From positions 101,632-165,631 of the forward strand of contig DATAXJ010000025.1 of the NCBI GenBank assembly GCA_036266795.1: a DNA stretch of 64,000 nucleotides, written 5' to 3'. The position numbers and the translations under genes were made by a program. The notes beneath the pieces were generated by a model that saw only the letters and a list, made by a program, of their open reading frames with translations, ran no database searches and was not told where the DNA came from. This document shows, one piece after another, positions 1 through 64,000 of this stretch; the stretch's first letter is position 1; every line of letters starts with the position of its first letter. The stretch comes from Steroidobacteraceae bacterium (GTDB lineage: Bacteria > Pseudomonadota > Gammaproteobacteria > Steroidobacterales > Steroidobacteraceae).

Positions 1-835
1 CGGGGTCCCCGTGAATGATGAACGCGTCGCGCACGCCTGGCTGCGCCTTGAGCGTATCGAGATTGGCGCTGAGGGCGCGGCTGCCGAACACCGGCGCCTT
101 CTCGTACACCGCGTACAACATGCCCGGCAGGGTCTGATCGATGCCGAATATCGGCTCGCCCCCGAGCACGCGCGGGCCGTCCACCTGCGGCACGAAGGTG
201 CCGATGATTTTGTAGTCCTTCGGATTCTTCAGCGGCACGCTGTGCAGGGCCGGTGCCGGCAGGTGCGCCGCCCGGCTCGCGAGCGCCCCGTAGCTTACCT
301 GTCGAGCGCTGGCACGGTGGTGCACGACACCCTGCTCGGTCTCGCATTCGCTCGCCGGCACGTGCCAGAGGCCGGCGGCAGCCTGGAGCATCAATTGTCG
401 ACCTGCGGCCCCTGCGCGCCGCATCGGATCGTATTGCAGCGGTGTCGTCAGGCTCCCATAGGAAAATTGCGGTCCGTATACGGCCGGATCCACAGGCGCG
501 GTCTCAACGCGCACGCTCGACCAGGGCACATCCAGCTCATCGGCGATGAGCATCGGCAGAGAGGTCTTGGTGCCCTGCCCCATGTCGGGGCTGCGCGCCA
601 TGATGGTGACCATCCCATCGGGTGCGATGCGAATATACGCGGTGACCCGGGTGCTGGTATCGGACGGCGTATGGCTGCTGGCCGGACGCGCTGCCGCCAG
701 AGCGGGCAGTGTCAGACTCAGCATCAGGCCGCCGCCAGCGGCGAGGCTCGTTCTGAGGAAGTCGCGCCGGGTGGGATCGTGAGGCGCTGCGAGTTGGTCT
801 GTTGCCACAGCATTCATCCTGATCGTGTGAGCCAT
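1..835 (-). CDS. Molybdopterin-binding oxidoreductase beta subunit (IorB / aldehyde oxidase-xanthine dehydrogenase family), N-terminal part; gene runs off the window start
   Basis: Own translation of the minus strand from ATG at 835: MAHTIRMNAVATDQLAAPHDPTRRDFLRTSLAAGGGLMLSL... (twin-arginine signal), then ...IAPDGMVTIMARSPDMGQGTKTSLPMLIADELDV... It stays open to position 1. It is absent from the ORF track because there is no stop in the window. Confidence 0.75.
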   Translation of the reverse strand, partial: MAHTIRMNAVATDQLAAPHDPTRRDFLRTSLAAGGGLMLSLTLPALAAARPASSHTPSDTSTRVTAYIRIAPDGMVTIMARSPDMGQGTKTSLPMLIADELDVPWSSVRVETAPVDPAVYGPQFSYGSLTTPLQYDPMRRAGAAGRQLMLQAAAGLWHVPASECETEQGVVHHRASARQVSYGALASRAAHLPAPALHSVPLKNPKDYKIIGTFVPQVDGPRVLGGEPIFGIDQTLPGMLYAVYEKAPVFGSRALSANLDTLKAQPGVRDAFIIHGDP

Positions 836-952
836 GAGACTCCCGCCTGCAGGAAGGATCCGCCGAGTATACACCCACTGGTGTTGCGGAGCCGCGAGAC
901 GCTGGCAAGGGGCCGCGGAAGAAAGTCGTCGCGCAGTGCGTCCGCTATCTGC

Positions 953-1768
953 ATGATGTCTCGAGCCGAGAATCGCATTGCATGCCAGGGTGCCGTGAAC
1001 GACTGGTCCCCCACGGACTATTTGAAATTCGAGGATGAGCGCACTCGTGCAGCGCGCGATCTGCTCGCGCAGGTGCGGCCCAGACATGTGCGCAGGGTGG
1101 TCGACGTGGGCTGCGGGCCTGGCAATTCCACTGAATTACTCGCGGTTCGCTATCCGCAAGCACAGATCCTGGGCATCGACAGCTCGCCTGCGATGCTTGC
1201 GCAAGCGCACCAGCGCCTGCCGCACGTGCGCTTCGAGCAGGCCGATGCGACCGTATGGCTGCCCGATGGGGACGTCGATTTGGTGTTTGCCAACGCCACC
1301 TATCAATGGATCCCCCGTCACCTTGAGCAGCTCTCGCGGGTCCTCTCGGTTCTGCAGCCTGGAGGTACGCTCGCCGTGCAGATGCCCGACAATCTTGAGG
1401 AGCCGACGCACCGGCTGATGACTGAGGTGGCCATGGGTCAGCTGTGGAGTGCGCGCCTCACAGGCGCGGTGCGCGAACCGCTACCGCCGGCGCGAACCTA
1501 TTACGAGGCTTTGAAGACCCAGGCCTCGCGACTCGAGCTTTGGCGCACGATCTATCATCACCCGCTGCGCGACGCGGCGGCGATCGTCGAATTCGTCAGC
1601 GCCACGGGCCTGCGTCCGTTTCTCGATCCATTGTCCGAGCAGGAGCGCGCCAAATTTCTCACTGCTTATACCGCCAAAATCGCGCAAGCTTATCCCCCGC
1701 TCGCCGACGGCAATGTACTGCTGTCTTATCCCCGCCTGTTCCTCGTCGCTGAACGAGCTGGCGCGTAG
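953..1768 (+). CDS. tam: Trans-aconitate 2-methyltransferase (class I SAM methyltransferase)
   Basis: C-terminal 271 aa of ORF 11..1768: DWSPTDYLKFEDERTRAARDLL, then the SAM motif VVDVGCGPGNSTELL, over a Tam-like length. The upstream part of the long ORF is antisense to the IorB-like gene. Confidence 0.85.
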   Translation: MMSRAENRIACQGAVNDWSPTDYLKFEDERTRAARDLLAQVRPRHVRRVVDVGCGPGNSTELLAVRYPQAQILGIDSSPAMLAQAHQRLPHVRFEQADATVWLPDGDVDLVFANATYQWIPRHLEQLSRVLSVLQPGGTLAVQMPDNLEEPTHRLMTEVAMGQLWSARLTGAVREPLPPARTYYEALKTQASRLELWRTIYHHPLRDAAAIVEFVSATGLRPFLDPLSEQERAKFLTAYTAKIAQAYPPLADGNVLLSYPRLFLVAERAGA

Positions 1769-1786
1769 CCGCGTCCCCTTCTGGGC

Positions 1787-2686
1787 TCATTTGATGGGTG
1801 GCTTGGGAAGCACAGCTTCTCCCCCTGCCATCCCATAGGTGTAGTCGAGCGAGTACCAGGGCGCCGCAACCGCCGTATCCTGTGGGTGCGGCTCGTCGTG
1901 CCTGATGTAATCGCCGGTGGTCGCTTCGGTGACGCCGAACTGCACGTCCGAAGCGTAGTAGGGATCGCCCGGATCATAAACCTGACTAATCAACACCTTG
2001 AAGCCAGGCTTGAAGATCAGCGCGTGCAGATGCCCCGGTCGGAACGGATGCCTTCCCTGAGCTGCCAGCAAACGGCCGACGACGCCATCGGTCGGAATGG
2101 GGTAGCCAGCCATCATCACCGTGCGGAACCAAAAGCGGCCATGTGCGTCGGTGCGGAATTTGCCCCTGAGATTCATATCCGCCTGGTTCGGATCCTGACT
2201 TTCATAGAAGCCCAAGGGCGAGGCTTGCCAGATGTCCACCTCCGCGTCGGCGATCGGTGCGCCCATCGGATCGATCACCCGCGCATTGACGAACAGCGTT
2301 GGCCCCGGCGTGGGCGAACGCACGATCGAACCGCCGTTCGGTGTGGGCGGCGAATGCATCCGCCAGAAGGGACCCAGCAGGTTTTGCGAGGTTTGATGCT
2401 GGCCTTGATCGCTGTTGTTCATCAGACAGATCAAGATGGACACGCCAAGCGATCCCGCCATCAGCACCGCTTCGTTATGCGTATCGCTGCTGATCTTGCC
2501 AAACTCGTTGATGATCGCGGCCGCCTCACGGAACTCGGCTTCGGTCATCCGCACGTCCCGGACGAAACCGTGCAGGTGCTTTACCAGCGACACCATGATT
2601 TCGCGCAGCCGTGGATCGGCCGTGCGCTCCATCACCCGCAAGACCGCTGGCGTCACATCGTTCTCATTACGGATCATGGTCCGCAC
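1787..2686 (-). CDS. Intradiol ring-cleavage dioxygenase (hydroxyquinol/catechol 1,2-dioxygenase family)
   Basis: 299 aa; LGPFW..., ...DIWQASPLGFYE..., GYPIPTDG, RPGHLHALI are typical of intradiol dioxygenases with the N-terminal helical domain. Confidence 0.85.
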   Translation of the reverse strand: MRTMIRNENDVTPAVLRVMERTADPRLREIMVSLVKHLHGFVRDVRMTEAEFREAAAIINEFGKISSDTHNEAVLMAGSLGVSILICLMNNSDQGQHQTSQNLLGPFWRMHSPPTPNGGSIVRSPTPGPTLFVNARVIDPMGAPIADAEVDIWQASPLGFYESQDPNQADMNLRGKFRTDAHGRFWFRTVMMAGYPIPTDGVVGRLLAAQGRHPFRPGHLHALIFKPGFKVLISQVYDPGDPYYASDVQFGVTEATTGDYIRHDEPHPQDTAVAAPWYSLDYTYGMAGGEAVLPKPPIK

Positions 2687-2767
2687 CCCGGCGCAAGCAA
2701 CAATGAAGCTCGATGAAGCATAAGATACGGGGCAGCGGTGCGATAGCTGCCAGCAGCATCCCGGGAG

Positions 2768-3247
2768 TCATCCTGGAAAGGCCTTCGCGACGTCGACCAG
2801 CCATTGGCGGATGACAGGCTCGGTATTCGCATTCGTCTTGGCCCGTAGCACCGCTTCGACGGGTGCGGTAAGGGCGCGGCAGCGCTGATTCAGCGCCCGT
2901 CCTTCGTCCGTGATAATCAGCCGCAAGATGCGGCCGTGCACGCTATGCGGCTCCTTTCTGATGGCACCGCGCACCTCGAGCGCGCGCACGATTCCGTTGA
3001 TGGTCTGCGCAGTCAGCATCGTCAGGCGCGCCAGATCGGCTGCCGAGATGGCCTCATAGGCGCGGATCATCGTCAGCGCCGACTGCTGCGGATGAGTCAT
3101 GTTTTCTTTCGCGAGCGCACGGTCGAGCGCGAGTCGCACTGACGCGTTCGCCTGTCGCAGCAAATAAGTGAGGTATCCCTCGGGCCCGCGCTTTGCCTCG
3201 CCCACCAGCGGCAGGCGTGGCAGCCCTTCGCGATTGTCTTTGGTCAC
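2768..3247 (-). CDS. MarR family transcriptional regulator
   Basis: 159 aa; winged-helix pattern LTHPQQSALTMI...ISAADLARLTMLTAQTINGIVRALEVRGAIRKEPH..HGRILRL.ITDEG. Confidence 0.85.
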   Translation of the reverse strand: MTKDNREGLPRLPLVGEAKRGPEGYLTYLLRQANASVRLALDRALAKENMTHPQQSALTMIRAYEAISAADLARLTMLTAQTINGIVRALEVRGAIRKEPHSVHGRILRLIITDEGRALNQRCRALTAPVEAVLRAKTNANTEPVIRQWLVDVAKAFPG

Positions 3248-3249
3248 TT

Positions 3250-3284
3250 TATCAGTACGCTGATATCATATCAGTACGCTGATA
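3250..3284. promoter_or_regulatory. Two tandem copies of a 16-bp palindrome TATCAGTACGCTGATA (candidate MarR operators) in the marR/GNAT divergent intergenic region
   Basis: Exact copies at 3250-3265 and 3269-3284 (19-bp register). Each has 6-bp inverted arms TATCAG/CTGATA around TACG. Confidence 0.5.
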
Positions 3285-3318
3285 ATAGCAGAAGCCGAAA
3301 AGACACAGGAAGCGCGCG

Positions 3319-3930
3319 ATGAATCCCATGCCCGTCGTTCTCGAACGAGGAGCAGTTCGCTTGGAGCCCATGAGCGAGCAGCATGTGGCCGCACTTCAGG
3401 AAGCGGCGCGGGATGGTGCGCTGTGGGAGCTTTGGTTTACCACAGTGCCAACACCCGGGGAGACGGCGGCCTATGTGGCCACGGCATTGCAGGGCTTAAA
3501 GGCTGGCCACATGCTTCCCTGGGTGGTGCGCGATCTCGGATCCGGTGCCATCGTCGGCAGCACCCGTTATCACGATATCGTCGCCCAGATCGATCGCGTC
3601 GAGATCGGGTCCACCTGGTATGCGCAGAGCTTTCAAAGAAGCCATGTCAACACCACTTGCAAGCTCATGCTTCTCGAGCACGCGTTCGAGACGCTCCATT
3701 GCAAAGTGGTCGGCCTGCGCACCGACAACTACAATTTCCGATCGCAACGGGCTATCGAAGCGTTAGGCGCAAAGAAGGACGGCGTGATCCGCCATCACAC
3801 AGCCCGCAAAGACGGCACGGTGCGCGACACCCACATGTACAGCATCGTCCTCAGCGAATGGCCGGATGTGAAGCGTCATCTGGAATCACGCCTGAAACAG
3901 CATTCCGCCCATGCGATCGCTGCTCGATAA
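3319..3930 (+). CDS. GNAT family N-acetyltransferase (RimJ/RimL-like)
   Basis: 203 aa; VRLEPM...H...L, RVEIGSTWY...QRSHVNTTCKLMLLEHAFE...VGLRTDNYNFRSQRAIEALGAKKDGVIRHH. Confidence 0.8.
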   Translation: MNPMPVVLERGAVRLEPMSEQHVAALQEAARDGALWELWFTTVPTPGETAAYVATALQGLKAGHMLPWVVRDLGSGAIVGSTRYHDIVAQIDRVEIGSTWYAQSFQRSHVNTTCKLMLLEHAFETLHCKVVGLRTDNYNFRSQRAIEALGAKKDGVIRHHTARKDGTVRDTHMYSIVLSEWPDVKRHLESRLKQHSAHAIAAR

Positions 3931-3963
3931 CATCATCTGGAACTCACCCACCGGTCGTGCGGG

Positions 3964-4509
3964 TCATCTCATTGCACGCGCCGTGACAGGTGTCACGGCC
4001 GGCGGTAGCCATGTGCCATCATTTATAGAAGGCGCGCTGTCCTTCGGCCAATACATCCGCAACGTGATGTTGAAGTTTCCCTCGGGTGCTGGTAGCCAGT
4101 TTGCCTCCTTGCCCTCGTCGGGGGGATCACGTTGAATGTAAAGCACGATCGAGCCGCCGTCGTCTTGGCGAAGCGGCATCCAGCTGCTGATTGCATAGCG
4201 ACTGATGGGGTTATCCACGAAGAATGAATGCGAGTCGTACATCGTGACGGACCAGAAGGCATTGACCGGCGGCGTTAAAGCCTTGTCGAAGCGCAGGGTG
4301 TAGCGGTTCGCGCCAGTCAGGGGCTTATTGGCTGCATCCACAAATGTGGTTGGATAGATAGCGTCCGCGGGACGGTTGGCGCCGAATGCGAGCAACGCAA
4401 TGATCCCGCGGGTCCCGTAGTCGGTGCCGTGGCGAAGCTGCCTGGCTGTGTGCCTGTCGTCCGAGACCCTGGGGCCGCGAACACCAAGCAACTTCACTCC
4501 ACTGCGCAA
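3964..4509 (-). CDS. DUF1214 domain protein; the usual DUF1254 partner or N-terminal half is missing (possibly a truncated remnant)
   Basis: 181 aa; ...GANRPADAIYPTT...PLTGANRYTLRF...PPVNAFWSVTMYD...NWLPAPEG.FNITLRMYWP. No DUF1254-like sequence in any frame upstream. Confidence 0.55.
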   Translation of the reverse strand: MRSGVKLLGVRGPRVSDDRHTARQLRHGTDYGTRGIIALLAFGANRPADAIYPTTFVDAANKPLTGANRYTLRFDKALTPPVNAFWSVTMYDSHSFFVDNPISRYAISSWMPLRQDDGGSIVLYIQRDPPDEGKEANWLPAPEGNFNITLRMYWPKDSAPSINDGTWLPPAVTPVTARAMR

Positions 4510-4589
4510 GGTGTTGGGGCTGCGAATGCAGGCGCTTTATACTTGACGCCATACGCTGCGAATCCATCGTTAGACGAGGGAGAAAGAAT

Positions 4590-5003
4590 ATGAGGGGAAC
4601 AGCAGTTGCGACGGCGACTCTTGCGCTGTCGCTCGTCATGAGTGCCGCGAGTTTCGCCCAATACCGGCCATACACCCCGAGAAACGTGAAAACCCGGAAA
4701 ATCGGCGGCACTCTCGTTTTCGTCAGTGCCGAGGACATGACGCTTTATACTTTCGATCGCGACTCCAGCGGTGTGTCGACCTGCTATGGACAGTGCACAA
4801 AACTTTGGGCGCCATTGCCGGCCCGCAGCGAGCACAATCTCGGATCCTGGTCGATGATTCTCCGCAATGACGGCAGCAAACAGTGGGCATACCGGGGCAA
4901 ACCGGTCTATACATTTGCACAGGACCAAGCACCCGGTGACGCCAAGGGAGACAACTCCGGCCCGAAGGGGACGCATCTCTGGCACGTCATCAAGGTGCAA
5001 TAG
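4590..5003 (+). CDS. Secreted protein of the COG4315 'Yx(FWY)xxD repeat' family
   Basis: 137 aa; signal peptide ATATLALSLVMSAASFA, then two repeats (TLYTFDRDS...CYGQCTKLWAPL and KPVYTFAQDQAPGDAKGD). Confidence 0.75.
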   Translation: MRGTAVATATLALSLVMSAASFAQYRPYTPRNVKTRKIGGTLVFVSAEDMTLYTFDRDSSGVSTCYGQCTKLWAPLPARSEHNLGSWSMILRNDGSKQWAYRGKPVYTFAQDQAPGDAKGDNSGPKGTHLWHVIKVQ

Positions 5004-5193
5004 TTTTGACGCAACAGTTGGACTTTCCAAAGCGCGTGCATCGTAATTACGATGCACCGATGACCACGGGCATGGGTTTGATCACATTTGGAGGCGAGTC
5101 CGGCAGCTCCTAGCCCTGCGGTATCCACGCCTCGGGAGTCCTTGCCCATGCCGATCGGTGTAACCGGTGTCACCAGCCGTCGCCAACGCCATA

Positions 5194-5547
5194 TCACGCC
5201 ATTCCCCACTTCACAGAGCGCTTCAATGCCGGCAGCGTCTTGGCCGCCAGGGCGTCGACACGTTCGGCGATGCCGCGATGCGGCTGCGGCAGGCTGCGGA
5301 TATACGCAAAAACGGGCTCGTCCCCTTCCGCGGTCTTTGCGAGGCTTGCCCAGCCAGTCATGGCGACCGGCAACATCGTGGCGACGACTTCCGCGGCCGT
5401 GTGCTCGCCGGGCTTGTGTGCCTTCGGCTTCTGCTTCGACTTGCGGAGCGGGCTGGCAACCGGGTCTCCAGTCGCCGTGCGGCTTACCTTCTTGACGACA
5501 ATTGCCCGTGCCATTTTCCGCTCTCCCCACGATTCGCCGACGAGCAC
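5194..5547 (-). pseudogene. DUF1801 (YdhG-like) gene interrupted by in-frame TGA codons and a downstream frame break
   Basis: The ORF ends ...LKRSVKWGMA*. Reading through gives YGVGDGW* and then loses the family pattern. A shifted frame retains ...PIGMGKDSRGVD..., suggesting an internal deletion. Confidence 0.5.
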
Positions 5548-5559
5548 GGTTAGTATGTC

Positions 5560-5865
5560 CTTGGCGTGACAATCTCAGGCAGCAGGGCGGCCGTCGTCTG
5601 GAGGTGTCCGCCACCCGTCTCATCGGCCAGCCCCGGCTAACCGTTCTATCCGTCGCGCTATCTGTAGGTTTTGGATCTACTGCCGTGGATGGTGTCCAAT
5701 CACCTGCTGGGGAAGCCGCGGTATGGCGTAAGTCATGATGATCCCACCGTTACTGCGCCCGACAAGTGTCGCTATGATGCGGCGATAGAAATCACCGAGC
5801 CGCTGATCGCGCGTGGCCAAGCGCTATGTAGAGCTGAACCAAGACCTCGCCGATCCATCTCGTGA
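5560..5865 (+). pseudogene. Decayed AraC-family / GyrI-like regulator remnant
   Basis: Frame 1 reads ...LSVALSVGFGS... (AraC HTH helix). Frame 2 reads ...KPRYGVSHDDPTVTAPDKCRYDAAIEI... (GyrI-like effector domain). The two parts are out of frame and lack the intervening roughly 100 aa. Confidence 0.45.
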
Positions 5866-6106
5866 AAGTCAGATTCCAGATGAGGTGCTGGACAAAGCAA
5901 AACAAGCGATTGTGCTGGATGATCTGAAACTGCATCTCCGAAGTTAGCAATATCGGAGAAGCAAACGGCTACGAACGGTTCGGAGAGAACAGATTGCGTG
6001 CCAATTTGCAACAGATCATGAACCAGGCCAGGAATTGGACGCACGCCCTGCCTCGCGCCGCTGAACCCATTCCGGCCAACGCCGCGGACGATTAACATGC
6101 GATGCC

Positions 6107-7687
6107 ATGACTTCCTGTATGAGGCGCACGACGACGTCAAAGCAGCGCCACTCCGTCCGAATTCAATTCTCCTCGGCGAAAGTGTTCGCCGTCTCTTCGG
6201 CCGCCGCGGCGTCGTTTTTCTTCATAGGTGCGCCATACGCAGCGGATTCGTCTGAGAGCGCCATTAATTTATCTCAGAGCGTACCCAAGACTGTAGGGAC
6301 GGCTTCGCCCGGAGCAGCGTCCATTGGTCCATCCGTGCTATTGGCAGTCCATACCTGCGGCAACCTTTCGGAATTTTTTGCCGACAACTGCTCTCTCACC
6401 TGGCATGGAGTGACGTTGTACGGCACGATCGACATCGGCGGGACCTGGCAGAGTCGTGGGGCAGCGTTCAATCCATCCTCCCCTCCCGGAGAGGAGTACC
6501 TGCTGCAAAAGAACAGCAGCCGCGTGGGATTTGGTCTTGCGCCTGACGCGGTCAGTCAATCAGCAATCGGAATCAAGGGAAATGAGAACCTAAGTCCCGG
6601 ATGGACATTTGTTTTCGATCTCGAGACGGGGTTCGACCCTGTTTCCTTACGTTTGGCGAATGGGCCAGGATCTATTGCTCAGAATGCGGGGGTCCCGCTC
6701 TCCAGCCAGAGTTCGAACACCGATTCAAGCCGGGCCGGGCAGTTCTATAACTCCCTTGGCTACATGGGCGTAAGTTCGCACGCTTACGGCACTCTGACTG
6801 TGTTTCGGCAGAACTCACTCACGTTGGATGGAGTGCTTGCCTACGACCCGATGGGCGGCTCCTATGCATTCTCCCCGATCGGTTATCAAGGTATTACATG
6901 CGGCGTGGGAGACACCGAAGACTGCAGGTTCACAACGGCCCTGAAGTATCGTGTCGCCGCCGGTCCATTTCGGGCCGCGGCGCTGTGGCAATTCGGCGGC
7001 TACGACTCGAATAACGCATCGAGCGGCGCCTACCAGTTGCAAGCCGGCGGAGACATCTCTCACGTGGCCAGGGGCTCAATTTCCATCGACGTCATTTACA
7101 GCCGCGTCAAAGACGCCGTGGCGATCGGGCTCGCGGGGAACACACTGCCGGTAGCGTTGCCGCAGGTACTGACTGCGACGCTTTCCAATGACACCAGCTG
7201 GATGACTCTCGCCAAATATTCGAATGGCGCTACCAAACTATATGGCGGCTACGAATGGATCCAATACGCGCCCCCTGGCGATCCGAAAAGACAATTCACC
7301 GATATAGCTGGAAGCTTTTTGTGCGCGGGATGTGGCACAAGCAACAATACGAATATCAACAATACGGCCTTCACCATCCACGATAAAATCCTGCAGGTAT
7401 TGTGGCTTGGGGCCAAATACGCCGTCACTCCACAGCTCACTGTAGCGACAGCTTACTACCAGTACCTCCAGAACAGTTACGGCGGGGGTGCGACGTGCGA
7501 AAGCGCCGCGAAGGCGACATGCAGCGGCCTGTACAACGCCGTCTCCTTCACCATCGATTGGGAGATTGCCGCGAAGTTTGATGCCTACGAGGGAATGATG
7601 TACCAGACAGTCGCCGGTGGATTATCGAACGGGTTCCTTCATCGGAACACCATTGATCCGACGATCGGGCTCCGGTTCCGATTTTGA
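6107..7687 (+). CDS. Outer-membrane general porin (Gram-negative porin family)
   Basis: 526 aa; signal-like AVSSAAAASFFFIGAPYAAD, VTLYGTIDIGGTWQS, alternating beta-strand pattern, C-terminal ...IGLRFRF. Exact start uncertain. Confidence 0.8.
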   Translation: MTSCMRRTTTSKQRHSVRIQFSSAKVFAVSSAAAASFFFIGAPYAADSSESAINLSQSVPKTVGTASPGAASIGPSVLLAVHTCGNLSEFFADNCSLTWHGVTLYGTIDIGGTWQSRGAAFNPSSPPGEEYLLQKNSSRVGFGLAPDAVSQSAIGIKGNENLSPGWTFVFDLETGFDPVSLRLANGPGSIAQNAGVPLSSQSSNTDSSRAGQFYNSLGYMGVSSHAYGTLTVFRQNSLTLDGVLAYDPMGGSYAFSPIGYQGITCGVGDTEDCRFTTALKYRVAAGPFRAAALWQFGGYDSNNASSGAYQLQAGGDISHVARGSISIDVIYSRVKDAVAIGLAGNTLPVALPQVLTATLSNDTSWMTLAKYSNGATKLYGGYEWIQYAPPGDPKRQFTDIAGSFLCAGCGTSNNTNINNTAFTIHDKILQVLWLGAKYAVTPQLTVATAYYQYLQNSYGGGATCESAAKATCSGLYNAVSFTIDWEIAAKFDAYEGMMYQTVAGGLSNGFLHRNTIDPTIGLRFRF

Positions 7688-7716
7688 AGAGTGGTAGACT
7701 TCCGGGGCGCTGCCGT

Positions 7717-7875
7717 CTAGGGCACCTTAGTCCCCAAACTCCCTGCTGGATAAATCATGAACTCCAGGAGATTTCCGTCGGGGTCGCGGACGTAGACGCT
7801 GGAACCTGTGATCTGGCGGCCGCCTTGCCGTGCGACGGGTCCCAGCTCGATTTTGGCTCCCACTTTGTCCAGCAT
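7717..7875 (-). pseudogene. C-terminal fragment of a VOC/glyoxalase-family protein
   Basis: Own translation: MLDKVGAKIELGPVARQGGRQITGSSVYVRDPDGNLLEFMIYPAGSLGTKVP* (52 aa). The upstream frame is closed by a stop, so there is no N-terminal half. Confidence 0.4.
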
Positions 7876-7959
7876 GCCGCCTCGACCTCAGGTGCGCCCG
7901 GCTATTTCAGGATTGGCGCTTCAGCGCTGACAAGACGAATGCTCACTATGCCAGCGCGC

Positions 7960-10131
7960 TCAGTGACAGGTGAGTTTGCCGTCTTTGTACTCGCAGTCAT
8001 CGGGTGGGCCGTATCTCTCGTAATAGGGAAGCGCTCCACGGCGAGCAATGTACGCTTGAAATCGCGGATCCTCCCGAAACTTCCGCCACTCCGGCTGCCA
8101 CGGACACGATTCGCCACCGATTAATCCGGCGGGCGCCTCGTCAAGGCACTGATTTGCCAAAGCATACGCCGCGTCCAGGTCACCCAGCAGCACGTAGGCC
8201 CGCACGCCGTTGTAGCCGCATTGATCTGCCCCTTGCCGAGTCAGCGTGCGGCCCGGGGGATATAGCCGCGTGCGCGCTACCAGCGCCGCTGCCCGCTTGG
8301 TGGGGTTGCCGGGATCGGCAATTGCCGCCAGCACCAGCCGGTTCAGTTCCTGGGCCGGTGCGACGTCGGTTTCGGGTTGGTTGGGGCTGAGCAAGAAGCT
8401 GTCACGCAAGTACACGGCATACCGCCCGGCGCGTACCGATGCCAAACCACGGATGTCTCCCAATGTCGGGTTGTCTTTAGGCACACCGAGCGCCACTGCC
8501 AGTTGTTCGTAGTTGAGCGCCTCGCTGTCCAGGTCGGCCCACGAATGCACCGTGCCTGCAAACATCACCACCGTAGGGATGGCTGGCGCCAATGCGTAGG
8601 CTTCGCGCATTTCCTGCACCGCTTCGCGCATGTGCCCAAGGTAGGCTTGCACCTGCGCATGAGTGAACCGGAGCAAGGCGTCATTGGGATCCAGCATTTC
8701 GGCTTTCCGATCGTGTTCCTCGGCACCCACCATGTCGCGGCGCAGAAAGGCGATCACGCCCAGGTTAGACTCCGCCTGGGCGGAATTGGGATCGAGCTTC
8801 AGCGCGTGCTGGTCGGCTTGCTCGGCGGCGAGTATATGTGACTGCAAAGAGTCGTAGTGCCAGAGCGCCAGGTGCGCCGTCGCGATTCCGGCGTAGGCTC
8901 GAGCGTAGCTGGAGTCGCGAGCGATCGCTCGCTGGAAGAAATCCAGCGCGCTTTCGGCATCGGGCGTCCCCTCGTCGTTCAGCATCGCGAGCCCCTGCAA
9001 AGTCAGCCGGTACGCGCCTACGTCACGGGTCGGTGGCGCAATTACGACGGAGTCTGGCGGTCGTCCGCTCTTATCGACCTTCATCACGGTGAGGACTTCA
9101 TTGCTGACATCGTCATAAAGCTTGAACAGGTTCGCGAACTTCTCTTCGAAGTTCTGCGAGACGGTAACCTCGCCAGTGGCGCCATCGACAAGCTGCACGT
9201 TGACGCGCACCAAATCCCCTCCTTTTTGGACTGTTCCCTCCAGAATCTTGGCGACTCGAAGCTCACTCGCGATCTTTCTGACATCTTCCGCCCGACCCTT
9301 GTAGGCAAATGAGCTGGTTTTCGACCGCACCTGAAGGGCCGTCACCCTTGACAAGGAATTGATCAGCTCCTCCGCTATTCCATCACCCCAGTAGTCCAGG
9401 TCTTTCTCGCCCGTTTGGTTGTCGAACGGCAGCACCGCAATCGAGGCTTTCGCTATTGAGTCTGGCGTCGTCGCAGCACGAGATGCCCGGGCTGGTTTGA
9501 CTACCATGGCTGGCCCCTGAGAACCAGCCGCTCGGCTCGTTATAGAGGCAGGCGATTTCTGTGAGTTCCCGATGAGCCAAGCCGCGAGGCCGAGGGCAAC
9601 CGCGAGCACTGCGGCAGCGATCACCGTCACCCAGCGCCAGGGCCGTCCCGGGATGCGCCCTGCGCTCGGAGCGATCGGGCTGACAGGGGCGGCGGCCTCG
9701 ATCGCGGCGGCCTCGATCGCGGAGGCCTGGAGTTCGGTCGTCGGGAGCGCGAGCGCGGGGGGCATCTGGCCGCGCAAGTCCAGCTCGAGGTGTGAGTGCG
9801 GCACAACACGCACGGGAGCGATGAACTTGAAGCCCCGACCGGGTACGGTGAGGATGAAGCGGCGCTCGCCTGCCGTCTCGCCGAGCACCTTCCGCAAGGT
9901 CACGATGCACTGGTTGAGGTTGTTCTCCTCGACCACCGCTCGCGGCCAGACCGCTGCCATCAATGCGGACTTCTCGACGAGCTCTCCGGCGCGCCCTACA
10001 AGCTGCAACAGTACTTCGAAGGCCCTGGACGGCAGGGCTATCGGCACCCCCTCGCGCGACATCAGCACGTGCAATGCCGTGTCGAGGTGAAAGCCGCCGA
10101 ACTCGTAGTCTGGTGCGCTACTGTCGTCCAT
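7960..10131 (-). CDS. Membrane-anchored winged-helix (OmpR/CadC-type) transcriptional regulator with periplasmic TolB-like and TPR region
   Basis: 723 aa; N-terminal YEFGGFHLD...LLQLV...G.LV.K..L...VW......ENNLNQCIVTLRKVLGE...FI.TVPGRGFKF; one TM segment (WRWVTVIAAAVLAVALGLAAWLI); then IAVLPFDN... and TPR-like repeats. Confidence 0.8.
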   Translation of the reverse strand: MDDSSAPDYEFGGFHLDTALHVLMSREGVPIALPSRAFEVLLQLVGRAGELVEKSALMAAVWPRAVVEENNLNQCIVTLRKVLGETAGERRFILTVPGRGFKFIAPVRVVPHSHLELDLRGQMPPALALPTTELQASAIEAAAIEAAAPVSPIAPSAGRIPGRPWRWVTVIAAAVLAVALGLAAWLIGNSQKSPASITSRAAGSQGPAMVVKPARASRAATTPDSIAKASIAVLPFDNQTGEKDLDYWGDGIAEELINSLSRVTALQVRSKTSSFAYKGRAEDVRKIASELRVAKILEGTVQKGGDLVRVNVQLVDGATGEVTVSQNFEEKFANLFKLYDDVSNEVLTVMKVDKSGRPPDSVVIAPPTRDVGAYRLTLQGLAMLNDEGTPDAESALDFFQRAIARDSSYARAYAGIATAHLALWHYDSLQSHILAAEQADQHALKLDPNSAQAESNLGVIAFLRRDMVGAEEHDRKAEMLDPNDALLRFTHAQVQAYLGHMREAVQEMREAYALAPAIPTVVMFAGTVHSWADLDSEALNYEQLAVALGVPKDNPTLGDIRGLASVRAGRYAVYLRDSFLLSPNQPETDVAPAQELNRLVLAAIADPGNPTKRAAALVARTRLYPPGRTLTRQGADQCGYNGVRAYVLLGDLDAAYALANQCLDEAPAGLIGGESCPWQPEWRKFREDPRFQAYIARRGALPYYERYGPPDDCEYKDGKLTCH

Positions 10132-10146
10132 AGTCCGGGGCCGTTG

Positions 10147-10176
10147 AGGTCGTGCTCCAGCAGGTCGTGCTCTAGC
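10147..10176. repeat. Tandem 15-bp direct repeat AGGTCGTGCTC(C/T)AGC x2 just upstream of the CadC-like gene start
   Basis: 10147-10161 and 10162-10176 differ at one base. They lie in the divergent region between the regulator (start 10131) and the urcA-like gene. Confidence 0.6.
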
Positions 10177-10408
10177 CTATTGCCATTTTATCGAGGCGTA
10201 GACCCTTTGACGATCCTGGTAAGCCCTAGGGTTGTGCGGAGGACTCCGGGAGGCTGTTCGGCGCCTTCATACCGCGCCTCACAGATTCTCATAACGTCTC
10301 ACGGGCTCGCCCAAGCTTCCTCATAGCCAAAGCGTGAATCTCGCTTCACGCCGCGATCGGGAAATCCTTTCCCTCGAGGCGCTCGACACCACCAACCAGG
10401 AGATTCAC

Positions 10409-10753
10409 ATGAAAACCAAGCTCAACATGACCGTCGGCTTCACCGTTCTGGCAATCGCGCTCGCCTTCAGCAGCGGCGTGTTCGCAGAGAGCCCCAGCTT
10501 CGTCAATTCCGCCAGCAAGACCGTGCACTACCAGGACCTGAATCTATCCACCCCGAAAGGAATCCAGGTTCTGTATCGACGCCTCCAGGTTGTCGCCGCC
10601 TCGGAGTGTGCACAGGTGGCGAGCGACCCGTACTACGCCTACCTGGAATGCACCCAGGCTGCTATGGATGCCGCGGTCCGGGCGGTGGGCAACGCCGATC
10701 TTACCGCAATGCACCACGGAATGAAGCGCAGAGCGTTGGTTGCCGCTCGTTAG
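10409..10753 (+). CDS. UrcA family secreted protein
   Basis: Start chosen at MKTKLNMTVGF... (AGGAG 7-12 nt upstream). Signal peptide, then VHYQDLNLSTPKGIQVLYRRLQVVAASEC, typical of UrcA-like proteins. Confidence 0.7.
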   Translation: MKTKLNMTVGFTVLAIALAFSSGVFAESPSFVNSASKTVHYQDLNLSTPKGIQVLYRRLQVVAASECAQVASDPYYAYLECTQAAMDAAVRAVGNADLTAMHHGMKRRALVAAR

Positions 10754-10768
10754 AGTTCCACATTGTGC

Positions 10769-10804
10769 GACGGCGGGCGGCGGTAATGCTGCCCGCCGTC
10801 TTCT
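10769..10804 (+). terminator. GC-rich hairpin downstream of the urcA-like gene
   Basis: GACGGCGGGC (10769-10778) pairs with GCCCGCCGTC (10791-10800), 12-nt loop, followed by TTCTG. The T-tract is weak. Confidence 0.5.
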
Positions 10805-10875
10805 GCGTCCCCGCGCGGACCGGTGCGTTCGGTATCTCATCTTCTACGACGCCTTCTCGACCTCCGGTAACCCTC

Positions 10876-10958
10876 AGATTTAAACGACACCCCGCACGAG
10901 TGATCGGGGCAATACCCATCCGGATTCTTCGCCAGATACTGCTGGTGATAGTCGGCGC
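10876..10958 (-). repeat. msrA 3'-end copy A (truncated; putative original attB-derived gene end)
   Basis: Encodes ...[38 protein letters not shown]. The 46-bp core 10890-10935 is identical to 16972-17017 and 18751-18796. Confidence 0.85.
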
Positions 10959-11396
10959 TTAAGGCGAGGCGTTTTGTCAAGTTAAATTAGTAGCTTACAT
11001 AACTGTTGTCCAGTGCTCGATAGACTTTCGGTAGACGTCGCCGCCGATCCATCGGTAGACCAGCATGGATCGCGAGTTCTGCGCAGACATGGTTTTTTTG
11101 CGTGTCCGAACCGGAACACGACGCGTCGCGGAGTAACGCCGAATATGCACTGTTCGCAGTGTGATGCTTGATGGTCGTGCCCCGATCCGTGCATGTCCGC
11201 GTATGATCCCTAGCGGTTCCGAGGGGGAGAATGTTGTTCCCGCCACAGCAGTCGCGCCACCCACTGTGAATTCGACGGTTCAATAGGCTGAGAGACCTGC
11301 AGGCGATCGCGTTCATCCCCTGTGGCAGGAATTGACATAACCACGCTGTGCCACCCGTAGTCCGCCCGCCATTGATCCGGGTATGATCTGGCGCAA

Positions 11397-12743
11397 ATGA
11401 AAATCGTGAATAGGGTTGTTCACGTCACGCAAAGCGATGCAGGGACGTGGTTGGAAAGAGTCGAACGGGCGCTCTGTGCAGCTTCACATTCGCACCGTTT
11501 GCCCGTGCGCTCCGCCATCTGCGAAGTCAATGATCGCGAGGCTCTGGCGGATGCGACCTTCGTGGAGTGGGATGCGGACGAACCGTGCGGCGAGCTGCTC
11601 GCTCGACTGCAGGTCAGCGCGCCGCGTCGTAAGTCCCACCAGGAAGGCAGGTTTGCCGTCGTGCAGATCGTTCCGACGGGCGTGCGCTGCGAGATCGGCG
11701 GCTTTGCCGGCGATGCCTGTCCGGCGACCAACCTGCTCGCGGCCAGCGCCGACTTACTGATCACTCACCCGAACGCCGTCAATGCTTCCGAGCTCAACGA
11801 GATGGCGGCCAACGTGCTGTATGTCGAAGGCAGGAGCCTCGACGATCTGATGCTCGGTCAGCTCGGGCTAGCCCCGAGTCGGGCCAATCGCATCGGCACG
11901 TTCATCGACCCAACTGGCGCGGCATACTTGGACGACGTCGTGCATGCGCTCAATGCTGCGCGTGCCACCGGCGGCATCGATTGTGGGCTTCACAGCGTCG
12001 GGCGCGAGGATTTCGGTGTCGCAATCGATTGGTCGGCGCATGGTTGTGCTGTCGGCACCGTACGGCACCCCGACGTCATCCTCGAAGTAGTCGGCCACCT
12101 GCTGAGCCAGGGCGCCGAGGCCATCGGCGGTGTATCCGTCATCCACGGCGTGAGTGCGCAGCAGTTCTCCAGCCACCTCGAAGGCAAGCTGCCCAACCCC
12201 TCCGGAGGCATCGAGGCCATCATCACGCACCTGATATCCAGGGTGTTTCGCATCCCCACGGCCCATGCGCCATTGCCGTACTATCAGGCAATCAAGCAGC
12301 GTGGCACGCACAATCCGCGCGCCTCGGCGGAGTTCATCTCGACTCCGCATTACTTTTGCGTTCTCAAGGGGCTGGCACGCGCTCCGCGGCTGGTGCCCCT
12401 GGAGGACCTGCAGCGCGTCCCCAGCCATCTGATCAGTCTCAACAACGTCGGCGCCGTGGTAGCGCCCGCATCCTGCCTTGGGGGCACTGCGGTGCTGGCC
12501 GCCGACTTCAACGCGATCCCCATCATCGCGGTCCGGGAAAACGGTTCGGTCCTGGACGTCTCGAACGAGCGCATGGGCCTGCGAAACGTCATCGAGGTGG
12601 CCTCCTATCCCGAGGCGGCGGGCGTCGTGCTGGCCTTGCGCAAAGGCATATCGCTGGAAAGCGTACGCCGTCCCCTGGGTCGCGCGCTGCACGCGGATAT
12701 TGCGTCCGTGGCACACCTGTGGGGAGCTGCTGCCGCGCTGTGA
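11397..12743 (+). CDS. DUF3326-like protein (function unknown), translationally coupled to the NRPS
   Basis: 448 aa; motifs VQIVPTGVRCEIGGFAGDA and LITHPNAVNASELNEM match my recollection of DUF3326. Alternative start GTG 11661 (GGAAGG upstream) would give about 360 aa, the usual family length. Stop TGA 12741-12743 overlaps the NRPS GTG at 12740. Confidence 0.65.
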   Translation: MKIVNRVVHVTQSDAGTWLERVERALCAASHSHRLPVRSAICEVNDREALADATFVEWDADEPCGELLARLQVSAPRRKSHQEGRFAVVQIVPTGVRCEIGGFAGDACPATNLLAASADLLITHPNAVNASELNEMAANVLYVEGRSLDDLMLGQLGLAPSRANRIGTFIDPTGAAYLDDVVHALNAARATGGIDCGLHSVGREDFGVAIDWSAHGCAVGTVRHPDVILEVVGHLLSQGAEAIGGVSVIHGVSAQQFSSHLEGKLPNPSGGIEAIITHLISRVFRIPTAHAPLPYYQAIKQRGTHNPRASAEFISTPHYFCVLKGLARAPRLVPLEDLQRVPSHLISLNNVGAVVAPASCLGGTAVLAADFNAIPIIAVRENGSVLDVSNERMGLRNVIEVASYPEAAGVVLALRKGISLESVRRPLGRALHADIASVAHLWGAAAAL

Positions 12744-15700
12744 CCGTGACGCCGGAGAGTGCTTCGCCAGCGGCGGTTGATGAGCTGTTGGCGCGGTCCA
12801 ACCTGACAGCGCGGCAACTGCTGATCTACGCCGGCCAACGGCTCAGCCCCGACATCCTGTTGTACGATGCAGTCTATGCGGTGAGCTGGCCGGACCTGGC
12901 GCTGCCGCGTTTTCGTTTGGCGTGGCAGCAGCTACTCGACACGTGCGATGCCCTGCGGACCATCGTCGAGGAAGTCGATGGCATCCCGCGGCAGCGCGTA
13001 CTCAACCCCTACCCTTTGGAGGTCGAATACGTCGAGCTTCCACGGGCCGAGGGCAGCGACGCACCGCTCGAGTGCTACCTGCAGTCCCGCCTGGAGCGCC
13101 CGCTGGTCCTGCAACAACGCGCGTTCGACACCGCCGTAATCCGCACCTCGGCGCACCAGCATGTCTGGTATCTGAACCTGCACCATGTCATTGCCGATGC
13201 CGCGGCCGCCGAGCTGCTGATCGAGCGGCTGTACCGAATCTACCACGAGGAACCGGGTGCACTCGCGCTCGCGCCACTGCCGTCGTTCATGGACCAGGTT
13301 GCCCGGCGACGCTCCGCGCTCACCGATGCCACCCACCGCGATGACACATGCTATTGGCGACAGCGACTCGCCGGTCTGCCCGCGCCCACGCCGCCCTACG
13401 GAATCACTGCGATCGGAGCCCGCCAGGAACGCGTGCTGATCCAGCTCGACGAGCAACGCGGTCGCGCCATCGCGGCGCTCGCACGCACCATGTTCGGCGA
13501 CGGCCTTGGGGAGCACGCCGCTGCCTCCAATCTGTTCTGCGCGGCGTTTGCCATGTTTCTTACTCGCGTCAGCGGCAGCCGACAGGTCACGATCGGCTCG
13601 ACTGCCCACAACCGCCGCAACGAGACCGAGCGACGGACGATCGGACTGCTGATGGAGGTGCTACCGCTCGCGCTGACGCTGGATGCCGAGGACGGCCTCG
13701 CGCAAGTCATGCGCCAAGCCGCCAGCGTGACGCGCGAGGCGCTGCATCATCGCGGCTACAGCGTGCCCAATTCGAGCCGCAGCCCCCACTATCTGGCGCT
13801 GATCAACTATATGCGTCCGCTGGTGACGACCCCGCCCGGACTGACCGTACGACGCATCCATCCAGGCCATGGGGCACACGCGCTGGCACTGAGCATTTCC
13901 CCGCCCCGCGAGGGTCACGCGTGGCAGCTGTGGCTCGACGTGAATGCCATCCTGGCGCAAAGTATCGGAGCGGAGCGAATCGCAGCGCAGTTCCGCATGT
14001 TGCTCGAGGCCGCGGTGGCTGACCCTCAGCGGTCTCTGGCATGCCTTCCCCTGCTCGCAGCCGGCGAAGTACACCGTATCCGTAGCCTGTGCTACGGCCC
14101 GCACCTGGCGGCCGGATTACGCGAGTGCGGCTGCCATAAGGCGTTCGAGCTTCAGGTGACTCGCAGGCCCGAGGCCACTGCCGTGGCTTTCGGAGGGGGT
14201 ACGGAGAGCTACACCCAGCTAAACCGGCGCGCCAATCGCTTGGCCCATGAGCTGATGGGCCGGGGTATCGGCCGTGGCGCGCTGGTTGGCATTCATCTGG
14301 AACGCTCGCTGGAGATGATCGTCGCGGTGCTGGCGGTGCTGAAGAGCGGCGCCGCCTATCTGCCGCTCGATCCGGCCTATCCGGCCACGCGGCTGCAGCA
14401 CATGCTGGAAGAGACCGACGCCGCAATCATCATCACGGATCAAACTCTGGCGGCTCAGCTCACTCCAGCGGCCAGGCCCATACTGCTACTGCCGCTGCCT
14501 GAAACCGCGTCGCTGGATGTTGCCGATCCCGGCGTGAATATACGTCGAGCGGATCCGGCGTACGTCATGTACACGTCGGGCTCCACGGGCACACCCAAGG
14601 GTGTCATGGTCACGCACGGTGGCGTCGTGAACTACCTCGAGTGGCGCAACAGTTACTTCCCGCTCACGCCTACCGACCGGTGTCTGCATAAGGCGTCGTT
14701 GAGCTTCGACGACTCGGTCTGGGAGATACTCGAGCCTCTGGGAGCCGGTGCATGCATCGTCCTGGCACGCCCGCACTTCGAATACGACGGCGCCTATCTG
14801 GCCGCGCTGATGGCGGGGCAACAGGTGAGCGCGGCGTGTCTCGTGCCCACGCTGCTGCGCGCCTTCATCGAGGAGCCGCAGACAGCATCCTGCGTCTCGC
14901 TGCGCCGCCTGACCACGGGAGGCGAGACACTCAGCGTGGCACTGCAGCGGCGCGTACTCGAGCGGCTGCCTTCTGTGAAACTCTACAACGGCTACGGCGC
15001 CACCGAGACCACGATCGCATCCTCGTTCTGGCAGTGTGCGGATGATCGGCGGGCGTCGGTGCCCATCGGCCGGCCCATCGCCAACACCACGATCTACGTC
15101 CTGGATGATGCTGGACAGCTGCTGCCGATCGGCGTGCCAGGCGAGCTGTATGTCGGCGGTGCCGGTGTGGCCGCCGGCTATCTGCGCCAGCCGGCGCTGA
15201 CCGCGGCGCGCTTCACCGCCGCAACCGCGGCCGCGCCCGGCGAGCGCCTGTATCGGACCGGTGATCGCGGACGGTTGCGCGACGATGGTGTGTTGGAATT
15301 TCTCGGGCGGGTCGACGAGCAGGTCAAGATCAACGGCGTACGTGTCGAACCGGGTGAAGTGGAAGCCCACCTGTTGAGCCATGCGCTGGTGCGCGCCGCG
15401 GCGGTCGTCTGTCATGAACCGCAGCCCGGGAGCAAGCGGTTGGTGGCGTACGTCGTACCGGCGCATGCCAGCGCCCTCTCGGCCGCAGAGCTGCGCCGTT
15501 ACCTGCGCACCTGCCTGTCACCCTCGCTGGTTCCTGGCCGCTATGTGCTGATCGACGCATTGCCGAGCACTCCGAGCGGCAAGCTCGACCGCAACGCCCT
15601 TGCGACTGCAACGGCATCGCTGCCCGAGCTGACCGCCAGCGTTGACCCGCGTGACGCCATCGAGCGGCAGCTACTGGAAATCTGGCAGGCGATGCTCGAT

Positions 15701-16666
15701 GTGCGCCCCATCGGCGTCCAAGATGACTTTTTCGACCTCGGTGGCCACTCGTTGCTGGCCGTGCAGCTGGCCGCGGCGATCGCCCGGCAGTTCAAGCGTC
15801 ATCTGCCGCCGGGATTGCTATTCGAGGCACCGACCATCGAGGCGCTCGCGCTGCGTCTGGCCGCACCGCAATCGAGCACCACGCCCTCAATCCTGGTAAA
15901 GCTCCGGGCCGAGGGCGATCGGGTGCCGCTCTTCTGCATCCATCACGTGCGCGGCAACGTCAATTGCTATCGTGAGCTGACGGATCTGCTCGTAACGGAG
16001 CAACCGGTGTATGGCCTCGAAGTCAGCGGCGGCGCAGTTGCTGACGGTGTCACCATCGAGACGCTCGCAGCCCGGTACGTCGAGGAAGTGCTCGCATGCC
16101 AGCCAGTCGGGCCGTATGCCATCGCCGGCTACTCGGCCGGTGGATTGATCGCCTACGAGATGGCGCGTCTGCTGGTGGCGAGAGAGCGAACGGTGGCACT
16201 GCTGGCTATCCTGGATACCGATGCGGGCACCCGCGCCAGGCGCGTCGTGATCGATCCGCTGCGTTTTCACCTCGATAATCTCGCGCGCCTTGGGCCTCTG
16301 GAGGCCATAGGCTATCTCTGGCACAAGATCTGCGCCCGTTGGCGCACACGCGCCGGCGCCGCAAAACCTGCAGCGCCGGCTGACACGCCAGGCGATCCGC
16401 TGATGGCAGCGTTGGACCACGCCGTCGAGCGCTACCGTCCACGGGAATACGCCGGCGGCGTCATGCTGTTTCGCGCCACCGATCGACGAGTCACACGCAC
16501 CTACGCCCGGACACTTGGGTGGCGTGCACTGGCCGGCGGCGGCGTTCGCGTCATCGACATCCCCGGCGACCACCGCACCATCGTGCAGACTGGCCCCGTG
16601 CGTATGCTCTCGAGCCGACTCAGTGAGTGCCTTGCCCGGATCAATGCATCTTCGACGCCGACTTAG
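12740..16666 (+). CDS. Single-module non-ribosomal peptide synthetase, C-A-T-TE
   Basis: C domain with HHVIADA (13181-13201). A domain with YVMYTSGSTGTPKGV, SFDDSVWE, NGYGATETT, YRTGDRGR..DG.LEFLGRVDEQVKINGVRVEPGEVE, PSGKLDR. PCP FFDLGGHSLLAVQL (Ser codon 15749-15751). TE GYSAGG (Ser 16133-16135) and GDHRTI. The first 253 codons of ORF 11981..16666 overlap the DUF3326-like gene and were rejected. Confidence 0.9.
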   Translation: MTVTPESASPAAVDELLARSNLTARQLLIYAGQRLSPDILLYDAVYAVSWPDLALPRFRLAWQQLLDTCDALRTIVEEVDGIPRQRVLNPYPLEVEYVELPRAEGSDAPLECYLQSRLERPLVLQQRAFDTAVIRTSAHQHVWYLNLHHVIADAAAAELLIERLYRIYHEEPGALALAPLPSFMDQVARRRSALTDATHRDDTCYWRQRLAGLPAPTPPYGITAIGARQERVLIQLDEQRGRAIAALARTMFGDGLGEHAAASNLFCAAFAMFLTRVSGSRQVTIGSTAHNRRNETERRTIGLLMEVLPLALTLDAEDGLAQVMRQAASVTREALHHRGYSVPNSSRSPHYLALINYMRPLVTTPPGLTVRRIHPGHGAHALALSISPPREGHAWQLWLDVNAILAQSIGAERIAAQFRMLLEAAVADPQRSLACLPLLAAGEVHRIRSLCYGPHLAAGLRECGCHKAFELQVTRRPEATAVAFGGGTESYTQLNRRANRLAHELMGRGIGRGALVGIHLERSLEMIVAVLAVLKSGAAYLPLDPAYPATRLQHMLEETDAAIIITDQTLAAQLTPAARPILLLPLPETASLDVADPGVNIRRADPAYVMYTSGSTGTPKGVMVTHGGVVNYLEWRNSYFPLTPTDRCLHKASLSFDDSVWEILEPLGAGACIVLARPHFEYDGAYLAALMAGQQVSAACLVPTLLRAFIEEPQTASCVSLRRLTTGGETLSVALQRRVLERLPSVKLYNGYGATETTIASSFWQCADDRRASVPIGRPIANTTIYVLDDAGQLLPIGVPGELYVGGAGVAAGYLRQPALTAARFTAATAAAPGERLYRTGDRGRLRDDGVLEFLGRVDEQVKINGVRVEPGEVEAHLLSHALVRAAAVVCHEPQPGSKRLVAYVVPAHASALSAAELRRYLRTCLSPSLVPGRYVLIDALPSTPSGKLDRNALATATASLPELTASVDPRDAIERQLLEIWQAMLDVRPIGVQDDFFDLGGHSLLAVQLAAAIARQFKRHLPPGLLFEAPTIEALALRLAAPQSSTTPSILVKLRAEGDRVPLFCIHHVRGNVNCYRELTDLLVTEQPVYGLEVSGGAVADGVTIETLAARYVEEVLACQPVGPYAIAGYSAGGLIAYEMARLLVARERTVALLAILDTDAGTRARRVVIDPLRFHLDNLARLGPLEAIGYLWHKICARWRTRAGAAKPAAPADTPGDPLMAALDHAVERYRPREYAGGVMLFRATDRRVTRTYARTLGWRALAGGGVRVIDIPGDHRTIVQTGPVRMLSSRLSECLARINASSTPT

Positions 16667-16754
16667 GTCTTCGCTGCGCCGACCGCCAACGGTCAGCGTC
16701 TAGCTGAAAAAGTCGGGACGCTGCGTACGGCCAGCAGGTTCCTAAAGGGACGCG

Positions 16755-16838
16755 CGGGAGCCGCAAAGCCCAAAGACCTGATCAAGTATCTCTGGCGGGC
16801 ACCGCACCCTTGCGTACCCTTCGACGGCATGATGACAT
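16755..16838 (+). pseudogene. Remnant of an RHH/HicB-like antitoxin 3' end (paralogous to 17615..17860)
   Basis: Translates ...RAGAAKPKDLIKYLWRAPHPCVPFDGMMT, compared with ...RAGTAKPKDLLKYLRRVPKVAPLDDDRT of the intact antitoxin. No upstream coding part. Confidence 0.45.
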
Positions 16839-16927
16839 CACCGCCGCCAGAACTGCGTCCCGTTTCTCCTATACGCCCAGCATTCTTCCCCGCGGACTTC
16901 CCGCCCGAACCCTCGCTGTAACGATGA

Positions 16928-17040
16928 CTACGTCTTCTCCCCCGGCTCCAACTCCGCGGATTTGAAGCTGACCCCGCACGAGTGATCGGGGCAATACCCA
17001 TCCGGATTCTTCGCCAGGTAATGCTGGTGATAGTCGGCGC
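16928..17040 (-). repeat. msrA 3'-end copy B (truncated, chimeric)
   Basis: Encodes ...[36 protein letters not shown]. The stop-proximal half resembles copy C; the inner boundary (GTGATAGTCGGCGC) resembles copy A. Confidence 0.9.
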
Positions 17041-17160
17041 TGAGGCCGGAAATGCCACGTAACCCACGCCGTTATATCCTCGTAGTCGCCGATCGGTCGA
17101 CTTCCAGTAGACGCTGGGGGGCGCTCGAATCGGTAGAGCGGCGCCCACATCTCATAGAGG

Positions 17161-17189
17161 TTGACATCCTATACGATGTCACATAACAT
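17161..17189 (+). promoter_or_regulatory. Candidate sigma70 promoter with embedded inverted repeat (possible TA operator)
   Basis: TTGACA (17161-17166), 17-bp spacer, TAACAT (17184-17189). IR GACATC/GATGTC at 17163-17168 and 17175-17180. The GTG start at 17196 lies only 7 nt from the -10, so the mRNA may be leaderless. Confidence 0.45.
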
Positions 17190-17195
17190 TTTCGA

Positions 17196-17618
17196 GTGCG
17201 GGTCGTACTCGATACATCCGTGGTCATCGCAGGACTGAGGAGTCGCCTCGGCGCGAGCAATCAGGTCTTGGTCGCGGTCGCGGAACAACGTTGCACCCCG
17301 CTGGTGACTACCGCTTTATTCCTGGAGTACGAAGCGGTGCTGCTGCGACCTGAGCATCAGCTCGCGACCGGTTTGAATCCTTCCGATATAGAGGGATTCC
17401 TAGCGGCGCTGGCGAGCGCTGCCGAGCCCGTTGAAATCAACTTCCTGTGGCGCCCGCAGCTTCGGGATCCGGCTGATGAGCTGGTACTCGAGGCCGCGGT
17501 GAACGGAAAAGCCAGCGCCATTGTGACGCATAACGTCAAGGACTTCAGATCCGGGGCGGAACGATTTGGGGTTGCGACGTTGACTCCTGCGGAATTACTG
17601 AAGGAGCTCCGAAAGTGA
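17196..17618 (+). CDS. PIN-domain toxin (putative type II TA toxin component, PIN family)
   Basis: 140 aa; VVLDTSVVIAG (acidic D), ...LEYEAVL..., DPADELVLEAAVNGKASAIVTHNVKDF. Confidence 0.8.
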   Translation: MRVVLDTSVVIAGLRSRLGASNQVLVAVAEQRCTPLVTTALFLEYEAVLLRPEHQLATGLNPSDIEGFLAALASAAEPVEINFLWRPQLRDPADELVLEAAVNGKASAIVTHNVKDFRSGAERFGVATLTPAELLKELRK

Positions 17619-17860
17619 GCAAGAGTACCTATCCTTTGAAACTTCCCAATTCCATTAAGAATGCAGCGGCAGAGCTCGCGAAGGCAGACGGCGTGTCACT
17701 CAATCAGTTCATTGCGGCTGCGGTCGCGGAGAAGGTAGGCTCGTTGCAGACGGCGCAAATATTTCTAGAGCAGCGAGCAGGCACAGCAAAGCCTAAGGAC
17801 CTTCTCAAGTATCTGAGACGCGTGCCCAAGGTGGCTCCGCTGGACGATGACCGGACTTAG
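17615..17860 (+). CDS. RHH / HicB-like antitoxin
   Basis: 81 aa; YPLKLPNSIKNAAAELAKADGVSLNQFIAAAVAEKV. GTGA overlap with the toxin stop (17615-17618). Confidence 0.7.
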   Translation: MSKSTYPLKLPNSIKNAAAELAKADGVSLNQFIAAAVAEKVGSLQTAQIFLEQRAGTAKPKDLLKYLRRVPKVAPLDDDRT

Positions 17861-17956
17861 GTCTTCACAGCGCGCGGGAACGCTCAGGGTCTGGGCTCGT
17901 GGGCGGTTGGTCCGACGTGCTATCCGCGACGTCGTGCTCTGCCCGCCTGCGGTCCT

Positions 17957-18193
17957 CTACAGGAGACGATCAGCTAACGTCCCGGTCCATAAACGGCCAT
18001 CGCTCGTGAACTCGAGCGTTAGCGTTTCCCTTACGCCAGCTTCTTCCTTGACATACGATATGATCGCGTAACCCATGGGGTGCGTCTTTGGTGACCTCGG
18101 GTGATTAAACGACTCTCGTGTGACCGCAAAAAACTCGATTCGTTCCGCGTGCCTATCTTCCGTCCAGCTGGGCCCGAATATTCGAACCAACAA
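17957..18193 (-). CDS. Hypothetical protein (may be the shifted C-terminal part of the 18153..18491 ORF)
   Basis: 78-aa ORF overlapping the upstream ORF by 41 nt in another frame. No recognisable motif. Confidence 0.25.
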   Translation of the reverse strand: MLVRIFGPSWTEDRHAERIEFFAVTRESFNHPRSPKTHPMGYAIISYVKEEAGVRETLTLEFTSDGRLWTGTLADRLL

Positions 18194-18491
18194 TCGGCGG
18201 CCCGCCTCGGTTCACCGGATCATAATTCACCAAATGGATGACTTCCTGCTTGAGCTTATCCCGATCCGGAAGCGCAGACCGTGTAACGCTGTCTGCATGA
18301 AAGTAGCGCTTAAGGCCGCCGCTTGTCGCATAGAAGGTTGGATCCATGAGGACGTCGCTCCGGAAGACGGTATCGATAACCTCCAAGACGTCGAGAGCAG
18401 TTTTCTGGGTCGGGGCCGCTGCAAACCCGACGTGGCATCCGATGACCAATGCCAATGCGACGAATATCGTCCTTGCTTTTACTTTCATCAT
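18153..18491 (-). CDS. Hypothetical small secreted protein
   Basis: Start taken at MMKVKARTIFVALALVIGCHVGFAAAP (signal peptide). The longer ORF to 18773 reads through the msrA repeat in the wrong frame. Confidence 0.45.
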   Translation of the reverse strand: MMKVKARTIFVALALVIGCHVGFAAAPTQKTALDVLEVIDTVFRSDVLMDPTFYATSGGLKRYFHADSVTRSALPDRDKLKQEVIHLVNYDPVNRGGPPIVGSNIRAQLDGR

Positions 18492-18706
18492 ATTGACCGG
18501 GCAACGGGGCTCTGCCACCGAGGAATTGTGTACTCCTCGGCGACATTCTTTCCCCGCGGAATATCCTAAGCCCGAACCATCGGTAGACTTCCGGTAGACT
18601 TCAGCGCCGAAAACACCCGCCATTTTCCTGCAGAATTCCGCGGGGTCTTCCATTCCCCAGCACGTAACTCTTTGTCTCCCGGCAGGAAACAGAGTAACAC
18701 GAGCCC

Positions 18707-18815
18707 TTACACCTTCTCCCCCAGCTCCAACTCCGCGGATTTGAAGCTGACCCCGCACGAGTGATCGGGGCAATACCCATCCGGATTCTTCGCCAGGTAC
18801 TGCTGGTGATAATCC
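18707..18815 (-). repeat. msrA 3'-end copy C (part of the intact gene)
   Basis: Same segment as copies A and B; 46-bp identical core at 18751-18796. Confidence 0.9.
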
Positions 18816-19300
18816 TCCGCGTAGAAGAATGGCGGAGCCGGCCGAATCTCCGTGGTGATCTGACCGTAGCCAGCCTTGGTCAGCGCTCTTTGGAATTCCT
18901 TGCGCGACTGTTCCGCCGCCTGCTGCTGCGCCTCACCGTCGGTATAGATCAGCGAGCGGTACTGGCTGCCGATGTCATTGCCCTGACGCATCCCCTGCGT
19001 CGGATCGTGTGATTCCCAGAACACCTTGAGAAGCTGCTCATAGGTAACGCGTTTCGGGTCATAAATCACCAGCACCACCTCGGCGTGTCCGGTGGTATTG
19101 CTGCACACCTGTCGATAGGTGGGATTCGGCGTATGCCCGCCGGCGTAGCCGACGGCGGTGGCGTACACGCCAGGCATTTCCCAGAACTGCTTCTCCGCGC
19201 CCCAGAAGCAGCCCATGCCGAAAACGGCGCGCTCGAGGCCCGGTGGAAAAGGCGGCTGAATGCGCTGGCCATTGACAAAATGTGTTTCCGGAATCTGCAT
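18707..19300 (-). CDS. msrA: Peptide-methionine (S)-S-oxide reductase
   Basis: Start at MQIPETHF... (GAGGAG 6 nt upstream); [13 protein letters not shown] active-site motif; ...[37 protein letters not shown]. Confidence 0.9.
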
Positions 19301-19377
19301 GTACTGCTCCTCGCGACCGCAGGGGCCGCGTTCTCCAGGCGCCTTCAATCCCTTCGATGTTGCGCTAAACTTCACCC

Positions 19378-19647
19378 ATGAACGCGATCTGTCAGCCCCA
19401 CAACCTGCGTCGGCCCATTTTCCAGGGCCCCAAGCCCTACGGCGTGCGCGTCAGTCTTCGCCCTGGCGATCCATTCCGCAAGATCATGGGGGCGGATTGG
19501 CACCGCAGCCATTGGTACCCTAGCGCCGCCGAACGCGACGCAGCGCTGGCGGACATGAGTCGTAAGCACGAGTACTCGCGCGTCGGCGACAGGCCGGCAC
19601 TGCTGTTCGAAAAGATCGAAAACCTCGCGGTCAGCCACGGCGTCTGA
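19378..19647 (+). CDS. Conserved-looking small hypothetical protein
   Basis: 89 aa; high GC3; ...[43 protein letters not shown]... No family assigned. Confidence 0.5.
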
Positions 19648-19662
19648 CCCCGACGCCGGCGA

Positions 19663-21948
19663 TCAGAACGAATGCCCGAGGTACAGGTAGAACGCCGTGC
19701 TGCCGCTCTGGTCGTAGCCCATCGCGAGATATGCGGGTCCGAGATAGGTGTCGGCTGCCACGAACAGTGAGAAGTCGGTGCGCAGCGCGCTGAAGTGCAT
19801 CTGGCTGCGCTGGTTCCAGACGTTGCCGGATTCGAGCGAGGCACCGATATAGGCGGGCACGTCCAGGATGCCCTCTCCGCCGTTGCCGACCTTGTGCAGA
19901 TAGATGAGCCGTCCGATGGCATATTGGGGGCCGGCCAGCGTATCGGCTCGCACGCCCGATAAATTGAGAAAGCCGCCGAGCGGGAAGTAATCGCGAATGG
20001 CGGTCTGGCTGCCGCCGGCGGTCATGCCACCGGAAACCCAGGTAACCAAGGTGTTGCGAGCCCAGGAGTGCACCCCGCGCCAGTCGACGGTGGCGACATC
20101 CGCACCCTCCCCCGCCCCGCGGCTCTCGACCGTAAGCTGGGTAGTCAGCGCCTGCCCGGAGCGCGCGAAGCTCGGGCTGTCCCGATCATCGAAGCCGAAG
20201 CGCACGAAGTACTGCTCCACGTCGAAATTTGCGCCAGGGGCGTTGAAGTCGCCGAGACTCACGCGCTCGCTGCCGTTATCGGTCACCGCGCCCATGCGAA
20301 TCTCGCCCCAGTTGCCCAGCGCGCGCCCCAGATCCAGCCCGGCATGTACGCTGCGTACCAGGTATTCGCCCACGTGTCGGCCGTCTTCCACCTGCGCGAT
20401 CTGGTACTGCCCAATGTCCGCATGCGGATCGACGAAGTACTGCGTGACATTGGATAGCGGCTGATAAAACTCCGTCGACAGCAGCGGCGCCGTCCCCACC
20501 TGCAGCACCGAGTCCCACTCGGCGCCCAGGGAATTGAGCTCGGTGACATCCAGCCGTCCGGCCGCGTCGAAGCTGGTATCGCCTTCGAAGTCGTCCTGCA
20601 TGTCCATCCCGAGCCGCAGATAATTCGGTCCCCAGGAGTTGCGCAGCGCCGTGAAATCCAGCCCATATTGGTCGCCGGGACCCTGCTGCAACTGGTAGTC
20701 GAGTGTCTCCAGGTAACCACGGCCGTAGAGCAGCTGGATCTGCTGCTGCAGCGCCTGCGCGTCGAGCATTTGACCGCTGAAGCGGTCGAACATGTCATGG
20801 ATCTGGCGGTTGTAAGCCGTGGAATCCGGATCCACACGCACGAAGCTCACCTTGGGCGGTGGCGCTCGCACGGCGCGGCGCGCATCGAGATAGCGCGCAT
20901 ACTCGGCGTCCGAAACCGACAACGCGCGCAGCTGTTTCTCCATGGCCGCCGCGGCGCTTTCCCCCGCGCTGACGATCTTCAGAGTGTCGGCAAAGTCGTA
21001 GGAAGAGTAATTGCCGAGCTGTGGACTGATGAGCAGGTCGTGGGCGCCGAGGCTTGCAAGCTCCCGACGGACATTTCGCCGCAGCAGAATCGCCAGCACC
21101 TGGTTGGTGATACCCGGCAGCGAAACGAGCCCCTTGCGCGACTGCAGTGGATAGCCGGCATCCACGACGATCAAAACATCGACGTTCATTGCCCGCGCGA
21201 CGTCGATCGGCAGGTTGTCGACCAACCCTCCATCCACGAGCACCTGCCCATGGTATTCGACCGGTGCAAACACGCCGGGAACGGACACGCTGGCGCGCAT
21301 GGCGGTCGCAAGGTCGCCGCCGGCCAGCACGCTCGCCTCGCCGTTCTCCAGGTTGGTCGCGACGGCGCGAAAATGCGTCGGCAGGCGGTCAAAATCGGTG
21401 ATGCGCGCCACTGGCAGAGTGAGGGCGCGTAGCGTCTCGGTGAACTTCTGGCTCTGGATGAGTCCGCGGGGGATCACGAGCTTGCGGCCCTGCAGTCCCA
21501 GCGGAAGATTGACCAGATACTGTTCTTCCTCCTGCTTGCGGCGATAATCCAGCGCTGCCAGTGGCGGACGATCGCGAAACGCCGCCTGCCAGTCGACCGA
21601 GCCCATCGCCTGTGCAATCTCACGCCCGGACAGGCCACTCGCGTAGAGGCCACCCACCACGGCACCCATGCTGGTGCCGGCGATCGCGTCGATCGGTACG
21701 TGCAACCGATCGAGCATCTCCAGCACCCCGATGTGCGCCGCCCCGCGTGCACCACCCCCCGAGAGCACCAGGCCGATGCGCAGGCGCCGTGGCTGCGGGG
21801 ACACGGTGGTGCTCGCCGAGGGCGCGGGCGTCAGCGGCGGCGCGAGGGTTGATGAAGGCGGGACGGAACTGGTCGGGGGCAGCTGCGCGACCGCGGCGGC
21901 AGACGAAAGCAGGCACACCGCCAGCGTGATGAGTCTGGGTTTATGCAT
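19663..21948 (-). CDS. Patatin-like phospholipase fused to POTRA and an Omp85-type beta-barrel (type Vd secretion, PlpD-like)
   Basis: 761 aa; signal peptide, GLVLSGGGARGAAHIGV, GTSMGAVVGG (GxSxG), DGG...N.P, C-terminal barrel ending ...YLYLGHSF. Confidence 0.85.
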   Translation of the reverse strand: MHKPRLITLAVCLLSSAAAVAQLPPTSSVPPSSTLAPPLTPAPSASTTVSPQPRRLRIGLVLSGGGARGAAHIGVLEMLDRLHVPIDAIAGTSMGAVVGGLYASGLSGREIAQAMGSVDWQAAFRDRPPLAALDYRRKQEEEQYLVNLPLGLQGRKLVIPRGLIQSQKFTETLRALTLPVARITDFDRLPTHFRAVATNLENGEASVLAGGDLATAMRASVSVPGVFAPVEYHGQVLVDGGLVDNLPIDVARAMNVDVLIVVDAGYPLQSRKGLVSLPGITNQVLAILLRRNVRRELASLGAHDLLISPQLGNYSSYDFADTLKIVSAGESAAAAMEKQLRALSVSDAEYARYLDARRAVRAPPPKVSFVRVDPDSTAYNRQIHDMFDRFSGQMLDAQALQQQIQLLYGRGYLETLDYQLQQGPGDQYGLDFTALRNSWGPNYLRLGMDMQDDFEGDTSFDAAGRLDVTELNSLGAEWDSVLQVGTAPLLSTEFYQPLSNVTQYFVDPHADIGQYQIAQVEDGRHVGEYLVRSVHAGLDLGRALGNWGEIRMGAVTDNGSERVSLGDFNAPGANFDVEQYFVRFGFDDRDSPSFARSGQALTTQLTVESRGAGEGADVATVDWRGVHSWARNTLVTWVSGGMTAGGSQTAIRDYFPLGGFLNLSGVRADTLAGPQYAIGRLIYLHKVGNGGEGILDVPAYIGASLESGNVWNQRSQMHFSALRTDFSLFVAADTYLGPAYLAMGYDQSGSTAFYLYLGHSF

Positions 21949-22073
21949 GCAACCGCTGCGGCCGTCGGGCCGGCGTGGGGAATCTTAGCATGCGCTCCAA
22001 CTCTGGTTCGCCGGCATCAGTATGTATGCGGGATGCGCTACCGCCACCGCAGGGCAGCCATTAAGCTTGTGAC

Positions 22074-22826
22074 ATGGGAATCGGCTCTGGACTGATCATT
22101 GGTCTGGTCATCGAAGTTGCGCTGATCGCGCACTGCCTGCGCACCGGACGCAATCCGCTGTGGATCGTGCTCATCGTTCTGCTGGGCCCGCTCGGCTGGC
22201 TGATCTACGCGGTCGTGGAGCTGCTGCCGGGCCTGTTCGGGGGCGCCGGCACGACGCGGGCTTGGGGCGGCATGCGCCGCGCCCTGAATCCGGGCGCGGA
22301 TCTGCGCCGCTACGAGGCGGAAATGCAGCGCAGCGGCGACGTCGCAAGCCGCCAGCACTACGCGGACGCCCTGATCGCCCACGGACGTGCGAGCGAGGCG
22401 ATCGCGGTCTATCGCCAGGCGCTCACCGGCCTGTACGAGAGCGATCCGAATTTGCTGTGGGGACTGGCGCGTGCACAGTTTGCCTCCGGAGCGGTGGGCG
22501 AGGCACGCGCCACGCTCGAGACATTGCGGGCGCGCAATGGGCAGTTTCCTTCTCCCGAGGCTCACCTGCTGTACGCACGCGCGCTCGAGGCGGAGGGCAA
22601 CACCGCGCGCGCGCTGGAGGAATACGCAGCGGTGATGCGCTCCTTCGCTGGCGCCGAGGCGCCACTGCGCTATGCGCAGCTGCTGCGTGCCGCAGGCCGT
22701 TCCGAGGAGGCACGACGCGTTCTCAAGGAGCTGCTGGACAACGCGCGCATCGCGCCGCGCTACTACCGGCGCATGCAGCGCCAGTGGCTGGTCATGGCCG
22801 AGCACGAGTCGTCCGCCCTCTCCTGA
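22074..22826 (+). CDS. Membrane protein with PLDc_N-like N-terminus and TPR-like repeats
   Basis: 250 aa; two N-terminal TM helices (LIIGLVIEVALIAHCL..., WIVLIVLLGPLGWLIYAVVELLP), then helical repeats. Confidence 0.6.
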   Translation: MGIGSGLIIGLVIEVALIAHCLRTGRNPLWIVLIVLLGPLGWLIYAVVELLPGLFGGAGTTRAWGGMRRALNPGADLRRYEAEMQRSGDVASRQHYADALIAHGRASEAIAVYRQALTGLYESDPNLLWGLARAQFASGAVGEARATLETLRARNGQFPSPEAHLLYARALEAEGNTARALEEYAAVMRSFAGAEAPLRYAQLLRAAGRSEEARRVLKELLDNARIAPRYYRRMQRQWLVMAEHESSALS

Positions 22827-23919
22827 CGCGAGGCCGCGCGATGCGCGGTTGCTGCTGCGTGATGCAGTGGATATTGCCCCCCCCAAGCAGGATTTCGCGG
22901 GCGGGCACGCCGACCAGGCGCCGGTCCGGGAAGACGCGCTGCAGGACACGTCGTGCCGCTGCATCGGTGCGCGCGTCGAGCAGTGGCAGGATCACGGCGC
23001 CATTGGCGAGGTAGAAGTTGAGGTAGCTGCCCGTCAGGCGCTGCCCCGCCCGCAGCGGGCGGATACCAGGCCGCGGCAGAATTCCGCGCGCTTCGCGCGC
23101 ACTCAGGTACAGCGGGGGCGGCGCGGGAATGCGGTGCACGCGCAGGCGCCGGCCGCGCGCATCGCGTGCCGCGAGCAGCCTCTCCAGAGCGTCCTCGCAG
23201 ATGTGCCGCTGCGTATCGCGCTCATCCTGCGGCCAGGTCAGACACACCTCTCCCGGACGTGCAAAGCAGGCCAGATTGTCGATATGTCCGCGCGTCTCAT
23301 CGTCGATGAGCCCGCGTCCGAGCCAGATCACCTGCGTTGCGCCCAGATAGCGCTTGAGCAACGTCTCGATGCGCGCGCGCCCGAGCCTCGGATTGCGCTT
23401 GATATCCAGCAGGCTCTCCTCGGTGACCAACACCGTGCCCTGCCCGTCCACATGCAGTGCGCCACCCTCGGTGACCAGCGGCGCGCAATAGCGCTCGCAG
23501 CCGGCGAGTTCGAGCACCTTCTGGGCGACGCAGCGATCGCGCTCGAAGTTGCGATACAGGCCGCCCCAGGCATTGAAGCGCCACTGCGTACCGCGCACAC
23601 GCCCGGCCGCATCCAGCAGGAAGGTCGGCCCCACATCGCGCATCCAGGCATCGTCGCTGGAGATCTCCACCAGGCGCACCGCTGCGGGCAGCTGCGCGCG
23701 GGCGCTGGCATAGGCGAGCGCCGAAGCGCCTACCGTGACCGGCTCGAAACGCGCGATGGCGGCCGCCACGGCTGCGAATGCCCGCTGGGCGGGCGCGGCC
23801 TGGCGCCGCCAGTTATCCGGTCGTTCCGGCCAGAGCATCCAGCAGCCGGCGTGCGCGGCAAACTCCGCCGGCATGCGGAAACCGTCGGCGGCGGGAGTGC
23901 TGAGCAGCGTTTGAGTCAT
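22792..23919 (-). CDS. aguA: Agmatine deiminase
   Basis: 375 aa; FRMPAEFA.H...WM.WP, DDAWMRDVGPTF, ...GGGNIHCITQQQP. Confidence 0.9.
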   Translation of the reverse strand: MTQTLLSTPAADGFRMPAEFAAHAGCWMLWPERPDNWRRQAAPAQRAFAAVAAAIARFEPVTVGASALAYASARAQLPAAVRLVEISSDDAWMRDVGPTFLLDAAGRVRGTQWRFNAWGGLYRNFERDRCVAQKVLELAGCERYCAPLVTEGGALHVDGQGTVLVTEESLLDIKRNPRLGRARIETLLKRYLGATQVIWLGRGLIDDETRGHIDNLACFARPGEVCLTWPQDERDTQRHICEDALERLLAARDARGRRLRVHRIPAPPPLYLSAREARGILPRPGIRPLRAGQRLTGSYLNFYLANGAVILPLLDARTDAAARRVLQRVFPDRRLVGVPAREILLGGGNIHCITQQQPRIARPRVRRGRTTRARP

Positions 23920-23957
23920 CGGGTCATTCTACGATGCGAAGACGTTATGCTGTCGGT

Positions 23958-24158
23958 ATGCGGCGCATCCTCGTCGTGCTGGGGGCATTGCTGATCGCGG
24001 TGGGCCTGGCATGGCCGTGGCTGTCGCGCCTGCCGCTGGGGCGCTTGCCCGGGGACATCGTAATCGTACGTCCCGGCTTTCGATTCTATTTTCCGCTGAC
24101 GACGCTGATCCTCGTCAGCCTTATCGTCAGCCTGCTGCTGCGGATATTCCGCCGCTAG
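23958..24158 (+). CDS. DUF2905 family small membrane protein
   Basis: MRRILVVLGALLIAVGLAWPWLSRLPLGRLPGDIVIVRPGFRFYFPLTTLILVSLIVSLLLRIFRR. Confidence 0.7.
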   Translation: MRRILVVLGALLIAVGLAWPWLSRLPLGRLPGDIVIVRPGFRFYFPLTTLILVSLIVSLLLRIFRR

Positions 24159-25753
24159 TAGGTGCGCAGCGCCGGCGGCGGCGGCGTGTATTGATAGAGC
24201 CAGGTTTCGCTGAGCGGCTGGCTACCGAGTGCCAGAAACAAGCGCAGATTGATCGGCTCGCTACTCGCGTCGGTGAGCTTCAGATCGAACATGGCACGCC
24301 AGCCGCGCACCTGCTGCAGGGGTCGTGCGGATAGCAGCTCGATCTGCCCGCGCGAAGTGCTGACCATGGCCTGCACCTCGGCGCCGGCGGCGAGCATGGA
24401 GAAATCCCCGCCCACGAAGTCAACGACGAACCGCCACGAAAAGTAGCTGCGCTTCTGGCCGACGACGCCACCGATACCGGTGCGCGTCGCATAGACCTGC
24501 GCCAGGTGGCAGGGCGTCGGATTATAGCGGCACCAATACAGCCGATAGGCGAACAGCAGCTCCTGCCCGGCTTGCGGCTTGGCGGCCGGATTCCAGAACG
24601 CCACGATGTTATCGAAGGTCTCGTCGGCTGCAGGAATCTCCACGAGCATGACCGAGCCATGCCCCCAGTTGCTCTTGGGCTCGACCCAGACGCTCGGACG
24701 CAGGTTATAGAACACCCCGTCATCCTGGTAGTCGGCGAAACGCCGGTCGCGCTGCATGAGGCCGAAGCCGCGCGGTGCATTGTCGAAGAAGGAGTTCACG
24801 CGCACGACGTTGGGATTGACCAGCGGTCGCCATAGCCACTCACCGGCACCGTTGTGGATCTGCAGGCCGTCGGAATCGTGAATCGCGGGGCGCCAATCCT
24901 CGGACAGCCGGTGCTGGCTCTGGTCGTAGTAGAACATGCTGGTGCCCGGCGCGATCCCCAGCCGCTCGATGGCCCGACGCGGATAGAGCGCCGCATCCAC
25001 GTCCATGACCAGGGTATCGCCCGTCCCGATGATGAAGCGATAGGCGCCGGTGGTGCTGGGCGAGTCGAGCAGCCCATACACGGTCAGCTGGCTGGAATCG
25101 GGCGAGGGCCGCTCCAGATAATAGGCAACGAAGTCGGGGAACTCCTCGGGCTGGGGCAGGCCGGTGTCGATGGCCAGCCCGCGCTGTGACATGCCGTACT
25201 GCATGTCACCGTCGACCGCGCGAAAATAGGATGCGCCCTGGAAAGCGGCAATATCGCGCTGCCAGTCGCTATGAAACAGCAGCCTAAAGCCCGCGAAACC
25301 GAGTTCGGGGGACAGGCGACGCCAGTTCACGCCGCTGCGCGTGTAGTCGAACAGCGCCGGATCGAAGGCCAGCTGCTGCGCCATGCCACCGGTGACCTCG
25401 TAGAGCCGCACGGGCTTCTTGACCGTGAAGCCGAGGTGAAAGAAACGCGCCTGGAAGCGCAGCCCCTCGTTGGCCCAGAGCGAGTGATCCTCGCGGAATT
25501 GGATCGACTCCCACTGATCCCAGCTCAGGTGCGCGATCGGCGCCGGCAGCTGAGTGGTCGGTCCACGGTACGCCGTGGCCGCCATCGAGCGCGCCAGACC
25601 CTTGAGGCGGGCATAGTCAAAGGGCTGCGCAGCCCCCAGTCGCTTGAGCCCCCCGGGGCGCGGCGCGGGGCGCTCCGCGGCACCCAGGGCTGCGGGAAAG
25701 CGTGCGGCAGCCGCCAGAACGGCGCCGGACTGCAAAAATCGACGGCGGGACAT
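24155..25753 (-). CDS. opgD: Periplasmic glucan biosynthesis protein (OpgD/MdoD type, Tat signal)
   Basis: 532 aa; MSRRRFLQSGAVLAAAA twin-arginine leader; MdoG/MdoD family body. Confidence 0.85.
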   Translation of the reverse strand: MSRRRFLQSGAVLAAAARFPAALGAAERPAPRPGGLKRLGAAQPFDYARLKGLARSMAATAYRGPTTQLPAPIAHLSWDQWESIQFREDHSLWANEGLRFQARFFHLGFTVKKPVRLYEVTGGMAQQLAFDPALFDYTRSGVNWRRLSPELGFAGFRLLFHSDWQRDIAAFQGASYFRAVDGDMQYGMSQRGLAIDTGLPQPEEFPDFVAYYLERPSPDSSQLTVYGLLDSPSTTGAYRFIIGTGDTLVMDVDAALYPRRAIERLGIAPGTSMFYYDQSQHRLSEDWRPAIHDSDGLQIHNGAGEWLWRPLVNPNVVRVNSFFDNAPRGFGLMQRDRRFADYQDDGVFYNLRPSVWVEPKSNWGHGSVMLVEIPAADETFDNIVAFWNPAAKPQAGQELLFAYRLYWCRYNPTPCHLAQVYATRTGIGGVVGQKRSYFSWRFVVDFVGGDFSMLAAGAEVQAMVSTSRGQIELLSARPLQQVRGWRAMFDLKLTDASSEPINLRLFLALGSQPLSETWLYQYTPPPPALRTY

Positions 25754-25943
25754 GCGCTCATTGTAGCGCGAGGGTTACGGCAACGCTGACCGCCAACGCC
25801 GCTCGTCGGCTTCGTGAAAGGCTGCCGTCCGCCCTGCCGTGCGGCTGATTGACAGCGGCGCCGGGTGATCGTATTAGCGGCGGTCGCCGACCGGGAGGCG
25901 CGGCTATAATTGCCGGCCCCTCCCCGCTCACGGAGTCCGCCGC

Positions 25944-27212
25944 ATGAACAGCGCCATTCGCACGGTGCGTGCCCTGGAGATTCTCGACTCGCGCGGCACC
26001 CCGACGCTGCGCGTCGCCGTGCATCTGGAGAACGGCCTCATTGGCACGGCCTCGGTGCCCTCAGGCGCCTCCACGGGCGAGCATGAGGCCGTGGAGCTGC
26101 GCGACGGCGATGCCGCGCGCTATGGCGGCAAGGGCGTACGCCGCGCGGTCGCCAACGTCAATGAGCTCATCGCGCCGCGCCTCATCGGCGCCGATCCGGC
26201 TGAGCAGGGACGACTGGATCTGCTGATGCTCGAGCTTGACGGCACGCCCAACAAATCCCGCCTGGGCGCGAACGCCATCCTCGGTGTCTCGCAGGCACTG
26301 GCCTGTGCCGCAGCGGCCGCCGCCGGGCTACCGCTGTATGCCTATCTCGGCGGCGCCGGGGCGCGCCGCCTGCCCGTCCCGCTGATGAACGTGATCAATG
26401 GAGGCAAGCACGCGGACTCGAGCCTGGATCTGCAGGAGTTCATGATCGTGCCGCACGGGGCCTCGAGCTTTTCGGAGGCGCTACGCCACGGCGCGGAAAC
26501 CTTCCAGGCGCTCAAGGGACTACTGCACCAGCGTGGCCTGAGCACCGCGGTGGGGGACGAAGGCGGGTTCGCCCCGCAGCTGCAGAGCAACGAGCAGGCC
26601 TGCGAGCTGATCGTGCTGGCGATCGAGCGGGCCAAGCTCAAGCCTGGCAAGGACGTCTCGATCGCGCTGGATGCCGCCGCCTCCTCGTTCTTCGAGGCAG
26701 GCAGCTATCGGCTGACGCGCAGCCGTCAAGGCGACAAGAGCGCGGAGCAGATGACTGAGCTGTATCGCAGCTGGGCCGAACGCTACCCGATCATCTCGCT
26801 GGAGGATGGCCTGGCCGAAAATGACTGGCAGGGCTTTCGCGCCCAGACCGAAGCACTTGGTCAGCGCATGCAGATCGTCGGCGATGACCTGCTGGTCACC
26901 AATCCCATCTATATCCGGCGCGCCATCAGCGAGCGCGCCTGCACCGCGGCGCTGATCAAACTGAACCAGATCGGCACGGTCAGCGAGACCATCGATGCGA
27001 TCAGCCTGTGCCGTCGCGCTGGTTGGGGCTTCATTATTTCCCACCGCTCGGGCGAGACCGAGGACGGCTTCATCGCCGATTTCGCCGTGGCCATGGGCGG
27101 CGGTCAGATCAAGACCGGCTCGCTGTGTCGTTCCGAGCGCATTGCCAAATACAACCGCCTGCTGGAGATCGAGCAGGAGCTGGGCCCGGCAGCCCTGTAC
27201 GGCAACAACTGA
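25944..27212 (+). CDS. eno: Enolase (phosphopyruvate hydratase)
   Basis: 422 aa; [70 protein letters not shown]. Confidence 0.9.
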
Positions 27213-27233
27213 GACAACTAGACTGCCGATCAC

Positions 27234-27285
27234 GGCGATGGCATACCTCCCTGAACCGTCGCTCTGCGGCTGAAGATGCCGCGAC
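27234..27285 (+). promoter_or_regulatory. Candidate fluoride riboswitch (crcB motif) in the eno-crcB spacer
   Basis: GGCGAUGGCAUACCUCC-CUGAACC-GUCGC-UCU-GCGGC-UGAAGAUGCC-GCGAC. It resembles the known pattern GGnGAUGGnnUnCnCC...AACCGC(stem)GCUGAUGAUGCCUAC. Loop GGCAU (27241-27245) is complementary to AUGCC (27276-27280), which would form the pseudoknot. There are two deviations from the consensus. Confidence 0.6.
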
Positions 27286-27298
27286 GGAGGGACGGATA

Positions 27299-27766
27299 AT
27301 GTGGAAGTCGGTCATTGCCATTTCCATCGGCGCCACCGCTGGCGCGCTGCTGCGCTGGGTACTGGGCAATCGGCTCAATGCCCTTTTCCCGACATTGCCA
27401 CTGGGTACGCTGGCGGCCAATCTCATAGGCGGCTACATCATCGGGGCTGCCTTGGCCTTCTTCGCAGTGTTCTCGACGCTGGCACCGGAATGGCGCCTGC
27501 TGGTCATCACCGGCTTCTGCGGCGGCCTGACGACTTTCTCCACCTTCTCGGCCGAAGTCACCACCCTGATGCAGCAGGGGCGCATGCTCGCCGCCGGCGC
27601 CGTGATCGGCACACACCTGGCGGGCTCCCTGCTGATGACCTTTGCGGGCATCGGTACGGTCAATTGGCTGCACACGCGCTCGGGGGGCCGCGCAGTCGAC
27701 ACGGCGCTGCAGATGTCGGCGCGCAGCGCGACCCCTACGGCCGCGCCGGGGGATGAAACAGTATGA
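27299..27766 (+). CDS. crcB: Fluoride ion channel CrcB/FluC (with a roughly 30-aa C-terminal extension)
   Basis: [20 protein letters not shown]...[14 protein letters not shown]...[15 protein letters not shown]; GGAGG at 27286-27290. Confidence 0.85.
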
Positions 27767-28104
27767 AGGGCAGCCTGCTGCGATTCCATGTACCCGAGGG
27801 GCAGCGCCATCAGGGCATACTGCTGTGGGAATGGCTGCTGCGCCGGGGCAGCGAGCTCGGGGCACGCGGCGGCTCGGCGCTTCGGCCCGTCGCCGGATTC
27901 GGGCGCCACCACGTGCTGCACGAGCAGAAATTCTTCGAGCTCGCCGGCAGCCTCACTGTAGAAGTCGAATTACTGCTGAGCGAGGAGCAGCTGCAGCGGC
28001 TGCTCGAGTTGCTGGAAAGTACCACCATCCGTCTGTTCTTCACGCGTACCGAGGTGACTTTTGGCATCGTCAACCCGGATGCGGAGGATGATCGATTAAC
28101 GTGA
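27763..28104 (+). CDS. DUF190 domain protein (commonly linked to crcB)
   Basis: 113 aa; ATGA overlap with the crcB stop; ...[31 protein letters not shown]... Confidence 0.75.
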
Positions 28105-28115
28105 CCCTTTGACGG

Positions 28116-29291
28116 TCAGGCCGTCTGCGCCGCCGCCAGGGCCTGCTGCAGATCCTCCCTCAGGTCCTCCACATCCTCCAGCCCGATCGACAGCCGCACC
28201 GTACCGGGACCGATGCCCGAGAGGCGCTGCTGTTCCTCGGAGAGATCGCGGCTGCCGAGCAGTTGCGGCGGCATGACCAACGATTCGGTGGCTCCGAGGC
28301 TCGGCGTGATGGCGAACAGCTCCAGCGCCTCGGCGAAGCGTCTGCCGGCCTCGGCGCCGCCGCGCAGATCGAAGGTCACGATCGCGCCGAATTCGCTCAT
28401 CTGCGAGCTCGCCAGAGCATGCTGTGGGTCACCGGGCAGCCCCGGGTAGCGCACGCGCTCCACCGTCGGATGTGTCGACAGGAACTCCGCGATGCACAGC
28501 GCCGCGGCCGATTGCGCGCGGTAGCGCACGAAGTAGCTTTTCAAGCCGCGCTGAATCAGGAAGGCGGCATGCGGATCGAGAATGCCGCCGAGCACGGTGA
28601 AGTCCGGCCGCATGGCGCGAATCGTGCGCGCGTCGCCGATCACGGCACCCCCCATGACATCGCCATGACCCGCGACGTACTTGGTGAGGCTGTGCAAATA
28701 GAGATCCACATCGTAGCGTCCGTGCTGGTGCACGCCCGCGAACGTATTGTCCAGCACGGTGAGCGCCCCGTGCGTGCGCGCCAGGCGCGTGATCGCGGCG
28801 ATGTCGGCGATACGATTGACGGGGTTGGTCGGGCTTTCGAATACGACCAGGCGGGTGGGACGCGAGGCGAGCAGCGTCTCGATGCCCGCCAGATCCTCGA
28901 TCGACAGCAGGGAGTGGGCAACGCCGTACTTGCCAAGAATGCGGCGGATGAGCTGACGGGTCGGCCCGTAGCACTCTATGAAGCACAGCACGTGATCCTC
29001 GGCGCGCGTCAGCGACAACAGCGTCTGCGCCACGACCCCGACTCCCGACGCACACACCAGACAATCTTCTCGCCCCTGTAGCTCCGCAAGCGTGAGCTCC
29101 AATTGGCGCGTGGTGGGATTGGCGCTGCGGGAGTAGAAGAATCCCGGACGCTCGCCGCGCAGCGCTTTGAGCGTGTCCTCGACCGTGTCGAACTCGAACT
29201 TGACCGTCTGATGGATCGGCGCCACTACCGGATGGTTGTCGGCTGGCACCTCCACTGTGGGAGGATGATTGACGCGGGTTTCACCCTTCAT
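28116..29291 (-). CDS. PLP-dependent Cys/Met metabolism enzyme (cystathionine gamma-synthase / beta-lyase family)
   Basis: 391 aa; FFYSRSANPT, ESPTNP, HSLTKY (PLP lysine), SLGATESL. Confidence 0.85.
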   Translation of the reverse strand: MKGETRVNHPPTVEVPADNHPVVAPIHQTVKFEFDTVEDTLKALRGERPGFFYSRSANPTTRQLELTLAELQGREDCLVCASGVGVVAQTLLSLTRAEDHVLCFIECYGPTRQLIRRILGKYGVAHSLLSIEDLAGIETLLASRPTRLVVFESPTNPVNRIADIAAITRLARTHGALTVLDNTFAGVHQHGRYDVDLYLHSLTKYVAGHGDVMGGAVIGDARTIRAMRPDFTVLGGILDPHAAFLIQRGLKSYFVRYRAQSAAALCIAEFLSTHPTVERVRYPGLPGDPQHALASSQMSEFGAIVTFDLRGGAEAGRRFAEALELFAITPSLGATESLVMPPQLLGSRDLSEEQQRLSGIGPGTVRLSIGLEDVEDLREDLQQALAAAQTA

Positions 29292-30529
29292 GGACTCGAC
29301 TCCGCGTGCACGGACGCGCCGGCGGCAACCGCTGTGCCGGCAGCGCCCGGCGCGACAGTGCGAGTGCGGGCCCGCGCAAATTCGGCCAGGCGCGCGGCTC
29401 CCGCATCGAGCGTGGCCTCGCGCTTGGCGATGCAGGCGCGCAGCAGTGTCATACGCGGCGGCGGCTGCCGATAGAAGACTGAAACCGGGATCAGCGCGAC
29501 GCCCGCCTGTGTCAGCAGCTCGTCGGCGAACTGCACGTCAGGCAGGCCGCTGATCCGTCCGTAGTCGAGCAACTGGAAAAAAGAGCCCTCCGACGGAGGC
29601 AGCGACCAGGTCGCGCTGCCGGCGCCTATGGCAGCGATGAACCGGTCGCGCCGCGTCGCGAAAAAGGTGCTCAGATCCTCCCCCGTCTGCGGCCGCTCGA
29701 CCAGATAGCGCGCGATGCCCCACTGCAGCGCCGTGGCGATGGTGAAGGTATTGAACTGATGCACCTTGCGCAGCTCACCCGTGAGGGCCGGCGGGGCCAC
29801 GGCATAGCCCACGCGCAGGCCCGTGGCATGCAGCGTCTTGCCGAAGGAGTAGACCGCGACGCTGCGCTCGCGCAGCTCCGGATGGGCGAGCACACTGTGA
29901 TGGCGCAGGCCGTCGAAAACTATGTATTCGTACACCTCGTCGCAGATCACTGCGAGATCGAAGCGCCGCGCGAGCTCGGCCAGTGCCGCCAGATCTTCGG
30001 CCGACGCACAGCTGCAGCCCGGATTGTGCGGCGAATTGAGGATGATGAGCCGCGTGCGTGCATTGCAGGCTGCTGCGATGCGTTGCCAGTCGTGTCGAAA
30101 GCGCGGCGGCTCGAGCGGCACGTGCACGCAGCGCGCTCCGGCGAGTTCGATGGCCGGCTCGTACGAGTCATAGGCGGGGTCGAAGACGATAACCTCATCG
30201 CCAGGCCCGACCAGCGCCTGCACCGTCGAAAAGATGGCCTCCGTGGCGCCGAGCGTCACGGTGATCTCGCGTTCGGCGTCAAAGACGCCGCCGTACCGAG
30301 CCTGCAGGCGCTCGGCGATGACTTCGCGCAGCGCAGCCAGACCGGGCATGGGTGCGTACTGGTTGTGCCCGGCGCGCATCGCCTCGTAGATGAGTTCGGC
30401 GAGCCGCGGGTCCATCTCGTAGTCGGGAAAGCCCTGGCCCAGATTGATCGCGCCGAGCTCGGCGGCGCGACGCGACATGATCGTGAAGATCGTCGTGCCC
30501 ACGCGCGGCAGTTTGCTCGTCAGTGTCAT
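29288..30529 (-). CDS. Class I/II PLP aminotransferase (methionine aminotransferase YbdL-like)
   Basis: Start at MTLTSKLPRVGTTIFTIMS...INLGQGFPD...NQYAPMPG...SFGKTLHATGLRVGY. ATGA overlap with the downstream lyase. The N-terminal 106 codons of ORF 29288..30850 were rejected. Confidence 0.85.
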   Translation of the reverse strand: MTLTSKLPRVGTTIFTIMSRRAAELGAINLGQGFPDYEMDPRLAELIYEAMRAGHNQYAPMPGLAALREVIAERLQARYGGVFDAEREITVTLGATEAIFSTVQALVGPGDEVIVFDPAYDSYEPAIELAGARCVHVPLEPPRFRHDWQRIAAACNARTRLIILNSPHNPGCSCASAEDLAALAELARRFDLAVICDEVYEYIVFDGLRHHSVLAHPELRERSVAVYSFGKTLHATGLRVGYAVAPPALTGELRKVHQFNTFTIATALQWGIARYLVERPQTGEDLSTFFATRRDRFIAAIGAGSATWSLPPSEGSFFQLLDYGRISGLPDVQFADELLTQAGVALIPVSVFYRQPPPRMTLLRACIAKREATLDAGAARLAEFARARTRTVAPGAAGTAVAAGASVHAESSP

Positions 30530-30560
30530 CGACTCGTCCCCATGCACCTCGCCGCCACGC

Positions 30561-31307
30561 TCACCGCTGCGCGCGCACCGCCGCGAACGCGGCACCGACG
30601 ACGCCCGCCTGCGCACCGAAGGCGGCACGGCGGATCTGCGCCGGGCTGTGCAGCAGATGCCCGTACTGATCGAAATCCTCGCTGATGGAGCCGCCGATGA
30701 TGAACAGGTCCGGCCAGAACAGCGCGTGCAGACGTCCCAGATAATCGTTGACGCGGGCGCACCAGGCCGCCCAATCGAGCTTCTCGGTGGTGCGCTCGCG
30801 CGCCGAAGCGATGGTCTCGGCGTCCACACCGTGGAATTCCATGTGGCCAAGTTCGGTATTGGGTACGAGCTCGCCGTTCAGAAACAGCCCCGAGCCGATA
30901 CCGGTGCCAAAGGTCAACAGCAGAACCACTCCCTTGACGCCGCGCCCCGCGCCGGCCTCGATCTCCGCCAGCCCCGCCGCGTCCGCGTCGTTGATGAACA
31001 CCACCGGCCTGCCGAGAAGCCCCGCGAGATGCTCACCGCCGGCGAAGCCGATCCAGGCCTTGTCTACGTTGGCCGCGGTGCGTGCGATGCCATGCTGGAT
31101 GACCGACGGGAAGGCCAGGCCGACCGGACCGCGTGCCACCAGTTGTTCATCGATGCGCGCGCAGGCCTGCAGCACCGACTGCGGCGTGGAAGGCGTGGGA
31201 GTTGGCACGACCAGCAACGGCGTCACCGTGCGGCCCTGCTCGATGTCCACCAGCGCCGCCTTGATGGAGGAGCCACCAACGTCCAACCCCAGTACGGTCT
31301 GTGTCAT
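30561..31307 (-). CDS. ppgK: ROK-family polyphosphate glucokinase
   Basis: Start MTQTVLGLDVGGSSIKAALVD (GGAGGG upstream); ...INDADAAGLAE...GTGIGSGLF.NG.LVPNTELGH. Confidence 0.8.
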   Translation of the reverse strand: MTQTVLGLDVGGSSIKAALVDIEQGRTVTPLLVVPTPTPSTPQSVLQACARIDEQLVARGPVGLAFPSVIQHGIARTAANVDKAWIGFAGGEHLAGLLGRPVVFINDADAAGLAEIEAGAGRGVKGVVLLLTFGTGIGSGLFLNGELVPNTELGHMEFHGVDAETIASARERTTEKLDWAAWCARVNDYLGRLHALFWPDLFIIGGSISEDFDQYGHLLHSPAQIRRAAFGAQAGVVGAAFAAVRAQR

Positions 31308-32185
31308 GAGCCCTCCGTCATGAGTTGCCCCTGCGCCAGCTGCAGCTCGCGAGCTCGCCGGCGGTCGCCGTGCTTGCGCCACAGCGTCGAGCCAATCACC
31401 CCGGTCGCCACCAGTGTAATCAGCAGCGTCGCGAGGGCATTCACATCGGGGCTGACCCCGAGGCGGACCTTGGAAAATATTACCATCGGCAGGGTGCTCG
31501 AGCCCGGGCCGGCCACGAACTGCGAGATGACCACATCATCCCACGAGAGCGTAAACGACAACAGCCAACCCGACAGCAGTGCCGGCGCGATCAGCGGCAG
31601 GGTGATGCGACGGAAGACGTGCGCTGGGGTTGCGCCCAGATCCAGGGCTGCCTCCTCGAGCGAGCGATCGAAACCGGCGAGGCGCGCCTGCACGATGATG
31701 GCCACGTAGGAGACTGAAAAGCTGATGTGCGCGAGCACGATCGTGGTTGCGTCGCGTCGCGCCGGCCAGCCGAGCAGCTGCTGCAGGGCGATGAACAGCA
31801 GCAGCAGCGAGAGGCCAGTGATGATCTCGGGCATCACCAGGGGCGCGGTTGTCAGTGCCGAGAGCAATGCGCGGCCGCGAAAGCGGCCCAGGCGCGTCAG
31901 CGCGAATCCGGCCAAGGTCCCGAGCACGACGGCCCCGCAGGCATTGAGCGTTGCGATCAGCACCGACAGCCGCGCCGCCTGCAGAATCTGCGCATTGTGG
32001 AACAGCTCGACGTACCAATGCAGCGTTGGGGAATGCGCCGCATCCCACACCGTCACGAGGCGCGACGCATTGAAGGAGAACACCACCAGCGAGACGATGG
32101 GCAGGTAGAGAAACGCCAGGCCCAGCGCCAGCGCGCCGGGCAGCAGCAAGGGTCTGCGTATCCGGCCGTGCATGCGGCCGCTCAT
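31304..32185 (-). CDS. potI: Putrescine/spermidine ABC transporter permease
   Basis: Start MSGRMHG... overlaps the potH stop (ATGA at 32182-32185). ABC permease EAA-like segment LEEAALDLGATP...FRRITLPL. Confidence 0.85.
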   Translation of the reverse strand: MSGRMHGRIRRPLLLPGALALGLAFLYLPIVSLVVFSFNASRLVTVWDAAHSPTLHWYVELFHNAQILQAARLSVLIATLNACGAVVLGTLAGFALTRLGRFRGRALLSALTTAPLVMPEIITGLSLLLLFIALQQLLGWPARRDATTIVLAHISFSVSYVAIIVQARLAGFDRSLEEAALDLGATPAHVFRRITLPLIAPALLSGWLLSFTLSWDDVVISQFVAGPGSSTLPMVIFSKVRLGVSPDVNALATLLITLVATGVIGSTLWRKHGDRRRARELQLAQGQLMTEGS

Positions 32186-33090
32186 GCCGCGAGTTCCCGA
32201 CCGCGGTAGCGCTGCAGCACCAGGATCGGCGCGAGCAGCAGCACCAGCAGCAGCAGTGCCAGCGCACTCGCCACCGGCCAATCGCGATTCTCGAAGAACT
32301 CGGTCGAGATGACGCGGCCGATCATCAGTTGACTGGCGGGACCGAGGAGCGAAGGAATCACGAATTCCCCGACCGCCGGAATGAATACCAGCAGCACCCC
32401 GGCGATGATGCCCGGCACCGACAACGGCAGTGTGATGCGCCGAAACCGCTGCCATGGCCGGGCACCCAGGTCGGCGGCCGCCTCCAGCAGTGCCATGTCG
32501 TGCTTCTCGAGATTGGCGTACAGCGGCAGGACCATGAAGGGCAGGTACGAGTAAACGATTCCGACATAGACGGCAAAGGTCGTGTTGACCATCGTCAACG
32601 GCCGATGACTGAGATGCAGAGCCTGCAGCAGGTGGTTGATGACACCATCATCCTGCAGCAGGCCGATCCAGGCATACACACGCAGCAGGAAGGAGGTCCA
32701 GAACGGCAGGATGATCGCCATCAGCAGCAGGTGACGTCGCTCGGGCGCCGCTCGTGCGATCGACAGCGCCATGGGATAGCCCAGCAGCAGACAGCACAGC
32801 GTCGAGCCGGCCGCCACGCGCAGCGAATACAGCAACGAGTCGGCGTACAACGGATCGCTGAACAGCAGTCGATAGTTGTCCAGGTGCGCGTGCAGCGCGG
32901 CTCCATGCCCGCGCACCCATTCGATCAGTGGCGTGTAGGGCGGCATCGCCAGCCGCGCCTCGGCGAAGGAGATCTTCAGTACGATCACGAAGGGGATCAA
33001 AAAGAACAGCGACAGCCAGAGCATCGGCACGCCCGCCACGAGGGTGCGGGAGGCGCGCGTCACCCCTGCCCCCGAGCCCTGCGCGCTCAA
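32182..33090 (-). CDS. potH: Putrescine/spermidine ABC transporter permease
   Basis: 302 aa; ...LLEAAADLGARPWQRFRRITLPLS.... Confidence 0.85.
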   Translation of the reverse strand: MSAQGSGAGVTRASRTLVAGVPMLWLSLFFLIPFVIVLKISFAEARLAMPPYTPLIEWVRGHGAALHAHLDNYRLLFSDPLYADSLLYSLRVAAGSTLCCLLLGYPMALSIARAAPERRHLLLMAIILPFWTSFLLRVYAWIGLLQDDGVINHLLQALHLSHRPLTMVNTTFAVYVGIVYSYLPFMVLPLYANLEKHDMALLEAAADLGARPWQRFRRITLPLSVPGIIAGVLLVFIPAVGEFVIPSLLGPASQLMIGRVISTEFFENRDWPVASALALLLLVLLLAPILVLQRYRGRELAA

Positions 33091-34247
33091 GCGGCACCGG
33101 CCACGGCGGCATCGCCGCGCCAGCTCAGGTACACGGGCTCATCGCGCGTCGGCACGGGCGCATCGCCGCGAGCGGCATTCGTCAGTGTGACGCGCAGCTC
33201 CCGGCCGGAGCTCAGGCGCACCAGCACCACCGACACTTCACCACGATAGGCGACTTCGCGCACCACACCCTGTGCCCAGTTGTGCGCCTGCGCCGGCGCG
33301 CTGCGCGACAGGCTGATCTGCTCGGGCCGCAGCGCAACCCACAAAAGCCCCCCGGCGCCCGGTCCTTCGACGGCAACGCCCGCGCAGCGCTGCACCAGCA
33401 GCGGCGCGGGCAGCTCTGCACAGCGCAGCAGCAGGCCGGCGGCGCCGCGCTCCTGCACCTGTCCCTCCAGCATGTTCACCGAGCCGACGAAGTCGGCCAC
33501 AAAACGCGTGGCGGGTTGCTCGTAGATCTCGCGCGCAGAGCCCACCTGCACCAGTGCACCGTGATTCATGACACCGATGCGCGTGGCCAGCGTCATTGCC
33601 TCCTCCTGATCGTGGGTGACGACGATGAAGGTCACCCCGAGCTGCTGCTGCACATTGATCAACTCGAACTGGGTGTGCTCGCGCAGCTTGCGGTCCAGCG
33701 CCGCGAGCGGCTCGTCGAGCAGCAGGAGCTTCGGGCGTTTGACCAGCGCCCGGGCCAGTGCGACGCGCTGACGTTGCCCGCCGGAGAGCTGGTGGGGCCT
33801 GCGCGCGCGATACTCGCCCATGCGCACCACCTCGAGAATCTCGCCGACACGGCGGTGGATCTCATCGCGCCCCAGGTGCTCCTGCTCGAGGCCGAAGGCA
33901 ACATTGCGCTCCACGCTCATGTGCGGGAAGAGCGCATAGGATTGGAACATCATGTTCAGCGGACGCCGGTAGGGCGGCACCTGCGTCAAATCCTGGCCAT
34001 CGAGCATCAGCCGGCCGCTGCTCGGGGTCTCAAACCCCGCCAGCATGCGCAGCAGCGTCGTCTTGCCACTGCCCGATGCGCCGAGCAGACAGAAGATCTC
34101 TCCACGCGCGATTTCCAGGCAGACCCGATCGACCGCGAGGAAATCACCGAAGCGCTTGCTGAGCTCCACCAGCCGCACGTAGTCCGCGCCGCCAGCCCCG
34201 CTGCTCACGTGCCCGCTGGTCACGTGCCGGTCTTGAAGTGGGTCCAA
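33087..34247 (-). CDS. potG: Putrescine/spermidine ABC transporter ATP-binding protein
   Basis: 386 aa; Walker A GASGSGKTT, signature LSGGQRQRVALARAL, Walker B LLLLDEPL. Confidence 0.85.
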   Translation of the reverse strand: MDPLQDRHVTSGHVSSGAGGADYVRLVELSKRFGDFLAVDRVCLEIARGEIFCLLGASGSGKTTLLRMLAGFETPSSGRLMLDGQDLTQVPPYRRPLNMMFQSYALFPHMSVERNVAFGLEQEHLGRDEIHRRVGEILEVVRMGEYRARRPHQLSGGQRQRVALARALVKRPKLLLLDEPLAALDRKLREHTQFELINVQQQLGVTFIVVTHDQEEAMTLATRIGVMNHGALVQVGSAREIYEQPATRFVADFVGSVNMLEGQVQERGAAGLLLRCAELPAPLLVQRCAGVAVEGPGAGGLLWVALRPEQISLSRSAPAQAHNWAQGVVREVAYRGEVSVVLVRLSSGRELRVTLTNAARGDAPVPTRDEPVYLSWRGDAAVAGAA

Positions 34248-35416
34248 ACGCGATTGAGCTCGCGCGTATAGGTCTGGCCATGGGCCGCGTTGGGATGCAG
34301 GCGCGCGAGCTCCGACGGCGTCGGATAGATTCCCGGATCCTCATACACGTCGGCCGGCAACAGACCATAGGCCGCACGATTACCGGTCGCATAGTGCTCG
34401 GCCGTGGAATTCTTCGCGGCCACATCCGGTCGCAGCAGATAGTTGATGAACAGATGCGCATTGCGTGGATGCGGCGCATCCGTCGGGATTGCCAGCATGT
34501 CGAAGAAGCTCATGCCGCCCTCGCGCGCAATGCCGTAGCGGATCTTCACGCCATTGCCAGCATGCTGCGCGCGTACCCTCGCCTGTTCGACATCCCCACT
34601 CCAGCCGAGCGCCAGACAGATCTCGCCGTTGGCCAGATCCTCGATGTATTTCGAGGAGTTGATGTAGCGGATATACGGACGCACGGACAGCAGCACCTTT
34701 TCGGCCGCCGCCAGATCCTGCGGCGCCTCGCTGTTGGGATCCCGGCCGAGATACACCAGCACCTCGCCCACCACTTCATCGGGCGCATCCAGTATCGAGA
34801 CGCCACACGCCTTGAAATGCTGCACCACTGCCGGGTCGAACAGCATGGCAAAGCTGTCCACAGGCGCGGCCGGCATTGCCGCGGCGACCTTGTCGACGTT
34901 GTAACCGACGCCCGAGGTGCCCCAGAGATAATTGACACCGTACTGGTTACCCGGATCATTGACCTCGATCGCATGTGTGATCGCCGGATCCAGATTCTTG
35001 AGGTTCGGCAGCAGCGCCTTATCGAGCTTCTGAAACACGCCGGCCTGGATCTGTCGCTGCAGAAACGACGCGGACGGCACCACCACGTCATAGCCGGTAG
35101 ATCCGGCCAGGAGTTTGGTCTCCAGAACCTCGTTGGAGTCGAACACATCGTAATTGACCTTGATGCCGTACTCCTTTTCGAAGGCCGGCACTACGGAAGG
35201 GTCGATGTAGTCCGACCAGTTGTAAACGTTCAGCACCTTCTCGGGGTCCGTGGCCCCTGCCTGCGTGGCTGCCGGTGCCGTCTGTACCCCGGCCGGAGCC
35301 GCGCTGCCACAGCCCGACAGCACGGCAGCCAGCCACAGCGCCGCGCCGAGCTGACCGAGCGCGCGGTGCGTGCCCGGGGCAGCAACCCGCCTGCGCGCGC
35401 ACTCGGTGCGCCGCAT
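34220..35416 (-). CDS. potF: Putrescine-binding periplasmic lipoprotein
   Basis: PotF/PotD family body (LNVYNWSDYI...). Lipobox LSGC. Start uncertain (ATG at 35416, 35446 or 35467). Confidence 0.8.
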   Translation of the reverse strand: MRRTECARRRVAAPGTHRALGQLGAALWLAAVLSGCGSAAPAGVQTAPAATQAGATDPEKVLNVYNWSDYIDPSVVPAFEKEYGIKVNYDVFDSNEVLETKLLAGSTGYDVVVPSASFLQRQIQAGVFQKLDKALLPNLKNLDPAITHAIEVNDPGNQYGVNYLWGTSGVGYNVDKVAAAMPAAPVDSFAMLFDPAVVQHFKACGVSILDAPDEVVGEVLVYLGRDPNSEAPQDLAAAEKVLLSVRPYIRYINSSKYIEDLANGEICLALGWSGDVEQARVRAQHAGNGVKIRYGIAREGGMSFFDMLAIPTDAPHPRNAHLFINYLLRPDVAAKNSTAEHYATGNRAAYGLLPADVYEDPGIYPTPSELARLHPNAAHGQTYTRELNRVWTHFKTGT

Positions 35417-35459
35417 CCGCCAGCCGCCGTCAGGTGTCGTCCTCATGGGTCGAAAGCAA

Positions 35460-36800
35460 TCATACATTCAACAGCAGGTGCTCGCGCTCCCAGGAACTGA
35501 TGACCTGCAGGAACACCTCATACTCAGCCTGCTTGACGATGGTGTAGGCCGCAACGAAAGGCTCGCCGAGAATCTGCAGCAATGGATCGCAGTCCCGTAG
35601 GCGCGCGAGCGCCTCATCCAGCGAGCGCGGCAGGGAGAACGGCATTTCGTGGGCGCTGCCGCTGATGGGCTCGGTGGGCTGCAGACCCTCGACCATGCCC
35701 AGATAGCCGCAGGCCAGCGATGCCGCGATGGCGATGTAGGGATTGGCGTCCGCTCCGCCGACCCGGTTCTCGACGCGTCGTGACTCGGGCGAGGAGATTG
35801 GTACGCGCAGACCCGCGGTGCGATTGTCGTATCCCCACTGCACGTTGATCGGGGCGATCTGGTAGCGCGTCATGCGCCGATAGGAATTCACGTTGGGCGC
35901 GAACAGCGACATCGCCGCCGGTGCGTAGCGCTGCAGCCCGGCGATGTGTGAGAAGAACAACGCCGAGGGCGTGCCATCGGGATTGCTGAAGATGTTCTTG
36001 CGCGTGCGGGTGTCCAGGACGCTCTGATGGATGTGCATCGCGCTGCCCGGCTCGCGCGCGTGCGGTTTGGCCATGAAGGTCGCATACATCTTGTGCCGCA
36101 GCGCCGCCTCGCGCGCCGTGCGCTTGAAGAGAAACGCCTGGTCCGAGAGATCCATGGCGTCTCCGTGCAGCAGATTGATCTCCATCTGCGCCGGGCCGTC
36201 CTCGTGGATCAGCGTATCGATGGCGATATCCTGCGCTTCGCAAAAGGCATAGATGTCGTCGAACAGCGGATCGAACTCGTTGACCGCTGCAATGCTGTAC
36301 GACTGCCGTCCGGGCTCGGCACGCCCCGAGCGACCCACCGGTGGCTTCAGCGGATAATCCGCATCCACGTTCGGCTCGATCAGATAGAACTCGAGCTCGG
36401 GAGCCACCACTGGCTCCCAGCCGCGCTGCGCATACAGTTCCAGCACATGCCGCAACACGTGACGCGGCGCCATCATCACGCGCCGGCCGTCCGAGTAGAA
36501 GCAATCGTGGATGACCTGCGCGGTCGGCTCGGCCGTCCAGGGCACCACGCGCACCGTCTTGGGGTCCGCGCGCAGCACGATGTCGATCTCCGCCGGGCTC
36601 ATCGCCTCGCTGGTATCGGGCGGATAGTCCCCGGTAACGGTCTGCAGGAAGACGCTCTCCGGCAGCCGCATGCCCTCATCCTCACCGAACTTCTCCGACG
36701 GCATGATCTTGCCGCGCGCGATGCCAGCCATGTCCGGGATGATGGCTTCGACCTCAGAGATGCCGTGGTCACGGAAAAATTGTTGAATCTCGCTCGCCAT
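35460..36800 (-). CDS. puuA: Glutamine synthetase family protein, gamma-glutamylputrescine synthetase-like
   Basis: 446 aa; GS catalytic-domain pattern (...TFMAKP......GSAMHIHQS..., NRTAGLRVP). Context with puuD and pot genes. Confidence 0.8.
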   Translation of the reverse strand: MASEIQQFFRDHGISEVEAIIPDMAGIARGKIMPSEKFGEDEGMRLPESVFLQTVTGDYPPDTSEAMSPAEIDIVLRADPKTVRVVPWTAEPTAQVIHDCFYSDGRRVMMAPRHVLRHVLELYAQRGWEPVVAPELEFYLIEPNVDADYPLKPPVGRSGRAEPGRQSYSIAAVNEFDPLFDDIYAFCEAQDIAIDTLIHEDGPAQMEINLLHGDAMDLSDQAFLFKRTAREAALRHKMYATFMAKPHAREPGSAMHIHQSVLDTRTRKNIFSNPDGTPSALFFSHIAGLQRYAPAAMSLFAPNVNSYRRMTRYQIAPINVQWGYDNRTAGLRVPISSPESRRVENRVGGADANPYIAIAASLACGYLGMVEGLQPTEPISGSAHEMPFSLPRSLDEALARLRDCDPLLQILGEPFVAAYTIVKQAEYEVFLQVISSWEREHLLLNV

Positions 36801-36827
36801 GATCGATCCTTTGTATGCTTGTCCGGC

Positions 36828-37595
36828 TCAGGCCCGTGTCTCGCGGCAGGCCTCGCCAAAGGCGCGCAACAGCGCGAGCGACAATGGGTTGTCCATGACG
36901 CGCCATTCCGGATGCCACTGCACCGCCAGCGCGAAGCGCGGCGCCTGCTGCACGCGGAAGGCTTCGATGACCCCGTCGGGTGCACGCGCCTCGACCACCA
37001 GCCCCGGGCCCAGCTCCCGTACGCCCTGTCCGTGCAGCGAGTTGACCCGCACCCGCTCCGCGCCTGCCAGGCGCCGCAGCATCCCGTCCGGCTCCAGGAT
37101 GACCTCGTGTGCCGGTCCGTACTGCGCCTCCAACGCCTGCTCCTCGTCCTCGCGGTGATCGAAATTCCCGGGCACCTCCTGCAGCTTCTGCCAGAGCGTG
37201 CCGCCGAAGGCGACATTCATCTCCTGGAAGCCACGACAGATGCCCAGCACCGGCACACCGGCGGCTACCGCCCTGGGGATCAGCGGCAGCGTGGTCTCGT
37301 CGCGATGCGGGTCATGCAGCGTGCCGATCTCACTGGGCTCGCCGCGATAGCGATGCGGTTCGACATTCGACGGGCTTCCCGTGAAAAGCAATCCGTCGAG
37401 CGTGTCGAGCAGCCCCTCGAGCTGCAGCTCCCGACCGATGGCCGGCACGACGAGTGGAATCGCGCCAGCCGCATCGAGCACCGCCGTCAAATACTTCTCG
37501 CCGGCGAGGTGGTAGGGCTGCTGGTGAGCGCCCAGCAGCCGCCGGTCCGCCGGTACACCGATCACAGGACGCTTTGCGCTCATGGCGGGCCTCAC
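36828..37595 (-). CDS. puuD: Gamma-glutamyl-gamma-aminobutyrate hydrolase (peptidase C26, class I amidotransferase)
   Basis: 255 aa; ...GICRGFQEMNVAFGGTL...NSLHGQG...VQWHPEW. Confidence 0.8.
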   Translation of the reverse strand: MRPAMSAKRPVIGVPADRRLLGAHQQPYHLAGEKYLTAVLDAAGAIPLVVPAIGRELQLEGLLDTLDGLLFTGSPSNVEPHRYRGEPSEIGTLHDPHRDETTLPLIPRAVAAGVPVLGICRGFQEMNVAFGGTLWQKLQEVPGNFDHREDEEQALEAQYGPAHEVILEPDGMLRRLAGAERVRVNSLHGQGVRELGPGLVVEARAPDGVIEAFRVQQAPRFALAVQWHPEWRVMDNPLSLALLRAFGEACRETRA

Positions 37596-37733
37596 AGCTG
37601 ACCTGTATGCATGGACAGCCCAGACGCTTTCGCCGGCCCTGGTGGCATTAGACCATAGGGCCCCCGACAGCGTCCCGAACCCTGGTCATAGCGCGCCACT
37701 TGATGCATTGCACGGATTCTGTCAAACGATCCC

Positions 37734-39062
37734 ATGGCCTCGCTACCGTCGTCCTCGCCAGCTGGCCCTCCCGCCAGAGCGCTGGCGCCCTATCCGCCCT
37801 CCTATTACAGCGCCGTCACGCCGCCTCTGGCTCCGAGTCGCCCCCTGCAGGGGTCCGAGCGCAGCGACGTCTGCGTCGTCGGCGGTGGTATCGCCGGCTG
37901 CTCGGCAGCCCTGGCGCTGGCCGAGCGCGGCTATCGCGTCACGCTGCTCGAGGCGCAGCGACTCGGCTGGGGTGCCTCGGGCCGCAACGGGGGTCAGGTG
38001 CTGCCCGGCATTGCCGTCGAGCAGCCCGATCTGGCGCAAATCGCGGGCGATGAGGCGGCGCTGCATATCTGGCGGCTGTCCCTCGAGGCCGTGGCGCTGA
38101 CCAAGCAGCGTCTGACCCATCACGCCATTGCCTGTGATTGGCAGGACGGGCAACTGCTCGCCGCCCTGAAGCCCAGACAATGGCAGGAACTGCAGCGCTG
38201 GCAGGACTGGCTGCAACGACAGGACTATTCGGGCACGCAGTTGCTCGGCCGCGAGGCGCTCGGCGCGCTGCTCGAGTCGCCTCGTTACCTCGGAGCGCTG
38301 TACGACCCCGCCGCGGGCCACCTGCAGCCACTGCGTTATACGCTGGGGCTGGCAGAGGCCGCGATGCAGGCCGGCGTCACCGTGCACGAGGCCAGCCAAG
38401 TGATCCGCTACGAGCTCGGGGGGGCTGCTGGCAGGACGCGGGTACACAGCCCCGGCGGTGAGGTGACCTGCGACTGGCTCATCTTCGCGGGCAACGCCTG
38501 GCTCGGGGAAACCGTGCCCTCGCTCACGCGCAAACTCATCGGCGTGGGCAGTTACATTATCGCGACTGAGCCACTCGGCGCCGCGCGCGCGCGTCGGCTC
38601 ATCGCCAACAACGCGGCCGTCTGCGACACCAACTGGATACTCGACTACTTCCACCGCTCCGCCGATGACCGTCTGCTGTTCGGCGGGCGCGTCAATTATT
38701 CCGGCCTCGAGGGCCGCGCCATCGGCCCGGCGACGCGCCGACGCATGCTCAAGGTATTTCCTCAGCTCGACGACGTGCGCATCGATTACGCCTGGGGCTG
38801 CCTGCTGGACATCACGATGAACCGCGCGCCGCACTTCGGCCGTCTCGCGCCGAACGTATTCTTCCTGCAGGGCTTTTCGGGGCACGGCATCGCGCTCACC
38901 GGCCTTGCCGGACAACTCATCGCCGAGGCGGTCGCAGGCTCCGCCGAGCGCTTCGACGTGTTCGCACGCCTGCCCCACCGGGATTTCCCCGGCGGGCGCG
39001 CACTGCGCCGGCCGCTGCTGGCCCTGGCAATGCTGTGGTATCGACTGCGCGATCTGCTATGA
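37734..39062 (+). CDS. puuB: FAD-dependent oxidoreductase, gamma-glutamylputrescine oxidase-like
   Basis: 442 aa; dinucleotide fold DVCVVGGGIAGCSAALALAERG; DAO family; divergent from the puuD operon. Confidence 0.7.
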   Translation: MASLPSSSPAGPPARALAPYPPSYYSAVTPPLAPSRPLQGSERSDVCVVGGGIAGCSAALALAERGYRVTLLEAQRLGWGASGRNGGQVLPGIAVEQPDLAQIAGDEAALHIWRLSLEAVALTKQRLTHHAIACDWQDGQLLAALKPRQWQELQRWQDWLQRQDYSGTQLLGREALGALLESPRYLGALYDPAAGHLQPLRYTLGLAEAAMQAGVTVHEASQVIRYELGGAAGRTRVHSPGGEVTCDWLIFAGNAWLGETVPSLTRKLIGVGSYIIATEPLGAARARRLIANNAAVCDTNWILDYFHRSADDRLLFGGRVNYSGLEGRAIGPATRRRMLKVFPQLDDVRIDYAWGCLLDITMNRAPHFGRLAPNVFFLQGFSGHGIALTGLAGQLIAEAVAGSAERFDVFARLPHRDFPGGRALRRPLLALAMLWYRLRDLL

Positions 39063-39625
39063 GCCTGCATGACCTGACGATCTGGCTGGCGCTGGCCTTC
39101 GGCTTGTCCGAGCTGGCGCTCTCATTGGCCAAGCGATCGAGTACCGCTGCGGTGCGCGCCGATCGCGGCTCGTTGCATGTGCTGTGGATCGTCATCACGG
39201 CCGCGTGGGTGCTCGCGTTTTTTCTTTCTGATGCCGTGGCCCTCGGGCGCTTCCATTTGAGCGGGGCGCTGGACGCAGGCGCGCTGCTGCTGTTTGCCGC
39301 CGGAGTCGCGCTGCGCTGGTGGGCCATCGCGTCCCTGGGACGACTGTTCACGGTGGACGTCGCCATCGCGGCCGATCATCGGCTGATCGACCGCGGGCCC
39401 TACCGCCTGATCCGTCACCCTTCCTATGCCGGCGCGCTGCTCGCGTTCCTGGGGCTGGGACTCACCCTCGGCAGCCTGCCGGCGCTCGCGGCGCTGCTGT
39501 TGCCCTGCGTGGCCGCCTATCACTATCGGATTACCGTGGAGGAAGCCGCCCTGCAGCGCGGACTCGGCAACGCCTACTTCGACTACATGCGTCAGACCTG
39601 GCGTCTCGTTCCGCGCCTCTATTGA
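39059..39625 (+). CDS. Isoprenylcysteine carboxyl methyltransferase (ICMT/PEMT) family membrane protein
   Basis: Start MSLHDLTIWLAL... overlaps the puuB stop (ATGA); ...LIDRGPYRLIRHPSYAGALL.... Confidence 0.7.
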   Translation: MSLHDLTIWLALAFGLSELALSLAKRSSTAAVRADRGSLHVLWIVITAAWVLAFFLSDAVALGRFHLSGALDAGALLLFAAGVALRWWAIASLGRLFTVDVAIAADHRLIDRGPYRLIRHPSYAGALLAFLGLGLTLGSLPALAALLLPCVAAYHYRITVEEAALQRGLGNAYFDYMRQTWRLVPRLY

Positions 39626-39640
39626 GCGCAGTCGCGCACA

Positions 39641-39670
39641 GCGCGGCGCGGCGCGGCGCGGCGCGGCGCG
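39641..39670. repeat. Pentanucleotide microsatellite (GCGCG)x6
   Basis: Read directly: six perfect tandem GCGCG units in the intergenic spacer. Confidence 0.9.
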
Positions 39671-39737
39671 AAAAACTGCCAGGTACTGCGCAGAACAGCC
39701 GACCCGCTCGGCCTAGCATGCGTTGCAAGGAGGCCCC

Positions 39738-39974
39738 ATGCGTCGACCCATCGCCCATAATGTCGCGCTGCTTGCCGTCATCGGCGGGTTGGCGCTACCG
39801 CTCGCCGCCTGCGGTCTGGCGGAGACTGCGGCCAGCGGGACCGCAGGCGCCGCGGCCGAGGTCCAGCAGGCGCAGCAGGCCCAGCAGATCGAGCAGCACG
39901 TGCGTGACCAGGTCCAAGCCGCGCAGGACGCGGCCGCCGCGCAACGCGACAAGGCAGAGCAGGACGCGCAGTAG
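39738..39974 (+). CDS. Small lipoprotein with Gln/Ala-rich helical tail
   Basis: AGGAGG 7 nt upstream; MRRPIAHNVALLAVIGGLALPLAAC lipobox; then AAEVQQAQQAQQIEQH.... Confidence 0.55.
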   Translation: MRRPIAHNVALLAVIGGLALPLAACGLAETAASGTAGAAAEVQQAQQAQQIEQHVRDQVQAAQDAAAAQRDKAEQDAQ

Positions 39975-39977
39975 GGC

Positions 39978-42245
39978 TCAGACGCCGCTGATCTCGTAGC
40001 AGCGGTGGATGCGCGGGTTGGCCTGAAAGTCGAACGGTAGCGTGCGGCGCGAAACGTCCACGATCCGCCACTGCTCGCCCACCTCGGCGGCAAGTCTGAA
40101 GCGCTGCGCGTTGGTGGAAAAGATCAGCGTACCGCCCGGCGCGAGGCGCTGCATGCACTGCACGATCAACGAGACGTGATCGCGCTGGACGTCCAGCACC
40201 CCCTGCATGCGCTTGGAATTGGAAAACGTCGGGGGGTCCAGGAAGATGAGATCGAAGCATTCCCGCGCATCACCCGTTGCGCTGCCCTCGCCTCGCAGCC
40301 AGGCGAGACAATCCGTCTGCAGCAGCCGGTGATGCGCAGGATTCACGTCATTGAGCTGCAGATTCGCCTGCGCCCACTGCAGATAGCGATTCGACAGGTC
40401 AATGCTGAGGCTCTCGCGCGCCCCGCCTGCCGCCGCACAGACCGTCGCACTGGCGGTGTAGCAGAACAGATTCAGGAATCGGCGGCCGCTGGCCCGCTCA
40501 CGCAGTAGGCCGCGAGTCAATCGGTGGTCGAGGAAAAGCCCGGTGTCCAGATAGTCATCGAGATTGACCAGAAACTTAAGGTTGCCCTCGTTGACAGTGA
40601 TCATATTCTGCAGGGGTGCCGAGGCTGCAGGGACATGGCGTGCGGAGCGTCGCGGTTGGTACTGCAGGGCCCCACGCTGTGGGCGGCGCACGCGCAGGTG
40701 AATCCGCTCGGGCGGCACGCCCAGCGTGCCCGGCAATACCGACAGCGCCTCGCGACGCCGACGCCGCGCTGCCTCTACATCGATGCTCGCCGGCGCGGCG
40801 TACTCCTGGACATAAAGATGCACGCGCGGCATCGGTTCGGCGGCGAGCGACGCCTCCTCGTACCGATCGATCGCAAAGGCATATTCGGGCATGTCCGCAT
40901 CATAGAGTCGGTAACAGCTCACCTGAGCGGCACGCACCGAGCGGCTCATCCGCCGCAGGTTCTTCTCCAGCCGATTGGCGAACATCGTCGCACCCGCGAC
41001 GCTCGTGCCGCGCGTGTCCGCCGCAGCCGCGCGCGCTGCTTCTTCAGTCATCGACTGCGGCGTGAGGGAGCGATGCATCAGATCCGTCGCTCCGGGGGCC
41101 GCCAGATCGATGCGCAGCAGTCGGCAGGCAATCGGTCCATTCCAGAGCTCATGCACGCGGTAGCTCCGCAATCGCAGCTCGCGTGCTGCGTGCGGTGCGG
41201 CAGTCAGGATGGCCGCGTCCCAGCCCTGGAAGTGCTCACGCAGTACTCGGCCGAGCTCGGCGTGCAGTGCGCGTGCGGACGCGGCATCAGTGAGCCGCTC
41301 GCCGTAAGGTGGGTTGGTGCAGAGCATGCCCGGCGCAGGACCCGCGGGCCGCACGGCCACGAGAGCGCGTCGCTCGAGCCTCACCAATGCATCCACCCCC
41401 GCGCGCCTGGCATTGGCTACAGCCTGCTGCAATACGCGCGCATCGGCATCGCTGCCGTGGATGAGGTTGGGCAGCGACGTGCGCGCCTGCGCACGCGCCG
41501 CGTCACACAGCGTGCGCCACAGCGCGGCGTCGTGTCCGTGCCAGCCGAGGAATCCGAAGTAGTCGCGATGCAGTCCGGGGGCCCTTTGCGCGGCGATCGC
41601 CGCTGCCTCAATCACGAGTGTGCCCGAGCCGCACAGCGGATCGAGGAATTCATTGCCGGCTGCGGCCGCCTCATCCCAGCGTGCCCGCAGCAGCACGCCT
41701 GCCGCGAGGTTTTCCCGCAGCGGCGCCTCGCCTGCCTGCAGCCGATAGCCGCGCCTATGCAGGCTCTCACCCGATAGATCCAGCGCGACCGTGATGCCCG
41801 CGCCACGTGCGTGGGCGTGCAGGCGCACGCCGGGACGCGACAGCTCGATTTGCGGGCGGCTACCGCAGCGCTCACGCAATCGATCCACGACCGCATCCTT
41901 CAGCCGCAGCGCCCCGAAATGCGAATTGTTAATGCCCGGATGTATCCCGCTGAAGTCGCAGGCCAGCGTACCGCTTGGCGAGAGGTGCGATTCCCACTCG
42001 ATCTGCCGCGCCTGCCGGTAGAACTCGTCCGCGCTGTCGGCCTGTAGCTCCGCCAGACACAGCAATACCCGGCTGGCGACACGTGACCAGAGGCAGGCGC
42101 GATAGCCCACCGCCAGCGCGCCTTCGAAGCGCACGCTGCCGGCCGACTCAACGACCTGCTCTCCCCCTATGGCGGATAGCTCGCGTGCGAGCAGATCCGT
42201 CAAGCCGCGCGGGGATGTGGCGATAAATCGATGCCGGGAGCTCAC
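39978..42245 (-). CDS. rlmL: Bifunctional 23S rRNA methyltransferase RlmKL (m2G2445/m7G2069)
   Basis: GTG start at 42245 (1 nt after the upstream stop); RFIATSPRGLTDLLARELS..., THUMP plus two SAM-MTase halves (...CTNPPYGERL..., ...FLDPPTFSNSKRM...). Confidence 0.85.
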   Translation of the reverse strand: MSSRHRFIATSPRGLTDLLARELSAIGGEQVVESAGSVRFEGALAVGYRACLWSRVASRVLLCLAELQADSADEFYRQARQIEWESHLSPSGTLACDFSGIHPGINNSHFGALRLKDAVVDRLRERCGSRPQIELSRPGVRLHAHARGAGITVALDLSGESLHRRGYRLQAGEAPLRENLAAGVLLRARWDEAAAAGNEFLDPLCGSGTLVIEAAAIAAQRAPGLHRDYFGFLGWHGHDAALWRTLCDAARAQARTSLPNLIHGSDADARVLQQAVANARRAGVDALVRLERRALVAVRPAGPAPGMLCTNPPYGERLTDAASARALHAELGRVLREHFQGWDAAILTAAPHAARELRLRSYRVHELWNGPIACRLLRIDLAAPGATDLMHRSLTPQSMTEEAARAAAADTRGTSVAGATMFANRLEKNLRRMSRSVRAAQVSCYRLYDADMPEYAFAIDRYEEASLAAEPMPRVHLYVQEYAAPASIDVEAARRRRREALSVLPGTLGVPPERIHLRVRRPQRGALQYQPRRSARHVPAASAPLQNMITVNEGNLKFLVNLDDYLDTGLFLDHRLTRGLLRERASGRRFLNLFCYTASATVCAAAGGARESLSIDLSNRYLQWAQANLQLNDVNPAHHRLLQTDCLAWLRGEGSATGDARECFDLIFLDPPTFSNSKRMQGVLDVQRDHVSLIVQCMQRLAPGGTLIFSTNAQRFRLAAEVGEQWRIVDVSRRTLPFDFQANPRIHRCYEISGV

Positions 42246-42246
42246 G

Positions 42247-43755
42247 TCAGGCCAGATTGATCCAGGTGGTCTTGAGCTCGGTGTACTTGTCGAAGGCATG
42301 CAGCGACTTGTCGCGACCGAAGCCCGACTGCTTGTAGCCGCCGAAGGGTACCGTGATGTCGTCGGCGTCATAGCAGTTGACGTACACCATGCCGGCGCGC
42401 AGCGCTCGGGCGGCGCGATGCGCGGCGTAGATATCACGCGTCCAGACGGCCGCGGCCAGCCCATAGTCGACATCGTTGGCAATGCGCAAAGCGTCCTCGA
42501 GATCCCGAACGCTCAGCGTCGCGAGCACAGGCCCGAAGATCTCCTCGCGCGCGATGCGCATCTGCGGGCGCACCTGATCGAACACGGTGGGCTCGACGTA
42601 GCAGCCACCGCTGTCTGTGCGGGTGCGCGCCCCGCCATAGGCCAGGCGCGCCCCTTCGCGCGTGCCGATCTGGATGTAGTCGAGCACGCGCCGAGTCTGC
42701 GTCTCATCGACGATCGCCCCGAGCCGCGTCGCCGGATCCAGTGGATCGGCCGGGGTGAGCGTGCGCGCGATGGCGATGATCTGCTCGAGCAGCGGCTCGC
42801 GCACCGATTCCTGCACCAGCAGCCTCGAGCCGGCCGAGCACATCTCGCCCTGGTTGAAGAAGATCGCCGCGGCCGCGCTCTGTGCCGCCAGTGCCAGATC
42901 TGGACAGTCGGCCAGAACGATGTTTGGCGACTTGCCGCCGCACTCAAGCCAGACACGCTTGAGATTGGACTGAGCGGCCGCTTGCATAACTGCCCGGCCC
43001 GAGGCGGTCGAGCCGGTGAAGGCCACCGCGTCAACGTCGCGGTGCGCGGCAAGCGCGTGGCCGGCAGTGGCGCCCTCACCAGGAACGACATTGAACACTC
43101 CCGGCGGCAGGCCCGCTTCGAGGGCGAGTTGCGCCAGGCGGATCGCCGTGAGCGGGGACTTTTCGGACGGTTTCAGGACCAGGGAGTTGCCGGCAGCCAG
43201 CGCCGGGCCGATCTTCCAGGCCGCCATGATCATGGGAAAATTCCACGGCACGATGGCGCCGACCACGCCCACCGGCTCGCGCCGGATCATCGCAATCGCC
43301 TCAGGGCCCGTCGGTGCTATCTGGTCGTAGATCTTGTCGATGGCCTCCGCGTACCAGCGCAGGCATCGCACCGTGGCCGGGACGTCAACGGTCAGGCTGT
43401 CGCGGATCGGCTTGCCGACGTCGAGCGTTTCGAGCAGCGCGAGCTCCTCGGTCGCCGACTCGACGCGCTCGGCGAAGCGCAGCAGCACCCGCTTACGCTC
43501 GATCGGGGGTTGGTCGGCCCAGACGCGCTGCTCGAATGCCCTGCGGGCCGCCGTGACCGCGGCATCGATATCAGTGGCATCGCAGGCCGCCACGTCCGTC
43601 AGCTTGCGCCCGTCGATCGGCGAGAGATCTGCAAAGCTCGCCCGCGAGCGCGCCGACACGAGAATGCCGTTGACCAGGGCGAGCCCGGACGGGCGCGCCG
43701 CCCGCGCTCGCGCGCGCCAGGTGCTTGCATCGGCCAGACCGGGAACGTCAGTCAT
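42247..43755 (-). CDS. puuC: NAD-dependent aldehyde dehydrogenase (gamma-glutamyl-gamma-aminobutyraldehyde dehydrogenase-like)
   Basis: 502 aa; ...VLKPSEKSPLTA..., ...ECGGKSP..., FFNQGEMCSAGSRL. Confidence 0.8.
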   Translation of the reverse strand: MTDVPGLADASTWRARARAARPSGLALVNGILVSARSRASFADLSPIDGRKLTDVAACDATDIDAAVTAARRAFEQRVWADQPPIERKRVLLRFAERVESATEELALLETLDVGKPIRDSLTVDVPATVRCLRWYAEAIDKIYDQIAPTGPEAIAMIRREPVGVVGAIVPWNFPMIMAAWKIGPALAAGNSLVLKPSEKSPLTAIRLAQLALEAGLPPGVFNVVPGEGATAGHALAAHRDVDAVAFTGSTASGRAVMQAAAQSNLKRVWLECGGKSPNIVLADCPDLALAAQSAAAAIFFNQGEMCSAGSRLLVQESVREPLLEQIIAIARTLTPADPLDPATRLGAIVDETQTRRVLDYIQIGTREGARLAYGGARTRTDSGGCYVEPTVFDQVRPQMRIAREEIFGPVLATLSVRDLEDALRIANDVDYGLAAAVWTRDIYAAHRAARALRAGMVYVNCYDADDITVPFGGYKQSGFGRDKSLHAFDKYTELKTTWINLA

Positions 43756-43898
43756 GTGCCGACAATCTGGCCTCGGCGCCGGAAGCTGTCAAACAGCACG
43801 GTGCCGGCCCCAGACGCCGGCACGAATCAGGGCCAAAATGAGGCCGGCGCGGAGATCACCCCGCGCCGGCCGGCATTCGCCGAAATATCGACTGTGGA

Positions 43899-45134
43899 CT
43901 AGAAGTGGTAGAGCGCTTCGAGCCAACCCTGGAAGGCCTTGACTTGATAGTTGGCCGTTTCGGTCGTGCTGTAACTCGGGCTGGGAAAATCGTAGCGTCC
44001 TTCGATGCGCGCCTCGAAGTTCTTGATCGGATCGTAGCCGAAGGTCAGCGTGGCTTCCGCCAGCTTCTCGTCCATGGTCAGGACGCTCGTGTCGCCATCT
44101 ACGTTTACATTGGTCGACCACAATCCGGTCTCGTAACCGTCGGTATCGTCGAAGTATTCACCACGCAGCGATACCCGCCACTCGGGATTGATCGCATAAT
44201 TGAGGTACCCGGCGGCGCCCCACCAGGAGGCGGACGGCGAGGTTGCCGTGACACCTGCGCCGGCCGTCGAAGTGTTGCCGACATTGCCGTAATCGACGGT
44301 GCCGATCACCGTGAGCGCCGAGGTCGCAGTCCAGGTCACCACGGTGTCGAGCAGCAGCAGGTTGCCCTTGGTAGTACCTCCAGTTGGCGACCAGTTCAAG
44401 TTGTCGCGGCCGTAGTAGCCCTGCAGCGTCCAGCTCACCACCTTGTTCGGAGTGAAGGCCAGTCCCGCCTCGAAGGTCTTATCCGAGCCATCGGATATGT
44501 CCTGGCTCAACGTCCACCCGTTGTTGACGCCGAAGATCAAGTTCAGCATGCCATTGACGGCATACGTCGCCCGCACCCCGGTATGGGTGACCGGCTCAAA
44601 ATTGAACAGGATTGATCGCGTCACGTTGGTGTTGCCATTGGGCGCGAACACTTCGGCTCCCGCGAGCGTCGCAAACTTGCCCGCCTCAACGGTCCACGGC
44701 CCAGTGAGGTACTGGGCGAACGCCTGCATCAAGTACAACTGTGGTGAGGACTGGAAGAGCGTGTTGGTTTTACCGTTGAGCAGACCGTCGCCAATCGCCG
44801 CGTAGGGACTGGAGCCCTCGACGACGTTCACCAAGCCACCAAAACCCGTAGACGGTTGCATGGCCACCGTCAGTCCGGCTTGGTTCAAGGCAAAGCTGTT
44901 GTAGTCTGTTGGGACGCCCGCCGGCAGGCTCTCGTCAATGTGTGAATAGCCGAACGTAGCATCTACGTAACCGGTCTCAGTCAATCCCCACGCGGCCAGC
45001 GTATCGGCGAGAGAGGGGATCGGTGGCTTGGCGGGCGCCGCGGGCGCGCTGTCGGCCCATGCGGCACCAACCGCCGATAGCAGGGCCAGCGAAGTGGTCG
45101 CGGCCGCGAGAGAAATTCTGATCTTGCTATGCAT
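43899..45134 (-). CDS. Outer-membrane beta-barrel protein (OmpL-like porin-2 type)
   Basis: 411 aa; signal peptide ...ALLSAVGAAWAD, alternating strands, C-terminal ...WLEALYHF. Confidence 0.7.
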   Translation of the reverse strand: MHSKIRISLAAATTSLALLSAVGAAWADSAPAAPAKPPIPSLADTLAAWGLTETGYVDATFGYSHIDESLPAGVPTDYNSFALNQAGLTVAMQPSTGFGGLVNVVEGSSPYAAIGDGLLNGKTNTLFQSSPQLYLMQAFAQYLTGPWTVEAGKFATLAGAEVFAPNGNTNVTRSILFNFEPVTHTGVRATYAVNGMLNLIFGVNNGWTLSQDISDGSDKTFEAGLAFTPNKVVSWTLQGYYGRDNLNWSPTGGTTKGNLLLLDTVVTWTATSALTVIGTVDYGNVGNTSTAGAGVTATSPSASWWGAAGYLNYAINPEWRVSLRGEYFDDTDGYETGLWSTNVNVDGDTSVLTMDEKLAEATLTFGYDPIKNFEARIEGRYDFPSPSYSTTETANYQVKAFQGWLEALYHF

Positions 45135-45655
45135 GTCGTGCAGACTCCCAGACTGATAAATGGATGATGGTGCCGCTTACCCCAGTCGTCCGCTGCGCGC
45201 TATTGTTGCTTATTAACAATACCAATGTGCGCGGCACAAACCATTCGTATGTAGACGGTGTAATCCACAAGCTATATCACCCGATGTGGTCTTTTGCGGT
45301 ACAGCAGGCTCCCCAATGCGTGAGCGGGATGCAGTGTTCGTGCCAGGGGCGCTGGCGCGAACCACGCGACCGGCCTGGCGCGGCTTCCGTGGCTATAAAA
45401 AGACTCACTTTCCGCTGTTCGTCTTATTGGCCACCGCCGAATGCTCCACGCGTCCAGCGCTCGAACGCGGGGAGAAATCAGGGCGTGGCGGAGCGTTCGT
45501 GCACCGCTTCAGGGCTATAGAGGGCGCGAGCGCACCATCTTGCGGCAGGCAAGCCGCAACTCACGGCCGATCTCGAGGACCGGAACACGCTCCGATAATC
45601 ATGTTGCATATCAGACACATGATTTTGCTGCCGCCACGCGAGCCTGCGGCTATGG

Positions 45656-46399
45656 CTAATCAAAGTCCGTGCTTCGTGCCGGATCGCGGTAATGCGCAAA
45701 CATGCGGGCGATCTGCCACGGGTTGACGCGCCCGAGCGATAGCGGTGGCAAGTCGTCCGGCGCAAAGAATTGCACCTCGCTGGTCTCCAGGCTCGGCCGG
45801 GCGTTGCCCCCCACCAGCTCGCAGACGAAGAACATCTTGTAGATCGTGTAAGGATGCGGATATGCGTAGCCTTGGCGCTGCGAGTCCCACACCGCCGCGA
45901 GCTTGATGGCGCGAGCCTCGTAGCCGGATTCTTCGCGAATCTCTCGCTCGACACATTCGCCTGCCGACTGATTCACATCGGCCCAGCCTCCCGGCAAGGT
46001 CCAGCGCCCGTCGCTCGCCTCACGCACCATCAGGATCTGATCGTGGCGGATCACCGCGCCACGCACGTCGACCTTCGGCGTGGGATAGCCGAGGTCCTGC
46101 GCGAACAGCGCCTCCAGCGGTTCGAGCGCTGTGGCAGCGCCGACGGCCATCATCTGCAGCGCCAGGGTGCGCAAGCGCCGATAACGCTCGAGATCATAGG
46201 GGTCCTTCGAGAACGTCAGGCCGGTCTGTGCCATCGCCTGCAGCTCGCGCGCCCACGTCAGCCACCGCGGCTCCGCGACAGGCCCCGAGGGCTCGCTTGT
46301 ATCACCCGGGCCGTCAGGTCTACCCTGCGAGGTCACCGCCGCCTCCATTGCACGCTCTCGGCCTGCGACTGTAGAGTCATCGGCCCTCCGTCCACCCAT
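45656..46399 (-). CDS. NUDIX hydrolase with NUDIX N-terminal helper domain
   Basis: 247 aa; ...WLTWARELQAMAQTGLTFSKDPYDLERYRRL..., Nudix box GGWADVNQSAGECVEREIREESG. Confidence 0.8.
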   Translation of the reverse strand: MGGRRADDSTVAGRERAMEAAVTSQGRPDGPGDTSEPSGPVAEPRWLTWARELQAMAQTGLTFSKDPYDLERYRRLRTLALQMMAVGAATALEPLEALFAQDLGYPTPKVDVRGAVIRHDQILMVREASDGRWTLPGGWADVNQSAGECVEREIREESGYEARAIKLAAVWDSQRQGYAYPHPYTIYKMFFVCELVGGNARPSLETSEVQFFAPDDLPPLSLGRVNPWQIARMFAHYRDPARSTDFD

Positions 46400-46416
46400 T
46401 CATCAAGGAGCCGCCC

Positions 46417-46848
46417 ATGAAGCGTACTGCATCGGCGATCTGGTCCGGCGATCTGAAGTCGGGACACGGAGCACTCGCGACGCACAGCGGCGTGCTCAAA
46501 GAAACCCCCTACGGTTTTGCTTCACGCTTTGAAAGCTCCCCGGGTACCAATCCCGAGGAGCTGATCGCAGCGGCACATGCAGGCTGTTTCACGATGGCGC
46601 TGTCGGCCGCGCTGGGCCGCTCGGGCTTTACGCCCAAGCGACTGGCGACGCAGGCGAGCGTCTCGCTGGAACAGGTCGCAGGCAACTGGACCATCACCAG
46701 CGTGCACCTGCAGACGGAAGCCTGGATACCTGGGATTGACGAGGCGAAGTTCCAGCAGATCGCAGCCGACGCCAAGGCCAATTGCCCGGTATCGCGCCTG
46801 CTGCGGGCGGAGATCTCGCTGTCGGCCAAGCTCGAGGACGGCGGCTGA
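46417..46848 (+). CDS. osmC: OsmC family peroxiredoxin
   Basis: 143 aa; ...TNPEELIAAAHAGCFTMAL..., ...AKANCPVSRLL. Confidence 0.85.
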   Translation: MKRTASAIWSGDLKSGHGALATHSGVLKETPYGFASRFESSPGTNPEELIAAAHAGCFTMALSAALGRSGFTPKRLATQASVSLEQVAGNWTITSVHLQTEAWIPGIDEAKFQQIAADAKANCPVSRLLRAEISLSAKLEDGG

Positions 46849-46925
46849 GCGCGTCGGAGAGCTCCCACTCTCGCGCGCGTCAGCGCGCACTGCGCTGCCG
46901 GCGAGCAGCCGGCTAGGATGGCGTC

Positions 46926-47231
46926 ATGAGCAACCGAGCACTGATGGGTTTGGGTGGCCAGGCAGTCGCGCGCTCGCGCGGGGCCTGGGGCTTTACGGCC
47001 GGCGTTTTGGTCGGCCTGACCGGTGCAATTGCCGGCCTGACACTGGCCGTTGCGGCACAACGGCGTACACGGCGGCAAAGCGTAGCTGCCGGTTCTGGTG
47101 CGCCCTCGGACGGCGCTCAGGACTCCGACGAGCAGCGGGCAGAACAGGCAGAACAAAACCAGCTGGACGAGGAACTCGCCCAGACATTCCCAGCCAGCGA
47201 CCCGCTACCGCAGTCGCACCGGGTGGATTAG
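46926..47231 (+). CDS. Hypothetical membrane protein with acidic tail
   Basis: 101 aa; one TM (FTAGVLVGLTGAIAGLTLAVAA); C-terminal ...ELAQTFPASDPLP. Confidence 0.4.
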   Translation: MSNRALMGLGGQAVARSRGAWGFTAGVLVGLTGAIAGLTLAVAAQRRTRRQSVAAGSGAPSDGAQDSDEQRAEQAEQNQLDEELAQTFPASDPLPQSHRVD

Positions 47232-47319
47232 GCCGCAAGGCCTCGGCGCGGCACGCCGCAACGCCGAGAGATCGCGGCAGCCCGCCACTGTGGCGACAGG
47301 CTGCCGCGGACAACAAGCC

Positions 47320-47511
47320 TTACTTCGGGGGCGAGCTGCTGTCGGAGCTGCTGGAGCTCTTCTTGCTGCCCTTCTTGCTGTGGTGCTTGGTGTGCTTGGT
47401 TTTGGTGGTCGTGGTCGTCGTGTCGCTGCTGGAGTCGGCAGCGGACGCGAGGAGCGGCGCACCGGCCAGGGTAGCAGCCAGAACCGCCAGTACTGCAACG
47501 TTGAACTTCAT
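47320..47511 (-). CDS. Small secreted Ser/Thr/Lys-rich low-complexity protein
   Basis: 63 aa; signal peptide MKFNVAVLAVLAATLAGAPLLASA; AAGGAC 9 nt upstream. Confidence 0.45.
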   Translation of the reverse strand: MKFNVAVLAVLAATLAGAPLLASAADSSSDTTTTTTKTKHTKHHSKKGSKKSSSSSDSSSPPK

Positions 47512-47659
47512 CGGTTTAGGTCCTTAACGAGTGATGGAACTGTCAGCCTCGAGGGCTGAGTCCCGATTTTACAGCGAAATTGAGCGTAAAGGCGGCAACC
47601 TTAACGAGTGCTTAACGGCTTTGGGGGAACTTTCCGCACCCCGGCCGGCGACGGGCACG

Positions 47660-48607
47660 TCAAGTGCGCAGTTCGTGACGGTTTTGGCGATACCAGGCAT
47701 AGGTCGCCGCCAGACCCTCGCTGAGCGGCAGTCGCGCCCGCCATCCCCGCGCCGTGAGGCGCGAGACGTCGAGCAGCTTGCGGGGGGTACCGTCCGGGCG
47801 GGTCGAATCGAAGCGCAGGCTGCCGGTGAACCCCACGGTCCGGGCCACCTGCTCTGCCAGCTCCGCGATACTCACGTCCTGCCCCCAGCCGATATTGATC
47901 GGGTCAAGCTCGCTGTAGTGCTGCATCAGGAACAGACAGGCATCGGCCAGGTCATCCACGTGCAGGAACTCGCGCCGGGGCCGTCCCGTCCCCCAGACCT
48001 CCACCACGTCGGCCCCGCGCTCGCGTGCCTCGTCGCACTTGCGCATCAGCGCCGGCAGCACGTGCGCATCGGTCAGACTGAAATTGTCACCGGGCCCATA
48101 GAGATTCGTCGGCATTGCGCTGATGGCGTCGAAGCCGTACTGCTGGCGGTACGCCTGGCACATCTTCAGGCCGGCGATCTTGGCGATCGCATACCACTCG
48201 TTGGTAGTCTCGAGCGCACCGGTCAGCAGGTACTCCTCGCGCATCGGCTGAGGTGCATCGCGCGGGTAGATGCAGCTGGAGCCGAGGAACAGCAGCTTCA
48301 CCGCCCCGTGTCGCCAGGCCGCATCGATGACGTTGGTCTGGATCTGCAGATTTTCAGCCAGGAACTGCGCCGGGTGGCTGCGATTGGCCTCGATACCCCC
48401 GACACGGGCAGCCGCGAGGAACACCAGCTGCGGCCGCTCCGCGGCGAAAAAGCGCTCGACCTGATCCTGCCGGCGCAGATCCAGCTGCTCACGCGTCGGC
48501 AGCAGCAGTCGGCGCGCGCCCGCGGCGCGCAGACGGCGCACCATGGCCGAGCCGACCAGGCCCCCATGGCCGGCCACGTAGATGGGACTGTCGTGCAGCT
48601 CGCCCAC
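47660..48607 (-). CDS. fcl: GDP-L-fucose synthase
   Basis: 315 aa; VAGHGGLVGSA..., ...GSSCIYP..., YAIAKIAG. Confidence 0.9.
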   Translation of the reverse strand: MGELHDSPIYVAGHGGLVGSAMVRRLRAAGARRLLLPTREQLDLRRQDQVERFFAAERPQLVFLAAARVGGIEANRSHPAQFLAENLQIQTNVIDAAWRHGAVKLLFLGSSCIYPRDAPQPMREEYLLTGALETTNEWYAIAKIAGLKMCQAYRQQYGFDAISAMPTNLYGPGDNFSLTDAHVLPALMRKCDEARERGADVVEVWGTGRPRREFLHVDDLADACLFLMQHYSELDPINIGWGQDVSIAELAEQVARTVGFTGSLRFDSTRPDGTPRKLLDVSRLTARGWRARLPLSEGLAATYAWYRQNRHELRT

Positions 48608-48610
48608 GGC

Positions 48611-49696
48611 CTATTCGCGATGCTGGTAGGTCTTGAAGCCCTCGCGGGCGATGAGCGCATCGCGACGGGCGATCGCCAGATCCTCGTTGATCATCTCCTC
48701 AACCAACTGCGGAAAACCAATCTGCGGCTGCCAGCCGAGCACACGACGCGCCTTGGCGGCATCCCCCAGCAGCGTATCGACCTCCGTGGGGCGGAAGTAG
48801 CGCGGATCGACGCGAATGATGGTGCGGCCCGTATCCGCCAGCACGCCCTGTTCGGCAACGCCGCTGCCGTGCCATTCGAGCCGCATGCCGAGCAGCTGCG
48901 CCGCGCGCTCACAGAACTCGCGCACCGAGTGCTGCTCGCCGGTGGCAATCACGAAGTCCTCCGCGCTCTCCTGTTGCAGCATCAGCCACTGTGCGCGCAC
49001 GAAATCGCGTGCATGGCCCCAGTCGCGTCGCGCATCGAGATTACCGAGGTAGAGACAATCCTCGAGACCCTCGTGCAGCCGCGCGAGCCCGCGAGTGATC
49101 TTGCGCGTGACGAAGGTCTCGCCGCGCACCGCCGACTCGTGATTGAACAGGATGCCGTTGCAGGCGAACATGCCGTAGGCCTCGCGGTAGTTCACCGTGA
49201 TCCAATAGGCGTATACCTTCGCCGCACCATAGGGAGAGCGCGGGTAGAACGGCGTCGTCTCGCGCTGCGGAGTCTCCTGAACCCGCCCGAACATTTCCGA
49301 GGTCGAAGCCTGATAAAACCGCGTCCGCTCACTCAGCCCCAGGATGCGGATCGCCTCCAGCAACCGCAGCGTGCCGAGCGCATCGGCATTGGCAGTGTAC
49401 TCAGGTGTCTCGAAGGACACGGCCACATGGCTTTGCGCTGCAAGGTTGTAAATCTCATCCGGCTGCACCTGCTGGATGATGCGGATCAAATTGGTGGCGT
49501 CGGTCAGATCACCGTAGTGCAGATGCAGGCGCACGTGCGAGCCATGCGGATCCTGATAGAGATGGTCGATGCGATCGGTGTTGAAGGAGGACGCACGCCG
49601 CTTGATGCCGTGCACCTCGTAGCCCTTGTCGAGCAGCAACTCGGCGAGATAGGCACCGTCCTGGCCGGTGATACCCGTGATCAATGCACGTTTCAT
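48611..49696 (-). CDS. gmd: GDP-mannose 4,6-dehydratase
   Basis: 361 aa; [40 protein letters not shown]; [10 protein letters not shown]. Confidence 0.9.
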
Positions 49697-49820
49697 TAAA
49701 TGGTAACAACCTTGGAAATCCGGCCATAGGCAGCGATGCCGTCGTGCGAGCGCAGATTACCGGCAACAGTGCGGGTTATAAAGCCTTGATCAGCGCCAAG
49801 CCTCGATCAGCGCCGACGCG

Positions 49821-49854
49821 GGGCAAATGTGACATGTCGCTGTCACATTTGCCC
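49821..49854 (-). terminator. Perfect 14-bp stem hairpin downstream of the DUF1993 gene
   Basis: GGGCAAATGTGACA (49821-49834) pairs with TGTCACATTTGCCC (49841-49854), 6-nt loop, 22 nt after the stop at 49876. No U-tract. Confidence 0.45.
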
Positions 49855-49875
49855 GGCGCCCGGATCGGGGATTCC

Positions 49876-50385
49876 TCAGCCGTTGCCCAGAAAATCGCCC
49901 TTGCCGACCTTCACCCCGGCATGGCGCAGGATGTTGTAGGCGGTGGTGCAGTGGAAATACACATTAGGCGTGGCGAAGGACGTCAGATACTCCAGCCCGC
50001 TCTTGAACTCGAAGGTGCGATGGGGGAACTTCAGCGTCAGGGGGCGCTCCGCCGCGCCCTCGAACTGGTGCGCAGACAGGCCCTTCAGGAAGGCGAGCGT
50101 CTTTTCGATACGCTCGCGAAACTGCGCGAAGGTCGTCTCGTTGTCCTCGAACTTCGGTGACTCGACCTGCGCGAGGCGCGCAGCGGCTCCCTTGGCGTTG
50201 TCTGTGGCGATTTGTATCTGCTTGCTCAGTGGCAGCATGTCCGGATACAGACGCATGCCGAGCAGTACGCTCGGATCGATCTTGTCGTTCTCGGCGTGCG
50301 CGCGTCCCTTTTCGAGTACGGCGCCCAGCGCGCCCAGCGCGCGGACATAGGGTGGGACGGTTACATCATAAATAGACAGGTTCAT
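49876..50385 (-). CDS. DUF1993 domain protein
   Basis: 169 aa; ...LYPDMLPLSKQIQIATD.AKG..ARL......FED.E.TF..L..RI.KT..FL.... Confidence 0.8.
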   Translation of the reverse strand: MNLSIYDVTVPPYVRALGALGAVLEKGRAHAENDKIDPSVLLGMRLYPDMLPLSKQIQIATDNAKGAAARLAQVESPKFEDNETTFAQFRERIEKTLAFLKGLSAHQFEGAAERPLTLKFPHRTFEFKSGLEYLTSFATPNVYFHCTTAYNILRHAGVKVGKGDFLGNG

Positions 50386-51835
50386 GCTGGAGCTCCCCTT
50401 GTTTGGGCACGGCGGGCGCCGGCCGGTCGATCGGCCGCGTATCCTGCCCGAGCACGATAGAAGCCCGCAAGCCGGGATGATTGTCCTGCAGCTCGAGCAT
50501 AGTGCCGTGCAAGCGTGCCACCGCCTCGACGAGACTCAGCCCCAGCCCCACGCCTGGCGTGCCTCGACTGGCATCGCCGCGGTAGAAACGCTCGATGACC
50601 TTCCTGCGATCGGCCTCGGCGATACCCGGGCCACTGTCGGCCACCGCGACCTCGATGCGCTGACCGCCCTGACGGCTGACGGACACGATGATGTTGCCAC
50701 CTGCCGGGGTGTACTTGAGCGCATTGTCGATCAGATTGCTGATTGCCTGCGCCAGCAGCACCGGATCGCCGCGCACCGGGGCGATGTCGGCGCGCAGTAG
50801 CTGCAGCCGTGCACCCTTGAGCTCCCCGGCCGGCTGGTAGAAATCCACGGCGGCCGCGGCGATCTCGCCCAGATCCACCGGTATGAACCCCGAACGGCGC
50901 ATGCCGCTGTCGATCTCGGCGAGCCGTAGCAGCGCGTTGAAGATGCTGATGACCCGGTCGACGTCACTGACCGCCGCTTCGATCTCCGCGAAGGTGTGCT
51001 CGGGCGTTGGCCGTGTCAGCGACAATTCCTCCAGCCGTACGCGCAGCTCCGCCAGCGGCGTGCGCAGATCATGGGCCACGGCATTGGAGACGTTGCGCAC
51101 GCCGTGCACGAGCTGCTCGATCTGATTGAGCATGCCATTGATGGTCTGGGACAGTGTGTTGAGCTCATCACCCACTGGCTCGGCGGGCAGCCGATGCTTC
51201 AGATCCCCGAGCATGATGGCCGAGACGGTCTGGCGCACGAGGTGCACACGCGCCATGAGCGCATGGCGTATCAGGATGCCGCCGAGCGCCCCGAAGGTGG
51301 AGAGGATGACGGCCGCGCCGAGCAACGCATACCAGAAACGCTGCTCCAGCGGCACGTAGAACTCCGTGTCGCGTCCTACCAGCAGGTGATAGCCGCCGGG
51401 CAACTTTAGATGCACGAGCGCGACGTCGGCGGCATGCCCCTCCAGCTGCAGACTTAGCGTATTGAACCCCGGAGTCAGCGGCACCTGCGAGGGCCAGCGG
51501 TCGATATTGCCGGCCAGAGGCTTGAGGTGCGGATCGGCGAACAGCAGCAGCCGCTCATTGGCGATCTGCAGTCCCACCCGTTCGGACAGCACGCCCGCCA
51601 GCGCCTGAGGGCCCTCGCGAAGGAATACCTGGGCGAGCCGTTGCGCATCGGCCTGCAGGATCGCCATGCGGCTGTCCTCGATGGTGACGCGCCAGGCGTA
51701 CCAAAGAGGCGCAGCGAATAGCGCCAGGGCCAACAGTCCCAGCCCGATGTAACCCACCGACAGTTTCAGCGCCGAGGAACGCAATGCCCACACGTGCCGG
51801 GGCCCCCCATCATGTAGGTTCAAGCGCACCTCCAT
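50366..51835 (-). CDS. Sensor histidine kinase (HAMP plus HisKA plus HATPase)
   Basis: Start MEVRLNL at 51835 (3 nt after the RR stop); H-box VSNAVAHDLRTPL; N, G1, G2 boxes (NLIDNALKYTP, VADSGPGI, GVGLGLSLV). Confidence 0.85.
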   Translation of the reverse strand: MEVRLNLHDGGPRHVWALRSSALKLSVGYIGLGLLALALFAAPLWYAWRVTIEDSRMAILQADAQRLAQVFLREGPQALAGVLSERVGLQIANERLLLFADPHLKPLAGNIDRWPSQVPLTPGFNTLSLQLEGHAADVALVHLKLPGGYHLLVGRDTEFYVPLEQRFWYALLGAAVILSTFGALGGILIRHALMARVHLVRQTVSAIMLGDLKHRLPAEPVGDELNTLSQTINGMLNQIEQLVHGVRNVSNAVAHDLRTPLAELRVRLEELSLTRPTPEHTFAEIEAAVSDVDRVISIFNALLRLAEIDSGMRRSGFIPVDLGEIAAAAVDFYQPAGELKGARLQLLRADIAPVRGDPVLLAQAISNLIDNALKYTPAGGNIIVSVSRQGGQRIEVAVADSGPGIAEADRRKVIERFYRGDASRGTPGVGLGLSLVEAVARLHGTMLELQDNHPGLRASIVLGQDTRPIDRPAPAVPKQGELQHEPVYL

Positions 51836-51837
51836 GC

Positions 51838-52518
51838 TCAATCGTGAGAGCTCAGTGTGTAGCCCGCGTTGCGTACCGTGCGCAGCAGCGAACGATCGAA
51901 GTCCGCATCGATTTTCTGGCGCAGCTTGCTGATATGCACGTCGATCAGATTGGTCTGCGGATCGAAGTGATAATCCCATACATTCTCGAGCAGCATGGTG
52001 CGCGTGACGACCTGGTCCGCATGACGCATCAGGTACTCGAGTAGCTTGAACTCGCGCGGCTGCAGCACGATATCGCGCTCCCCGCGTGTCACCTTGCGGG
52101 TGAGCAAATCCATCCGCAGGTCAGCCACCTCGAGGCGCGTCTGCACACTCTCGGCCTGGGAGCGCCGCGTCAGGGCATCGAGTCGCGCCAGCAGCTCGCC
52201 AAACGCGAACGGCTTGGTCAGATAGTCGTCCCCACCCGCACGCAGACCACGAATGCGCTCATCGACATCCGAGAGGGCACTGAGAATGAGAATCGGGGTG
52301 CGCTTGCCGGCCTTGCGCAGCGCCTCGATGATCGCCAGCCCGTCGATATCTCCCGGCAGCATGCGATCGAGCACGATGGCATCGTAAGGCTCGCTGGCCG
52401 CGAGAAACATGCCGTCCCGGCCGTTGCCTGCATGATCGGCCGTGTGTCCCGATTCCGCCAACCCCTTGAGCACGAACTGCGTGACGCGCTCGTTGTCCTC
52501 AACGAGCAGCACCTTCAT
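51838..52518 (-). CDS. OmpR-family response regulator
   Basis: 226 aa; MKVLLVEDN...DAIVLDRMLPG.DG...LTKPF...; winged-helix C-terminus. Confidence 0.9.
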   Translation of the reverse strand: MKVLLVEDNERVTQFVLKGLAESGHTADHAGNGRDGMFLAASEPYDAIVLDRMLPGDIDGLAIIEALRKAGKRTPILILSALSDVDERIRGLRAGGDDYLTKPFAFGELLARLDALTRRSQAESVQTRLEVADLRMDLLTRKVTRGERDIVLQPREFKLLEYLMRHADQVVTRTMLLENVWDYHFDPQTNLIDVHISKLRQKIDADFDRSLLRTVRNAGYTLSSHD

Positions 52519-55500
52519 GCAGCGCCCTCCGGTTCGGCGTCACCGAGCGGCCGTCCGGCGTGTCGGGGATTGTGCGCCAGGGATGGATGCGGCGCGTCGG
52601 ATGTGCCGGCCGCACCGAGCGCGGCGGCCACGGCCTGTTCGGGTGTGCGCACGCGTACGCCGCGTGCATGGCGCCGGTTCGCCAGACGGTCCAGATACAG
52701 ATACACCACCGGCGTGGTGAACAGCGTCATGGCCTGACTGAAGATGAGACCTCCGACCATCGTGACGCCGAGCGGCTGACGCAGCTCCGAGCCGGTGCCG
52801 TGGCCGAGCGCCAGCGGCAGCGCACCCAGTAGCGCTGCCATCGTGGTCATCATGATCGGACGGAAGCGCAGCAGGCAGGCGCGCCGGATGGCCGCTTCGG
52901 GCGCCATGCCATCGACGCGTTCGGCGTTGATGGCAAAGTCCACCATCATGATGCCGTTCTTCTTCACCAGACCGATCAGCAGCAGGATACCGACGATGGC
53001 CAGCACAGACAGGTCGTAGTGGAACAACATCAGCACCAGCAGCGCGCCGACGCCCGCCGAGGGCAGTGTGGAGAGAATGGTCAGCGGGTGGATGTAGCTC
53101 TCATAGAGCATGCCGAGAATGATGTACACCACGACCAGCGCGGCGAGGATCAGGTACGGCTCACTCTTCAGCGAGCTCTGGAAGGCCTGCGCCGTACCCT
53201 GGAAACTGCCCTGGATCGTGCCTGGCATGCCGATGCTGGCCGCCTCGCGATTGATGGCATCCACGGCATCGCCCAGCGCTGCGCCCGGGGCGAGGTTGAA
53301 CGACAGAGTCACGGCCGGAAACTGCCCCTGGTGGTTGATGGACAGGAACGTGACGTGCTGCGTGTCGTAATGCACGAACGTGGACAGCGGTACCATGGCC
53401 CCGGTATTGGCCTTGATGTAGATCTTCTGCATGGTGGCCGGGTCGGCCTGCAGCGCCGGGGTGATCTCCAACACCACGAAATAGCTGTTGAGCTGTGTGA
53501 AGTACTGCGTGATGTCCGCCTGACCGAACGCGTCCGCAAGCGTCGCGTCGATCTGCGCGGGCTGAATGCCGAAGCGCGCGGCCGCATCGCGATCGATGGT
53601 CATCGACAGCATGGTGCTGTCGTTCTGTTGATCGCTCGCCACGTCACGCAGCTGCGGCAGCGTCTGCAACTTCGCGAGCAGCTTGGGCGCCCAGTTATTC
53701 AGCTCGGTCAGATCGATATCCTGCAGCGTGTACTGATACTCCGTGCGCGACGAGCGTCCGCCGACATTGATGTCCTGACGGGACTGCAGGAACATCGTTG
53801 CGCCCGGCACGTTGACGAGCTGCTTGCGCATGCGTGCGATGATCTGCGTGGCGTTCGCGCCATCCTTGCGCTCGGCACGCGGCAGCAGTGCGGAGAACAC
53901 CATGTCGTTGTTGAGCGGCCGGCCGCCGCCGACGAAGGCCACGTAACCCTGCATGTCCGGCTCATGCTGGAACACATCGGTGAGCTGGTGCATCCGCTGC
54001 ACCATCGCCGGAAAGGAAATGTCCTGGGGCGCATCGCTCTGGCCCGAGATCTGGCTGGTATCTTCCTCCGGAAAGAACCCCTTGGGAATCAACACGTACA
54101 ACACGACCGTGAGGGCCATGGTCGCGAAGAACACGTACAGCGTGGGTCGCTGATGGCGCAGCACGAAGTCCAGCCCGCGCTCATAGGCGTTGTGCATGCC
54201 CGTCAGGAAGCGCTCCACGGCGCGATAGAAGCGCCCGTGCTGCACGTTGTGACTGCTGCGCAGGAACTGCGCCGCCATCGTCGGTGACAGCGTCAGTGCC
54301 ACGAAGGCGGACACCGCGATGGTCATCGTCACGGTGATGGCAAATTCCCGGAACAGGCGCCCGACGATGCCGCCCATCAGCAGCAGCGGGATGAACACCG
54401 CGACCAGCGAAATACTCATGGACAAAATCGTGAATCCGATTTCCCGCGCGCCCTTCAGCGTCGCCTGCATCGGCGAGAGCCCGTCCTCGATGTGCCGGTA
54501 GATGTTCTCCAGCATCACGATGGCATCGTCCACGACGAAGCCCACCGCAATGGTCAGGGCCATGAGCGATAGGTTGTCCAGGCTGAAGTGCAGCGCATAC
54601 ATCATCGCGCAGGTGCCCAGCAGCGCCAGCGGCACGGTGACGCCCGGAATGATCGTCGCCCAGGCATTGCGCAGGAACAGGAAGATGACCATGATGACCA
54701 GGCACACCGTCAACGCCAGGGTGAACTCGACGTCATGGAGCGCCGCCTGGATGGTGATGGTCCGATCGCCGATCTCATCGACCTGGATCGACTTGGGTAC
54801 CGACAGCATCGCTTTTGGCAGCAGCTGCTTGACGCTCCTGACGGTATCGATGACGTTCACGCCCGGCTGCTTGAAGATGATCAGCAGCACACCGGGCTTG
54901 CTCTGCGCCCAGCCGCGAACCCATTGCCAGCCGATCACCTGGGTATTCTGCGCGCCGTCCACCGCGACTCCGATGTCTTTGATGCGCACCGGCGCCCCGT
55001 TGCGGTAGGCAACGATGATGTTGTTCCAGGGCGCGGCACTGAGCAGCTGGTCGTTGTCGTAGATCGTATAGTTGTGCGTCGTGCCGTTGATCGAGCCCTT
55101 GGGCGCATCGACCGAGGCAGCGCTGATGACGTTCGCGACATCGGTGAGCTGGATGCCGAGCGCGGCGATCTTGGCCGGATCGATCTGCACGCGCACGGCC
55201 GGCTTCTGCTGGCCGGCGACATTGACCTGCGCCACTCCCGGAATTTGCGAAACCTGCTGCGCCAGAACGTTCTCGGCGTAGTTGTCGACCGTGGTGAGCG
55301 GCAGCACGTCTGAGTGCACGGCCAGAATGATGATGGGTGAGTCGGCCGGGTTGACCTTGCGATAAGTCGGCGGCGACGGCAGGTTCTTGGGCAGCTGCCC
55401 GGCGGCTGCCGAGATGGCCTGCTGCACGTCCTGCGCTGCCCCGTCGATGTTGCGATCCAGCTCGAACTGCAGCGAGATGGAGGTGCTGCCAAGCACACTG

Positions 55501-55748
55501 GTGGAGGTCATCTGCGACAGCCCGGGGATCTGCGAGAACTGGTACTCGAGCGGCTGGGCGACCGCAGAGGCCATGGTTTCCGGGCTCGCGCCCGGCAAGT
55601 TGGCGTTGACCTGCAGCGTCGGGAAGTCAACCTGCGGCAGCGGCGCCACCGGCAGCAGCGGGAAGGCGACCAGGCCAACCAGCAGGATGCCGCCCATCAG
55701 CAGCGAGGTGGCGATGGGCCGACGGACGAACGGCTCGGAGATGCTCAC
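52515..55748 (-). CDS. RND multidrug efflux permease (MdtB/MdtC-like)
   Basis: 1077 aa; SEPFVRRPIATSLLM...LPVAPLPQVDFPTLQV.A.LPGASPETMAS.VAQPLE. Confidence 0.9.
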   Translation of the reverse strand: MSISEPFVRRPIATSLLMGGILLVGLVAFPLLPVAPLPQVDFPTLQVNANLPGASPETMASAVAQPLEYQFSQIPGLSQMTSTSVLGSTSISLQFELDRNIDGAAQDVQQAISAAAGQLPKNLPSPPTYRKVNPADSPIIILAVHSDVLPLTTVDNYAENVLAQQVSQIPGVAQVNVAGQQKPAVRVQIDPAKIAALGIQLTDVANVISAASVDAPKGSINGTTHNYTIYDNDQLLSAAPWNNIIVAYRNGAPVRIKDIGVAVDGAQNTQVIGWQWVRGWAQSKPGVLLIIFKQPGVNVIDTVRSVKQLLPKAMLSVPKSIQVDEIGDRTITIQAALHDVEFTLALTVCLVIMVIFLFLRNAWATIIPGVTVPLALLGTCAMMYALHFSLDNLSLMALTIAVGFVVDDAIVMLENIYRHIEDGLSPMQATLKGAREIGFTILSMSISLVAVFIPLLLMGGIVGRLFREFAITVTMTIAVSAFVALTLSPTMAAQFLRSSHNVQHGRFYRAVERFLTGMHNAYERGLDFVLRHQRPTLYVFFATMALTVVLYVLIPKGFFPEEDTSQISGQSDAPQDISFPAMVQRMHQLTDVFQHEPDMQGYVAFVGGGRPLNNDMVFSALLPRAERKDGANATQIIARMRKQLVNVPGATMFLQSRQDINVGGRSSRTEYQYTLQDIDLTELNNWAPKLLAKLQTLPQLRDVASDQQNDSTMLSMTIDRDAAARFGIQPAQIDATLADAFGQADITQYFTQLNSYFVVLEITPALQADPATMQKIYIKANTGAMVPLSTFVHYDTQHVTFLSINHQGQFPAVTLSFNLAPGAALGDAVDAINREAASIGMPGTIQGSFQGTAQAFQSSLKSEPYLILAALVVVYIILGMLYESYIHPLTILSTLPSAGVGALLVLMLFHYDLSVLAIVGILLLIGLVKKNGIMMVDFAINAERVDGMAPEAAIRRACLLRFRPIMMTTMAALLGALPLALGHGTGSELRQPLGVTMVGGLIFSQAMTLFTTPVVYLYLDRLANRRHARGVRVRTPEQAVAAALGAAGTSDAPHPSLAHNPRHAGRPLGDAEPEGAA

Positions 55749-56899
55749 GAGATGCTCACCCGCGCGCCAGGCTCGAGGCGGAACTGATTGCTCGTCACCA
55801 CGCGCTCGCCAGCGCTCAAACCGCCGCGCACAACTGTCACGTCCCCGCTTTGCTCTCCGAGCTTCAGCGGCCGCACCTCGACCGTGGAGTTTGCATTGAC
55901 GACGTAAGTGAACGGCCCGTCGGGCCCGTTCTGCACGGCCGCGCTGGGCAACGTCACGACACCGCGCTCGCGGGCGGCGAGTACTCTTGCATTGACGAAC
56001 TGGCCAGGCCAGAGGCGGTTGCGCGTATTCGGGAAGGTGGCCTTCATGCGCATGGTGCCCGTGGTGGCATCGATCTGGTTGTCGAGCACGGTGAGCGTGC
56101 CCGTATCCAGCACTGTGGAACCGTCCTGCGACAACGCCGTGACACTCACCGGTCCGGCGGCAAGCGCGTCCTGAATCTGCGTCAGTACACCTTCGGGCAG
56201 CGTGAACACCACCGAAATGGGCTGCACCTGCGTGACCACGACGATGCCCGTGGTGTCCGTGGCGTGGACATTATTGCCCGGGTCCACCAGACGGATTCCC
56301 GTGCGTCCATCGAACGGCGCGGTGATGGTCGTGTAGGCGAGCTGAGTGCGCGCGTTGTCAATGGCGGCCCGATCGATCTGCACCTGCGCAGCGAGCTGCG
56401 CGACCAGGGCGCGCTGATCATCCACCTGCTGCTTGCTCGAGAGATGCTGCGGCTCGAGCTCCTCATAGCGCGCCAGGTCACCCTGGGCGCTCTGCATCTG
56501 CGCAGCGTCCTTCTGCTCGGTAGCCATGACTTGATCGAGGGCGGCGCGATAGGGCCGCGGATCGATCTGCGCGAGCAATTGACCCTTCTTGACGAGCTGG
56601 CCCTCGGTGAAATGCACGCTGTCGAGCTGTCCGTCCACACGCGCCGTCATTGTGGCCGTATAGAAGGCCTGCACGGTGCCGATGCCCTGCAGGTACAGCG
56701 GCACATCCGAGCGCTGCGCCAGCGCAGTCTGCACGGGCACAGGACCGTCGGGGCGCGGCGCCTCGCGCGCGCCCGCCGGCTGATGCAGGTAGCCGATGAC
56801 AGCGGCGACACACGCGAGCGTGGCGACGACGCCGAGCCACAAGCGCGGCCGCGAGCGTCGCGGGGTTTGTGCTGTCTGAGTGTCGATCTCGCCGCTCAT
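55745..56899 (-). CDS. RND efflux periplasmic adaptor (MFP)
   Basis: 384 aa; membrane anchor, coiled-coil/lipoyl/beta-barrel pattern; 4-bp overlaps with both neighbours. Confidence 0.9.
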   Translation of the reverse strand: MSGEIDTQTAQTPRRSRPRLWLGVVATLACVAAVIGYLHQPAGAREAPRPDGPVPVQTALAQRSDVPLYLQGIGTVQAFYTATMTARVDGQLDSVHFTEGQLVKKGQLLAQIDPRPYRAALDQVMATEQKDAAQMQSAQGDLARYEELEPQHLSSKQQVDDQRALVAQLAAQVQIDRAAIDNARTQLAYTTITAPFDGRTGIRLVDPGNNVHATDTTGIVVVTQVQPISVVFTLPEGVLTQIQDALAAGPVSVTALSQDGSTVLDTGTLTVLDNQIDATTGTMRMKATFPNTRNRLWPGQFVNARVLAARERGVVTLPSAAVQNGPDGPFTYVVNANSTVEVRPLKLGEQSGDVTVVRGGLSAGERVVTSNQFRLEPGARVSIS

Positions 56900-58383
56900 A
56901 GAGATGTCTGCCCCTGCTGCCAGCCGCCGCCCAGAGCCTGGTAGAGAGCGACCAGGGCCTGCAGGTGCTGGAATTTGACCTGCACCAGCTCGTCCTGCGC
57001 CGTAAACAAGGTCGTCTCCGTATTCAAAACAGTCAAGATATTGGTCACGCCGGCGCGCATCTGTTGCTGCGCGAAATCAAAGGCCCGCTGCGCCTTGTCC
57101 GCCGCATCCTGCTGGCGCAGTTGCTGATCCGTCGTCTGCTGCACGGCAACCAATGCGTTCTCCACATCGCCGAGCGCCGACAGCACACTCTTGTGATAGT
57201 CGGCCAGCAGCTCGGCATAGCGCGCTTGGGAATAGTGGTACTGCCCGCGCAGTGCCCCGCCCTGAAAGATGGACTGCGCAATGGAGCCTGTGAGGGTGTA
57301 GATGGTGCTGGAGGGCGTGATAAGCCGGTCCAGGTAGGAGCTGGCATAGCCTCCACTGCCGGTCAGGGTGATGCTCGGAAAGAAGGCGGCACGCGCCACG
57401 ACGATGTTGGCATTGGCGGCATGCAGCTGCGCCTCGGCCTCGGCGATGTCGGGTCGTCGGCCCAGCAGCTGCGAGGGCAGCCCCTCAAGGACCGGCGGTG
57501 CAGTAATGCTCGCCAGCCCTGCATCCTGAAACTGCAGCGTCTCGGGAGCACGGCCCAGGAGGATGGCCAGCGCATCCATGCTCTGCTGCAACTGCTGGCG
57601 CAGCGGCGGGATGGTCGCATTTTCCACCGCGACTACCGCGGCCTGCTGCGCCACGTCCAGGGCGTTGGCGGTGCCAACTCGCTCCTCGGTCTCGAGGCCG
57701 GTGAGGATTGCCTGCGCATTGGCCAGATCGTTAGTGGCCACGCCCAGCCGGTCGCGCATCTCCAGGGCCTGGAAGTAATCCGTCGCGACACCGCTGAGCA
57801 CGGTCAGCACCACCGTCTGGCGATCGTAGGCGCTGGCCTGGGCTGTCAGCAGCGCAGCCTCGTGCGCGGCGCGATTCTTACCCCAGAAATCCAGCTCGTA
57901 GCTGGCGCTGAGCAGCGGCTCGTAGGCTCCAAAGGTAGCGGTCTTGTTGGGCGGCGTGAACTGGCGAGTCTTCTCTGCGCCCAGCTGCGCTGAGAGTGAG
58001 GGGTAGAGGGCGGCACCGGCCACCTGGGCTTGATCCTCGGCCTCGTTGATGCGCGCCACAGCGGCGGCAATGTCGTCGCTGCCGGCCAGGGCCTGGCGAA
58101 CATAATCGTCGAGCGTGCTCGAGCCGAAGCCGCGCCACCAGTCCACCGTCGGCCAGGCGGCTTGTTGCGCTGCAGAGCTCAGCTGCCACGCCGGTGGAAG
58201 CGGCGCTGCGGGACGATGGTACGCGGGCCCTACGCTGCAGGCGCCGAGGCCCAGGCACAGCGCCAGGCCGCTCGTGCCGACGAGGGCACGCGCCGCCCAG
58301 CGACGGTGTATGCCGCAGATGGGTGCGATCAAACCGCGAGCGCCGCCGGCGCCGCGAGGAGTGTGTCTCTGCGCGAAGGTCAT
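56896..58383 (-). CDS. Efflux outer-membrane factor lipoprotein (NodT family)
   Basis: 495 aa; lipobox LGLGAC; two TolC-like repeats. Confidence 0.85.
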   Translation of the reverse strand: MTFAQRHTPRGAGGARGLIAPICGIHRRWAARALVGTSGLALCLGLGACSVGPAYHRPAAPLPPAWQLSSAAQQAAWPTVDWWRGFGSSTLDDYVRQALAGSDDIAAAVARINEAEDQAQVAGAALYPSLSAQLGAEKTRQFTPPNKTATFGAYEPLLSASYELDFWGKNRAAHEAALLTAQASAYDRQTVVLTVLSGVATDYFQALEMRDRLGVATNDLANAQAILTGLETEERVGTANALDVAQQAAVVAVENATIPPLRQQLQQSMDALAILLGRAPETLQFQDAGLASITAPPVLEGLPSQLLGRRPDIAEAEAQLHAANANIVVARAAFFPSITLTGSGGYASSYLDRLITPSSTIYTLTGSIAQSIFQGGALRGQYHYSQARYAELLADYHKSVLSALGDVENALVAVQQTTDQQLRQQDAADKAQRAFDFAQQQMRAGVTNILTVLNTETTLFTAQDELVQVKFQHLQALVALYQALGGGWQQGQTSL

Positions 58384-58531
58384 TGGGAGTCTCTGGGGTC
58401 TGCCAGCACCCTACAACAGGAGGGGTTAAGTACAGCTAAGCCGCAAATTAAACTGTATTAATCAATGATCCACCACGCATTTTATCGCCATAGCCATGCG
58501 TGCGCCCCGCTGCCCTGCCCCCGCCACCCTG

Positions 58532-58996
58532 TTACGGCGCAATGGGTAGGCCGGCGTTCTTGACGATCGAGCGCAGTACGAAGCTTGAGTCCACGCGAGC
58601 CACGCCCGGAAGCTTGGTGAGTACCTTGCTGTGCAGACGTTCGAAATCCGCCGCGTCGCGAGCGGCCACACGCAGCATGTAATCGGACTCACCAGTAGTC
58701 AGGTCGCACTCAGTGACCTCCGGCACCGCCGCCACGGCCCGCTCGAAACCGTCCAGGTCCCGGTCCGTCTGTCCGCGCAACGTGATACGCACCAGGAAGC
58801 TGACCGGCATGCCCACGCGCGCGGGGTTCAATACGGCCGCGTAGCGCTCGATGACGCCGGCCTGCTCGAGCAGGCGCACCCGACGCAGGCAGGCCGACTC
58901 CGACAGACCCACCCGCTCGGCCAGGGCAGCATTGCTCTGCCTCGCCTGCTGCTGCAGCTCGCGCAGGATGCGACGGTCGGTGCGATCAATCTGCAT
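58532..58996 (-). CDS. Lrp/AsnC family transcriptional regulator
   Basis: Start MQIDRTDRRILRELQQQARQSNAALAERVGLSESACLRRVR.LE..GVI (GGAGGG upstream); divergent from ald. Confidence 0.85.
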   Translation of the reverse strand: MQIDRTDRRILRELQQQARQSNAALAERVGLSESACLRRVRLLEQAGVIERYAAVLNPARVGMPVSFLVRITLRGQTDRDLDGFERAVAAVPEVTECDLTTGESDYMLRVAARDAADFERLHSKVLTKLPGVARVDSSFVLRSIVKNAGLPIAP

Positions 58997-59158
58997 GGGG
59001 GCCCTCCGTAAGTGGCAGATTCTACGATGCATGACCAACTTTTGCATGATTTCTGCGAAACATCGAGCAAATGGCCATTGATTTCGCAGCTCCTGCCAGC
59101 CATCGCGGCGGAAAATCAGCGCCAGGCTGATCGCTCCTATGCCTGATCCGGAGGCCCC

Positions 59159-60259
59159 ATGCGCATCGGTGTACCCAAAGAAATCAAGGTTCACGAGTAT
59201 CGCGTGGGCCTCGTCCCGGCGGCCGTGCGCGAGCTCTGCAGCGCGGGCCATACGGTCTTCGTGCAGAGTGGCGCAGGCACCGGCATCGGCTGCAGCGACG
59301 AGGATTACCGTCGGGCCGGTGCGCGCATTTCAGCCGACTCCCCCGAGCTGTTCCGCGATGCGCAGCTGATCGTCAAGGTCAAAGAACCGCAGCTGGAGGA
59401 GTGCGCGCGCCTGCGATCCGACCAGGTTCTCTTCACCTATCTTCATCTGGCGGCCGACCAGCCTCAGGCCGAGGCGCTGTGCCGTTCGGGCTGCGTGGCA
59501 ATCGGCTACGAGACCGTGACCGCCCTCGACGGATCGCTACCGCTGCTGACACCCATGAGCGAGGTGGCCGGTCGCATGGCGATCCAGGTGGGCGCCAGTT
59601 ATCTGCAGCAGCCGATGGGGGGCAGCGGCGTACTGCTCGGCGGGGTGGCCGGGGTCCCGGCCGCCAACGTCGTCGTGCTGGGGGCAGGCGTTGCCGGCAC
59701 CAACGCGATCGAAATGGCGCACGGGTTGCGCGCCGATGTGACCGCCATCGACCGCTCGCTTGCACAGTTGCGGCGCGTCGATGCGCAGTTTCAAGGCAGC
59801 GTGCGCACGCTCTATTCCACCACCGAGGCGATCGAGCAGGCGGTGGCCGATGCGGATTTGCTCATTGGCGCGGTACTGGTGCCCGGCGCCGCGGCACCCC
59901 GACTGGTCAGCGAGGCGATGATCGGGCGTATGCGGCCGGGGTCAGTGGTGGTGGATATTGCGATCGACCAGGGAGGCTGTTTCGAGACCAGCCGCCCAAC
60001 CACGCACGCCGCGCCCACCTACACGGTACGCGGCGTCACCCACTACTGCGTGACCAACATGCCGGGCGCGGTGCCGCGCACCTCGACCTTCGCGCTCAAC
60101 CACGCCACCCTGCCCTTCGTGCTGTCGCTGGCCAATCTCGGCTGGGAACGCGCCGTGCGGGAGACGCCGGGGCTGAGCGCGGGCCTGAATGTCGTGCGCG
60201 GACGGGTCGTGCATGCGGCTGTCGCCCGCTCGCTCGGTTTGCCGAGCGCGGCCGCCTGA
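59159..60259 (+). CDS. ald: Alanine dehydrogenase
   Basis: 366 aa; [23 protein letters not shown]...GH.V.VQ.GAG; [13 protein letters not shown]. Confidence 0.9.
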
Positions 60260-60272
60260 GCCTTCGGTCAGC

Positions 60273-60767
60273 TCAGGGCTTGGCCAGCGCCGTGCTGGTT
60301 GGGCGCACCACCACGGTTCCCACCGTCTCCAGCTCGATGCGGCCGTTCCGGACCAGATAGGTCTCTACACCTCGCAGCTCGTTCGGCTTGCCGGCGTTCT
60401 GCGTCCAGATCACCCAACCCACGTCAGCGGTGAAATGACTGACGACGATCCGAGGGCCAGGGCGCGCGGCGTGCGCCGCCGCGATGCGCGCTGCCGGCTG
60501 CGGCCCGCGCAGCAGCTGGGCGAAGGCTGCACGTACGCCATCCCTGCCGCGTACCACCCCGTTGGCCGTGATCAACACCGCATCATCCGCGTAGTCGCTG
60601 ACGACGGCGTTCAAGTCGCGCGCCGCACTGGCCGCAAAATGATGCCGCACGACCTGCTCGGGGGTTCGCGCTGAATTCGCCGCAGGCGTTTGTGCCAGCG
60701 TCCGCGTCAGGGCCGATGCCGTAGTCAACCCGAGCGCCATACCTATGGCTGCGAATCTGGGGCGCAT
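60273..60767 (-). CDS. Secreted SnoaL-like / NTF2-fold protein
   Basis: 164 aa; signal peptide; ...[40 protein letters not shown].... Confidence 0.5.
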
Positions 60768-60790
60768 GAGTTACTCCCCTTGAGGCTTGC

Positions 60791-62182
60791 TCAGCGCATG
60801 CGCAGCAGGTTGAGCTCCTCGACCTGCACGGCACCTGTCGTGCTGCGCAGCGAGCGGACCTGTTCCGGATTGACGGCTCCCGCGGAGTTGCCCCAGGCGC
60901 TACGCAGATAGGTCAGCACATCGGCGAGCTGCTCATCGTCCAACAGCCCACGGAAGGAAGCCATGCGGTAGAAGTCCGGATTTCCCGCCACGACCACCGG
61001 TGAGGAGCCGTTCAGCGTGACGTTGACGAGCGAGATCGGATCGCTGTCGAGCACGGCCGGGTTGCCGGCCAAGGGCGGAATGTAGGGCGCCTGGCCGGAG
61101 CCGTCGCGGCGGTGGCAGTCGCCACAGTACTGATAGTAGATCTGCGAGCCGCGCGCACCGAATTGCAGCTGATTGAGCGCTGCGGCACTGGCCGGGTTTG
61201 CCTGCCAGGTCTGCGGTGCATCCCGATGCGCCGGCGGCAGGGACTTCAGATAGTGCGCGATGGCGGTGTTGTCGGCATCGCTCAGATACTGCGTGCTGTA
61301 GTTGATGACATCGATCATCGAGCCGAAGGCCGTGCCGCCAGCGTTGTGGCCGGTCTTGAGGAATTGCACCAGGTCCGCCTCGCTCCAGCGACCCAGACCG
61401 TAGGCGCCGTCCCCGGTCAGATCGGCAGCTGACCAGTTATCCAGCGGAGCGCCGGCCAGGTAGTCGCCGCCACGCTCGGAGAGCGCTTTCTCCTCGAACA
61501 GCCAGCCGCGCGGCGTATGACAGGCACCGCAATGACCGGCGCCCTGCACCAGGTAGGCACCGCGGTTCCACTGCGCATCGTGATCGGTGGCGTTTTGATA
61601 GGAATGGGTATCCAGAAAGAACGCGTTCCAGAAGACCATGAGCCAGCGCATGCTGATCGGCCAGGAGACCTGCGGAGGATGATTGACCTGGTGCACCGGC
61701 TTTACGCTGAGCATGAAATAGGCATACAGCGCCGCCACGTCGCCATCGGCGAGTTTGGCGTACGAGGGATAGGGCATCGACGGGTAGAGATGATGCCCGT
61801 CACGCGCGATACCGCGCCTCAGCGCCCGATCGAAATCCTGCAGGCTGTAGCCGCCGATGCCGGTGTCGGCATCCGGCGTGATATTGGTCGTCCAGATCGT
61901 ACCCATCGGCAGGCCCATGCCACGCCCGCCGGCATAGGCCGCACCACCCGGCGCGGAGTGGCAGGCGACACAGTCGGCTGCATGGGCCAGGTATTCGCCC
62001 TGCGGCAGCAGCGCCGCATTAGCCTCACCGTGGCCAGCTACCGGCGCTGCATTCGGTGCCGGTGCCGGTGCCGGAGTGGGTGCCTGGCCGAGCACGAGAC
62101 GACCCGTCAGCAACAGCGCCGCCGAGAGCGCAGCGTAGACCGCAAGCTTTGCAACTGATCGTGGCATACCGCTCCCCCTCAC
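60791..62182 (-). CDS. Tri-haem c-type cytochrome (membrane-dehydrogenase cytochrome c subunit type)
   Basis: 463 aa; three CxxCH motifs: CVACH, CGACH, CGDCH; signal/anchor at the N-terminus. Confidence 0.8.
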   Translation of the reverse strand: MRGSGMPRSVAKLAVYAALSAALLLTGRLVLGQAPTPAPAPAPNAAPVAGHGEANAALLPQGEYLAHAADCVACHSAPGGAAYAGGRGMGLPMGTIWTTNITPDADTGIGGYSLQDFDRALRRGIARDGHHLYPSMPYPSYAKLADGDVAALYAYFMLSVKPVHQVNHPPQVSWPISMRWLMVFWNAFFLDTHSYQNATDHDAQWNRGAYLVQGAGHCGACHTPRGWLFEEKALSERGGDYLAGAPLDNWSAADLTGDGAYGLGRWSEADLVQFLKTGHNAGGTAFGSMIDVINYSTQYLSDADNTAIAHYLKSLPPAHRDAPQTWQANPASAAALNQLQFGARGSQIYYQYCGDCHRRDGSGQAPYIPPLAGNPAVLDSDPISLVNVTLNGSSPVVVAGNPDFYRMASFRGLLDDEQLADVLTYLRSAWGNSAGAVNPEQVRSLRSTTGAVQVEELNLLRMR

Positions 62183-62320
62183 GCCTCGTTACCGCAGATG
62201 GCAGCGGCACTGTCGCGCGCGGATCTTCCCACAATCAAACAGCTCTGAGAACGATTGTTGTGAGCGTGCCTCGCTCGAATCCCGGCCTACGCTGTATACG
62301 AAAAAATATAGCGAGCGGTT

Positions 62321-63277
62321 TTACTGTTGAATTTCCAGGCCGCTGGCGACGGGCAGGTGCTCGCTGGTCAAATGCATGCCGGCCTGCGCGGCCAGCGTTT
62401 CGATGAGGCTGGCGAAATCCTGGCCGAGATAGGCCTCCGCGTCCTGGCGCAGACTGGCAACCCCAACGTGGCCCTGCAGGACCTCGCGAATCGCCGCGGT
62501 CACCGGCATGGCCACACCCAGCTCGCGGGCGCTTGAGAGTCCGAGCTCCACATCCTTGCGCAGCAGCTGCATGGTGAAGGTTGGAGTGAAATCCAGATTC
62601 ACCAGTGCGGGGGATTTGTAGCGCGTAAAAATGGAGCCGAGCGCGCTGTCGTTCATGAACTGCAAAAACGCATGGCGCGGTACTCCGGCCTTCTGCGCGA
62701 GCAGCGTCACCTCGATGAGGTTCTCGATGACGGCGGCCAGGAACACGTTGTGGGCAATCTTGCAGATGCGTGCCAGATCCCCCTCTCCCACGTAGGAGAC
62801 GCCACGTACCGCGTAGCTGCGGATCAGCGGCTCGACCGCCTCGAAAGCGTCCTTCGGACCCGACACGACGCTGGAGAGTTTGCCGGCGGCCACGCAGCGC
62901 GGATTGCCGCTGACCGGCGCCGCCAGATAGCGGCTGCCTAGCGCAGCCAGGCGCGTACGCACGTCCACCGACTCCTCCACACCGATGGTCGAGCAGTCCA
63001 CGACGATGCCGGGCACCCCTGTGCCACCCGGCTCGCCAAACACCCCCTGGGCGCCAAACAGCACGTCCGCGAGGTCGTGGCCGGTTGCCACCATCGTGAA
63101 CAACACCTCCGAGGTGGCCAGCTCGGCGCTGCGCGTGGCGAGCCGCGCGCCGCGCGCCACCAGCGGCTCGGCCTTGGAGCGCGTGCGATTCCAGATGTGC
63201 AGCGTGTGACCCGCCGCGAGCAGCCGCTGCGCCATCGCGTAGCCCATTCGCCCCATACCAATCCAACCGATCTGCAT
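62321..63277 (-). CDS. NAD(P)-dependent oxidoreductase, 3-hydroxyisobutyrate dehydrogenase family
   Basis: Start MQIGWIGMGRMGYAMAQRLL (GGAGG upstream); ...APVSG....A..G.L.... Confidence 0.8.
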   Translation of the reverse strand: MQIGWIGMGRMGYAMAQRLLAAGHTLHIWNRTRSKAEPLVARGARLATRSAELATSEVLFTMVATGHDLADVLFGAQGVFGEPGGTGVPGIVVDCSTIGVEESVDVRTRLAALGSRYLAAPVSGNPRCVAAGKLSSVVSGPKDAFEAVEPLIRSYAVRGVSYVGEGDLARICKIAHNVFLAAVIENLIEVTLLAQKAGVPRHAFLQFMNDSALGSIFTRYKSPALVNLDFTPTFTMQLLRKDVELGLSSARELGVAMPVTAAIREVLQGHVGVASLRQDAEAYLGQDFASLIETLAAQAGMHLTSEHLPVASGLEIQQ

Positions 63278-63290
63278 ACGGACCTCCGGA

Positions 63291-64000
63291 TCAATCGAAG
63301 TTGTTCTTCTTGCCTTTGCGCACGTAGTCGACGGTAGAGCGGATGTGGTTGCGTCCATGCACCGCATGCTTTTTGGCCACGTGCGCAAACATCTGGATGC
63401 CAAAGCCGCCGTCCAGATCGTTGGTGAGGCGCTGGCGCCAGGGACGACGCACGATCTGCGTCGTGAGTCGCCGCGTGGTGCGCGGCTGCGTCATGATGTG
63501 ATCGGCGATCTGGTAGGCGCGCTCGATCAGCCGCTCGCGCGGCAGCACCTCGTTGACCATGCCGTACTCGAGCGCCTTGCGTGCGTCGATCGCCTCGCCC
63601 GTCAGCAGCGCATAGGCTGCCCGCTTCACGCCCAACAGCTCCTGAAAGCAGCAGTGGATGCCGTCACCGGGCACCGAGCCGATATCGTAGTGCAGATCGA
63701 AGATCACTGCGTCCTCGGCGCACAGCGAGATGTCACACATCAAACAGATCTCGCTGTGGAACCCCGGTCCATTGAGCAGCCCGATGGTCGGTATTTCCAG
63801 ATCGTTGACCAGCGCGCTGACGTTGATGCGGCCGTCCTTGTAGGCATATTCATAAGCCCAATAATCGCCGTCCTGCTCCTCGAGCGCGAAGCCCTGCGGA
63901 TCGGCGTCCATCATGAATTCCTCACCCGAGCCGGTCAGGATGAGCAGCTCGTTTTCGGGATCGGCGCCGATGGCCTTGAGCATCTGGCCGAGGGAGCGAT
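63291..64000 (-). CDS. Enoyl-CoA hydratase/isomerase (crotonase) family protein, C-terminal part; gene continues beyond the window end
   Basis: ...LILTGSGEEF..., ...IGLLNGPG.HSEI.LMCDI.LCAEDAVIFD.H...G..PGDG.... The frame is open to 64000. Confidence 0.7.
   Translation of the reverse strand, partial: RSLGQMLKAIGADPENELLILTGSGEEFMMDADPQGFALEEQDGDYWAYEYAYKDGRINVSALVNDLEIPTIGLLNGPGFHSEICLMCDISLCAEDAVIFDLHYDIGSVPGDGIHCCFQELLGVKRAAYALLTGEAIDARKALEYGMVNEVLPRERLIERAYQIADHIMTQPRTTRRLTTQIVRRPWRQRLTNDLDGGFGIQMFAHVAKKHAVHGRNHIRSTVDYVRKGKKNNFD

Follow-up and report, generated by a model that had tools for sequence, protein, structure and literature searches.

Positions 10836-18817 of the window, the whole 64-kb stretch of Steroidobacteraceae DNA analysed here, probably hold a two-cassette array produced by serial Campbell integration into the 3' end of msrA, with a tyrosine integrase acting in trans. 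The array reads msrA-M-D / cargo 2 / U-M-(deleted D) / cargo 1 / U-M, where U, M and D are the parts of a composite repeat unit. This arm composition is the order predicted by serial Campbell integration. The anatomy and polarity of the unit are directly visible, and it is conserved in more than 100 loci whose cargoes are unrelated. Cargo turns over between strains, some relatives have msrA unoccupied, and no linked recombinase was found.

Three copies of the msrA 3' end

The msrA gene encodes 197 aa, and the gene calls of the source contig give the identical protein. Upstream, the order patatin-orf89-msrA is conserved among Steroidobacteraceae relatives. An earlier note, made from the letters of the window, had described three msrA 3' ends in direct orientation that share a 46-bp identical core. 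Both points were borne out. The 46-mer CCCCGCACGAGTGATCGGGGCAATACCCATCCGGATTCTTCGCCAG has three exact copies on a single strand, at exactly the positions that the note gave, and dinucleotide shuffles of the window expect 0.00. The repeat search returned one three-copy family (10847-10953, 16929-17035 and 18708-18814), in which B and C are 95% identical and copy A reaches 74%. The exact run between B and C is 76 nt (16945-17020 with 18724-18799). All three ends are co-oriented, and copy C completes the 197-aa MsrA with a tail that is conserved in relatives. As in integrative elements, the inserts lie between direct repeats of the target gene's end, and msrA itself remains intact. Neither a tblastn search with the MsrA tail nor nhmmer at its most sensitive setting added further degenerate copies in the window.

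The mosaic flanks and the chimeric nature of copy B were kept when the three copies were aligned. B equals C on the stop-codon side, where A is different; on the inner side, GTGATAGTCGGCGCT is common to A and B, and C runs on as msrA. The tail translations had also been read correctly, that of copy A ending in ...SFKSEGYRRSRRRRRR*. This tail does differ from those of B and C, as claimed, but it is a normal tail frameshifted by a 2-nt insertion, and the alternative frame gives ...LPEVEKAS*. The note took copy A for the original gene end. Copy A is the best match of the three to the msrA end of the closest relative, L157 (92.7%) and would be the oldest end retained, but it need not be the original one because it carries a cassette-type tail.

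Table 1. Features of the msrA array in the window
Feature	Position	Strand	Basis or remark
msrA CDS, 197 aa	18707..19300	-	Pfam PMSR, E 6e-66
Unit C, attL-like (M+D)	18538..18817	-	nhmmer profile positions 144-423, E 2e-77
Unit C, M segment	18707-18817	-	inside msrA
Unit C, 46-bp exact core (copy C)	18751..18796	-	within msrA; exact match search
Unit C, D arm, intact	18538-18706	-	hairpin and GAGTTAC, CCGCGGAATTCTGCAGGAAAA, TAGGATATTCCGCGGGGAAAGA
Unit C, two GTCTACCG boxes in D	18592-18599, 18581-18588	-	box search
Cassette 2 cargo (putatively newer)	17141..18537	.	GC 54-60%
112-aa protein, signal-peptide-like start	18153-18491	-	cassette 2; no Pfam match
81-aa antitoxin-like protein	17615-17860	+	cassette 2; weak HicB match
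PIN_3 toxin	17196-17618	+	cassette 2; Pfam E 4.5e-23
Unit B, attP-like hybrid (U+M+remnant D)	16895..17140	-	nhmmer positions 43-287, E 2e-57
Unit B, U arm	17041-17140	-	three variant boxes
Unit B, variant boxes CTCTACCG, GTCTACTG, GTCGACCG	17131-17138, 17105-17112, 17094-17101	-	
Unit B, M segment	16928-17040	-	reading frame intact
Unit B, 46-bp exact core (copy B)	16972..17017	-	exact match search
Cassette 1 cargo (putatively older)	11076..16894	.	GC 64-69%
Single-module NRPS, C-A-T-TE	12740-16666	+	cassette 1; Pfam Condensation, AMP-binding, PP-binding, Thioesterase
DUF3326 protein	11397-12743	+	cassette 1; Pfam E 3e-84
Unit A, attR-like, terminal (U+M)	10836..11075	-	nhmmer positions 30-265, E 3e-52
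Unit A, U arm	10959-11075	-	three boxes
Unit A, boxes GTCTACCG, GTCTACCG, GTCTATCG	11053-11060, 11029-11036, 11018-11025	-	
Unit A, 46-bp exact core (copy A)	10890..10935	-	encodes 15 residues

The repeat is a composite unit

The full repeat is a composite unit of about 370-430 bp, delimited here with a whole-unit nhmmer profile of about 430 columns. The repeat length of roughly 80-110 bp given before was therefore too short by far, since it covered about one quarter of each unit. U is an upstream non-coding arm with three GTCTACCG boxes. M corresponds to the last ~35 msrA codons (about 110 bp), and in unit C these are the codons of msrA itself. D is a downstream arm with hairpins and two more GTCTACCG boxes. 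The coordinates of the three window units are listed in Table 1. Unit A is without a D arm, and in unit B the alignment shows an internal deletion of D that took the hairpins and both boxes.

The five boxes are co-oriented and occupy profile columns 42-49, 66-73, 77-84, 359-366 and 370-377. Adjacent pairs are spaced 11 bp, and their information content is near maximum. Although the arms do not code for protein, their boxes and several further blocks carry 1.6-2 bits per column, as much as codon positions 1-2 of M, compared with about 0 bits in spacers and cargo. Conservation ends abruptly at both outer edges of the unit. The U|M junction is sharp and identical in all cassettes, and so are the outer ends. 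GTCTACCG is not a genome-wide repeat: its four exact copies in the 64-kb window all lie inside units A and C. The double-box pattern was present in 77 of 192 loci, which are the unit carriers and eight chance-match IMG/VR contigs. Such arm-type repeats, distinct from the core and present on both arms, are a property of lambda-type attP sites, and we consider the arms putative recombinase-binding sites. The boxes could bind some other protein.

Other motifs were also noted in the unit. The imperfect inverted repeat CACCAG-CAGTAC-CTGGCG lies at +27 to +44, and its conservation is uninformative because it is within conserved coding sequence. RTAAC is conserved in U and GGTTAC in D. There was no Rfam match to a known RNA family at E up to 1 (10.5-19.5 kb). 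A dif-like 28-bp motif, as used by Xer-dependent integrative elements, was absent from the unit consensus when this was read against the dif consensus. A hairpin followed by TTAC brought up a Tn7-like or IS200/IS605-like reading, which was dropped because there is no transposase and such elements do not duplicate a target of about 110 bp. Separately, GTCTACCGGAAGTCTACCG is a candidate DNA probe for a box-binding protein.

The unit recurs in related loci with unrelated cargo

Stacks of recombinase-less cassettes behind msrA recur in more than 100 sequences of soil Steroidobacteraceae. We counted 164 occurrences of the unit in 110 related loci, and the strands were never mixed within a locus. 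The units bound unrelated cargo of 0.4-6.9 kb, and between cassettes this cargo falls into 239 protein clusters. Fifteen distinct cassettes are complete (0.64-6.9 kb of cargo), and some pairs of intact arms enclose no more than 0.64-1.2 kb. The cargo includes BLUF, catalase, three HSP20s, hydrolases, MFS and other transporters, a TonB receptor and toxin-antitoxin pairs, with genes in both orientations. In the window, the GC contents of the two cassettes differ from each other and from the flanks.

Comparison with related genomes, which the earlier note had recommended, gave both kinds of locus expected of an integrative element, those with the site unoccupied and those with other inserts. The msrA genes of L208, L209 and L140 are without a D arm, and the site in these three is unoccupied. 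L195 shares 90% DNA identity with the window as far as msrA, beyond which it has a HigB-like pair and a hydrolase. In L157, the distance from msrA to the dioxygenase gene is 2 kb, against 16 kb in the window.

The claim of two serial Campbell-type insertions, each supplying a new MsrA tail, is upheld by the arm composition of the window units (C, M+D; B, U+M and a remnant of D; A, U+M). The same order was found in other arrays (L006, L184, L122, L207 and L115), and the same cassettes occur in different neighbourhoods. One cassette follows the msrA body in L134 and the U arm of another cassette in L101, with 99.5% identity over 3 kb. Identical cargo plus U is joined to different D plus cargo in the pairs L096/L162 and L127/L166. 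L117/L168 and L085/L150 diverge inside M, the first pair with different cargo.

Proposed mechanism

We suggest that each cassette, in circular form, would have a single composite attachment site (U-M-D) about 370 bp long. A crossover in M between the circle and msrA would insert the cassette and give msrA an equivalent new C-terminus. The earlier gene end would be displaced outward and would then be preceded by the U arm of the cassette. The newer cassette, with the PIN toxin-antitoxin pair and the small signal-peptide-like protein, would adjoin msrA, the older one (DUF3326 and NRPS) would lie beyond it, and copy A would be a decaying gene end. Integration is probably site-specific, judging from the conserved arms.

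The layout of the unit is that of a lambda-type attP with arm-type sites. The likeness lies in the long site of about 370 bp, in short repeated boxes unlike the core on both arms (adjacent boxes 11 bp apart), in a block identical to the target gene end that restores the gene upon integration, and possibly in the imperfect inverted repeat CACCAG-N6-CTGGCG at the left edge of the identity block, a candidate for the core-type repeat around a 6-8 bp overlap. Unlike lambda attP, the msrA unit has no adjacent integrase or excisionase gene. Strand exchange would be carried out by a heterobivalent tyrosine integrase encoded elsewhere, on the host chromosome or on a helper element, and the cassettes would therefore move only in trans.

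Searches for a recombinase

The earlier note had reported no integrase, excisionase, transposase or tRNA between or beside the repeats, and neither a recombinase nor a tRNA was found in the whole window. Pfam (about 30 ORFs) and motif and phmmer probes (all ORFs of at least 100 aa) detected no recombinase in it, Pfam detected none in either cassette, and no tRNA or tmRNA that might be the true target lies within the 64 kb. There was also none within 8 kb past the left end of the window on the source contig. We extended these searches to the related loci. No integrase was found in 0.49 Mb of metagenome contigs or within 10 kb of msrA at 17 further places (contigs of 6 kb to 925 kb), phmmer returned no recombinase among 1563 ORFs of the unit-bearing contigs and the window, and none was found in the unit-bearing loci overall (about 0.7 Mb). 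The integrase motif regex gave nothing convincing. The phmmer probes (XerD, IntI1, lambda Int, Cre and gamma-delta resolvase) match each other, and in IMG/VR loci they picked up seven recombinases that a Pfam scan bore out. A Pfam scan of 75 cargo proteins covers the 25 commonest families and could miss a single integrase, so it was not counted toward the absence of an integrase. Hence neither an integrase gene of its own beside the att site, as integrative elements have, nor a cognate heterobivalent tyrosine integrase was found in the DNA examined.

Elements outside the msrA loci were searched as well. No integrase-bearing element with these arms was found in the 110 loci, IMG/VR, PLSDB or the phage collection. 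IMG/VR scans with a degenerate PDHS core and with a GIGG-type core had no match, and the double-box scan had eight, about the chance estimate, none of which carries the unit. Against the complete unit, PLSDB and the phage collection showed msrA coding similarity only. Recombinase-bearing elements do use the msrA 3' end as a target in other lineages: L204 has msrA-end repeats on its flanks and encodes a large serine recombinase, and in L205 a Phage_integrase ORF lies 70 nt from a detached msrA end.

Position of the crossover and homologous recombination

The earlier note had placed the crossover inside the 46-bp core, and this was not confirmed. In related arrays, the segments shared to the right start at +6, +21, +22, +36 and once at +136, and those shared to the left end at +97, +104, +126, +128 and +157. 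These identity breakpoints have no common position; they scatter over M and, if anywhere, point to its left part. In addition, L082 and L109 differ only between +59 and +80. Given breakpoints at no single position and this patch, general recombination or gene conversion also acts on the units.

A serious rival has to be weighed, in which there is no dedicated recombinase and M (about 110 bp) or the whole unit is simply portable homology. RecA would pop out circles between direct units, and these would re-enter any msrA by a single crossover; the arms would owe their conservation to common descent or to some other function, for example in expression or insulation. The scattered breakpoints, and the fact that no recombinase was found in any locus, fit this explanation. 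The solo D and solo U fragments and the internally deleted arms among the loci also point to untidy exchanges. Furthermore, the three cores of the window are identical to one another and to no other unit, and exact runs between the window copies extend over 47-76 nt, whereas units of different contigs differ at a median of 5 of 46 positions and just 1.65% of between-contig pairs have identical cores. Such homogenisation is what exchange or conversion of the RecA type would produce. A tyrosine recombinase requires identity over just 6-8 bp.

Four points argue against homology alone. First, in cassettes with unrelated cargo the arms are conserved in blocks (boxes about 2 bits, spacers about 0), which is typical of binding sites and not of neutral descent. 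Second, U never pairs with the in-gene copy, so that RecA integration exerts no selection on it. Third, all cassettes have the same sharp junction and ends. Finally, about 100 bp at 75-95% identity offers RecA little to work with in transfers between lineages. We consider homologous recombination without a dedicated enzyme rather unlikely.

Possible remnants of decayed elements

The cassettes might also be worn remnants of an integrase-bearing island or prophage at msrA that lost its integrase by ordinary decay. Signs of wear exist, namely the frameshifted tail of copy A, the internal deletion in the D arm of unit B, and the truncated U that L002 keeps with M absent. The use of the msrA 3' end by integrase-bearing elements in other lineages is in line with this, as is the documented formation of cis-mobilizable elements (CIMEs) by deletion (PMC5704250). 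However, not one of the 15 complete cassettes and many partial ones holds a recombinase gene or a fragment detectable with the probes. Intact arms around as little as 0.64-1.2 kb of cargo, and the lack of a parent element with these arms in the collections searched, also speak against decay. We regard this explanation as improbable.

Relation to cis-mobilizable elements

We class the cassettes as a variant of cis-mobilizable elements and tandem accretion with an integron-like logic. Like CIMEs, they are DNA bounded by attL and attR without integration and transfer genes (-MD / UM(d) / UM- in the window), and mobility would come only via a recombinase from another element. Tandem accretion at the 3' end of a protein gene is known from ICESt1-related elements at fda in Streptococcus thermophilus (PMC5704250). 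CIMEs are described as arising through decay of integrative conjugative or mobilizable elements, and they adjoin related integrase-bearing elements (PMC5704250), whereas no parent element or integrase remnant was found in the 110 msrA loci. In contrast to CIMEs, msrA cassettes can carry less than 1 kb of cargo, and the integrase-less form appears to be the norm across the whole family here.

Comparison with integrons and other islands

The array resembles integrons and CALINs in its small, promoter-poor cassettes with very diverse cargo and toxin-antitoxin cassettes, and in having one conserved site per cassette, co-oriented, with the newest beside the entry point. In contrast to integrons, the msrA site has no attC hairpin, entry is at the coding end of a housekeeping gene and not at attI, no IntI was found at msrA loci, the cassettes are often multi-gene, in either orientation, and each insertion replaces the MsrA C-terminus. 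A literal integron-like array without integrase, in which the unit is a folded attC-like site with crossover at G|TTA, is very improbable. RTAAC in U and GGTTAC in D do resemble R'' and R' boxes, and the small co-oriented cassettes are rich in toxin-antitoxin pairs. But conservation runs 60-120 nt past both motifs, the stretches beside TAAC and GTTA are not mutually complementary, cargo genes lie in both orientations, the IntI1 probe had no match on the unit-bearing loci, and the array begins inside msrA. An attC site is an imperfect palindrome of 57-141 nt between R'' and R', with the cassette boundary at G|TT; the unit, at about 370 nt, is longer, and there is no breakpoint at GTTA (about +170).

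Tycheposons of Prochlorococcus are similar in that serial integration at one site pushes older elements inward (bioRxiv 10.1101/2020.12.28.424599), and also in the partial target-gene copies scattered in the island and the niche-adaptive cargo. Those elements target tRNA genes and are defined by a tyrosine or large serine recombinase of their own, in many cases together with a replication module, and the integrase-less pieces in their islands are described as degenerate remnants (bioRxiv 10.1101/2020.12.28.424599).

The array is like SCC elements in that tandem elements lie behind a conserved protein gene, at its 3' end, with gene-end direct repeats between them. SCC and pseudo-SCC composite islands of staphylococci occupy the 3' end of rlmH (orfX), their direct repeats contain the gene end, and some members without recombinase genes rely on Ccr in trans. 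Their repeats are short (about 15-30 bp) and used by serine recombinases, and recombinase-bearing SCC are common; the msrA units, by contrast, measure about 370-430 bp.

An assembly artefact, in which a metagenome assembler joined strains or loci via the shared repeat to give a chimeric window order, is scarcely credible: the source contig does come from a metagenome, B and C share the 76-nt run, and unit-bearing contigs are often short, as if assembly breaks at repeats, but numerous independent contigs, among them some of 306, 632 and 925 kb and others in GTDB genome bins, have the -MD / UMD / UM- architecture, the arms of the three window units differ as age predicts, and the largest k-mers used by current assemblers exceed the 47-76 nt of the exact repeats.

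Significance

In a literature search, cassette arrays at the msrA 3' end were unreported, and the only msrA attachment site found was that of a Lactobacillus crispatus prophage, which lies at the gene's 5' end (PMC10763512). Beyond the window, it is possible, though we put this forward tentatively, that Steroidobacteraceae have a dedicated integron-like capture platform in which integrase-less cassettes with a lambda-type attP of about 370 bp are the normal mobile form and the recombinase is unlinked. Cassettes would then enter an invariant stretch of msrA that codes for 10 residues and swap the C-terminal cysteine region each time, and a single unlinked, possibly domesticated, recombinase would recognise the GTCTACCG boxes. 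This would be a second route to an integron-like outcome, by attP/attB chemistry instead of attC hairpins. Which protein binds GTCTACCG and moves the cassettes is a testable question. If the arms are irrelevant, the locus still documents portable homology driving island growth.

The unit profile of about 430 columns offers a search handle for flexible gene content in soil and peat metagenomes. Incoming DNA replaces the C-terminal cysteine region of MsrA (GYCPDHSCG vs GYCGIGGCG), and this replacement may affect recycling of the enzyme. If the cassettes are the working form, this abundant, little-studied family of soil bacteria would hold, at a single chromosomal location, an array of small accessory modules that differs between strains and can expand.

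Architecture of the msrA-end unit

We compared copies A, B and C, the three co-oriented msrA 3' ends of the window. A repeat search placed them in one family, B and C being 95% alike and A 74%. The 46-bp core described in the earlier note occurs in all three without a mismatch and on one strand, and none was expected in shuffles. The C-terminal translations read as claimed, and the mosaic flanks persisted in a formal alignment. Copy A had been credited with a tail of its own; the translation was correct, but the odd ending arises from 2 nt inserted into a tail that is otherwise normal. Likewise, the msrA end is indeed triplicated, but the aligned copies and a unit profile revealed a much larger unit with long non-coding flanks.

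A wobble-degenerate core search recovered 91 metagenome contigs with 116 copies, all co-oriented and 83 of them detached. In most contigs the only msrA sequence was the last 35-38 codons, with no msrA body attached and commonly in two or three copies. When the detached copies were printed in register and then aligned, long non-coding flanks were found in common. The whole-unit profile and per-column information content divided the unit into an upstream arm (U), the msrA end (M) and a downstream arm (D). The U arm (~105 nt) holds three boxes (GGTCTACCG, then GTCTACCG-AAA-GTCKACCG), RTAAC, TTTCCGTGG and CTTCAGCGCCGAC. M encodes a 14-residue stretch, then (PDHS or GIGG)CGV.FKSAEL.VGEKA and the stop codon. 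The D arm (~165 nt) contains, in order, a variable-sequence hairpin, GGTTAC, CTGCGGATTTCTGCAGGAAAACGC, GAGGTCTACCGGAAGTCTACCGGTG and TAGGAAAGTCC.CGGGGAAGGA. Conservation in the boxes equals that of codon positions 1 and 2 of M; it is lacking in the spacers and breaks off abruptly at either outer edge. GTCTACCG does not behave as a repeat scattered over the genome; its four exact copies in the window all lie in units A and C. The hairpin occupies the first ~40 nt past the stop codon, always with GGTTAC after it. Its stem varies between units while pairing is kept (e.g. CCCTGTTTCC/GGAGACAGGG vs. CTTGGTTTCC/GGAAGCCAAG), and its stability is only modestly above that of shuffled sequence (mean -9.3 vs. 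-7.8 kcal/mol).

Coordinates of the msrA-end units and associated features (L numbers are comparison loci)
Feature	Location	Strand	Remarks
msrA	window 18707-19300	-	
Unit C	window 18538-18817		M and intact D arm
Unit B	window 16895-17140		U, M and D remnant; an internal deletion took the hairpins and both boxes
Unit A	window 10836-11075		U and frameshifted M; no D arm
46-bp core	window 10890-10935, 16972-17017, 18751-18796		
D-arm hairpin (example)	window 18663-18706		
Toxin-first pair	window 17196-17860		PIN_3 toxin gene precedes antitoxin-like gene, 4-nt overlap
Older cassette	window 11397-16666		DUF3326 gene, then single-module NRPS (C-A-T-TE), 4-nt overlap
526-aa ORF	window 6107-7687	+	signal-peptide-like start; no Pfam match
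CadC-like regulators	window 7960-10131; L145 2774-5461; L091 1-1494; L105; L153; L130; L207 14812-16598	- (window)	
Variant cysteine region	M +63 to +75; L122 7189, 8886, 11680; window cores		
Solo D and solo U arms	L134 2349-2498, 3987-4049; L101; L146; L102		without M; profile columns 270-419 (D) and 22-84 (U)
Truncated U arm	L002 6394-6513		ends just short of M
Region with serine recombinase element	L204 1-9983		IMG/VR
Phage_integrase ORF and detached msrA end	L205 9700-11800		IMG/VR

Order of units and genes downstream of msrA

In reverse complement, the window corresponds to a stretch of Ga0376690_0000148, a 210-kb JGI metagenome contig (sample 3300036820). Circles carrying U-M-D would integrate Campbell-wise, twice in succession, at the in-gene site. 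Two such integrations predict an attL-like unit C, an attP-like hybrid B and an attR-like A, and this order was found, as the earlier proposal of two tandem integrations would have it. The window has no tRNA gene, as had been noted.

With falling coordinates, msrA is followed by a 112-aa protein (signal-peptide-like N-terminus, zero Pfam matches), the antitoxin-like and PIN_3 toxin genes, copy B, the NRPS and DUF3326 genes, copy A, a 139-aa ORF and a CadC-like regulator. The sole Pfam signal of the 81-aa antitoxin-like protein is a weak HicB match. The other 91 contigs with units showed no homologue of either the DUF3326 protein or the NRPS. The GC content is 54-60% in the msrA-adjoining block and 64-69% in the NRPS block. 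The 526-aa ORF lies in a lower-GC stretch at 4.5-7.9 kb (53-60% vs. 64.5% for the whole window), and a 33%-identical relative adjoins the cassette array of L115. Among source-named MsrA proteins, the nearest are labelled Steroidobacteraceae; members of this family keep the upstream patatin-orf89-msrA synteny but not the arrangement on the downstream side.

Cassette family and cargo

With the profile, 164 units were detected across 110 loci, and no locus had units on both strands. From one unit to the next the spacing is 0.4-6.9 kb, and there are also some U or D fragments standing alone. The solo and truncated arms point to deletions or exchanges inside the arms.

The 15 distinct complete cassettes carry 0.64-6.9 kb of cargo, including a BLUF sensor, a thioesterase, hydrolases, a molybdo-oxidoreductase with cytochrome c, three HSP20s, a BBE oxidase with an AraC regulator, a catalase, an MFS transporter, and a TonB receptor with a BNR protein. 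Proteins across all contigs formed 239 clusters. Toxin-antitoxin pairs are frequent cargo (BrnT/BrnA-like in L006, TumE/HVO_A0114 in L184, HigB-like in L195). CadC-like regulators (OmpR-type winged helix plus TPR), 30-36% identical to one another, recur as cargo adjoining units. Winged-helix regulators of the CadC/OmpR type bind direct repeats spaced 11 bp. The GTCTACCG box pairs have this spacing, a link that is hypothetical.

Signs of movement and turnover

One cassette was found in two settings, directly after the msrA body in L134 and after the U arm of another cassette in L101. The same cargo plus U was joined to differing D plus cargo in two pairs (L096 vs. L162; L127 vs. L166). In L195, identity to the window is 90% as far as msrA; beyond it lie a HigB-like pair and a hydrolase. 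The earlier note had suggested looking for an empty site in relatives; in L208, L209 and L140, msrA has its native tail (SFKSAEVKEEAKA) and lacks a D arm, so that the site is unoccupied.

Of the relatives with a long flank, L157 (86% identity) is the closest; there msrA lies 2 kb from the dioxygenase gene, where homology resumes, vs. 16 kb in the window (window 2752-18732 vs. L157 6117-8036). Its msrA end most resembles copy A (92.7%), and its MsrA runs on into a 227-aa fusion tail. In place of the whole stretch, L157 has a ClC channel and a small membrane protein; the replaced stretch extends outside the att-bounded cassettes (MarR, GNAT, DUF1214, lipoprotein, porin-like protein, CadC-like regulator).

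Search for a recombinase

The reported lack of an integrase held: a Pfam scan of ~30 window ORFs yielded no recombinase, nor did regex and phmmer probes applied to 1563 ORFs from the 91 contigs and the window. The probe sequences were validated, as evidenced by their detection of one another and of seven Pfam-confirmed recombinases in IMG/VR loci. Metagenome and genome scans were one pass each. No recombinase was present in the 8 kb past the window's left end. Gene tables of 17 further places (contigs of 6 kb-925 kb) listed no integrase family up to 10 kb from msrA; their transposases were IS30-like and IS110-family, in one population. This population (P0116-MsrA, L174-L182) carries one IS30-like and two IS110-family transposases, one of the latter split, in the island behind msrA (~13.6-17.4 kb of L174), and no detached unit within 10 kb. 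L173 differs from it in the genes after the first cassette gene. No element with U/D arms was found in IMG/VR, PLSDB or phage records.

Elements that carry a recombinase do target the msrA 3' end in other lineages. L204 contains a ~9.5-kb element with msrA-end repeats on both sides, the distal one adjoining a large serine recombinase. In L205, a 124-kb viral contig from sample 3300036818 (a number close to that of the window's sample), a tyrosine integrase (Phage_integrase ORF) and a detached msrA end of actinobacterial type are 70 nt apart.

Site-specific and homologous exchange

We consider the trans-integrase model the likelier account, with some reserve. In favour of a dedicated recombinase are non-coding arms conserved block by block across cassettes whose cargo is unrelated, co-oriented boxes placed on both arms much as in lambda, the one sharp U|M junction common to all cassettes, and the targeting of msrA ends in L204 and L205. 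The earlier proposal of site-specific exchange is favoured by the conserved lambda-like arms; breakpoints scatter over M and do not place the crossover within the core. This scatter speaks for exchange by RecA or gene conversion, as do the window 46-mer, unique to this genome yet identical in 3/3 copies, and the low share of identical between-contig core pairs (1.65%). We judge a purely homologous model unlikely. No other unit in the data set contains the exact 46-mer, the closest having 2 mismatches, and its identity across the window copies suggests within-genome repeat homogenisation. Site-specific and homologous exchange probably both act. There is a small chance that the window contig, being of metagenomic origin, is chimeric in order; assemblies independent of it show the unit types in the predicted order too (L006, a genome bin with a 0.7-kb BrnT/BrnA-like cassette; L184, from a 925-kb contig, with a TumE-type cassette; L122, L115 and L207).

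In L122, the PDHS or GIGG variant stays together with the D arm on its right-hand side, indicating exchange left of ~+63. Such a position would fit, though not prove, a role for the imperfect inverted repeat at +27 to +44.

Relation to known elements and possible consequence for MsrA

Cis-mobilizable elements undergoing tandem accretion are the reference class (PMC5704250), and by definition the two window elements belong to it. The msrA cassettes differ in that no parent element or integrase remnant was found in the loci and collections searched, in being small and numerous, and in an integrase-less state that appears to be family-wide. Together, these differences amount to integron logic without integron chemistry. 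As in Tycheposons, older elements are pushed outward, but Tycheposons bring their own recombinases (10.1101/2020.12.28.424599).

Incoming cassettes swap the C-terminal cysteine region of MsrA (GYCPDHSCG vs. GYCGIGGCG). A third tail type, GYCGLGGTGVSC, occurs in relatives such as L007, L022 and L025, where the profile matches only the conserved coding part of M. Judging from these sequences, mobile DNA may exchange the recycling cysteines of MsrA.

What the first reader, a model, noticed from the sequence alone, without database searches (positions are those of the whole stretch)
11397..16666. Orphan two-gene cluster: DUF3326-like protein translationally coupled to a single-module C-A-T-TE NRPS
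Directly visible:
- The 448-aa ORF carries IVPTG-x5-GGFAGDA and ITHPNAVNAS motifs, which I associate with the uncharacterised DUF3326 family.
- Its stop overlaps the start of a roughly 1308-aa NRPS (GTGA at 12740-12743).
- The NRPS has an apparently active N-terminal condensation domain (HHVIADA), a complete adenylation domain, a PCP (GGHSL) and a thioesterase (GYSAGG).

No upstream carrier protein, MbtH-like protein, PPTase, transporter, regulator or tailoring enzyme lies next to it.

Inference: a module that begins with a C domain needs a donor delivered in trans, as EntF does. The only co-transcribed candidate to make or present that donor is the DUF3326-like protein. That would give this domain of unknown function its first biosynthetic context.

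The first specificity-pocket residues read from SFDDSVWE would be D-D-W, which I cannot match to a familiar code.
Basis: partly seen in the sequence, partly recalled or inferred. Interest (0 to 1): 0.85.

Follow-up and report, generated by a model that had tools for sequence, protein, structure and literature searches.

The report
DUF3326 enzyme paired with dedicated NRPS
An enzyme of unknown function (DUF3326) and a one-module peptide synthetase form a two-gene unit that recurs across many bacterial phyla, always with the same unusual substrate pocket, so the unknown enzyme most likely makes the odd amino acid that the synthetase loads.

Summary
ORF 11397-12743 is a strong Pfam DUF3326 match. 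Its stop overlaps the GTG start (GTGA) of a 1308-aa C-A-T-TE NRPS, and no other NRPS, PPTase or MbtH gene lies in the window.

The pair is not a chance neighbour:
- In 47 species-level genomes carrying a close DUF3326 homologue (54-67% identity, about ten phyla), 23 have an NRPS A domain directly beside it.
- 21 of those carry the code DDWCTGGIAK or a near variant.
- In the reverse test, 25 of 28 metagenomic A domains with this motif have DUF3326 immediately upstream.

Close relatives keep DUF3326 and the same A code but lack the C domain (A-T-TE, A-T), and C domains elsewhere are unrelated. The window's C domain resembles starter C domains, which take acyl-CoA.

The conserved core is therefore DUF3326 plus A(DDW)-T. 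DUF3326 most likely supplies the A-domain substrate. More distant DUF3326 genes sit next to NspC-like decarboxylases or are fused to AdoMetDC-type ones, and PavB (DUF3326) is needed for a polyamine. This points to an amino acid with a side-chain amine.

The chemistry is inferred, not shown. The "first biosynthetic context" claim is pre-empted by a June 2026 preprint.

The parts
11397..12743 (+). DUF3326-family enzyme gene, 448 aa including the conserved N-terminal extension
   Evidence: Pfam PF11805 at E 3.1e-84. The start at 11397 is supported by the conserved N-terminus M-x-I-x-N...WL...YPLR in 39 homologues. The public annotation (P0001, 412 aa) starts 36 codons later.
11397..11657 (+). About 87-aa N-terminal beta-alpha-beta-beta extension preceding the Pfam domain
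   Evidence: Conserved across the close clade. AF2 secondary structure is E2-11, H18-29, E34-44, E48-57. It is also present in many more distant 'long' DUF3326 proteins. Its function is unknown.
11667..11717 (+). Gly-rich loop IVPTGVRCEIGGFAGDA, a candidate ligand- or cofactor-binding loop
   Evidence: P93, T94, G95, G101, G102, G105 and D106 are invariant or nearly so across the whole family. It lies between strand 87-90 and helix 104-117 and has low pLDDT at 96-103. A binding role is inferred.
12740..16666 (+). Single-module NRPS gene, C-A-T-TE, 1308 aa. The GTG start overlaps the DUF3326 stop (GTGA 12740-12743).
12800..14080 (+). Condensation domain of starter-like type, with HHVIADA at 13181-13201
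   Evidence: Pfam Condensation at E 1.5e-38. The best PDB matches are RzmA-Cs 7C1K/7C1H (E 1e-18), PvdL C1 and CDA-C1. HHxxxD is kept in all C-A-T-TE orthologues.
14144..15583 (+). Adenylation domain with specificity code DDWCTGGIAK (SFDDSVWE at 14702-14725; A10 Lys in PSGKLDR at 15572-15592)
   Evidence: Pfam AMP-binding at E 4.7e-90 plus AMP-binding_C. Code from the GrsA alignment. The code is conserved in DUF3326-adjacent modules across phyla.
15668..15850 (+). Thiolation (PCP) domain; phosphopantetheine Ser1004 in GGHSL (15740-15754)
   Evidence: Pfam PP-binding at E 1.1e-15; motif located.
15926..16594 (+). Type I thioesterase domain; Ser1132 in GYSAGG (16127-16144) and His in PGDH (16562-16573)
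   Evidence: Pfam Thioesterase at E 6.1e-25; motifs located.

Best explanation
The two genes are a self-contained, horizontally mobile biosynthetic cassette. Its conserved core is the DUF3326 enzyme plus an A-T didomain whose pocket (DDWCTGGIAK) has co-evolved with it.

Proposed steps:
1. Inferred: the DUF3326 enzyme makes a non-proteinogenic amino acid from primary metabolites. The most likely product carries an extra, possibly N-alkylated, side-chain amine. That would be a diamino acid or 'carboxy-polyamine' of the kind CASDH makes in polyamine synthesis.
2. Shown by homology: the A domain adenylates it and loads it on Ser1004 of the T domain.
3. Inferred from C-domain similarity: the N-terminal starter-type C domain N-acylates the tethered amino acid, using an acyl-CoA or acyl carrier from general metabolism.
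4. Shown by homology for the domain, inferred for the outcome: the TE releases the product by hydrolysis, or by lactam formation through the side-chain amine.

The product would be a small N-acyl derivative of an unusual amino acid.
For: Coupling of the pair:
- The genes overlap by 4 nt.
- The pair recurs in three unrelated flanking contexts.
- In the GTDB scan of 47 close-clade genomes spanning about ten phyla, 23 have an A domain beside DUF3326: 21 with DDW codes and 2 with VDW. Two further loci break off inside an NRPS.
- In the reverse scan, 25 of 28 FDDSVWEI-encoding A domains with enough upstream DNA have DUF3326 directly upstream.

The core is A-T, not C:
- A-T-TE and A-T variants have the same code.
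- Identity to the window is 44-63% for A domains, against 21-26% for the C domains that precede DDW A domains in the multi-module lines.
- DUF3326 is embedded in multi-module lines next to the DDW module.

The product is a free acid, not a T-bound species:
- NRPS-less close-clade genes sit beside other carboxylate-amine ligases. These are CapK/PaaK-like, DdaF-like ATP-grasp in an operon with a 2OG oxygenase, and cyanophycin-synthetase-like ATP-grasp.

Amine or polyamine-type chemistry:
- Distant DUF3326 genes follow an NspC-like PLP decarboxylase (5 loci; 230 bits, full length) or an AdoMet_dc-family gene (4 loci).
- P0145 is an AdoMet_dc-DUF3326 fusion.
- SpeD homologues cluster with polyamine chain-extension enzymes (PMC10407285).
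- PavA (decarboxylase) and PavB (DUF3326) are both needed for N-(5-aminopentyl)cadaverine.
- The pocket has a second Asp at position 236 and small residues at 301 and 322.

Acyl donor for the C domain:
- In L026 and L028 the cassette carries its own oxalate-CoA-ligase-like A-T in front of C-A(DDW)-T-TE.
- The window's C domain is closest to starter C domains.
Against: - No enzymatic activity is known for any DUF3326 protein.
- The AF2 model (pLDDT 81) has no significant match to any solved structure (best Foldseek E 1.8e-3), and profile searches find no PDB or Pfam relative. The chemistry therefore rests on gene context alone.
- I could not run an NRPS specificity predictor. 'Unknown code' rests on my recollection of published codes and one empty literature search.
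- About 14 of the 47 close-clade genomes show no recognisable ligase next to DUF3326.
- Three DDW A domains lack an adjacent DUF3326: L095, L112 and L138.
- The decarboxylase-linked clades are only 33-42% identical to this protein, so their chemistry may differ.
- The starter-C assignment rests on ranking of modest E-values (1e-18), not on a phylogeny.
Confidence: 0.5

Rival explanations
1. One reading: DUF3326 makes or presents the acyl or aminoacyl donor that the N-terminal C domain condenses onto the T-bound amino acid, playing the role EntB/EntE play for EntF.
For: The module begins with an apparently active C domain (HHVIADA). No other candidate donor gene is in the window. The genes are translationally coupled.
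Against: C-less A-T-TE and A-T partners keep DUF3326 and the same A code. C domains in front of DDW modules are unrelated across lineages. DUF3326 has no PP-binding domain. Where a donor-activating unit is encoded (L026, L028), it is a separate ANL-T didomain and not DUF3326. The window's C domain resembles starter C domains, which use acyl-CoA.
Confidence: 0.07
2. DUF3326 is an in-trans tailoring enzyme that modifies an ordinary amino acid after it is loaded on the T domain, as beta-hydroxylases or halogenases do in other NRPS systems.
For: DUF3326 is tightly adjacent to A-T in every architecture. In some loci a PPTase or MbtH gene lies next to DUF3326.
Against: Close-clade DUF3326 genes also pair with T-less ligases (CapK-like, ATP-grasp) and, in distant clades, with decarboxylases that act on free amino acids. 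The A code matches no common amino-acid code that I know.
Confidence: 0.12
3. DUF3326 makes an amine (a polyamine) that serves as the nucleophile to off-load the acyl or aminoacyl thioester, through the TE or C domain as VibH does with norspermidine. The product would be an amino-acid-polyamine amide.
For: DUF3326 has polyamine-type contexts elsewhere. All partner enzymes form amides.
Against: No decarboxylase accompanies the NRPS-linked clade, so a CASDH-like step would stop at the carboxylated amino acid. The element that strictly co-varies with DUF3326 is the A-domain pocket, not the TE or C domain, and both of those can be absent.
Confidence: 0.12
4. DUF3326 acts after release, for example by cyclising, isomerising or otherwise maturing the NRPS product, or it confers self-protection.
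For: Gene order alone cannot exclude it.
Against: DUF3326 is also found inside multi-module lines, where the DDW residue is internal. It also pairs with A-T proteins that release nothing. An unusual, invariant A code is hard to explain this way.
Confidence: 0.07
5. Chance adjacency of a housekeeping DUF3326 gene and an unrelated NRPS.
For: About half of the close-clade genomes have no NRPS beside DUF3326.
Against: The genes overlap by 4 nt. The same pairing occurs in unrelated contexts and phyla. The reverse association is 25 of 28.
Confidence: 0.01

Closest known systems
EntF-type termination modules (C-A-T-TE), such as enterobactin synthase component F
   Same: Identical domain order, a single module, and a C domain that needs a donor delivered in trans.
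   Different: Scores far below the EntF equivalog cut-off (435 against 2400 bits). No aryl carrier protein, DHB-AMP ligase or MbtH gene is present. The A code is DDWCTGGIAK, not a Ser code. The C domain is closer to starter C domains than to EntF's.
Lipoinitiation by starter condensation (Cs) domains (RzmA, PvdL C1, CDA PS-I)
   Same: These are the best solved-structure relatives of the window's C domain. It is the first domain of the line, with no upstream T domain.
   Different: Similarity is modest (E 1e-18). The motif is HHVIADA rather than HHxxxDG. The acyl donor is unknown. Those systems are multi-module lipopeptide lines.
Dedicated building-block enzymes in NRPS clusters (for example SbnA/SbnB or VioB/VioK for 2,3-diaminopropionate); named from my own knowledge
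   Same: A small enzyme set encoded beside the module that loads its product; the same logic is proposed here.
   Different: DUF3326 is unrelated in sequence to any of them and to any solved structure. The product is unknown.
CASDH/CASDC (carboxy(nor)spermidine dehydrogenase and NspC decarboxylase) polyamine pathway
   Same: Distant DUF3326 genes occupy the position next to an NspC-like decarboxylase, where CASDH normally sits. This is the same two-step logic that would explain the joint requirement for PavA and PavB.
   Different: DUF3326 is not a saccharopine-dehydrogenase-family protein. In the window no decarboxylase is present, and an NRPS takes its place.
pavABC pavettamine cluster (PavB is a DUF3326 protein)
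   Same: The only published biosynthetic role for a DUF3326 protein. It is required with PavA to form a secondary-amine polyamine.
   Different: No Rieske/decarboxylase (PavA) or JmjC (PavC) genes are present here. The partner is an NRPS. PavB's own reaction is also unknown.
Stand-alone A-T-TE enzymes such as MysE of shinorine biosynthesis; from my own knowledge
   Same: The sister cassettes (L005-L007, L023) have exactly this architecture.
   Different: The context is different (no mycosporine genes) and so is the A code.

Membership tests
Pfam DUF3326 (PF11805) | HMM score above the gathering threshold over the whole domain | tested here: met
   283.3 bits against a cut-off of 25; residues 88-423 match profile positions 2-336 of 337.
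Pfam DUF3326 (PF11805) | Family-wide invariant residues present (PTG...GG.AGDA, PN..N, E273, H290, E312) | tested here: met
   Alignment of 45 diverse members; all invariant columns are kept in the window protein.
Modular NRPS termination module (C-A-T-TE) | All four domains present above their Pfam thresholds, in order | tested here: met
   Condensation 133 bits, AMP-binding 303, AMP-binding_C 46, PP-binding 58, Thioesterase 89.
Modular NRPS termination module (C-A-T-TE) | Catalytic motifs: HHxxxD, the A10 Lys, the Ser of GGxS, and the TE GxSxG plus His | tested here: met
   HHVIADA 148-154, PSGK948, GGHS1004, GYS1132AG and PGDH1278. The TE Asp was not located.
EntF / aryl-capped siderophore module | NCBIfam EntF equivalog score, plus a neighbouring aryl carrier protein, aryl-AMP ligase and MbtH | tested here: not met
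   434.7 bits against a cut-off of 2400. None of these genes is in the window.
Starter (Cs) condensation domain | Groups with characterised Cs domains rather than with LCL or DCL domains | tested here: inconclusive
   The top PDB hits are RzmA-Cs, PvdL C1 and CDA-C1, but E-values are only 1e-18 to 1e-12 and no subtype phylogeny or NaPDoS run was possible.
Starter (Cs) condensation domain | First domain of the assembly line, with no upstream T domain | tested here: met
   The C domain begins at residue ~20 of the only NRPS gene in 64 kb.
CASDH/CANSDH (carboxy(nor)spermidine dehydrogenase) | Saccharopine-dehydrogenase-family sequence | tested here: not met
   Only PF11805 matches, even at E <= 10 across 45 family members. 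Any relationship would be functional analogy only.
CASDH/CANSDH (carboxy(nor)spermidine dehydrogenase) | Encoded next to a CASDC/NspC decarboxylase | tested here: not met
   Not so in the window. It is met only for distant DUF3326 clades: L057, L058, L062, L066 and L068.
CASDH/CANSDH (carboxy(nor)spermidine dehydrogenase) | NADPH-dependent reductive condensation of an amino-aldehyde with an amine | not testable with these tools
   Needs an enzyme assay.
pavABC-type polyamine cluster | DUF3326 gene flanked by a PavA-like Rieske/decarboxylase gene and a PavC-like JmjC gene | tested here: not met
   The neighbours are unrelated.

The most novel reading that the evidence does not exclude
DUF3326 is a structurally unprecedented C-N bond-forming enzyme, a non-homologous functional analogue of carboxy(nor)spermidine dehydrogenase. 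It builds amino acids with N-alkylated side-chain amines.

In decarboxylase-linked clades, and perhaps in cyanobacteria and plastids, this would be an unrecognised polyamine route. In the NRPS-linked clade the same intermediate would be captured by a dedicated A domain (xDW pocket). That would give a new class of small N-acyl 'carboxy-polyamine' metabolites or lactams, spread by horizontal transfer across about ten phyla.
Probability: 0.3. Interest if true: 0.85.

Novelty: new variant of a known kind. Interest (0 to 1): 0.62.

Why it matters
DUF3326 is an uncharacterised family found across many bacterial phyla here (about 900 clusters at 50% identity). From my recollection of its Pfam description, it also occurs in plants. 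It has no solved structure, no detectable relatives, and only one published genetic role, which is very recent.

This cassette offers the simplest experimental handle on it. Two genes suffice. The A domain acts as a built-in 'reader' of the DUF3326 product. Natural variants (C-A-T-TE, A-T-TE, A-T, and forms with their own acyl-activating unit) separate the steps.

If the polyamine-type reading holds, it would link NRPS building-block supply with polyamine biosynthesis and define a new A-domain specificity code. For genome mining, DUF3326 plus FDDSVWE is a ready marker for an unexplored, widely transferred small-molecule family in soil bacteria.

Tried and rejected
- Two-cysteine racemase idea (invariant C98 and C217 in the close clade, weak Foldseek hit to arylmalonate decarboxylase): rejected. 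C98 is not conserved family-wide and the fold hit is insignificant.
- Recollected resemblance of the GG.AGDA motif to the PlsX, PTA or glycine-reductase families: no support. No secondary Pfam hit recurred even at E <= 10 over 45 members.
- Sequence and profile searches of the PDB with the protein, with A1 and with A2: nothing meaningful.
- Foldseek against the PDB: best E 1.8e-3. The hits are only partial flavodoxin-like or Rossmann-like sub-domain matches (lumazine synthase, GT-B, LacI).
- N-terminal extension as an MbtH-like or carrier domain: no Pfam hit, and it also occurs in NRPS-less clades.
- Promoter and terminator scan: no more sites than in shuffles.
- Rfam and tRNA scans of the window: empty.
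- Literature searches for DDWCTGGIAK, PF11805 and the beta-alanine codes: no hits. My recollection that V235/D236 codes mark beta-amino-acid A domains is therefore uncited.
- Trinickia and Paraburkholderia DUF3326 loci: the neighbours are convergent 2-oxoacid dehydrogenase and acyl-CoA genes, judged unrelated.
- Crude ORF calling failed in several high-GC loci. These were rechecked by tblastn or by hand.
Full report
**What is there.** It matches Pfam DUF3326 (PF11805) at E 3.1e-84 over residues 88-423 and matches no NCBIfam model. An alignment with 39 homologues shows that the ~87 residues before the Pfam domain are conserved from the first Met (M-x-I-x-N...WL...YPLR). The start at 11397 is therefore right, and the public 412-aa annotation (P0001, Steroidobacteraceae MAG) is too short. 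The TGA overlaps GTG 12740 (GTGA), which opens a 1308-aa NRPS with Condensation, AMP-binding, AMP-binding_C, PP-binding and Thioesterase domains. Catalytic motifs are intact: HHVIADA, PSGK948, GGHS1004L, GYS1132AGG and PGDH. Alignment to GrsA-PheA reproduces DAWTIAAICK for the reference, which validates my recalled sequence, and gives DDWCTGGIAK for the window.

**Orphan status.** Neighbouring ORFs are unrelated: a Trans_reg_C regulator on the other strand, a PIN gene, MsrA, a patatin gene and several ORFs without Pfam hits. tblastn with a PPTase, an MbtH protein and the NRPS itself finds nothing else in the 64 kb.

**Is the pairing real? Forward direction.** Three close homologues (64-67% identity) looked up in assemblies are each followed by a C-A-T-TE gene, with completely different flanking genes. 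A scan of one genome per GTDB species returned 72 loci. Forty-seven carry a close homologue (54-67% identity, with the N-terminal extension). They come from Steroidobacterales and other Gammaproteobacteria, Burkholderiales, Alphaproteobacteria, Binatia, Acidimicrobiia, Thermoleophilia, Anaerolineae, Cyanobacteria, Nitrospirota, Acidobacteriota, Myxococcota, Desulfobacterota, Verrucomicrobiota and Planctomycetota. That breadth at such identity implies horizontal transfer. In 23 of the 47 an NRPS A domain lies directly beside DUF3326, and in two more the contig ends inside an NRPS.

**Is the pairing real? Reverse direction.** I scanned metagenome contigs for DNA encoding FDDSVWEI. Thirty-six of the 63 matches lie in an A domain. 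Of the 28 with enough upstream sequence, 25 have DUF3326 immediately upstream. The association holds in both directions.

**What co-varies with DUF3326.** The A-domain code next to DUF3326 is DDWCTGGIAK, or a variant at one to three positions (DDWSTGGIAK, DDWCTGGISK, DDWCTGGIGK, DDWCLTGIAK, DDWFVTGVAK), in 21 genomes. It is VDWDVTLIAK in two. This holds whatever the architecture:
- C-A-T-TE, as in the window.
- A-T-TE with no C domain (L005, L006, L007, L023). In L006/L078 this overlaps DUF3326 by 4 nt, with an Sfp-type PPTase divergently upstream.
- A-T alone (L024).
- C-A-T modules inside multi-module lines (L012-L015, L018, L041; L077 with MbtH).

A domains with DDW or VDW codes are 44-63% identical to the window's, and every other A domain in these loci is at most 43.6% identical. 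C domains are 43-49% identical only in the Steroidobacterales-type cassettes, 30% in L017, and 21-26% elsewhere, where the motif is a different one (MHHIVFDGWSE). The conserved unit is DUF3326 plus A(DDW)-T, and the C and TE domains are interchangeable accessories.

**The C domain.** Searched alone against the PDB, it is closest to RzmA-Cs (7C1K/7C1H, E 1e-18), the first C domain of PvdL, and CDA-C1. PMC7804268 confirms that 7C1H is a starter condensation domain. From my own knowledge, PvdL C1 and CDA-C1 are also lipoinitiating. Such domains take acyl-CoA or an acyl carrier from general metabolism, so the absence of a donor gene is not a puzzle.

In Bryobacterales (L026, L028) the cassette carries its own donor unit between DUF3326 and C-A(DDW)-T-TE. 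It is a 590-aa ANL enzyme plus T domain, most similar to oxalate-CoA ligases (5IE0, E 5e-119).

**What DUF3326 might do: context within the close clade.** Close-clade genes without an NRPS sit beside other carboxylate-amine ligases:
- A CapK/PaaK-type adenylating enzyme (L011/L076, and by clustering L036 and L046).
- An operon of 2OG oxygenase, DdaF-like ATP-grasp ligase (288 bits), an unknown 360-aa protein and DUF3326 (L022).
- A truncated cyanophycin-synthetase-like ATP-grasp with methyltransferases in Synechococcus and Cyanobium (L042, L047).

These partners have no carrier domain, so DUF3326 probably acts on a free small molecule.

**What DUF3326 might do: context in distant clades.**
- In clades of 33-42% identity, the gene immediately upstream on the same strand is a PLP decarboxylase best matching carboxynorspermidine decarboxylase NspC (230 bits, full length, against 75 for LysA) in five loci. 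In four loci it is an AdoMet_dc-family gene.
- In Planctomycetota the two decarboxylase types occupy the same slot (L055 and L058).
- One representative, P0145, is an AdoMet_dc-DUF3326 fusion.
- SpeD homologues, including neofunctionalised Orn/Arg decarboxylases, are known to cluster with polyamine chain-extension enzymes (SpeE, CASDH/CASDC, HSS, SpeY) (PMC10407285). DUF3326 sits where those enzymes normally sit.
- In the pavettamine cluster, PavA (with a decarboxylase domain) and PavB (DUF3326) are both required for N-(5-aminopentyl)cadaverine, although cadaverine is present in all strains.

**Reading of that context.** The simplest reading of all these contexts is that DUF3326 forms a side-chain C-N bond and gives an amino acid with an extra amine, as in the CASDH-like 'carboxy-polyamine' logic. 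A decarboxylase then turns that amino acid into a polyamine, or a ligase or NRPS turns it into an amide. The pocket fits loosely. It has a second Asp at position 236 and Gly at 301 and 322. In the VDW variants Asp235 is lost while Asp236 is kept, which I recall is typical of beta-amino-acid-activating domains; I found no citation for this. All of this is inference.

**Structure.** The AF2 model (pLDDT 81, pTM 0.85) shows a small N-terminal beta-alpha-beta-beta unit followed by alternating strands and helices of alpha/beta type. The two most conserved loops (96-103 and 299-314) are of low confidence. Foldseek finds no significant PDB match. Sequence and profile searches of the PDB and permissive Pfam scans find no relatives. 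The family has about 900 clusters at 50% identity.

**Exceptions and limits.**
- About 14 of the 47 close-clade genomes show no obvious partner.
- Three DDW A domains lack an adjacent DUF3326. In one of them (L112) an Fe-dependent alcohol dehydrogenase occupies its place. This is a single case, noted as a lead towards redox chemistry.
- I could not run NRPS specificity or C-subtype predictors.
- No product is known.

**Verdict.** The proposed donor role for DUF3326 is not supported. The better-supported model is that DUF3326 supplies the unusual substrate of a co-evolved A domain. The N-acylation and release steps are inferred from domain homology.

The link between DUF3326 and NRPSs appears undescribed: only three papers in the searched library mention the family. 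A biosynthetic role for DUF3326 was, however, reported in June 2026. I rate it a new variant of a known kind, with interest 0.62.

Noticed in passing
window 11397-11504: The public annotation of this gene (P0001, 412 aa) starts 36 codons downstream of the ATG at 11397. The alignment shows the N-terminus is conserved from the first Met, so the deposited model is truncated.
   Followed up: yes
L026 9356-11125 and L028 9354-11126: In Bryobacterales the cassette has an extra ANL-plus-T protein between DUF3326 and C-A(DDW)-T-TE. It is most similar to oxalate-CoA ligases (5IE0, E 5e-119), which suggests a small dicarboxylate as the acyl donor there.
   Followed up: partly
P0145 (562 aa; from the representative search): A natural fusion of an AdoMet_dc-family pyruvoyl decarboxylase domain (residues 10-124) with DUF3326 (residues 215-548).
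   Followed up: partly
L058 6596-7783, and the equivalent genes in L057, L062, L066 and L068: NspC-like (carboxynorspermidine decarboxylase-like) PLP decarboxylase directly upstream of distant DUF3326 genes. I did not test whether a CASDH gene is absent from those genomes.
   Followed up: partly
L112 11231-12541 (minus strand): An iron-dependent alcohol dehydrogenase family gene sits 21 nt upstream of an A-T-TE gene with code DDWCSGGIAK, in the place DUF3326 normally occupies. It may be a non-homologous replacement. This is a single case.
   Followed up: partly
L022 4716-9299: Operon of 2OG-Fe(II) oxygenase, DdaF-like ATP-grasp ligase, an unknown 360-aa protein and DUF3326, with a divergent A-T-reductase NRPS (code DVAAMGAVAK). 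From my own knowledge it is reminiscent of the dapdiamide toolkit, without recognisable DAP synthase genes.
   Followed up: partly
L042 and L047 (Synechococcus sp. 1G10, Cyanobium MAG): The close-clade DUF3326 gene is flanked by SAM methyltransferase genes and a convergent truncated cyanophycin-synthetase-like ATP-grasp gene.
   Followed up: no
L044 about 5378-10908: The DUF3326 gene appears to be interrupted. Only residues 1-345 match at 8001-9035. Two near-identical long ORFs flank the break, and one of them ends in the C-terminal DUF3326 sequence. This looks like a mobile-element insertion or an inversion.
   Followed up: no
window 17161-17860: A PIN_3-domain gene (17196-17618) is preceded by the best sigma-70-like match in the region (TTGACA-17-TAACAT, 17161-17189) and overlapped by an 81-aa ORF (17615-17860). 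It may be a toxin-antitoxin pair.
   Followed up: no
window 4001-8000 and 16001-20000: The DNA flanking the cassette has lower GC (0.57-0.62) than the cassette (0.66) and most of the window (0.64-0.69).
   Followed up: no
L033 3069-4838 and L045 5913-7682: A conserved 589-aa protein with no Pfam or NCBIfam hit lies directly downstream of close-clade DUF3326 genes in Actinomycetota MAGs. By eye only, it contains a TAGRDSR stretch that resembles the PP-loop of asparagine-synthetase-like enzymes.
   Followed up: partly

Follow-up and report, generated by a model that had tools for sequence, protein, structure and literature searches.

A probable recently decayed fluoride riboswitch between eno and crcB in a Steroidobacteraceae genome

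The eno-crcB locus and its aptamer-like segment

The window is the whole 64-kb stretch of DNA that was analyzed. It belongs to a 3.8-Mb Steroidobacteraceae metagenome-assembled genome (MAG) in 61 contigs. The MAG is 92.7% complete with 3.3% contamination. The locus of interest contains eno, crcB, and a DUF190 gene in that order, with a short leader before crcB. The features are as follows.

25944 to 27212, + strand: eno (PF00113, 379 bits; PF03952, 185 bits)
27213 to 27233, + strand: remnant of the spacer between eno and crcB, where the upstream deletion is joined (alignment with relatives)
27234 to 27281, + strand: degenerate fluoride-riboswitch aptamer (RF01734, 16.1 bits, model positions 10 to 55)
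27234 to 27237 and 27247 to 27250, + strand: P1, with G27234-C27250, G27235-C27249, a C27236.U27248 mismatch, and G27237-C27247
27236, + strand: A-to-C change, by which the third P1 pair, with U27248, becomes C.U in place of A-U (NC line of cmscan; GGAG in 14 of 14 relatives)
27240 to 27244, + strand: pseudoknot 5' strand, GGCAU
27256 to 27265, + strand: predicted anti-Shine-Dalgarno segment CCGUCGCUCU, CCGUC-G-CUCU, spanning the junction and the 5' strand and loop of P3 (thermodynamic folding)
27258 to 27262 and 27266 to 27270, + strand: P3, GUCGC-UCU-GCGGC after AACCG, aligned to the P3 of RF01734
27270 to 27275, + strand: core CUGAAG, with G27281 as position 48
27274, + strand: U-to-A change at the equivalent of U41, CUGAUGA to CUGAAGA (U in 14 of 14 relatives)
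27276 to 27280, + strand: pseudoknot 3' strand, AUGCC
27280 to 27281, + strand: junction of a 53- to 56-nt downstream deletion, with GCC microhomology (alignment with relatives)
27286 to 27295, + strand: Shine-Dalgarno (SD) region of crcB, GGAGGGACGG, 8 nt 5' of the ATG at 27299, its GGAG bases predicted to be paired
27299 to 27766, + strand: crcB (Fluc fluoride channel), intact (PF02537, 91.7 bits)
27763 to 28104, + strand: DUF190 gene (PF02641, 58.4 bits), overlapping crcB by 4 nt (ATGA, 27763 to 27766)

The gene at 25944 to 27212 gave the only Enolase_C match in the MAG. It is the sole enolase of the genome and is therefore a housekeeping gene. We considered whether it might be an additional, fluoride-dedicated paralog and rejected this, as no other enolase is present. 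The adjacency of eno and crcB is kept in the closest relatives. A scan of 25700 to 26000 for a second riboswitch upstream of eno returned only noise.

The genome contains one copy of crcB, at 27299 to 27766, and two CLC genes elsewhere. A preliminary description of the DNA had named the gene after the leader crcB, and the PF02537 match bears this out. The CrcB protein has 155 amino acids, and its Pfam domain stops at residue 118. It carries a C-terminal extension of about 35 amino acids that is rich in Ala, Arg, and Thr and overlaps the start of the DUF190 gene. The extension is common to close relatives, which can be aligned over all 155 amino acids.

The preliminary description compared the leader with the crcB-motif fluoride aptamer and quoted it as GGCGAUGGCAUACCUCC CUGAACC GUCGC-UCU-GCGGC UGAAGAUGCC GCGAC. 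This string is present as written at 27234 to 27285. Its placements of AUGCC (27276 to 27280), CCUCC (27246 to 27250), GGAGG (27286 to 27290), and the ATG (27299 to 27301) are correct. GGCAU had been placed one base too far downstream, at 27241 to 27245, and the gap between SD and ATG had been counted as 9 nt where it is 8. The two deviations from the consensus that it reported, the C.U mismatch in P1 and UGAAGAUG in place of UGAUGAUG, are real, and cmscan flags the first. It overlooked a third deviation in the core, G27281 where U48 is expected. It also overlooked two deletions, one on each flank of the aptamer.

No match was found in the whole 64-kb window with Rfam 15 at gathering thresholds. 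A permissive scan of 251 nt with RF01734 matched 27234 to 27280 at 16.1 bits and flagged a noncanonical P1 pair. The curated gathering score of RF01734 is 34 bits. The preliminary description had proposed such a search and had named a score under the gathering threshold as evidence against its model; 16.1 bits is such a score. Genome-wide, it is not significant (E = 0.12), and another site reaches 17 bits. Other subthreshold RF01734 matches in the genome and the genus were considered as further decayed copies and set aside, as they appear to be chance matches within coding sequence.

The segment shares with RF01734 the layout of P1, P3, and pseudoknot, the core GAUGGCAU...AACCG...CUGA.GAUGCC, and crcB and DUF190 downstream. 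The P3 hairpin is present at 27258 to 27270. The complementarity of GGCAU and AUGCC that could form the pseudoknot is intact in the sequence, as had been proposed, and aptamers from other Gammaproteobacteria have the same type of pairing. The location is also that of a fluoride riboswitch, in the 5' leader of a fluoride-toxicity gene (a group that includes crcB, eriC-F, eno, and others). The aptamer ends 18 nt before the crcB ATG, and DUF190 follows crcB. The segment differs from RF01734 in its score (16.1 versus 34 bits) and in three places in the structure. P1 has a C.U mismatch as the third of its four pairs, A27274 stands for U41, and G27281 stands for U48, so that A40 (A27273) is present without its linchpin partner. 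Judged by its sequence, 27234 to 27281 falls outside the canonical RF01734 definition in CM score, P1 pair, U41, and linchpin.

Orthologous leaders and the changes in the window

Canonical fluoride riboswitches were found in 9 of 37 genomes of the same genus, with scores of 40 to 59 bits. In a DNA search, the eno 3' end, the leader, and crcB of three of the relatives (G071, G007, and G078) matched the window as three pieces split by additional DNA. We read and aligned these loci. They have the order eno, leader, crcB, with the canonical aptamer GGAGAUGGCAUACCUCCCUGAACCGUCGCUCUGCGGCUGAUGAUGCCU(A/G)C. In total, four relatives have a canonical riboswitch of 39 to 45 bits at the same eno-crcB junction. 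The relatives are Steroidobacteraceae soil MAGs. The canonical form is also present on four metagenome contigs. Orthologous eno-crcB leaders score 39.3 to 45.1 bits with RF01734, and other genus members score 44 to 52 bits. The comparison set contained 14 sequences, 10 from genus relatives and 4 from metagenome contigs.

The closest match to the segment is the aptamer of G078, which scores 45.1 bits and lies at the same eno-crcB junction. It is identical to 27234 to 27280 at 45 of 47 positions. The two aptamer cores differ by two substitutions only, yet G078 scores 29 bits higher. The kinship with the crcB-motif aptamer is upheld by this identity and by the synteny. By position and sequence, the segment descends from a canonical RF01734 member.

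Four changes set the window apart from its relatives. Two are the substitutions at 27236 and 27274. The third is the downstream deletion, which lies directly 3' of AUGCC and took most of the expression platform, namely its apical part. As a result of this deletion, G27281 occupies position 48, where all relatives have the invariant U. The fourth is an upstream deletion of about 70 to 100 nt between the eno stop codon and the aptamer, by which a conserved promoter-like element was lost. Unlike its orthologs, the window therefore has neither its own promoter nor a platform spacer. The distance from the start of the aptamer to the start codon is 65 nt, compared with 116 to 138 nt in the relatives.

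The promoter-like element of the relatives reads TTGCAT, 17 nt, and TGcAAGACT, with GCAATTGCATCGCC..TCTCTGCAAGACT conserved. The window keeps AGACTGCC (27220 to 27227), a leftover of the promoter's -10 region in the orthologs. Across the genus (relatives L069 to L080), such an element lies about 10 to 45 nt upstream of each aptamer. Its genus-wide form is TTGCAT or TTGTGT, 17 nt, and then (TG)nAAGACT, AACACT, or TAGACT.

Both deletions and both substitutions are unique to the window's form in the alignment. Neither the same deletion nor the A41 variant was found elsewhere in the genome collection, the metagenome collection, or a sample of 401 genomes of the class. In those 401 genomes, a core pattern with U41 gave 13 matches, 12 of them credible aptamers, all 12 with U41. 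The same pattern with a base other than U at position 41 matched the window and four chance-looking sites only. These four sites have no P1 and no pseudoknot complementarity.

In standard numbering, the top pair of the pseudoknot is U17-G42. By this pair, G42 corresponds to G27275, position 41 to A27274, A40 to A27273, and position 48 to G27281. The U41A mutant of the Bacillus cereus crcB riboswitch serves as the ligand-unresponsive control; its antitermination stays at 16% whether NaF is added or not, and it gives no response in cells (PMC11077080). The A40-U48 reverse-Hoogsteen linchpin is needed for the fluoride-locked, stably docked state, and U48A abolishes that state (PMC8752731). The window shares with these mutants the base change at position 41 and the loss of the A40-U48 partner. 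The B. cereus mutants are engineered single changes in a transcriptional (terminator) riboswitch (PMC11077080, PMC8752731), whereas the changes in the window are natural, are combined, and stand in a translational (SD-pairing) context, with G rather than A at position 48. By analogy, the published mutations predict that the aptamer of the window has lost its function. As read from the sequence, it combines the classic dead mutation (U41A), a lost linchpin partner, and a weakened P1. U41A, the dead control of the laboratories, has here arisen naturally.

The sequence of the leader is reproduced in other assemblies. Two other contigs code for exactly this CrcB protein, a 211-kb contig from a JGI metagenome and a Logan contig of SRR11836411 that was assembled independently. 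They match the window with 0 mismatches over 3.5 and 2.1 kb, respectively, and the whole leader lies within the identical stretch of each.

Fourfold degenerate sites of eno, crcB, and DUF190 diverge by 0.27 to 0.46 from the three closest relatives. The aptamer diverges at 2 of 47 positions. This difference indicates that purifying selection acted on the aptamer through most of the period since divergence and that its inactivation, dated in this way from sequence divergence, is recent.

Transcription and predicted folding of the leader

The interval from eno to crcB contains nothing that resembles a sigma70 promoter, nor any terminator-like site on the plus strand. As eno is the sole, housekeeping enolase, the simplest inference is that crcB and DUF190 are transcribed by read-through from eno. 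On this sequence evidence, crcB probably now depends on such read-through. A weak promoter that uses TAGACT (27219 to 27224) is possible.

The preliminary description had proposed that CCUCC, the P1 3' strand, sequesters GGAGG of the SD when fluoride is absent. The probability of this pairing is about 0 in all thermodynamic ensembles computed, in four sequence contexts. The folds pair 27256 to 27265 with the SD region GGAG-G-GACGG (27286 to 27295), with a predicted probability of 0.83 to 1.0 in the four contexts. The SD helix alone is predicted at -13.3 kcal/mol, compared with -5.8 kcal/mol for P3.

The complementarity between the SD and the P3 5' strand is 8 to 9 of 10 in the six closest orthologs, at an equal distance from the start codon. 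One metagenome contig (L087) has a C-G to U-A double change within the SD helix. The complementarity is absent from more distant members of the genus, in which P3 differs. In the minimum free energy (MFE) folds of the orthologs, the segment that is deleted in the window is merely the apical domain of a long SD helix. When the aptamer fold is forced, the predicted accessibility of the SD rises from 0.22 to 0.62. The MFE fold and the forced-aptamer fold are predicted to differ in free energy by about 25 kcal/mol in the window and by 17 to 20 kcal/mol in the orthologs. From the intact orthologs, the clade seems to have a translational platform of its own, built on pairing between the SD and the P3 5' strand.

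The MFE folds also use a pairing with the coding sequence. In G071 (L069, 375 to 384) and G007 (L070, reverse strand), codons 7 to 10 of crcB read UGCCAUCUCC, which is complementary at all 10 nt to the 5' half of the aptamer, GGAGAUGGCA. The equivalent site in the window is 27317 to 27326. As a conserved feature, this pairing was rejected, since the partner is constrained by the protein. The coding partner varies among CUCC, CUGC, and UUCC without compensation, and the variation is seen in G078, L087, and the window. The pairing is thus probably coincidental and due to the conserved A-I-S/C-I motif.

Probable decay of the riboswitch and other readings

In our reading, 27234 to 27281 is orthologous to canonical fluoride riboswitches but has recently decayed and most likely no longer responds to fluoride. 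From the sequence comparisons, we put the probability of this reading at about 0.8. The ancestral order would have been that of the sister species: eno, a spacer of about 70 to 100 nt ending in the promoter, an aptamer of about 52 nt, a platform of about 55 nt, the SD, crcB, and DUF190. One deletion took the spacer and the promoter, along with any eno terminator that the spacer may hold. Another took the platform and swapped the linchpin U48 for G. Two point substitutions struck P1 and U41. crcB and DUF190 probably now lie at the far end of the transcript of the housekeeping eno. The relic would be no more than a structured leader of these genes, held in a fixed stem, with the SD (GGAG-G-GACGG) paired to the former junction and P3 5' strand (CCGUC-G-CUCU). 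CrcB would then be made from an abundantly transcribed mRNA at a level that is independent of fluoride and probably attenuated. In the intact orthologs, the same SD helix is probably the OFF state of a translational switch. It would compete there with P3, and folding of the aptamer would free the SD.

The translational ON switch triggered by fluoride that the preliminary description put forward is unlikely in the window, because the CM score is below threshold, U41 is A and U48 is lost, and the CCUCC:GGAGG pairing has a probability of about 0. It probably describes the intact orthologs in the sister species.

Some observations count against decay. The aptamer is 96% identical to orthologs that look functional. 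P3, the pseudoknot complementarity, and the SD helix are all intact in sequence, so residual function is possible. The effects of U41A and U48A are known from a transcriptional B. cereus riboswitch rather than from a translational context of the Steroidobacteraceae type, and position 48 is G here. A dead aptamer combined with a predicted stable SD helix would also mean poor translation of crcB, which is odd for the sole, intact Fluc gene.

Another reading is a compact translational ON switch that still works, in which the model of the preliminary description would hold with a corrected anti-SD. Fluoride-stabilized P1, P3, and pseudoknot would hold CCGUCGCUCU and free the SD, and the deletion would only have shortened a dispensable apical hairpin. 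The helix between the SD and the P3 5' strand is indeed common to orthologs with canonical aptamers, and the deleted segment is only its predicted apex there. P3 and the 5-bp pseudoknot appear to be kept in the sequence, the modeled SD accessibility rises on forcing the aptamer fold, and the aptamer is conserved far above neutral sites. We nevertheless consider this reading unlikely. It has to accommodate three independent changes at essential positions (U41A, the loss of the U48 linchpin, and the P1 mismatch), a score 29 bits under that of a relative that is otherwise identical over 27234 to 27280, a variant that occurs in no other lineage examined, and a larger predicted energy gap between the MFE and aptamer folds. 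A bolder form of it, which we judge quite unlikely, is that the shortened element is a natural minimal translational fluoride sensor of about 62 nt from P1 to SD that tolerates A41 and G48. Direct competition between P3 and the SD helix would perhaps replace the linchpin mechanism. If so, the requirements for U41 and for A40-U48 would hold only for platforms of the terminator type.

Other riboswitch classes have known variants in which core nucleotides have changed and the ligand is a new one. The window might likewise hold an aptamer with altered ligand specificity, or one selected for a purely structural role that is independent of fluoride, and its otherwise conserved sequence would fit. 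Such a variant is confined here to a single lineage rather than to a conserved family, the downstream genes remain crcB and DUF190, and the P1 mismatch and the linchpin loss break the structure without a coherent remodeling of the pocket. We regard it as very improbable. The same holds for an assembly or consensus artefact, by which the organism would really have a canonical riboswitch and the MAG, with its 61 contigs and 3.3% contamination, would be misassembled; the JGI and SRR11836411 contigs agree with it without a mismatch, and the contig that holds both deletion junctions is long and contiguous, with the genes on either side intact. A chance resemblance of an ordinary GC-rich leader to the crcB motif draws on the genome-wide E value, the 17-bit match elsewhere, and the other weak matches in the genus that are apparently due to chance in coding sequence. 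It is excluded for practical purposes, not by the Rfam score but by the orthology alignment, in which 45 of 47 positions agree with a canonical aptamer at the orthologous eno-crcB junction and the synteny is shared with the 39- to 45-bit riboswitches of four relatives.

The decay reading makes for an ordinary finding, a known family (RF01734) and a common type of evolutionary loss. It also carries a warning for annotators: even with a motif that convinces the eye and the expected gene behind it, a copy can be dead. The RF01734 threshold correctly excluded the copy in the window. The intact and decayed leaders together form a natural mutant series for studies of translational fluoride riboswitches.

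Loss of the riboswitch appears, from the genome sequences, to be common in the genus. In 15 genus genomes with a crcB DNA match, there is no above-threshold RF01734 match anywhere, and a crcB without a riboswitch appears to be the majority state. Two genomes, G009 (L075) and G035 (L076), have the order eno, an additional gene, and crcB, with no aptamer between. By its motif, the extra open reading frame of G009 looks HIT-like (HAHLHLIPR), and that of G035 resembles a histidine phosphatase (RHGH). Like the window, these loci have crcB downstream of eno without a functional aptamer and are presumably not regulated by fluoride. They have an extra gene and no recognizable aptamer, whereas the window keeps a 96% identical remnant. 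This remnant indicates that the loss was caught at an early stage, a small evolutionary snapshot of riboswitch loss in a soil genus.

In G007 (C98, 2011 to 4699) and G035 (C92, 911 to 4304, and C285, 8722 to 8965), canonical fluoride riboswitches occur in groups of two or three that span no more than a few kilobases, some of them in divergent orientation. They suggest fluoride-resistance islands made of several operons.
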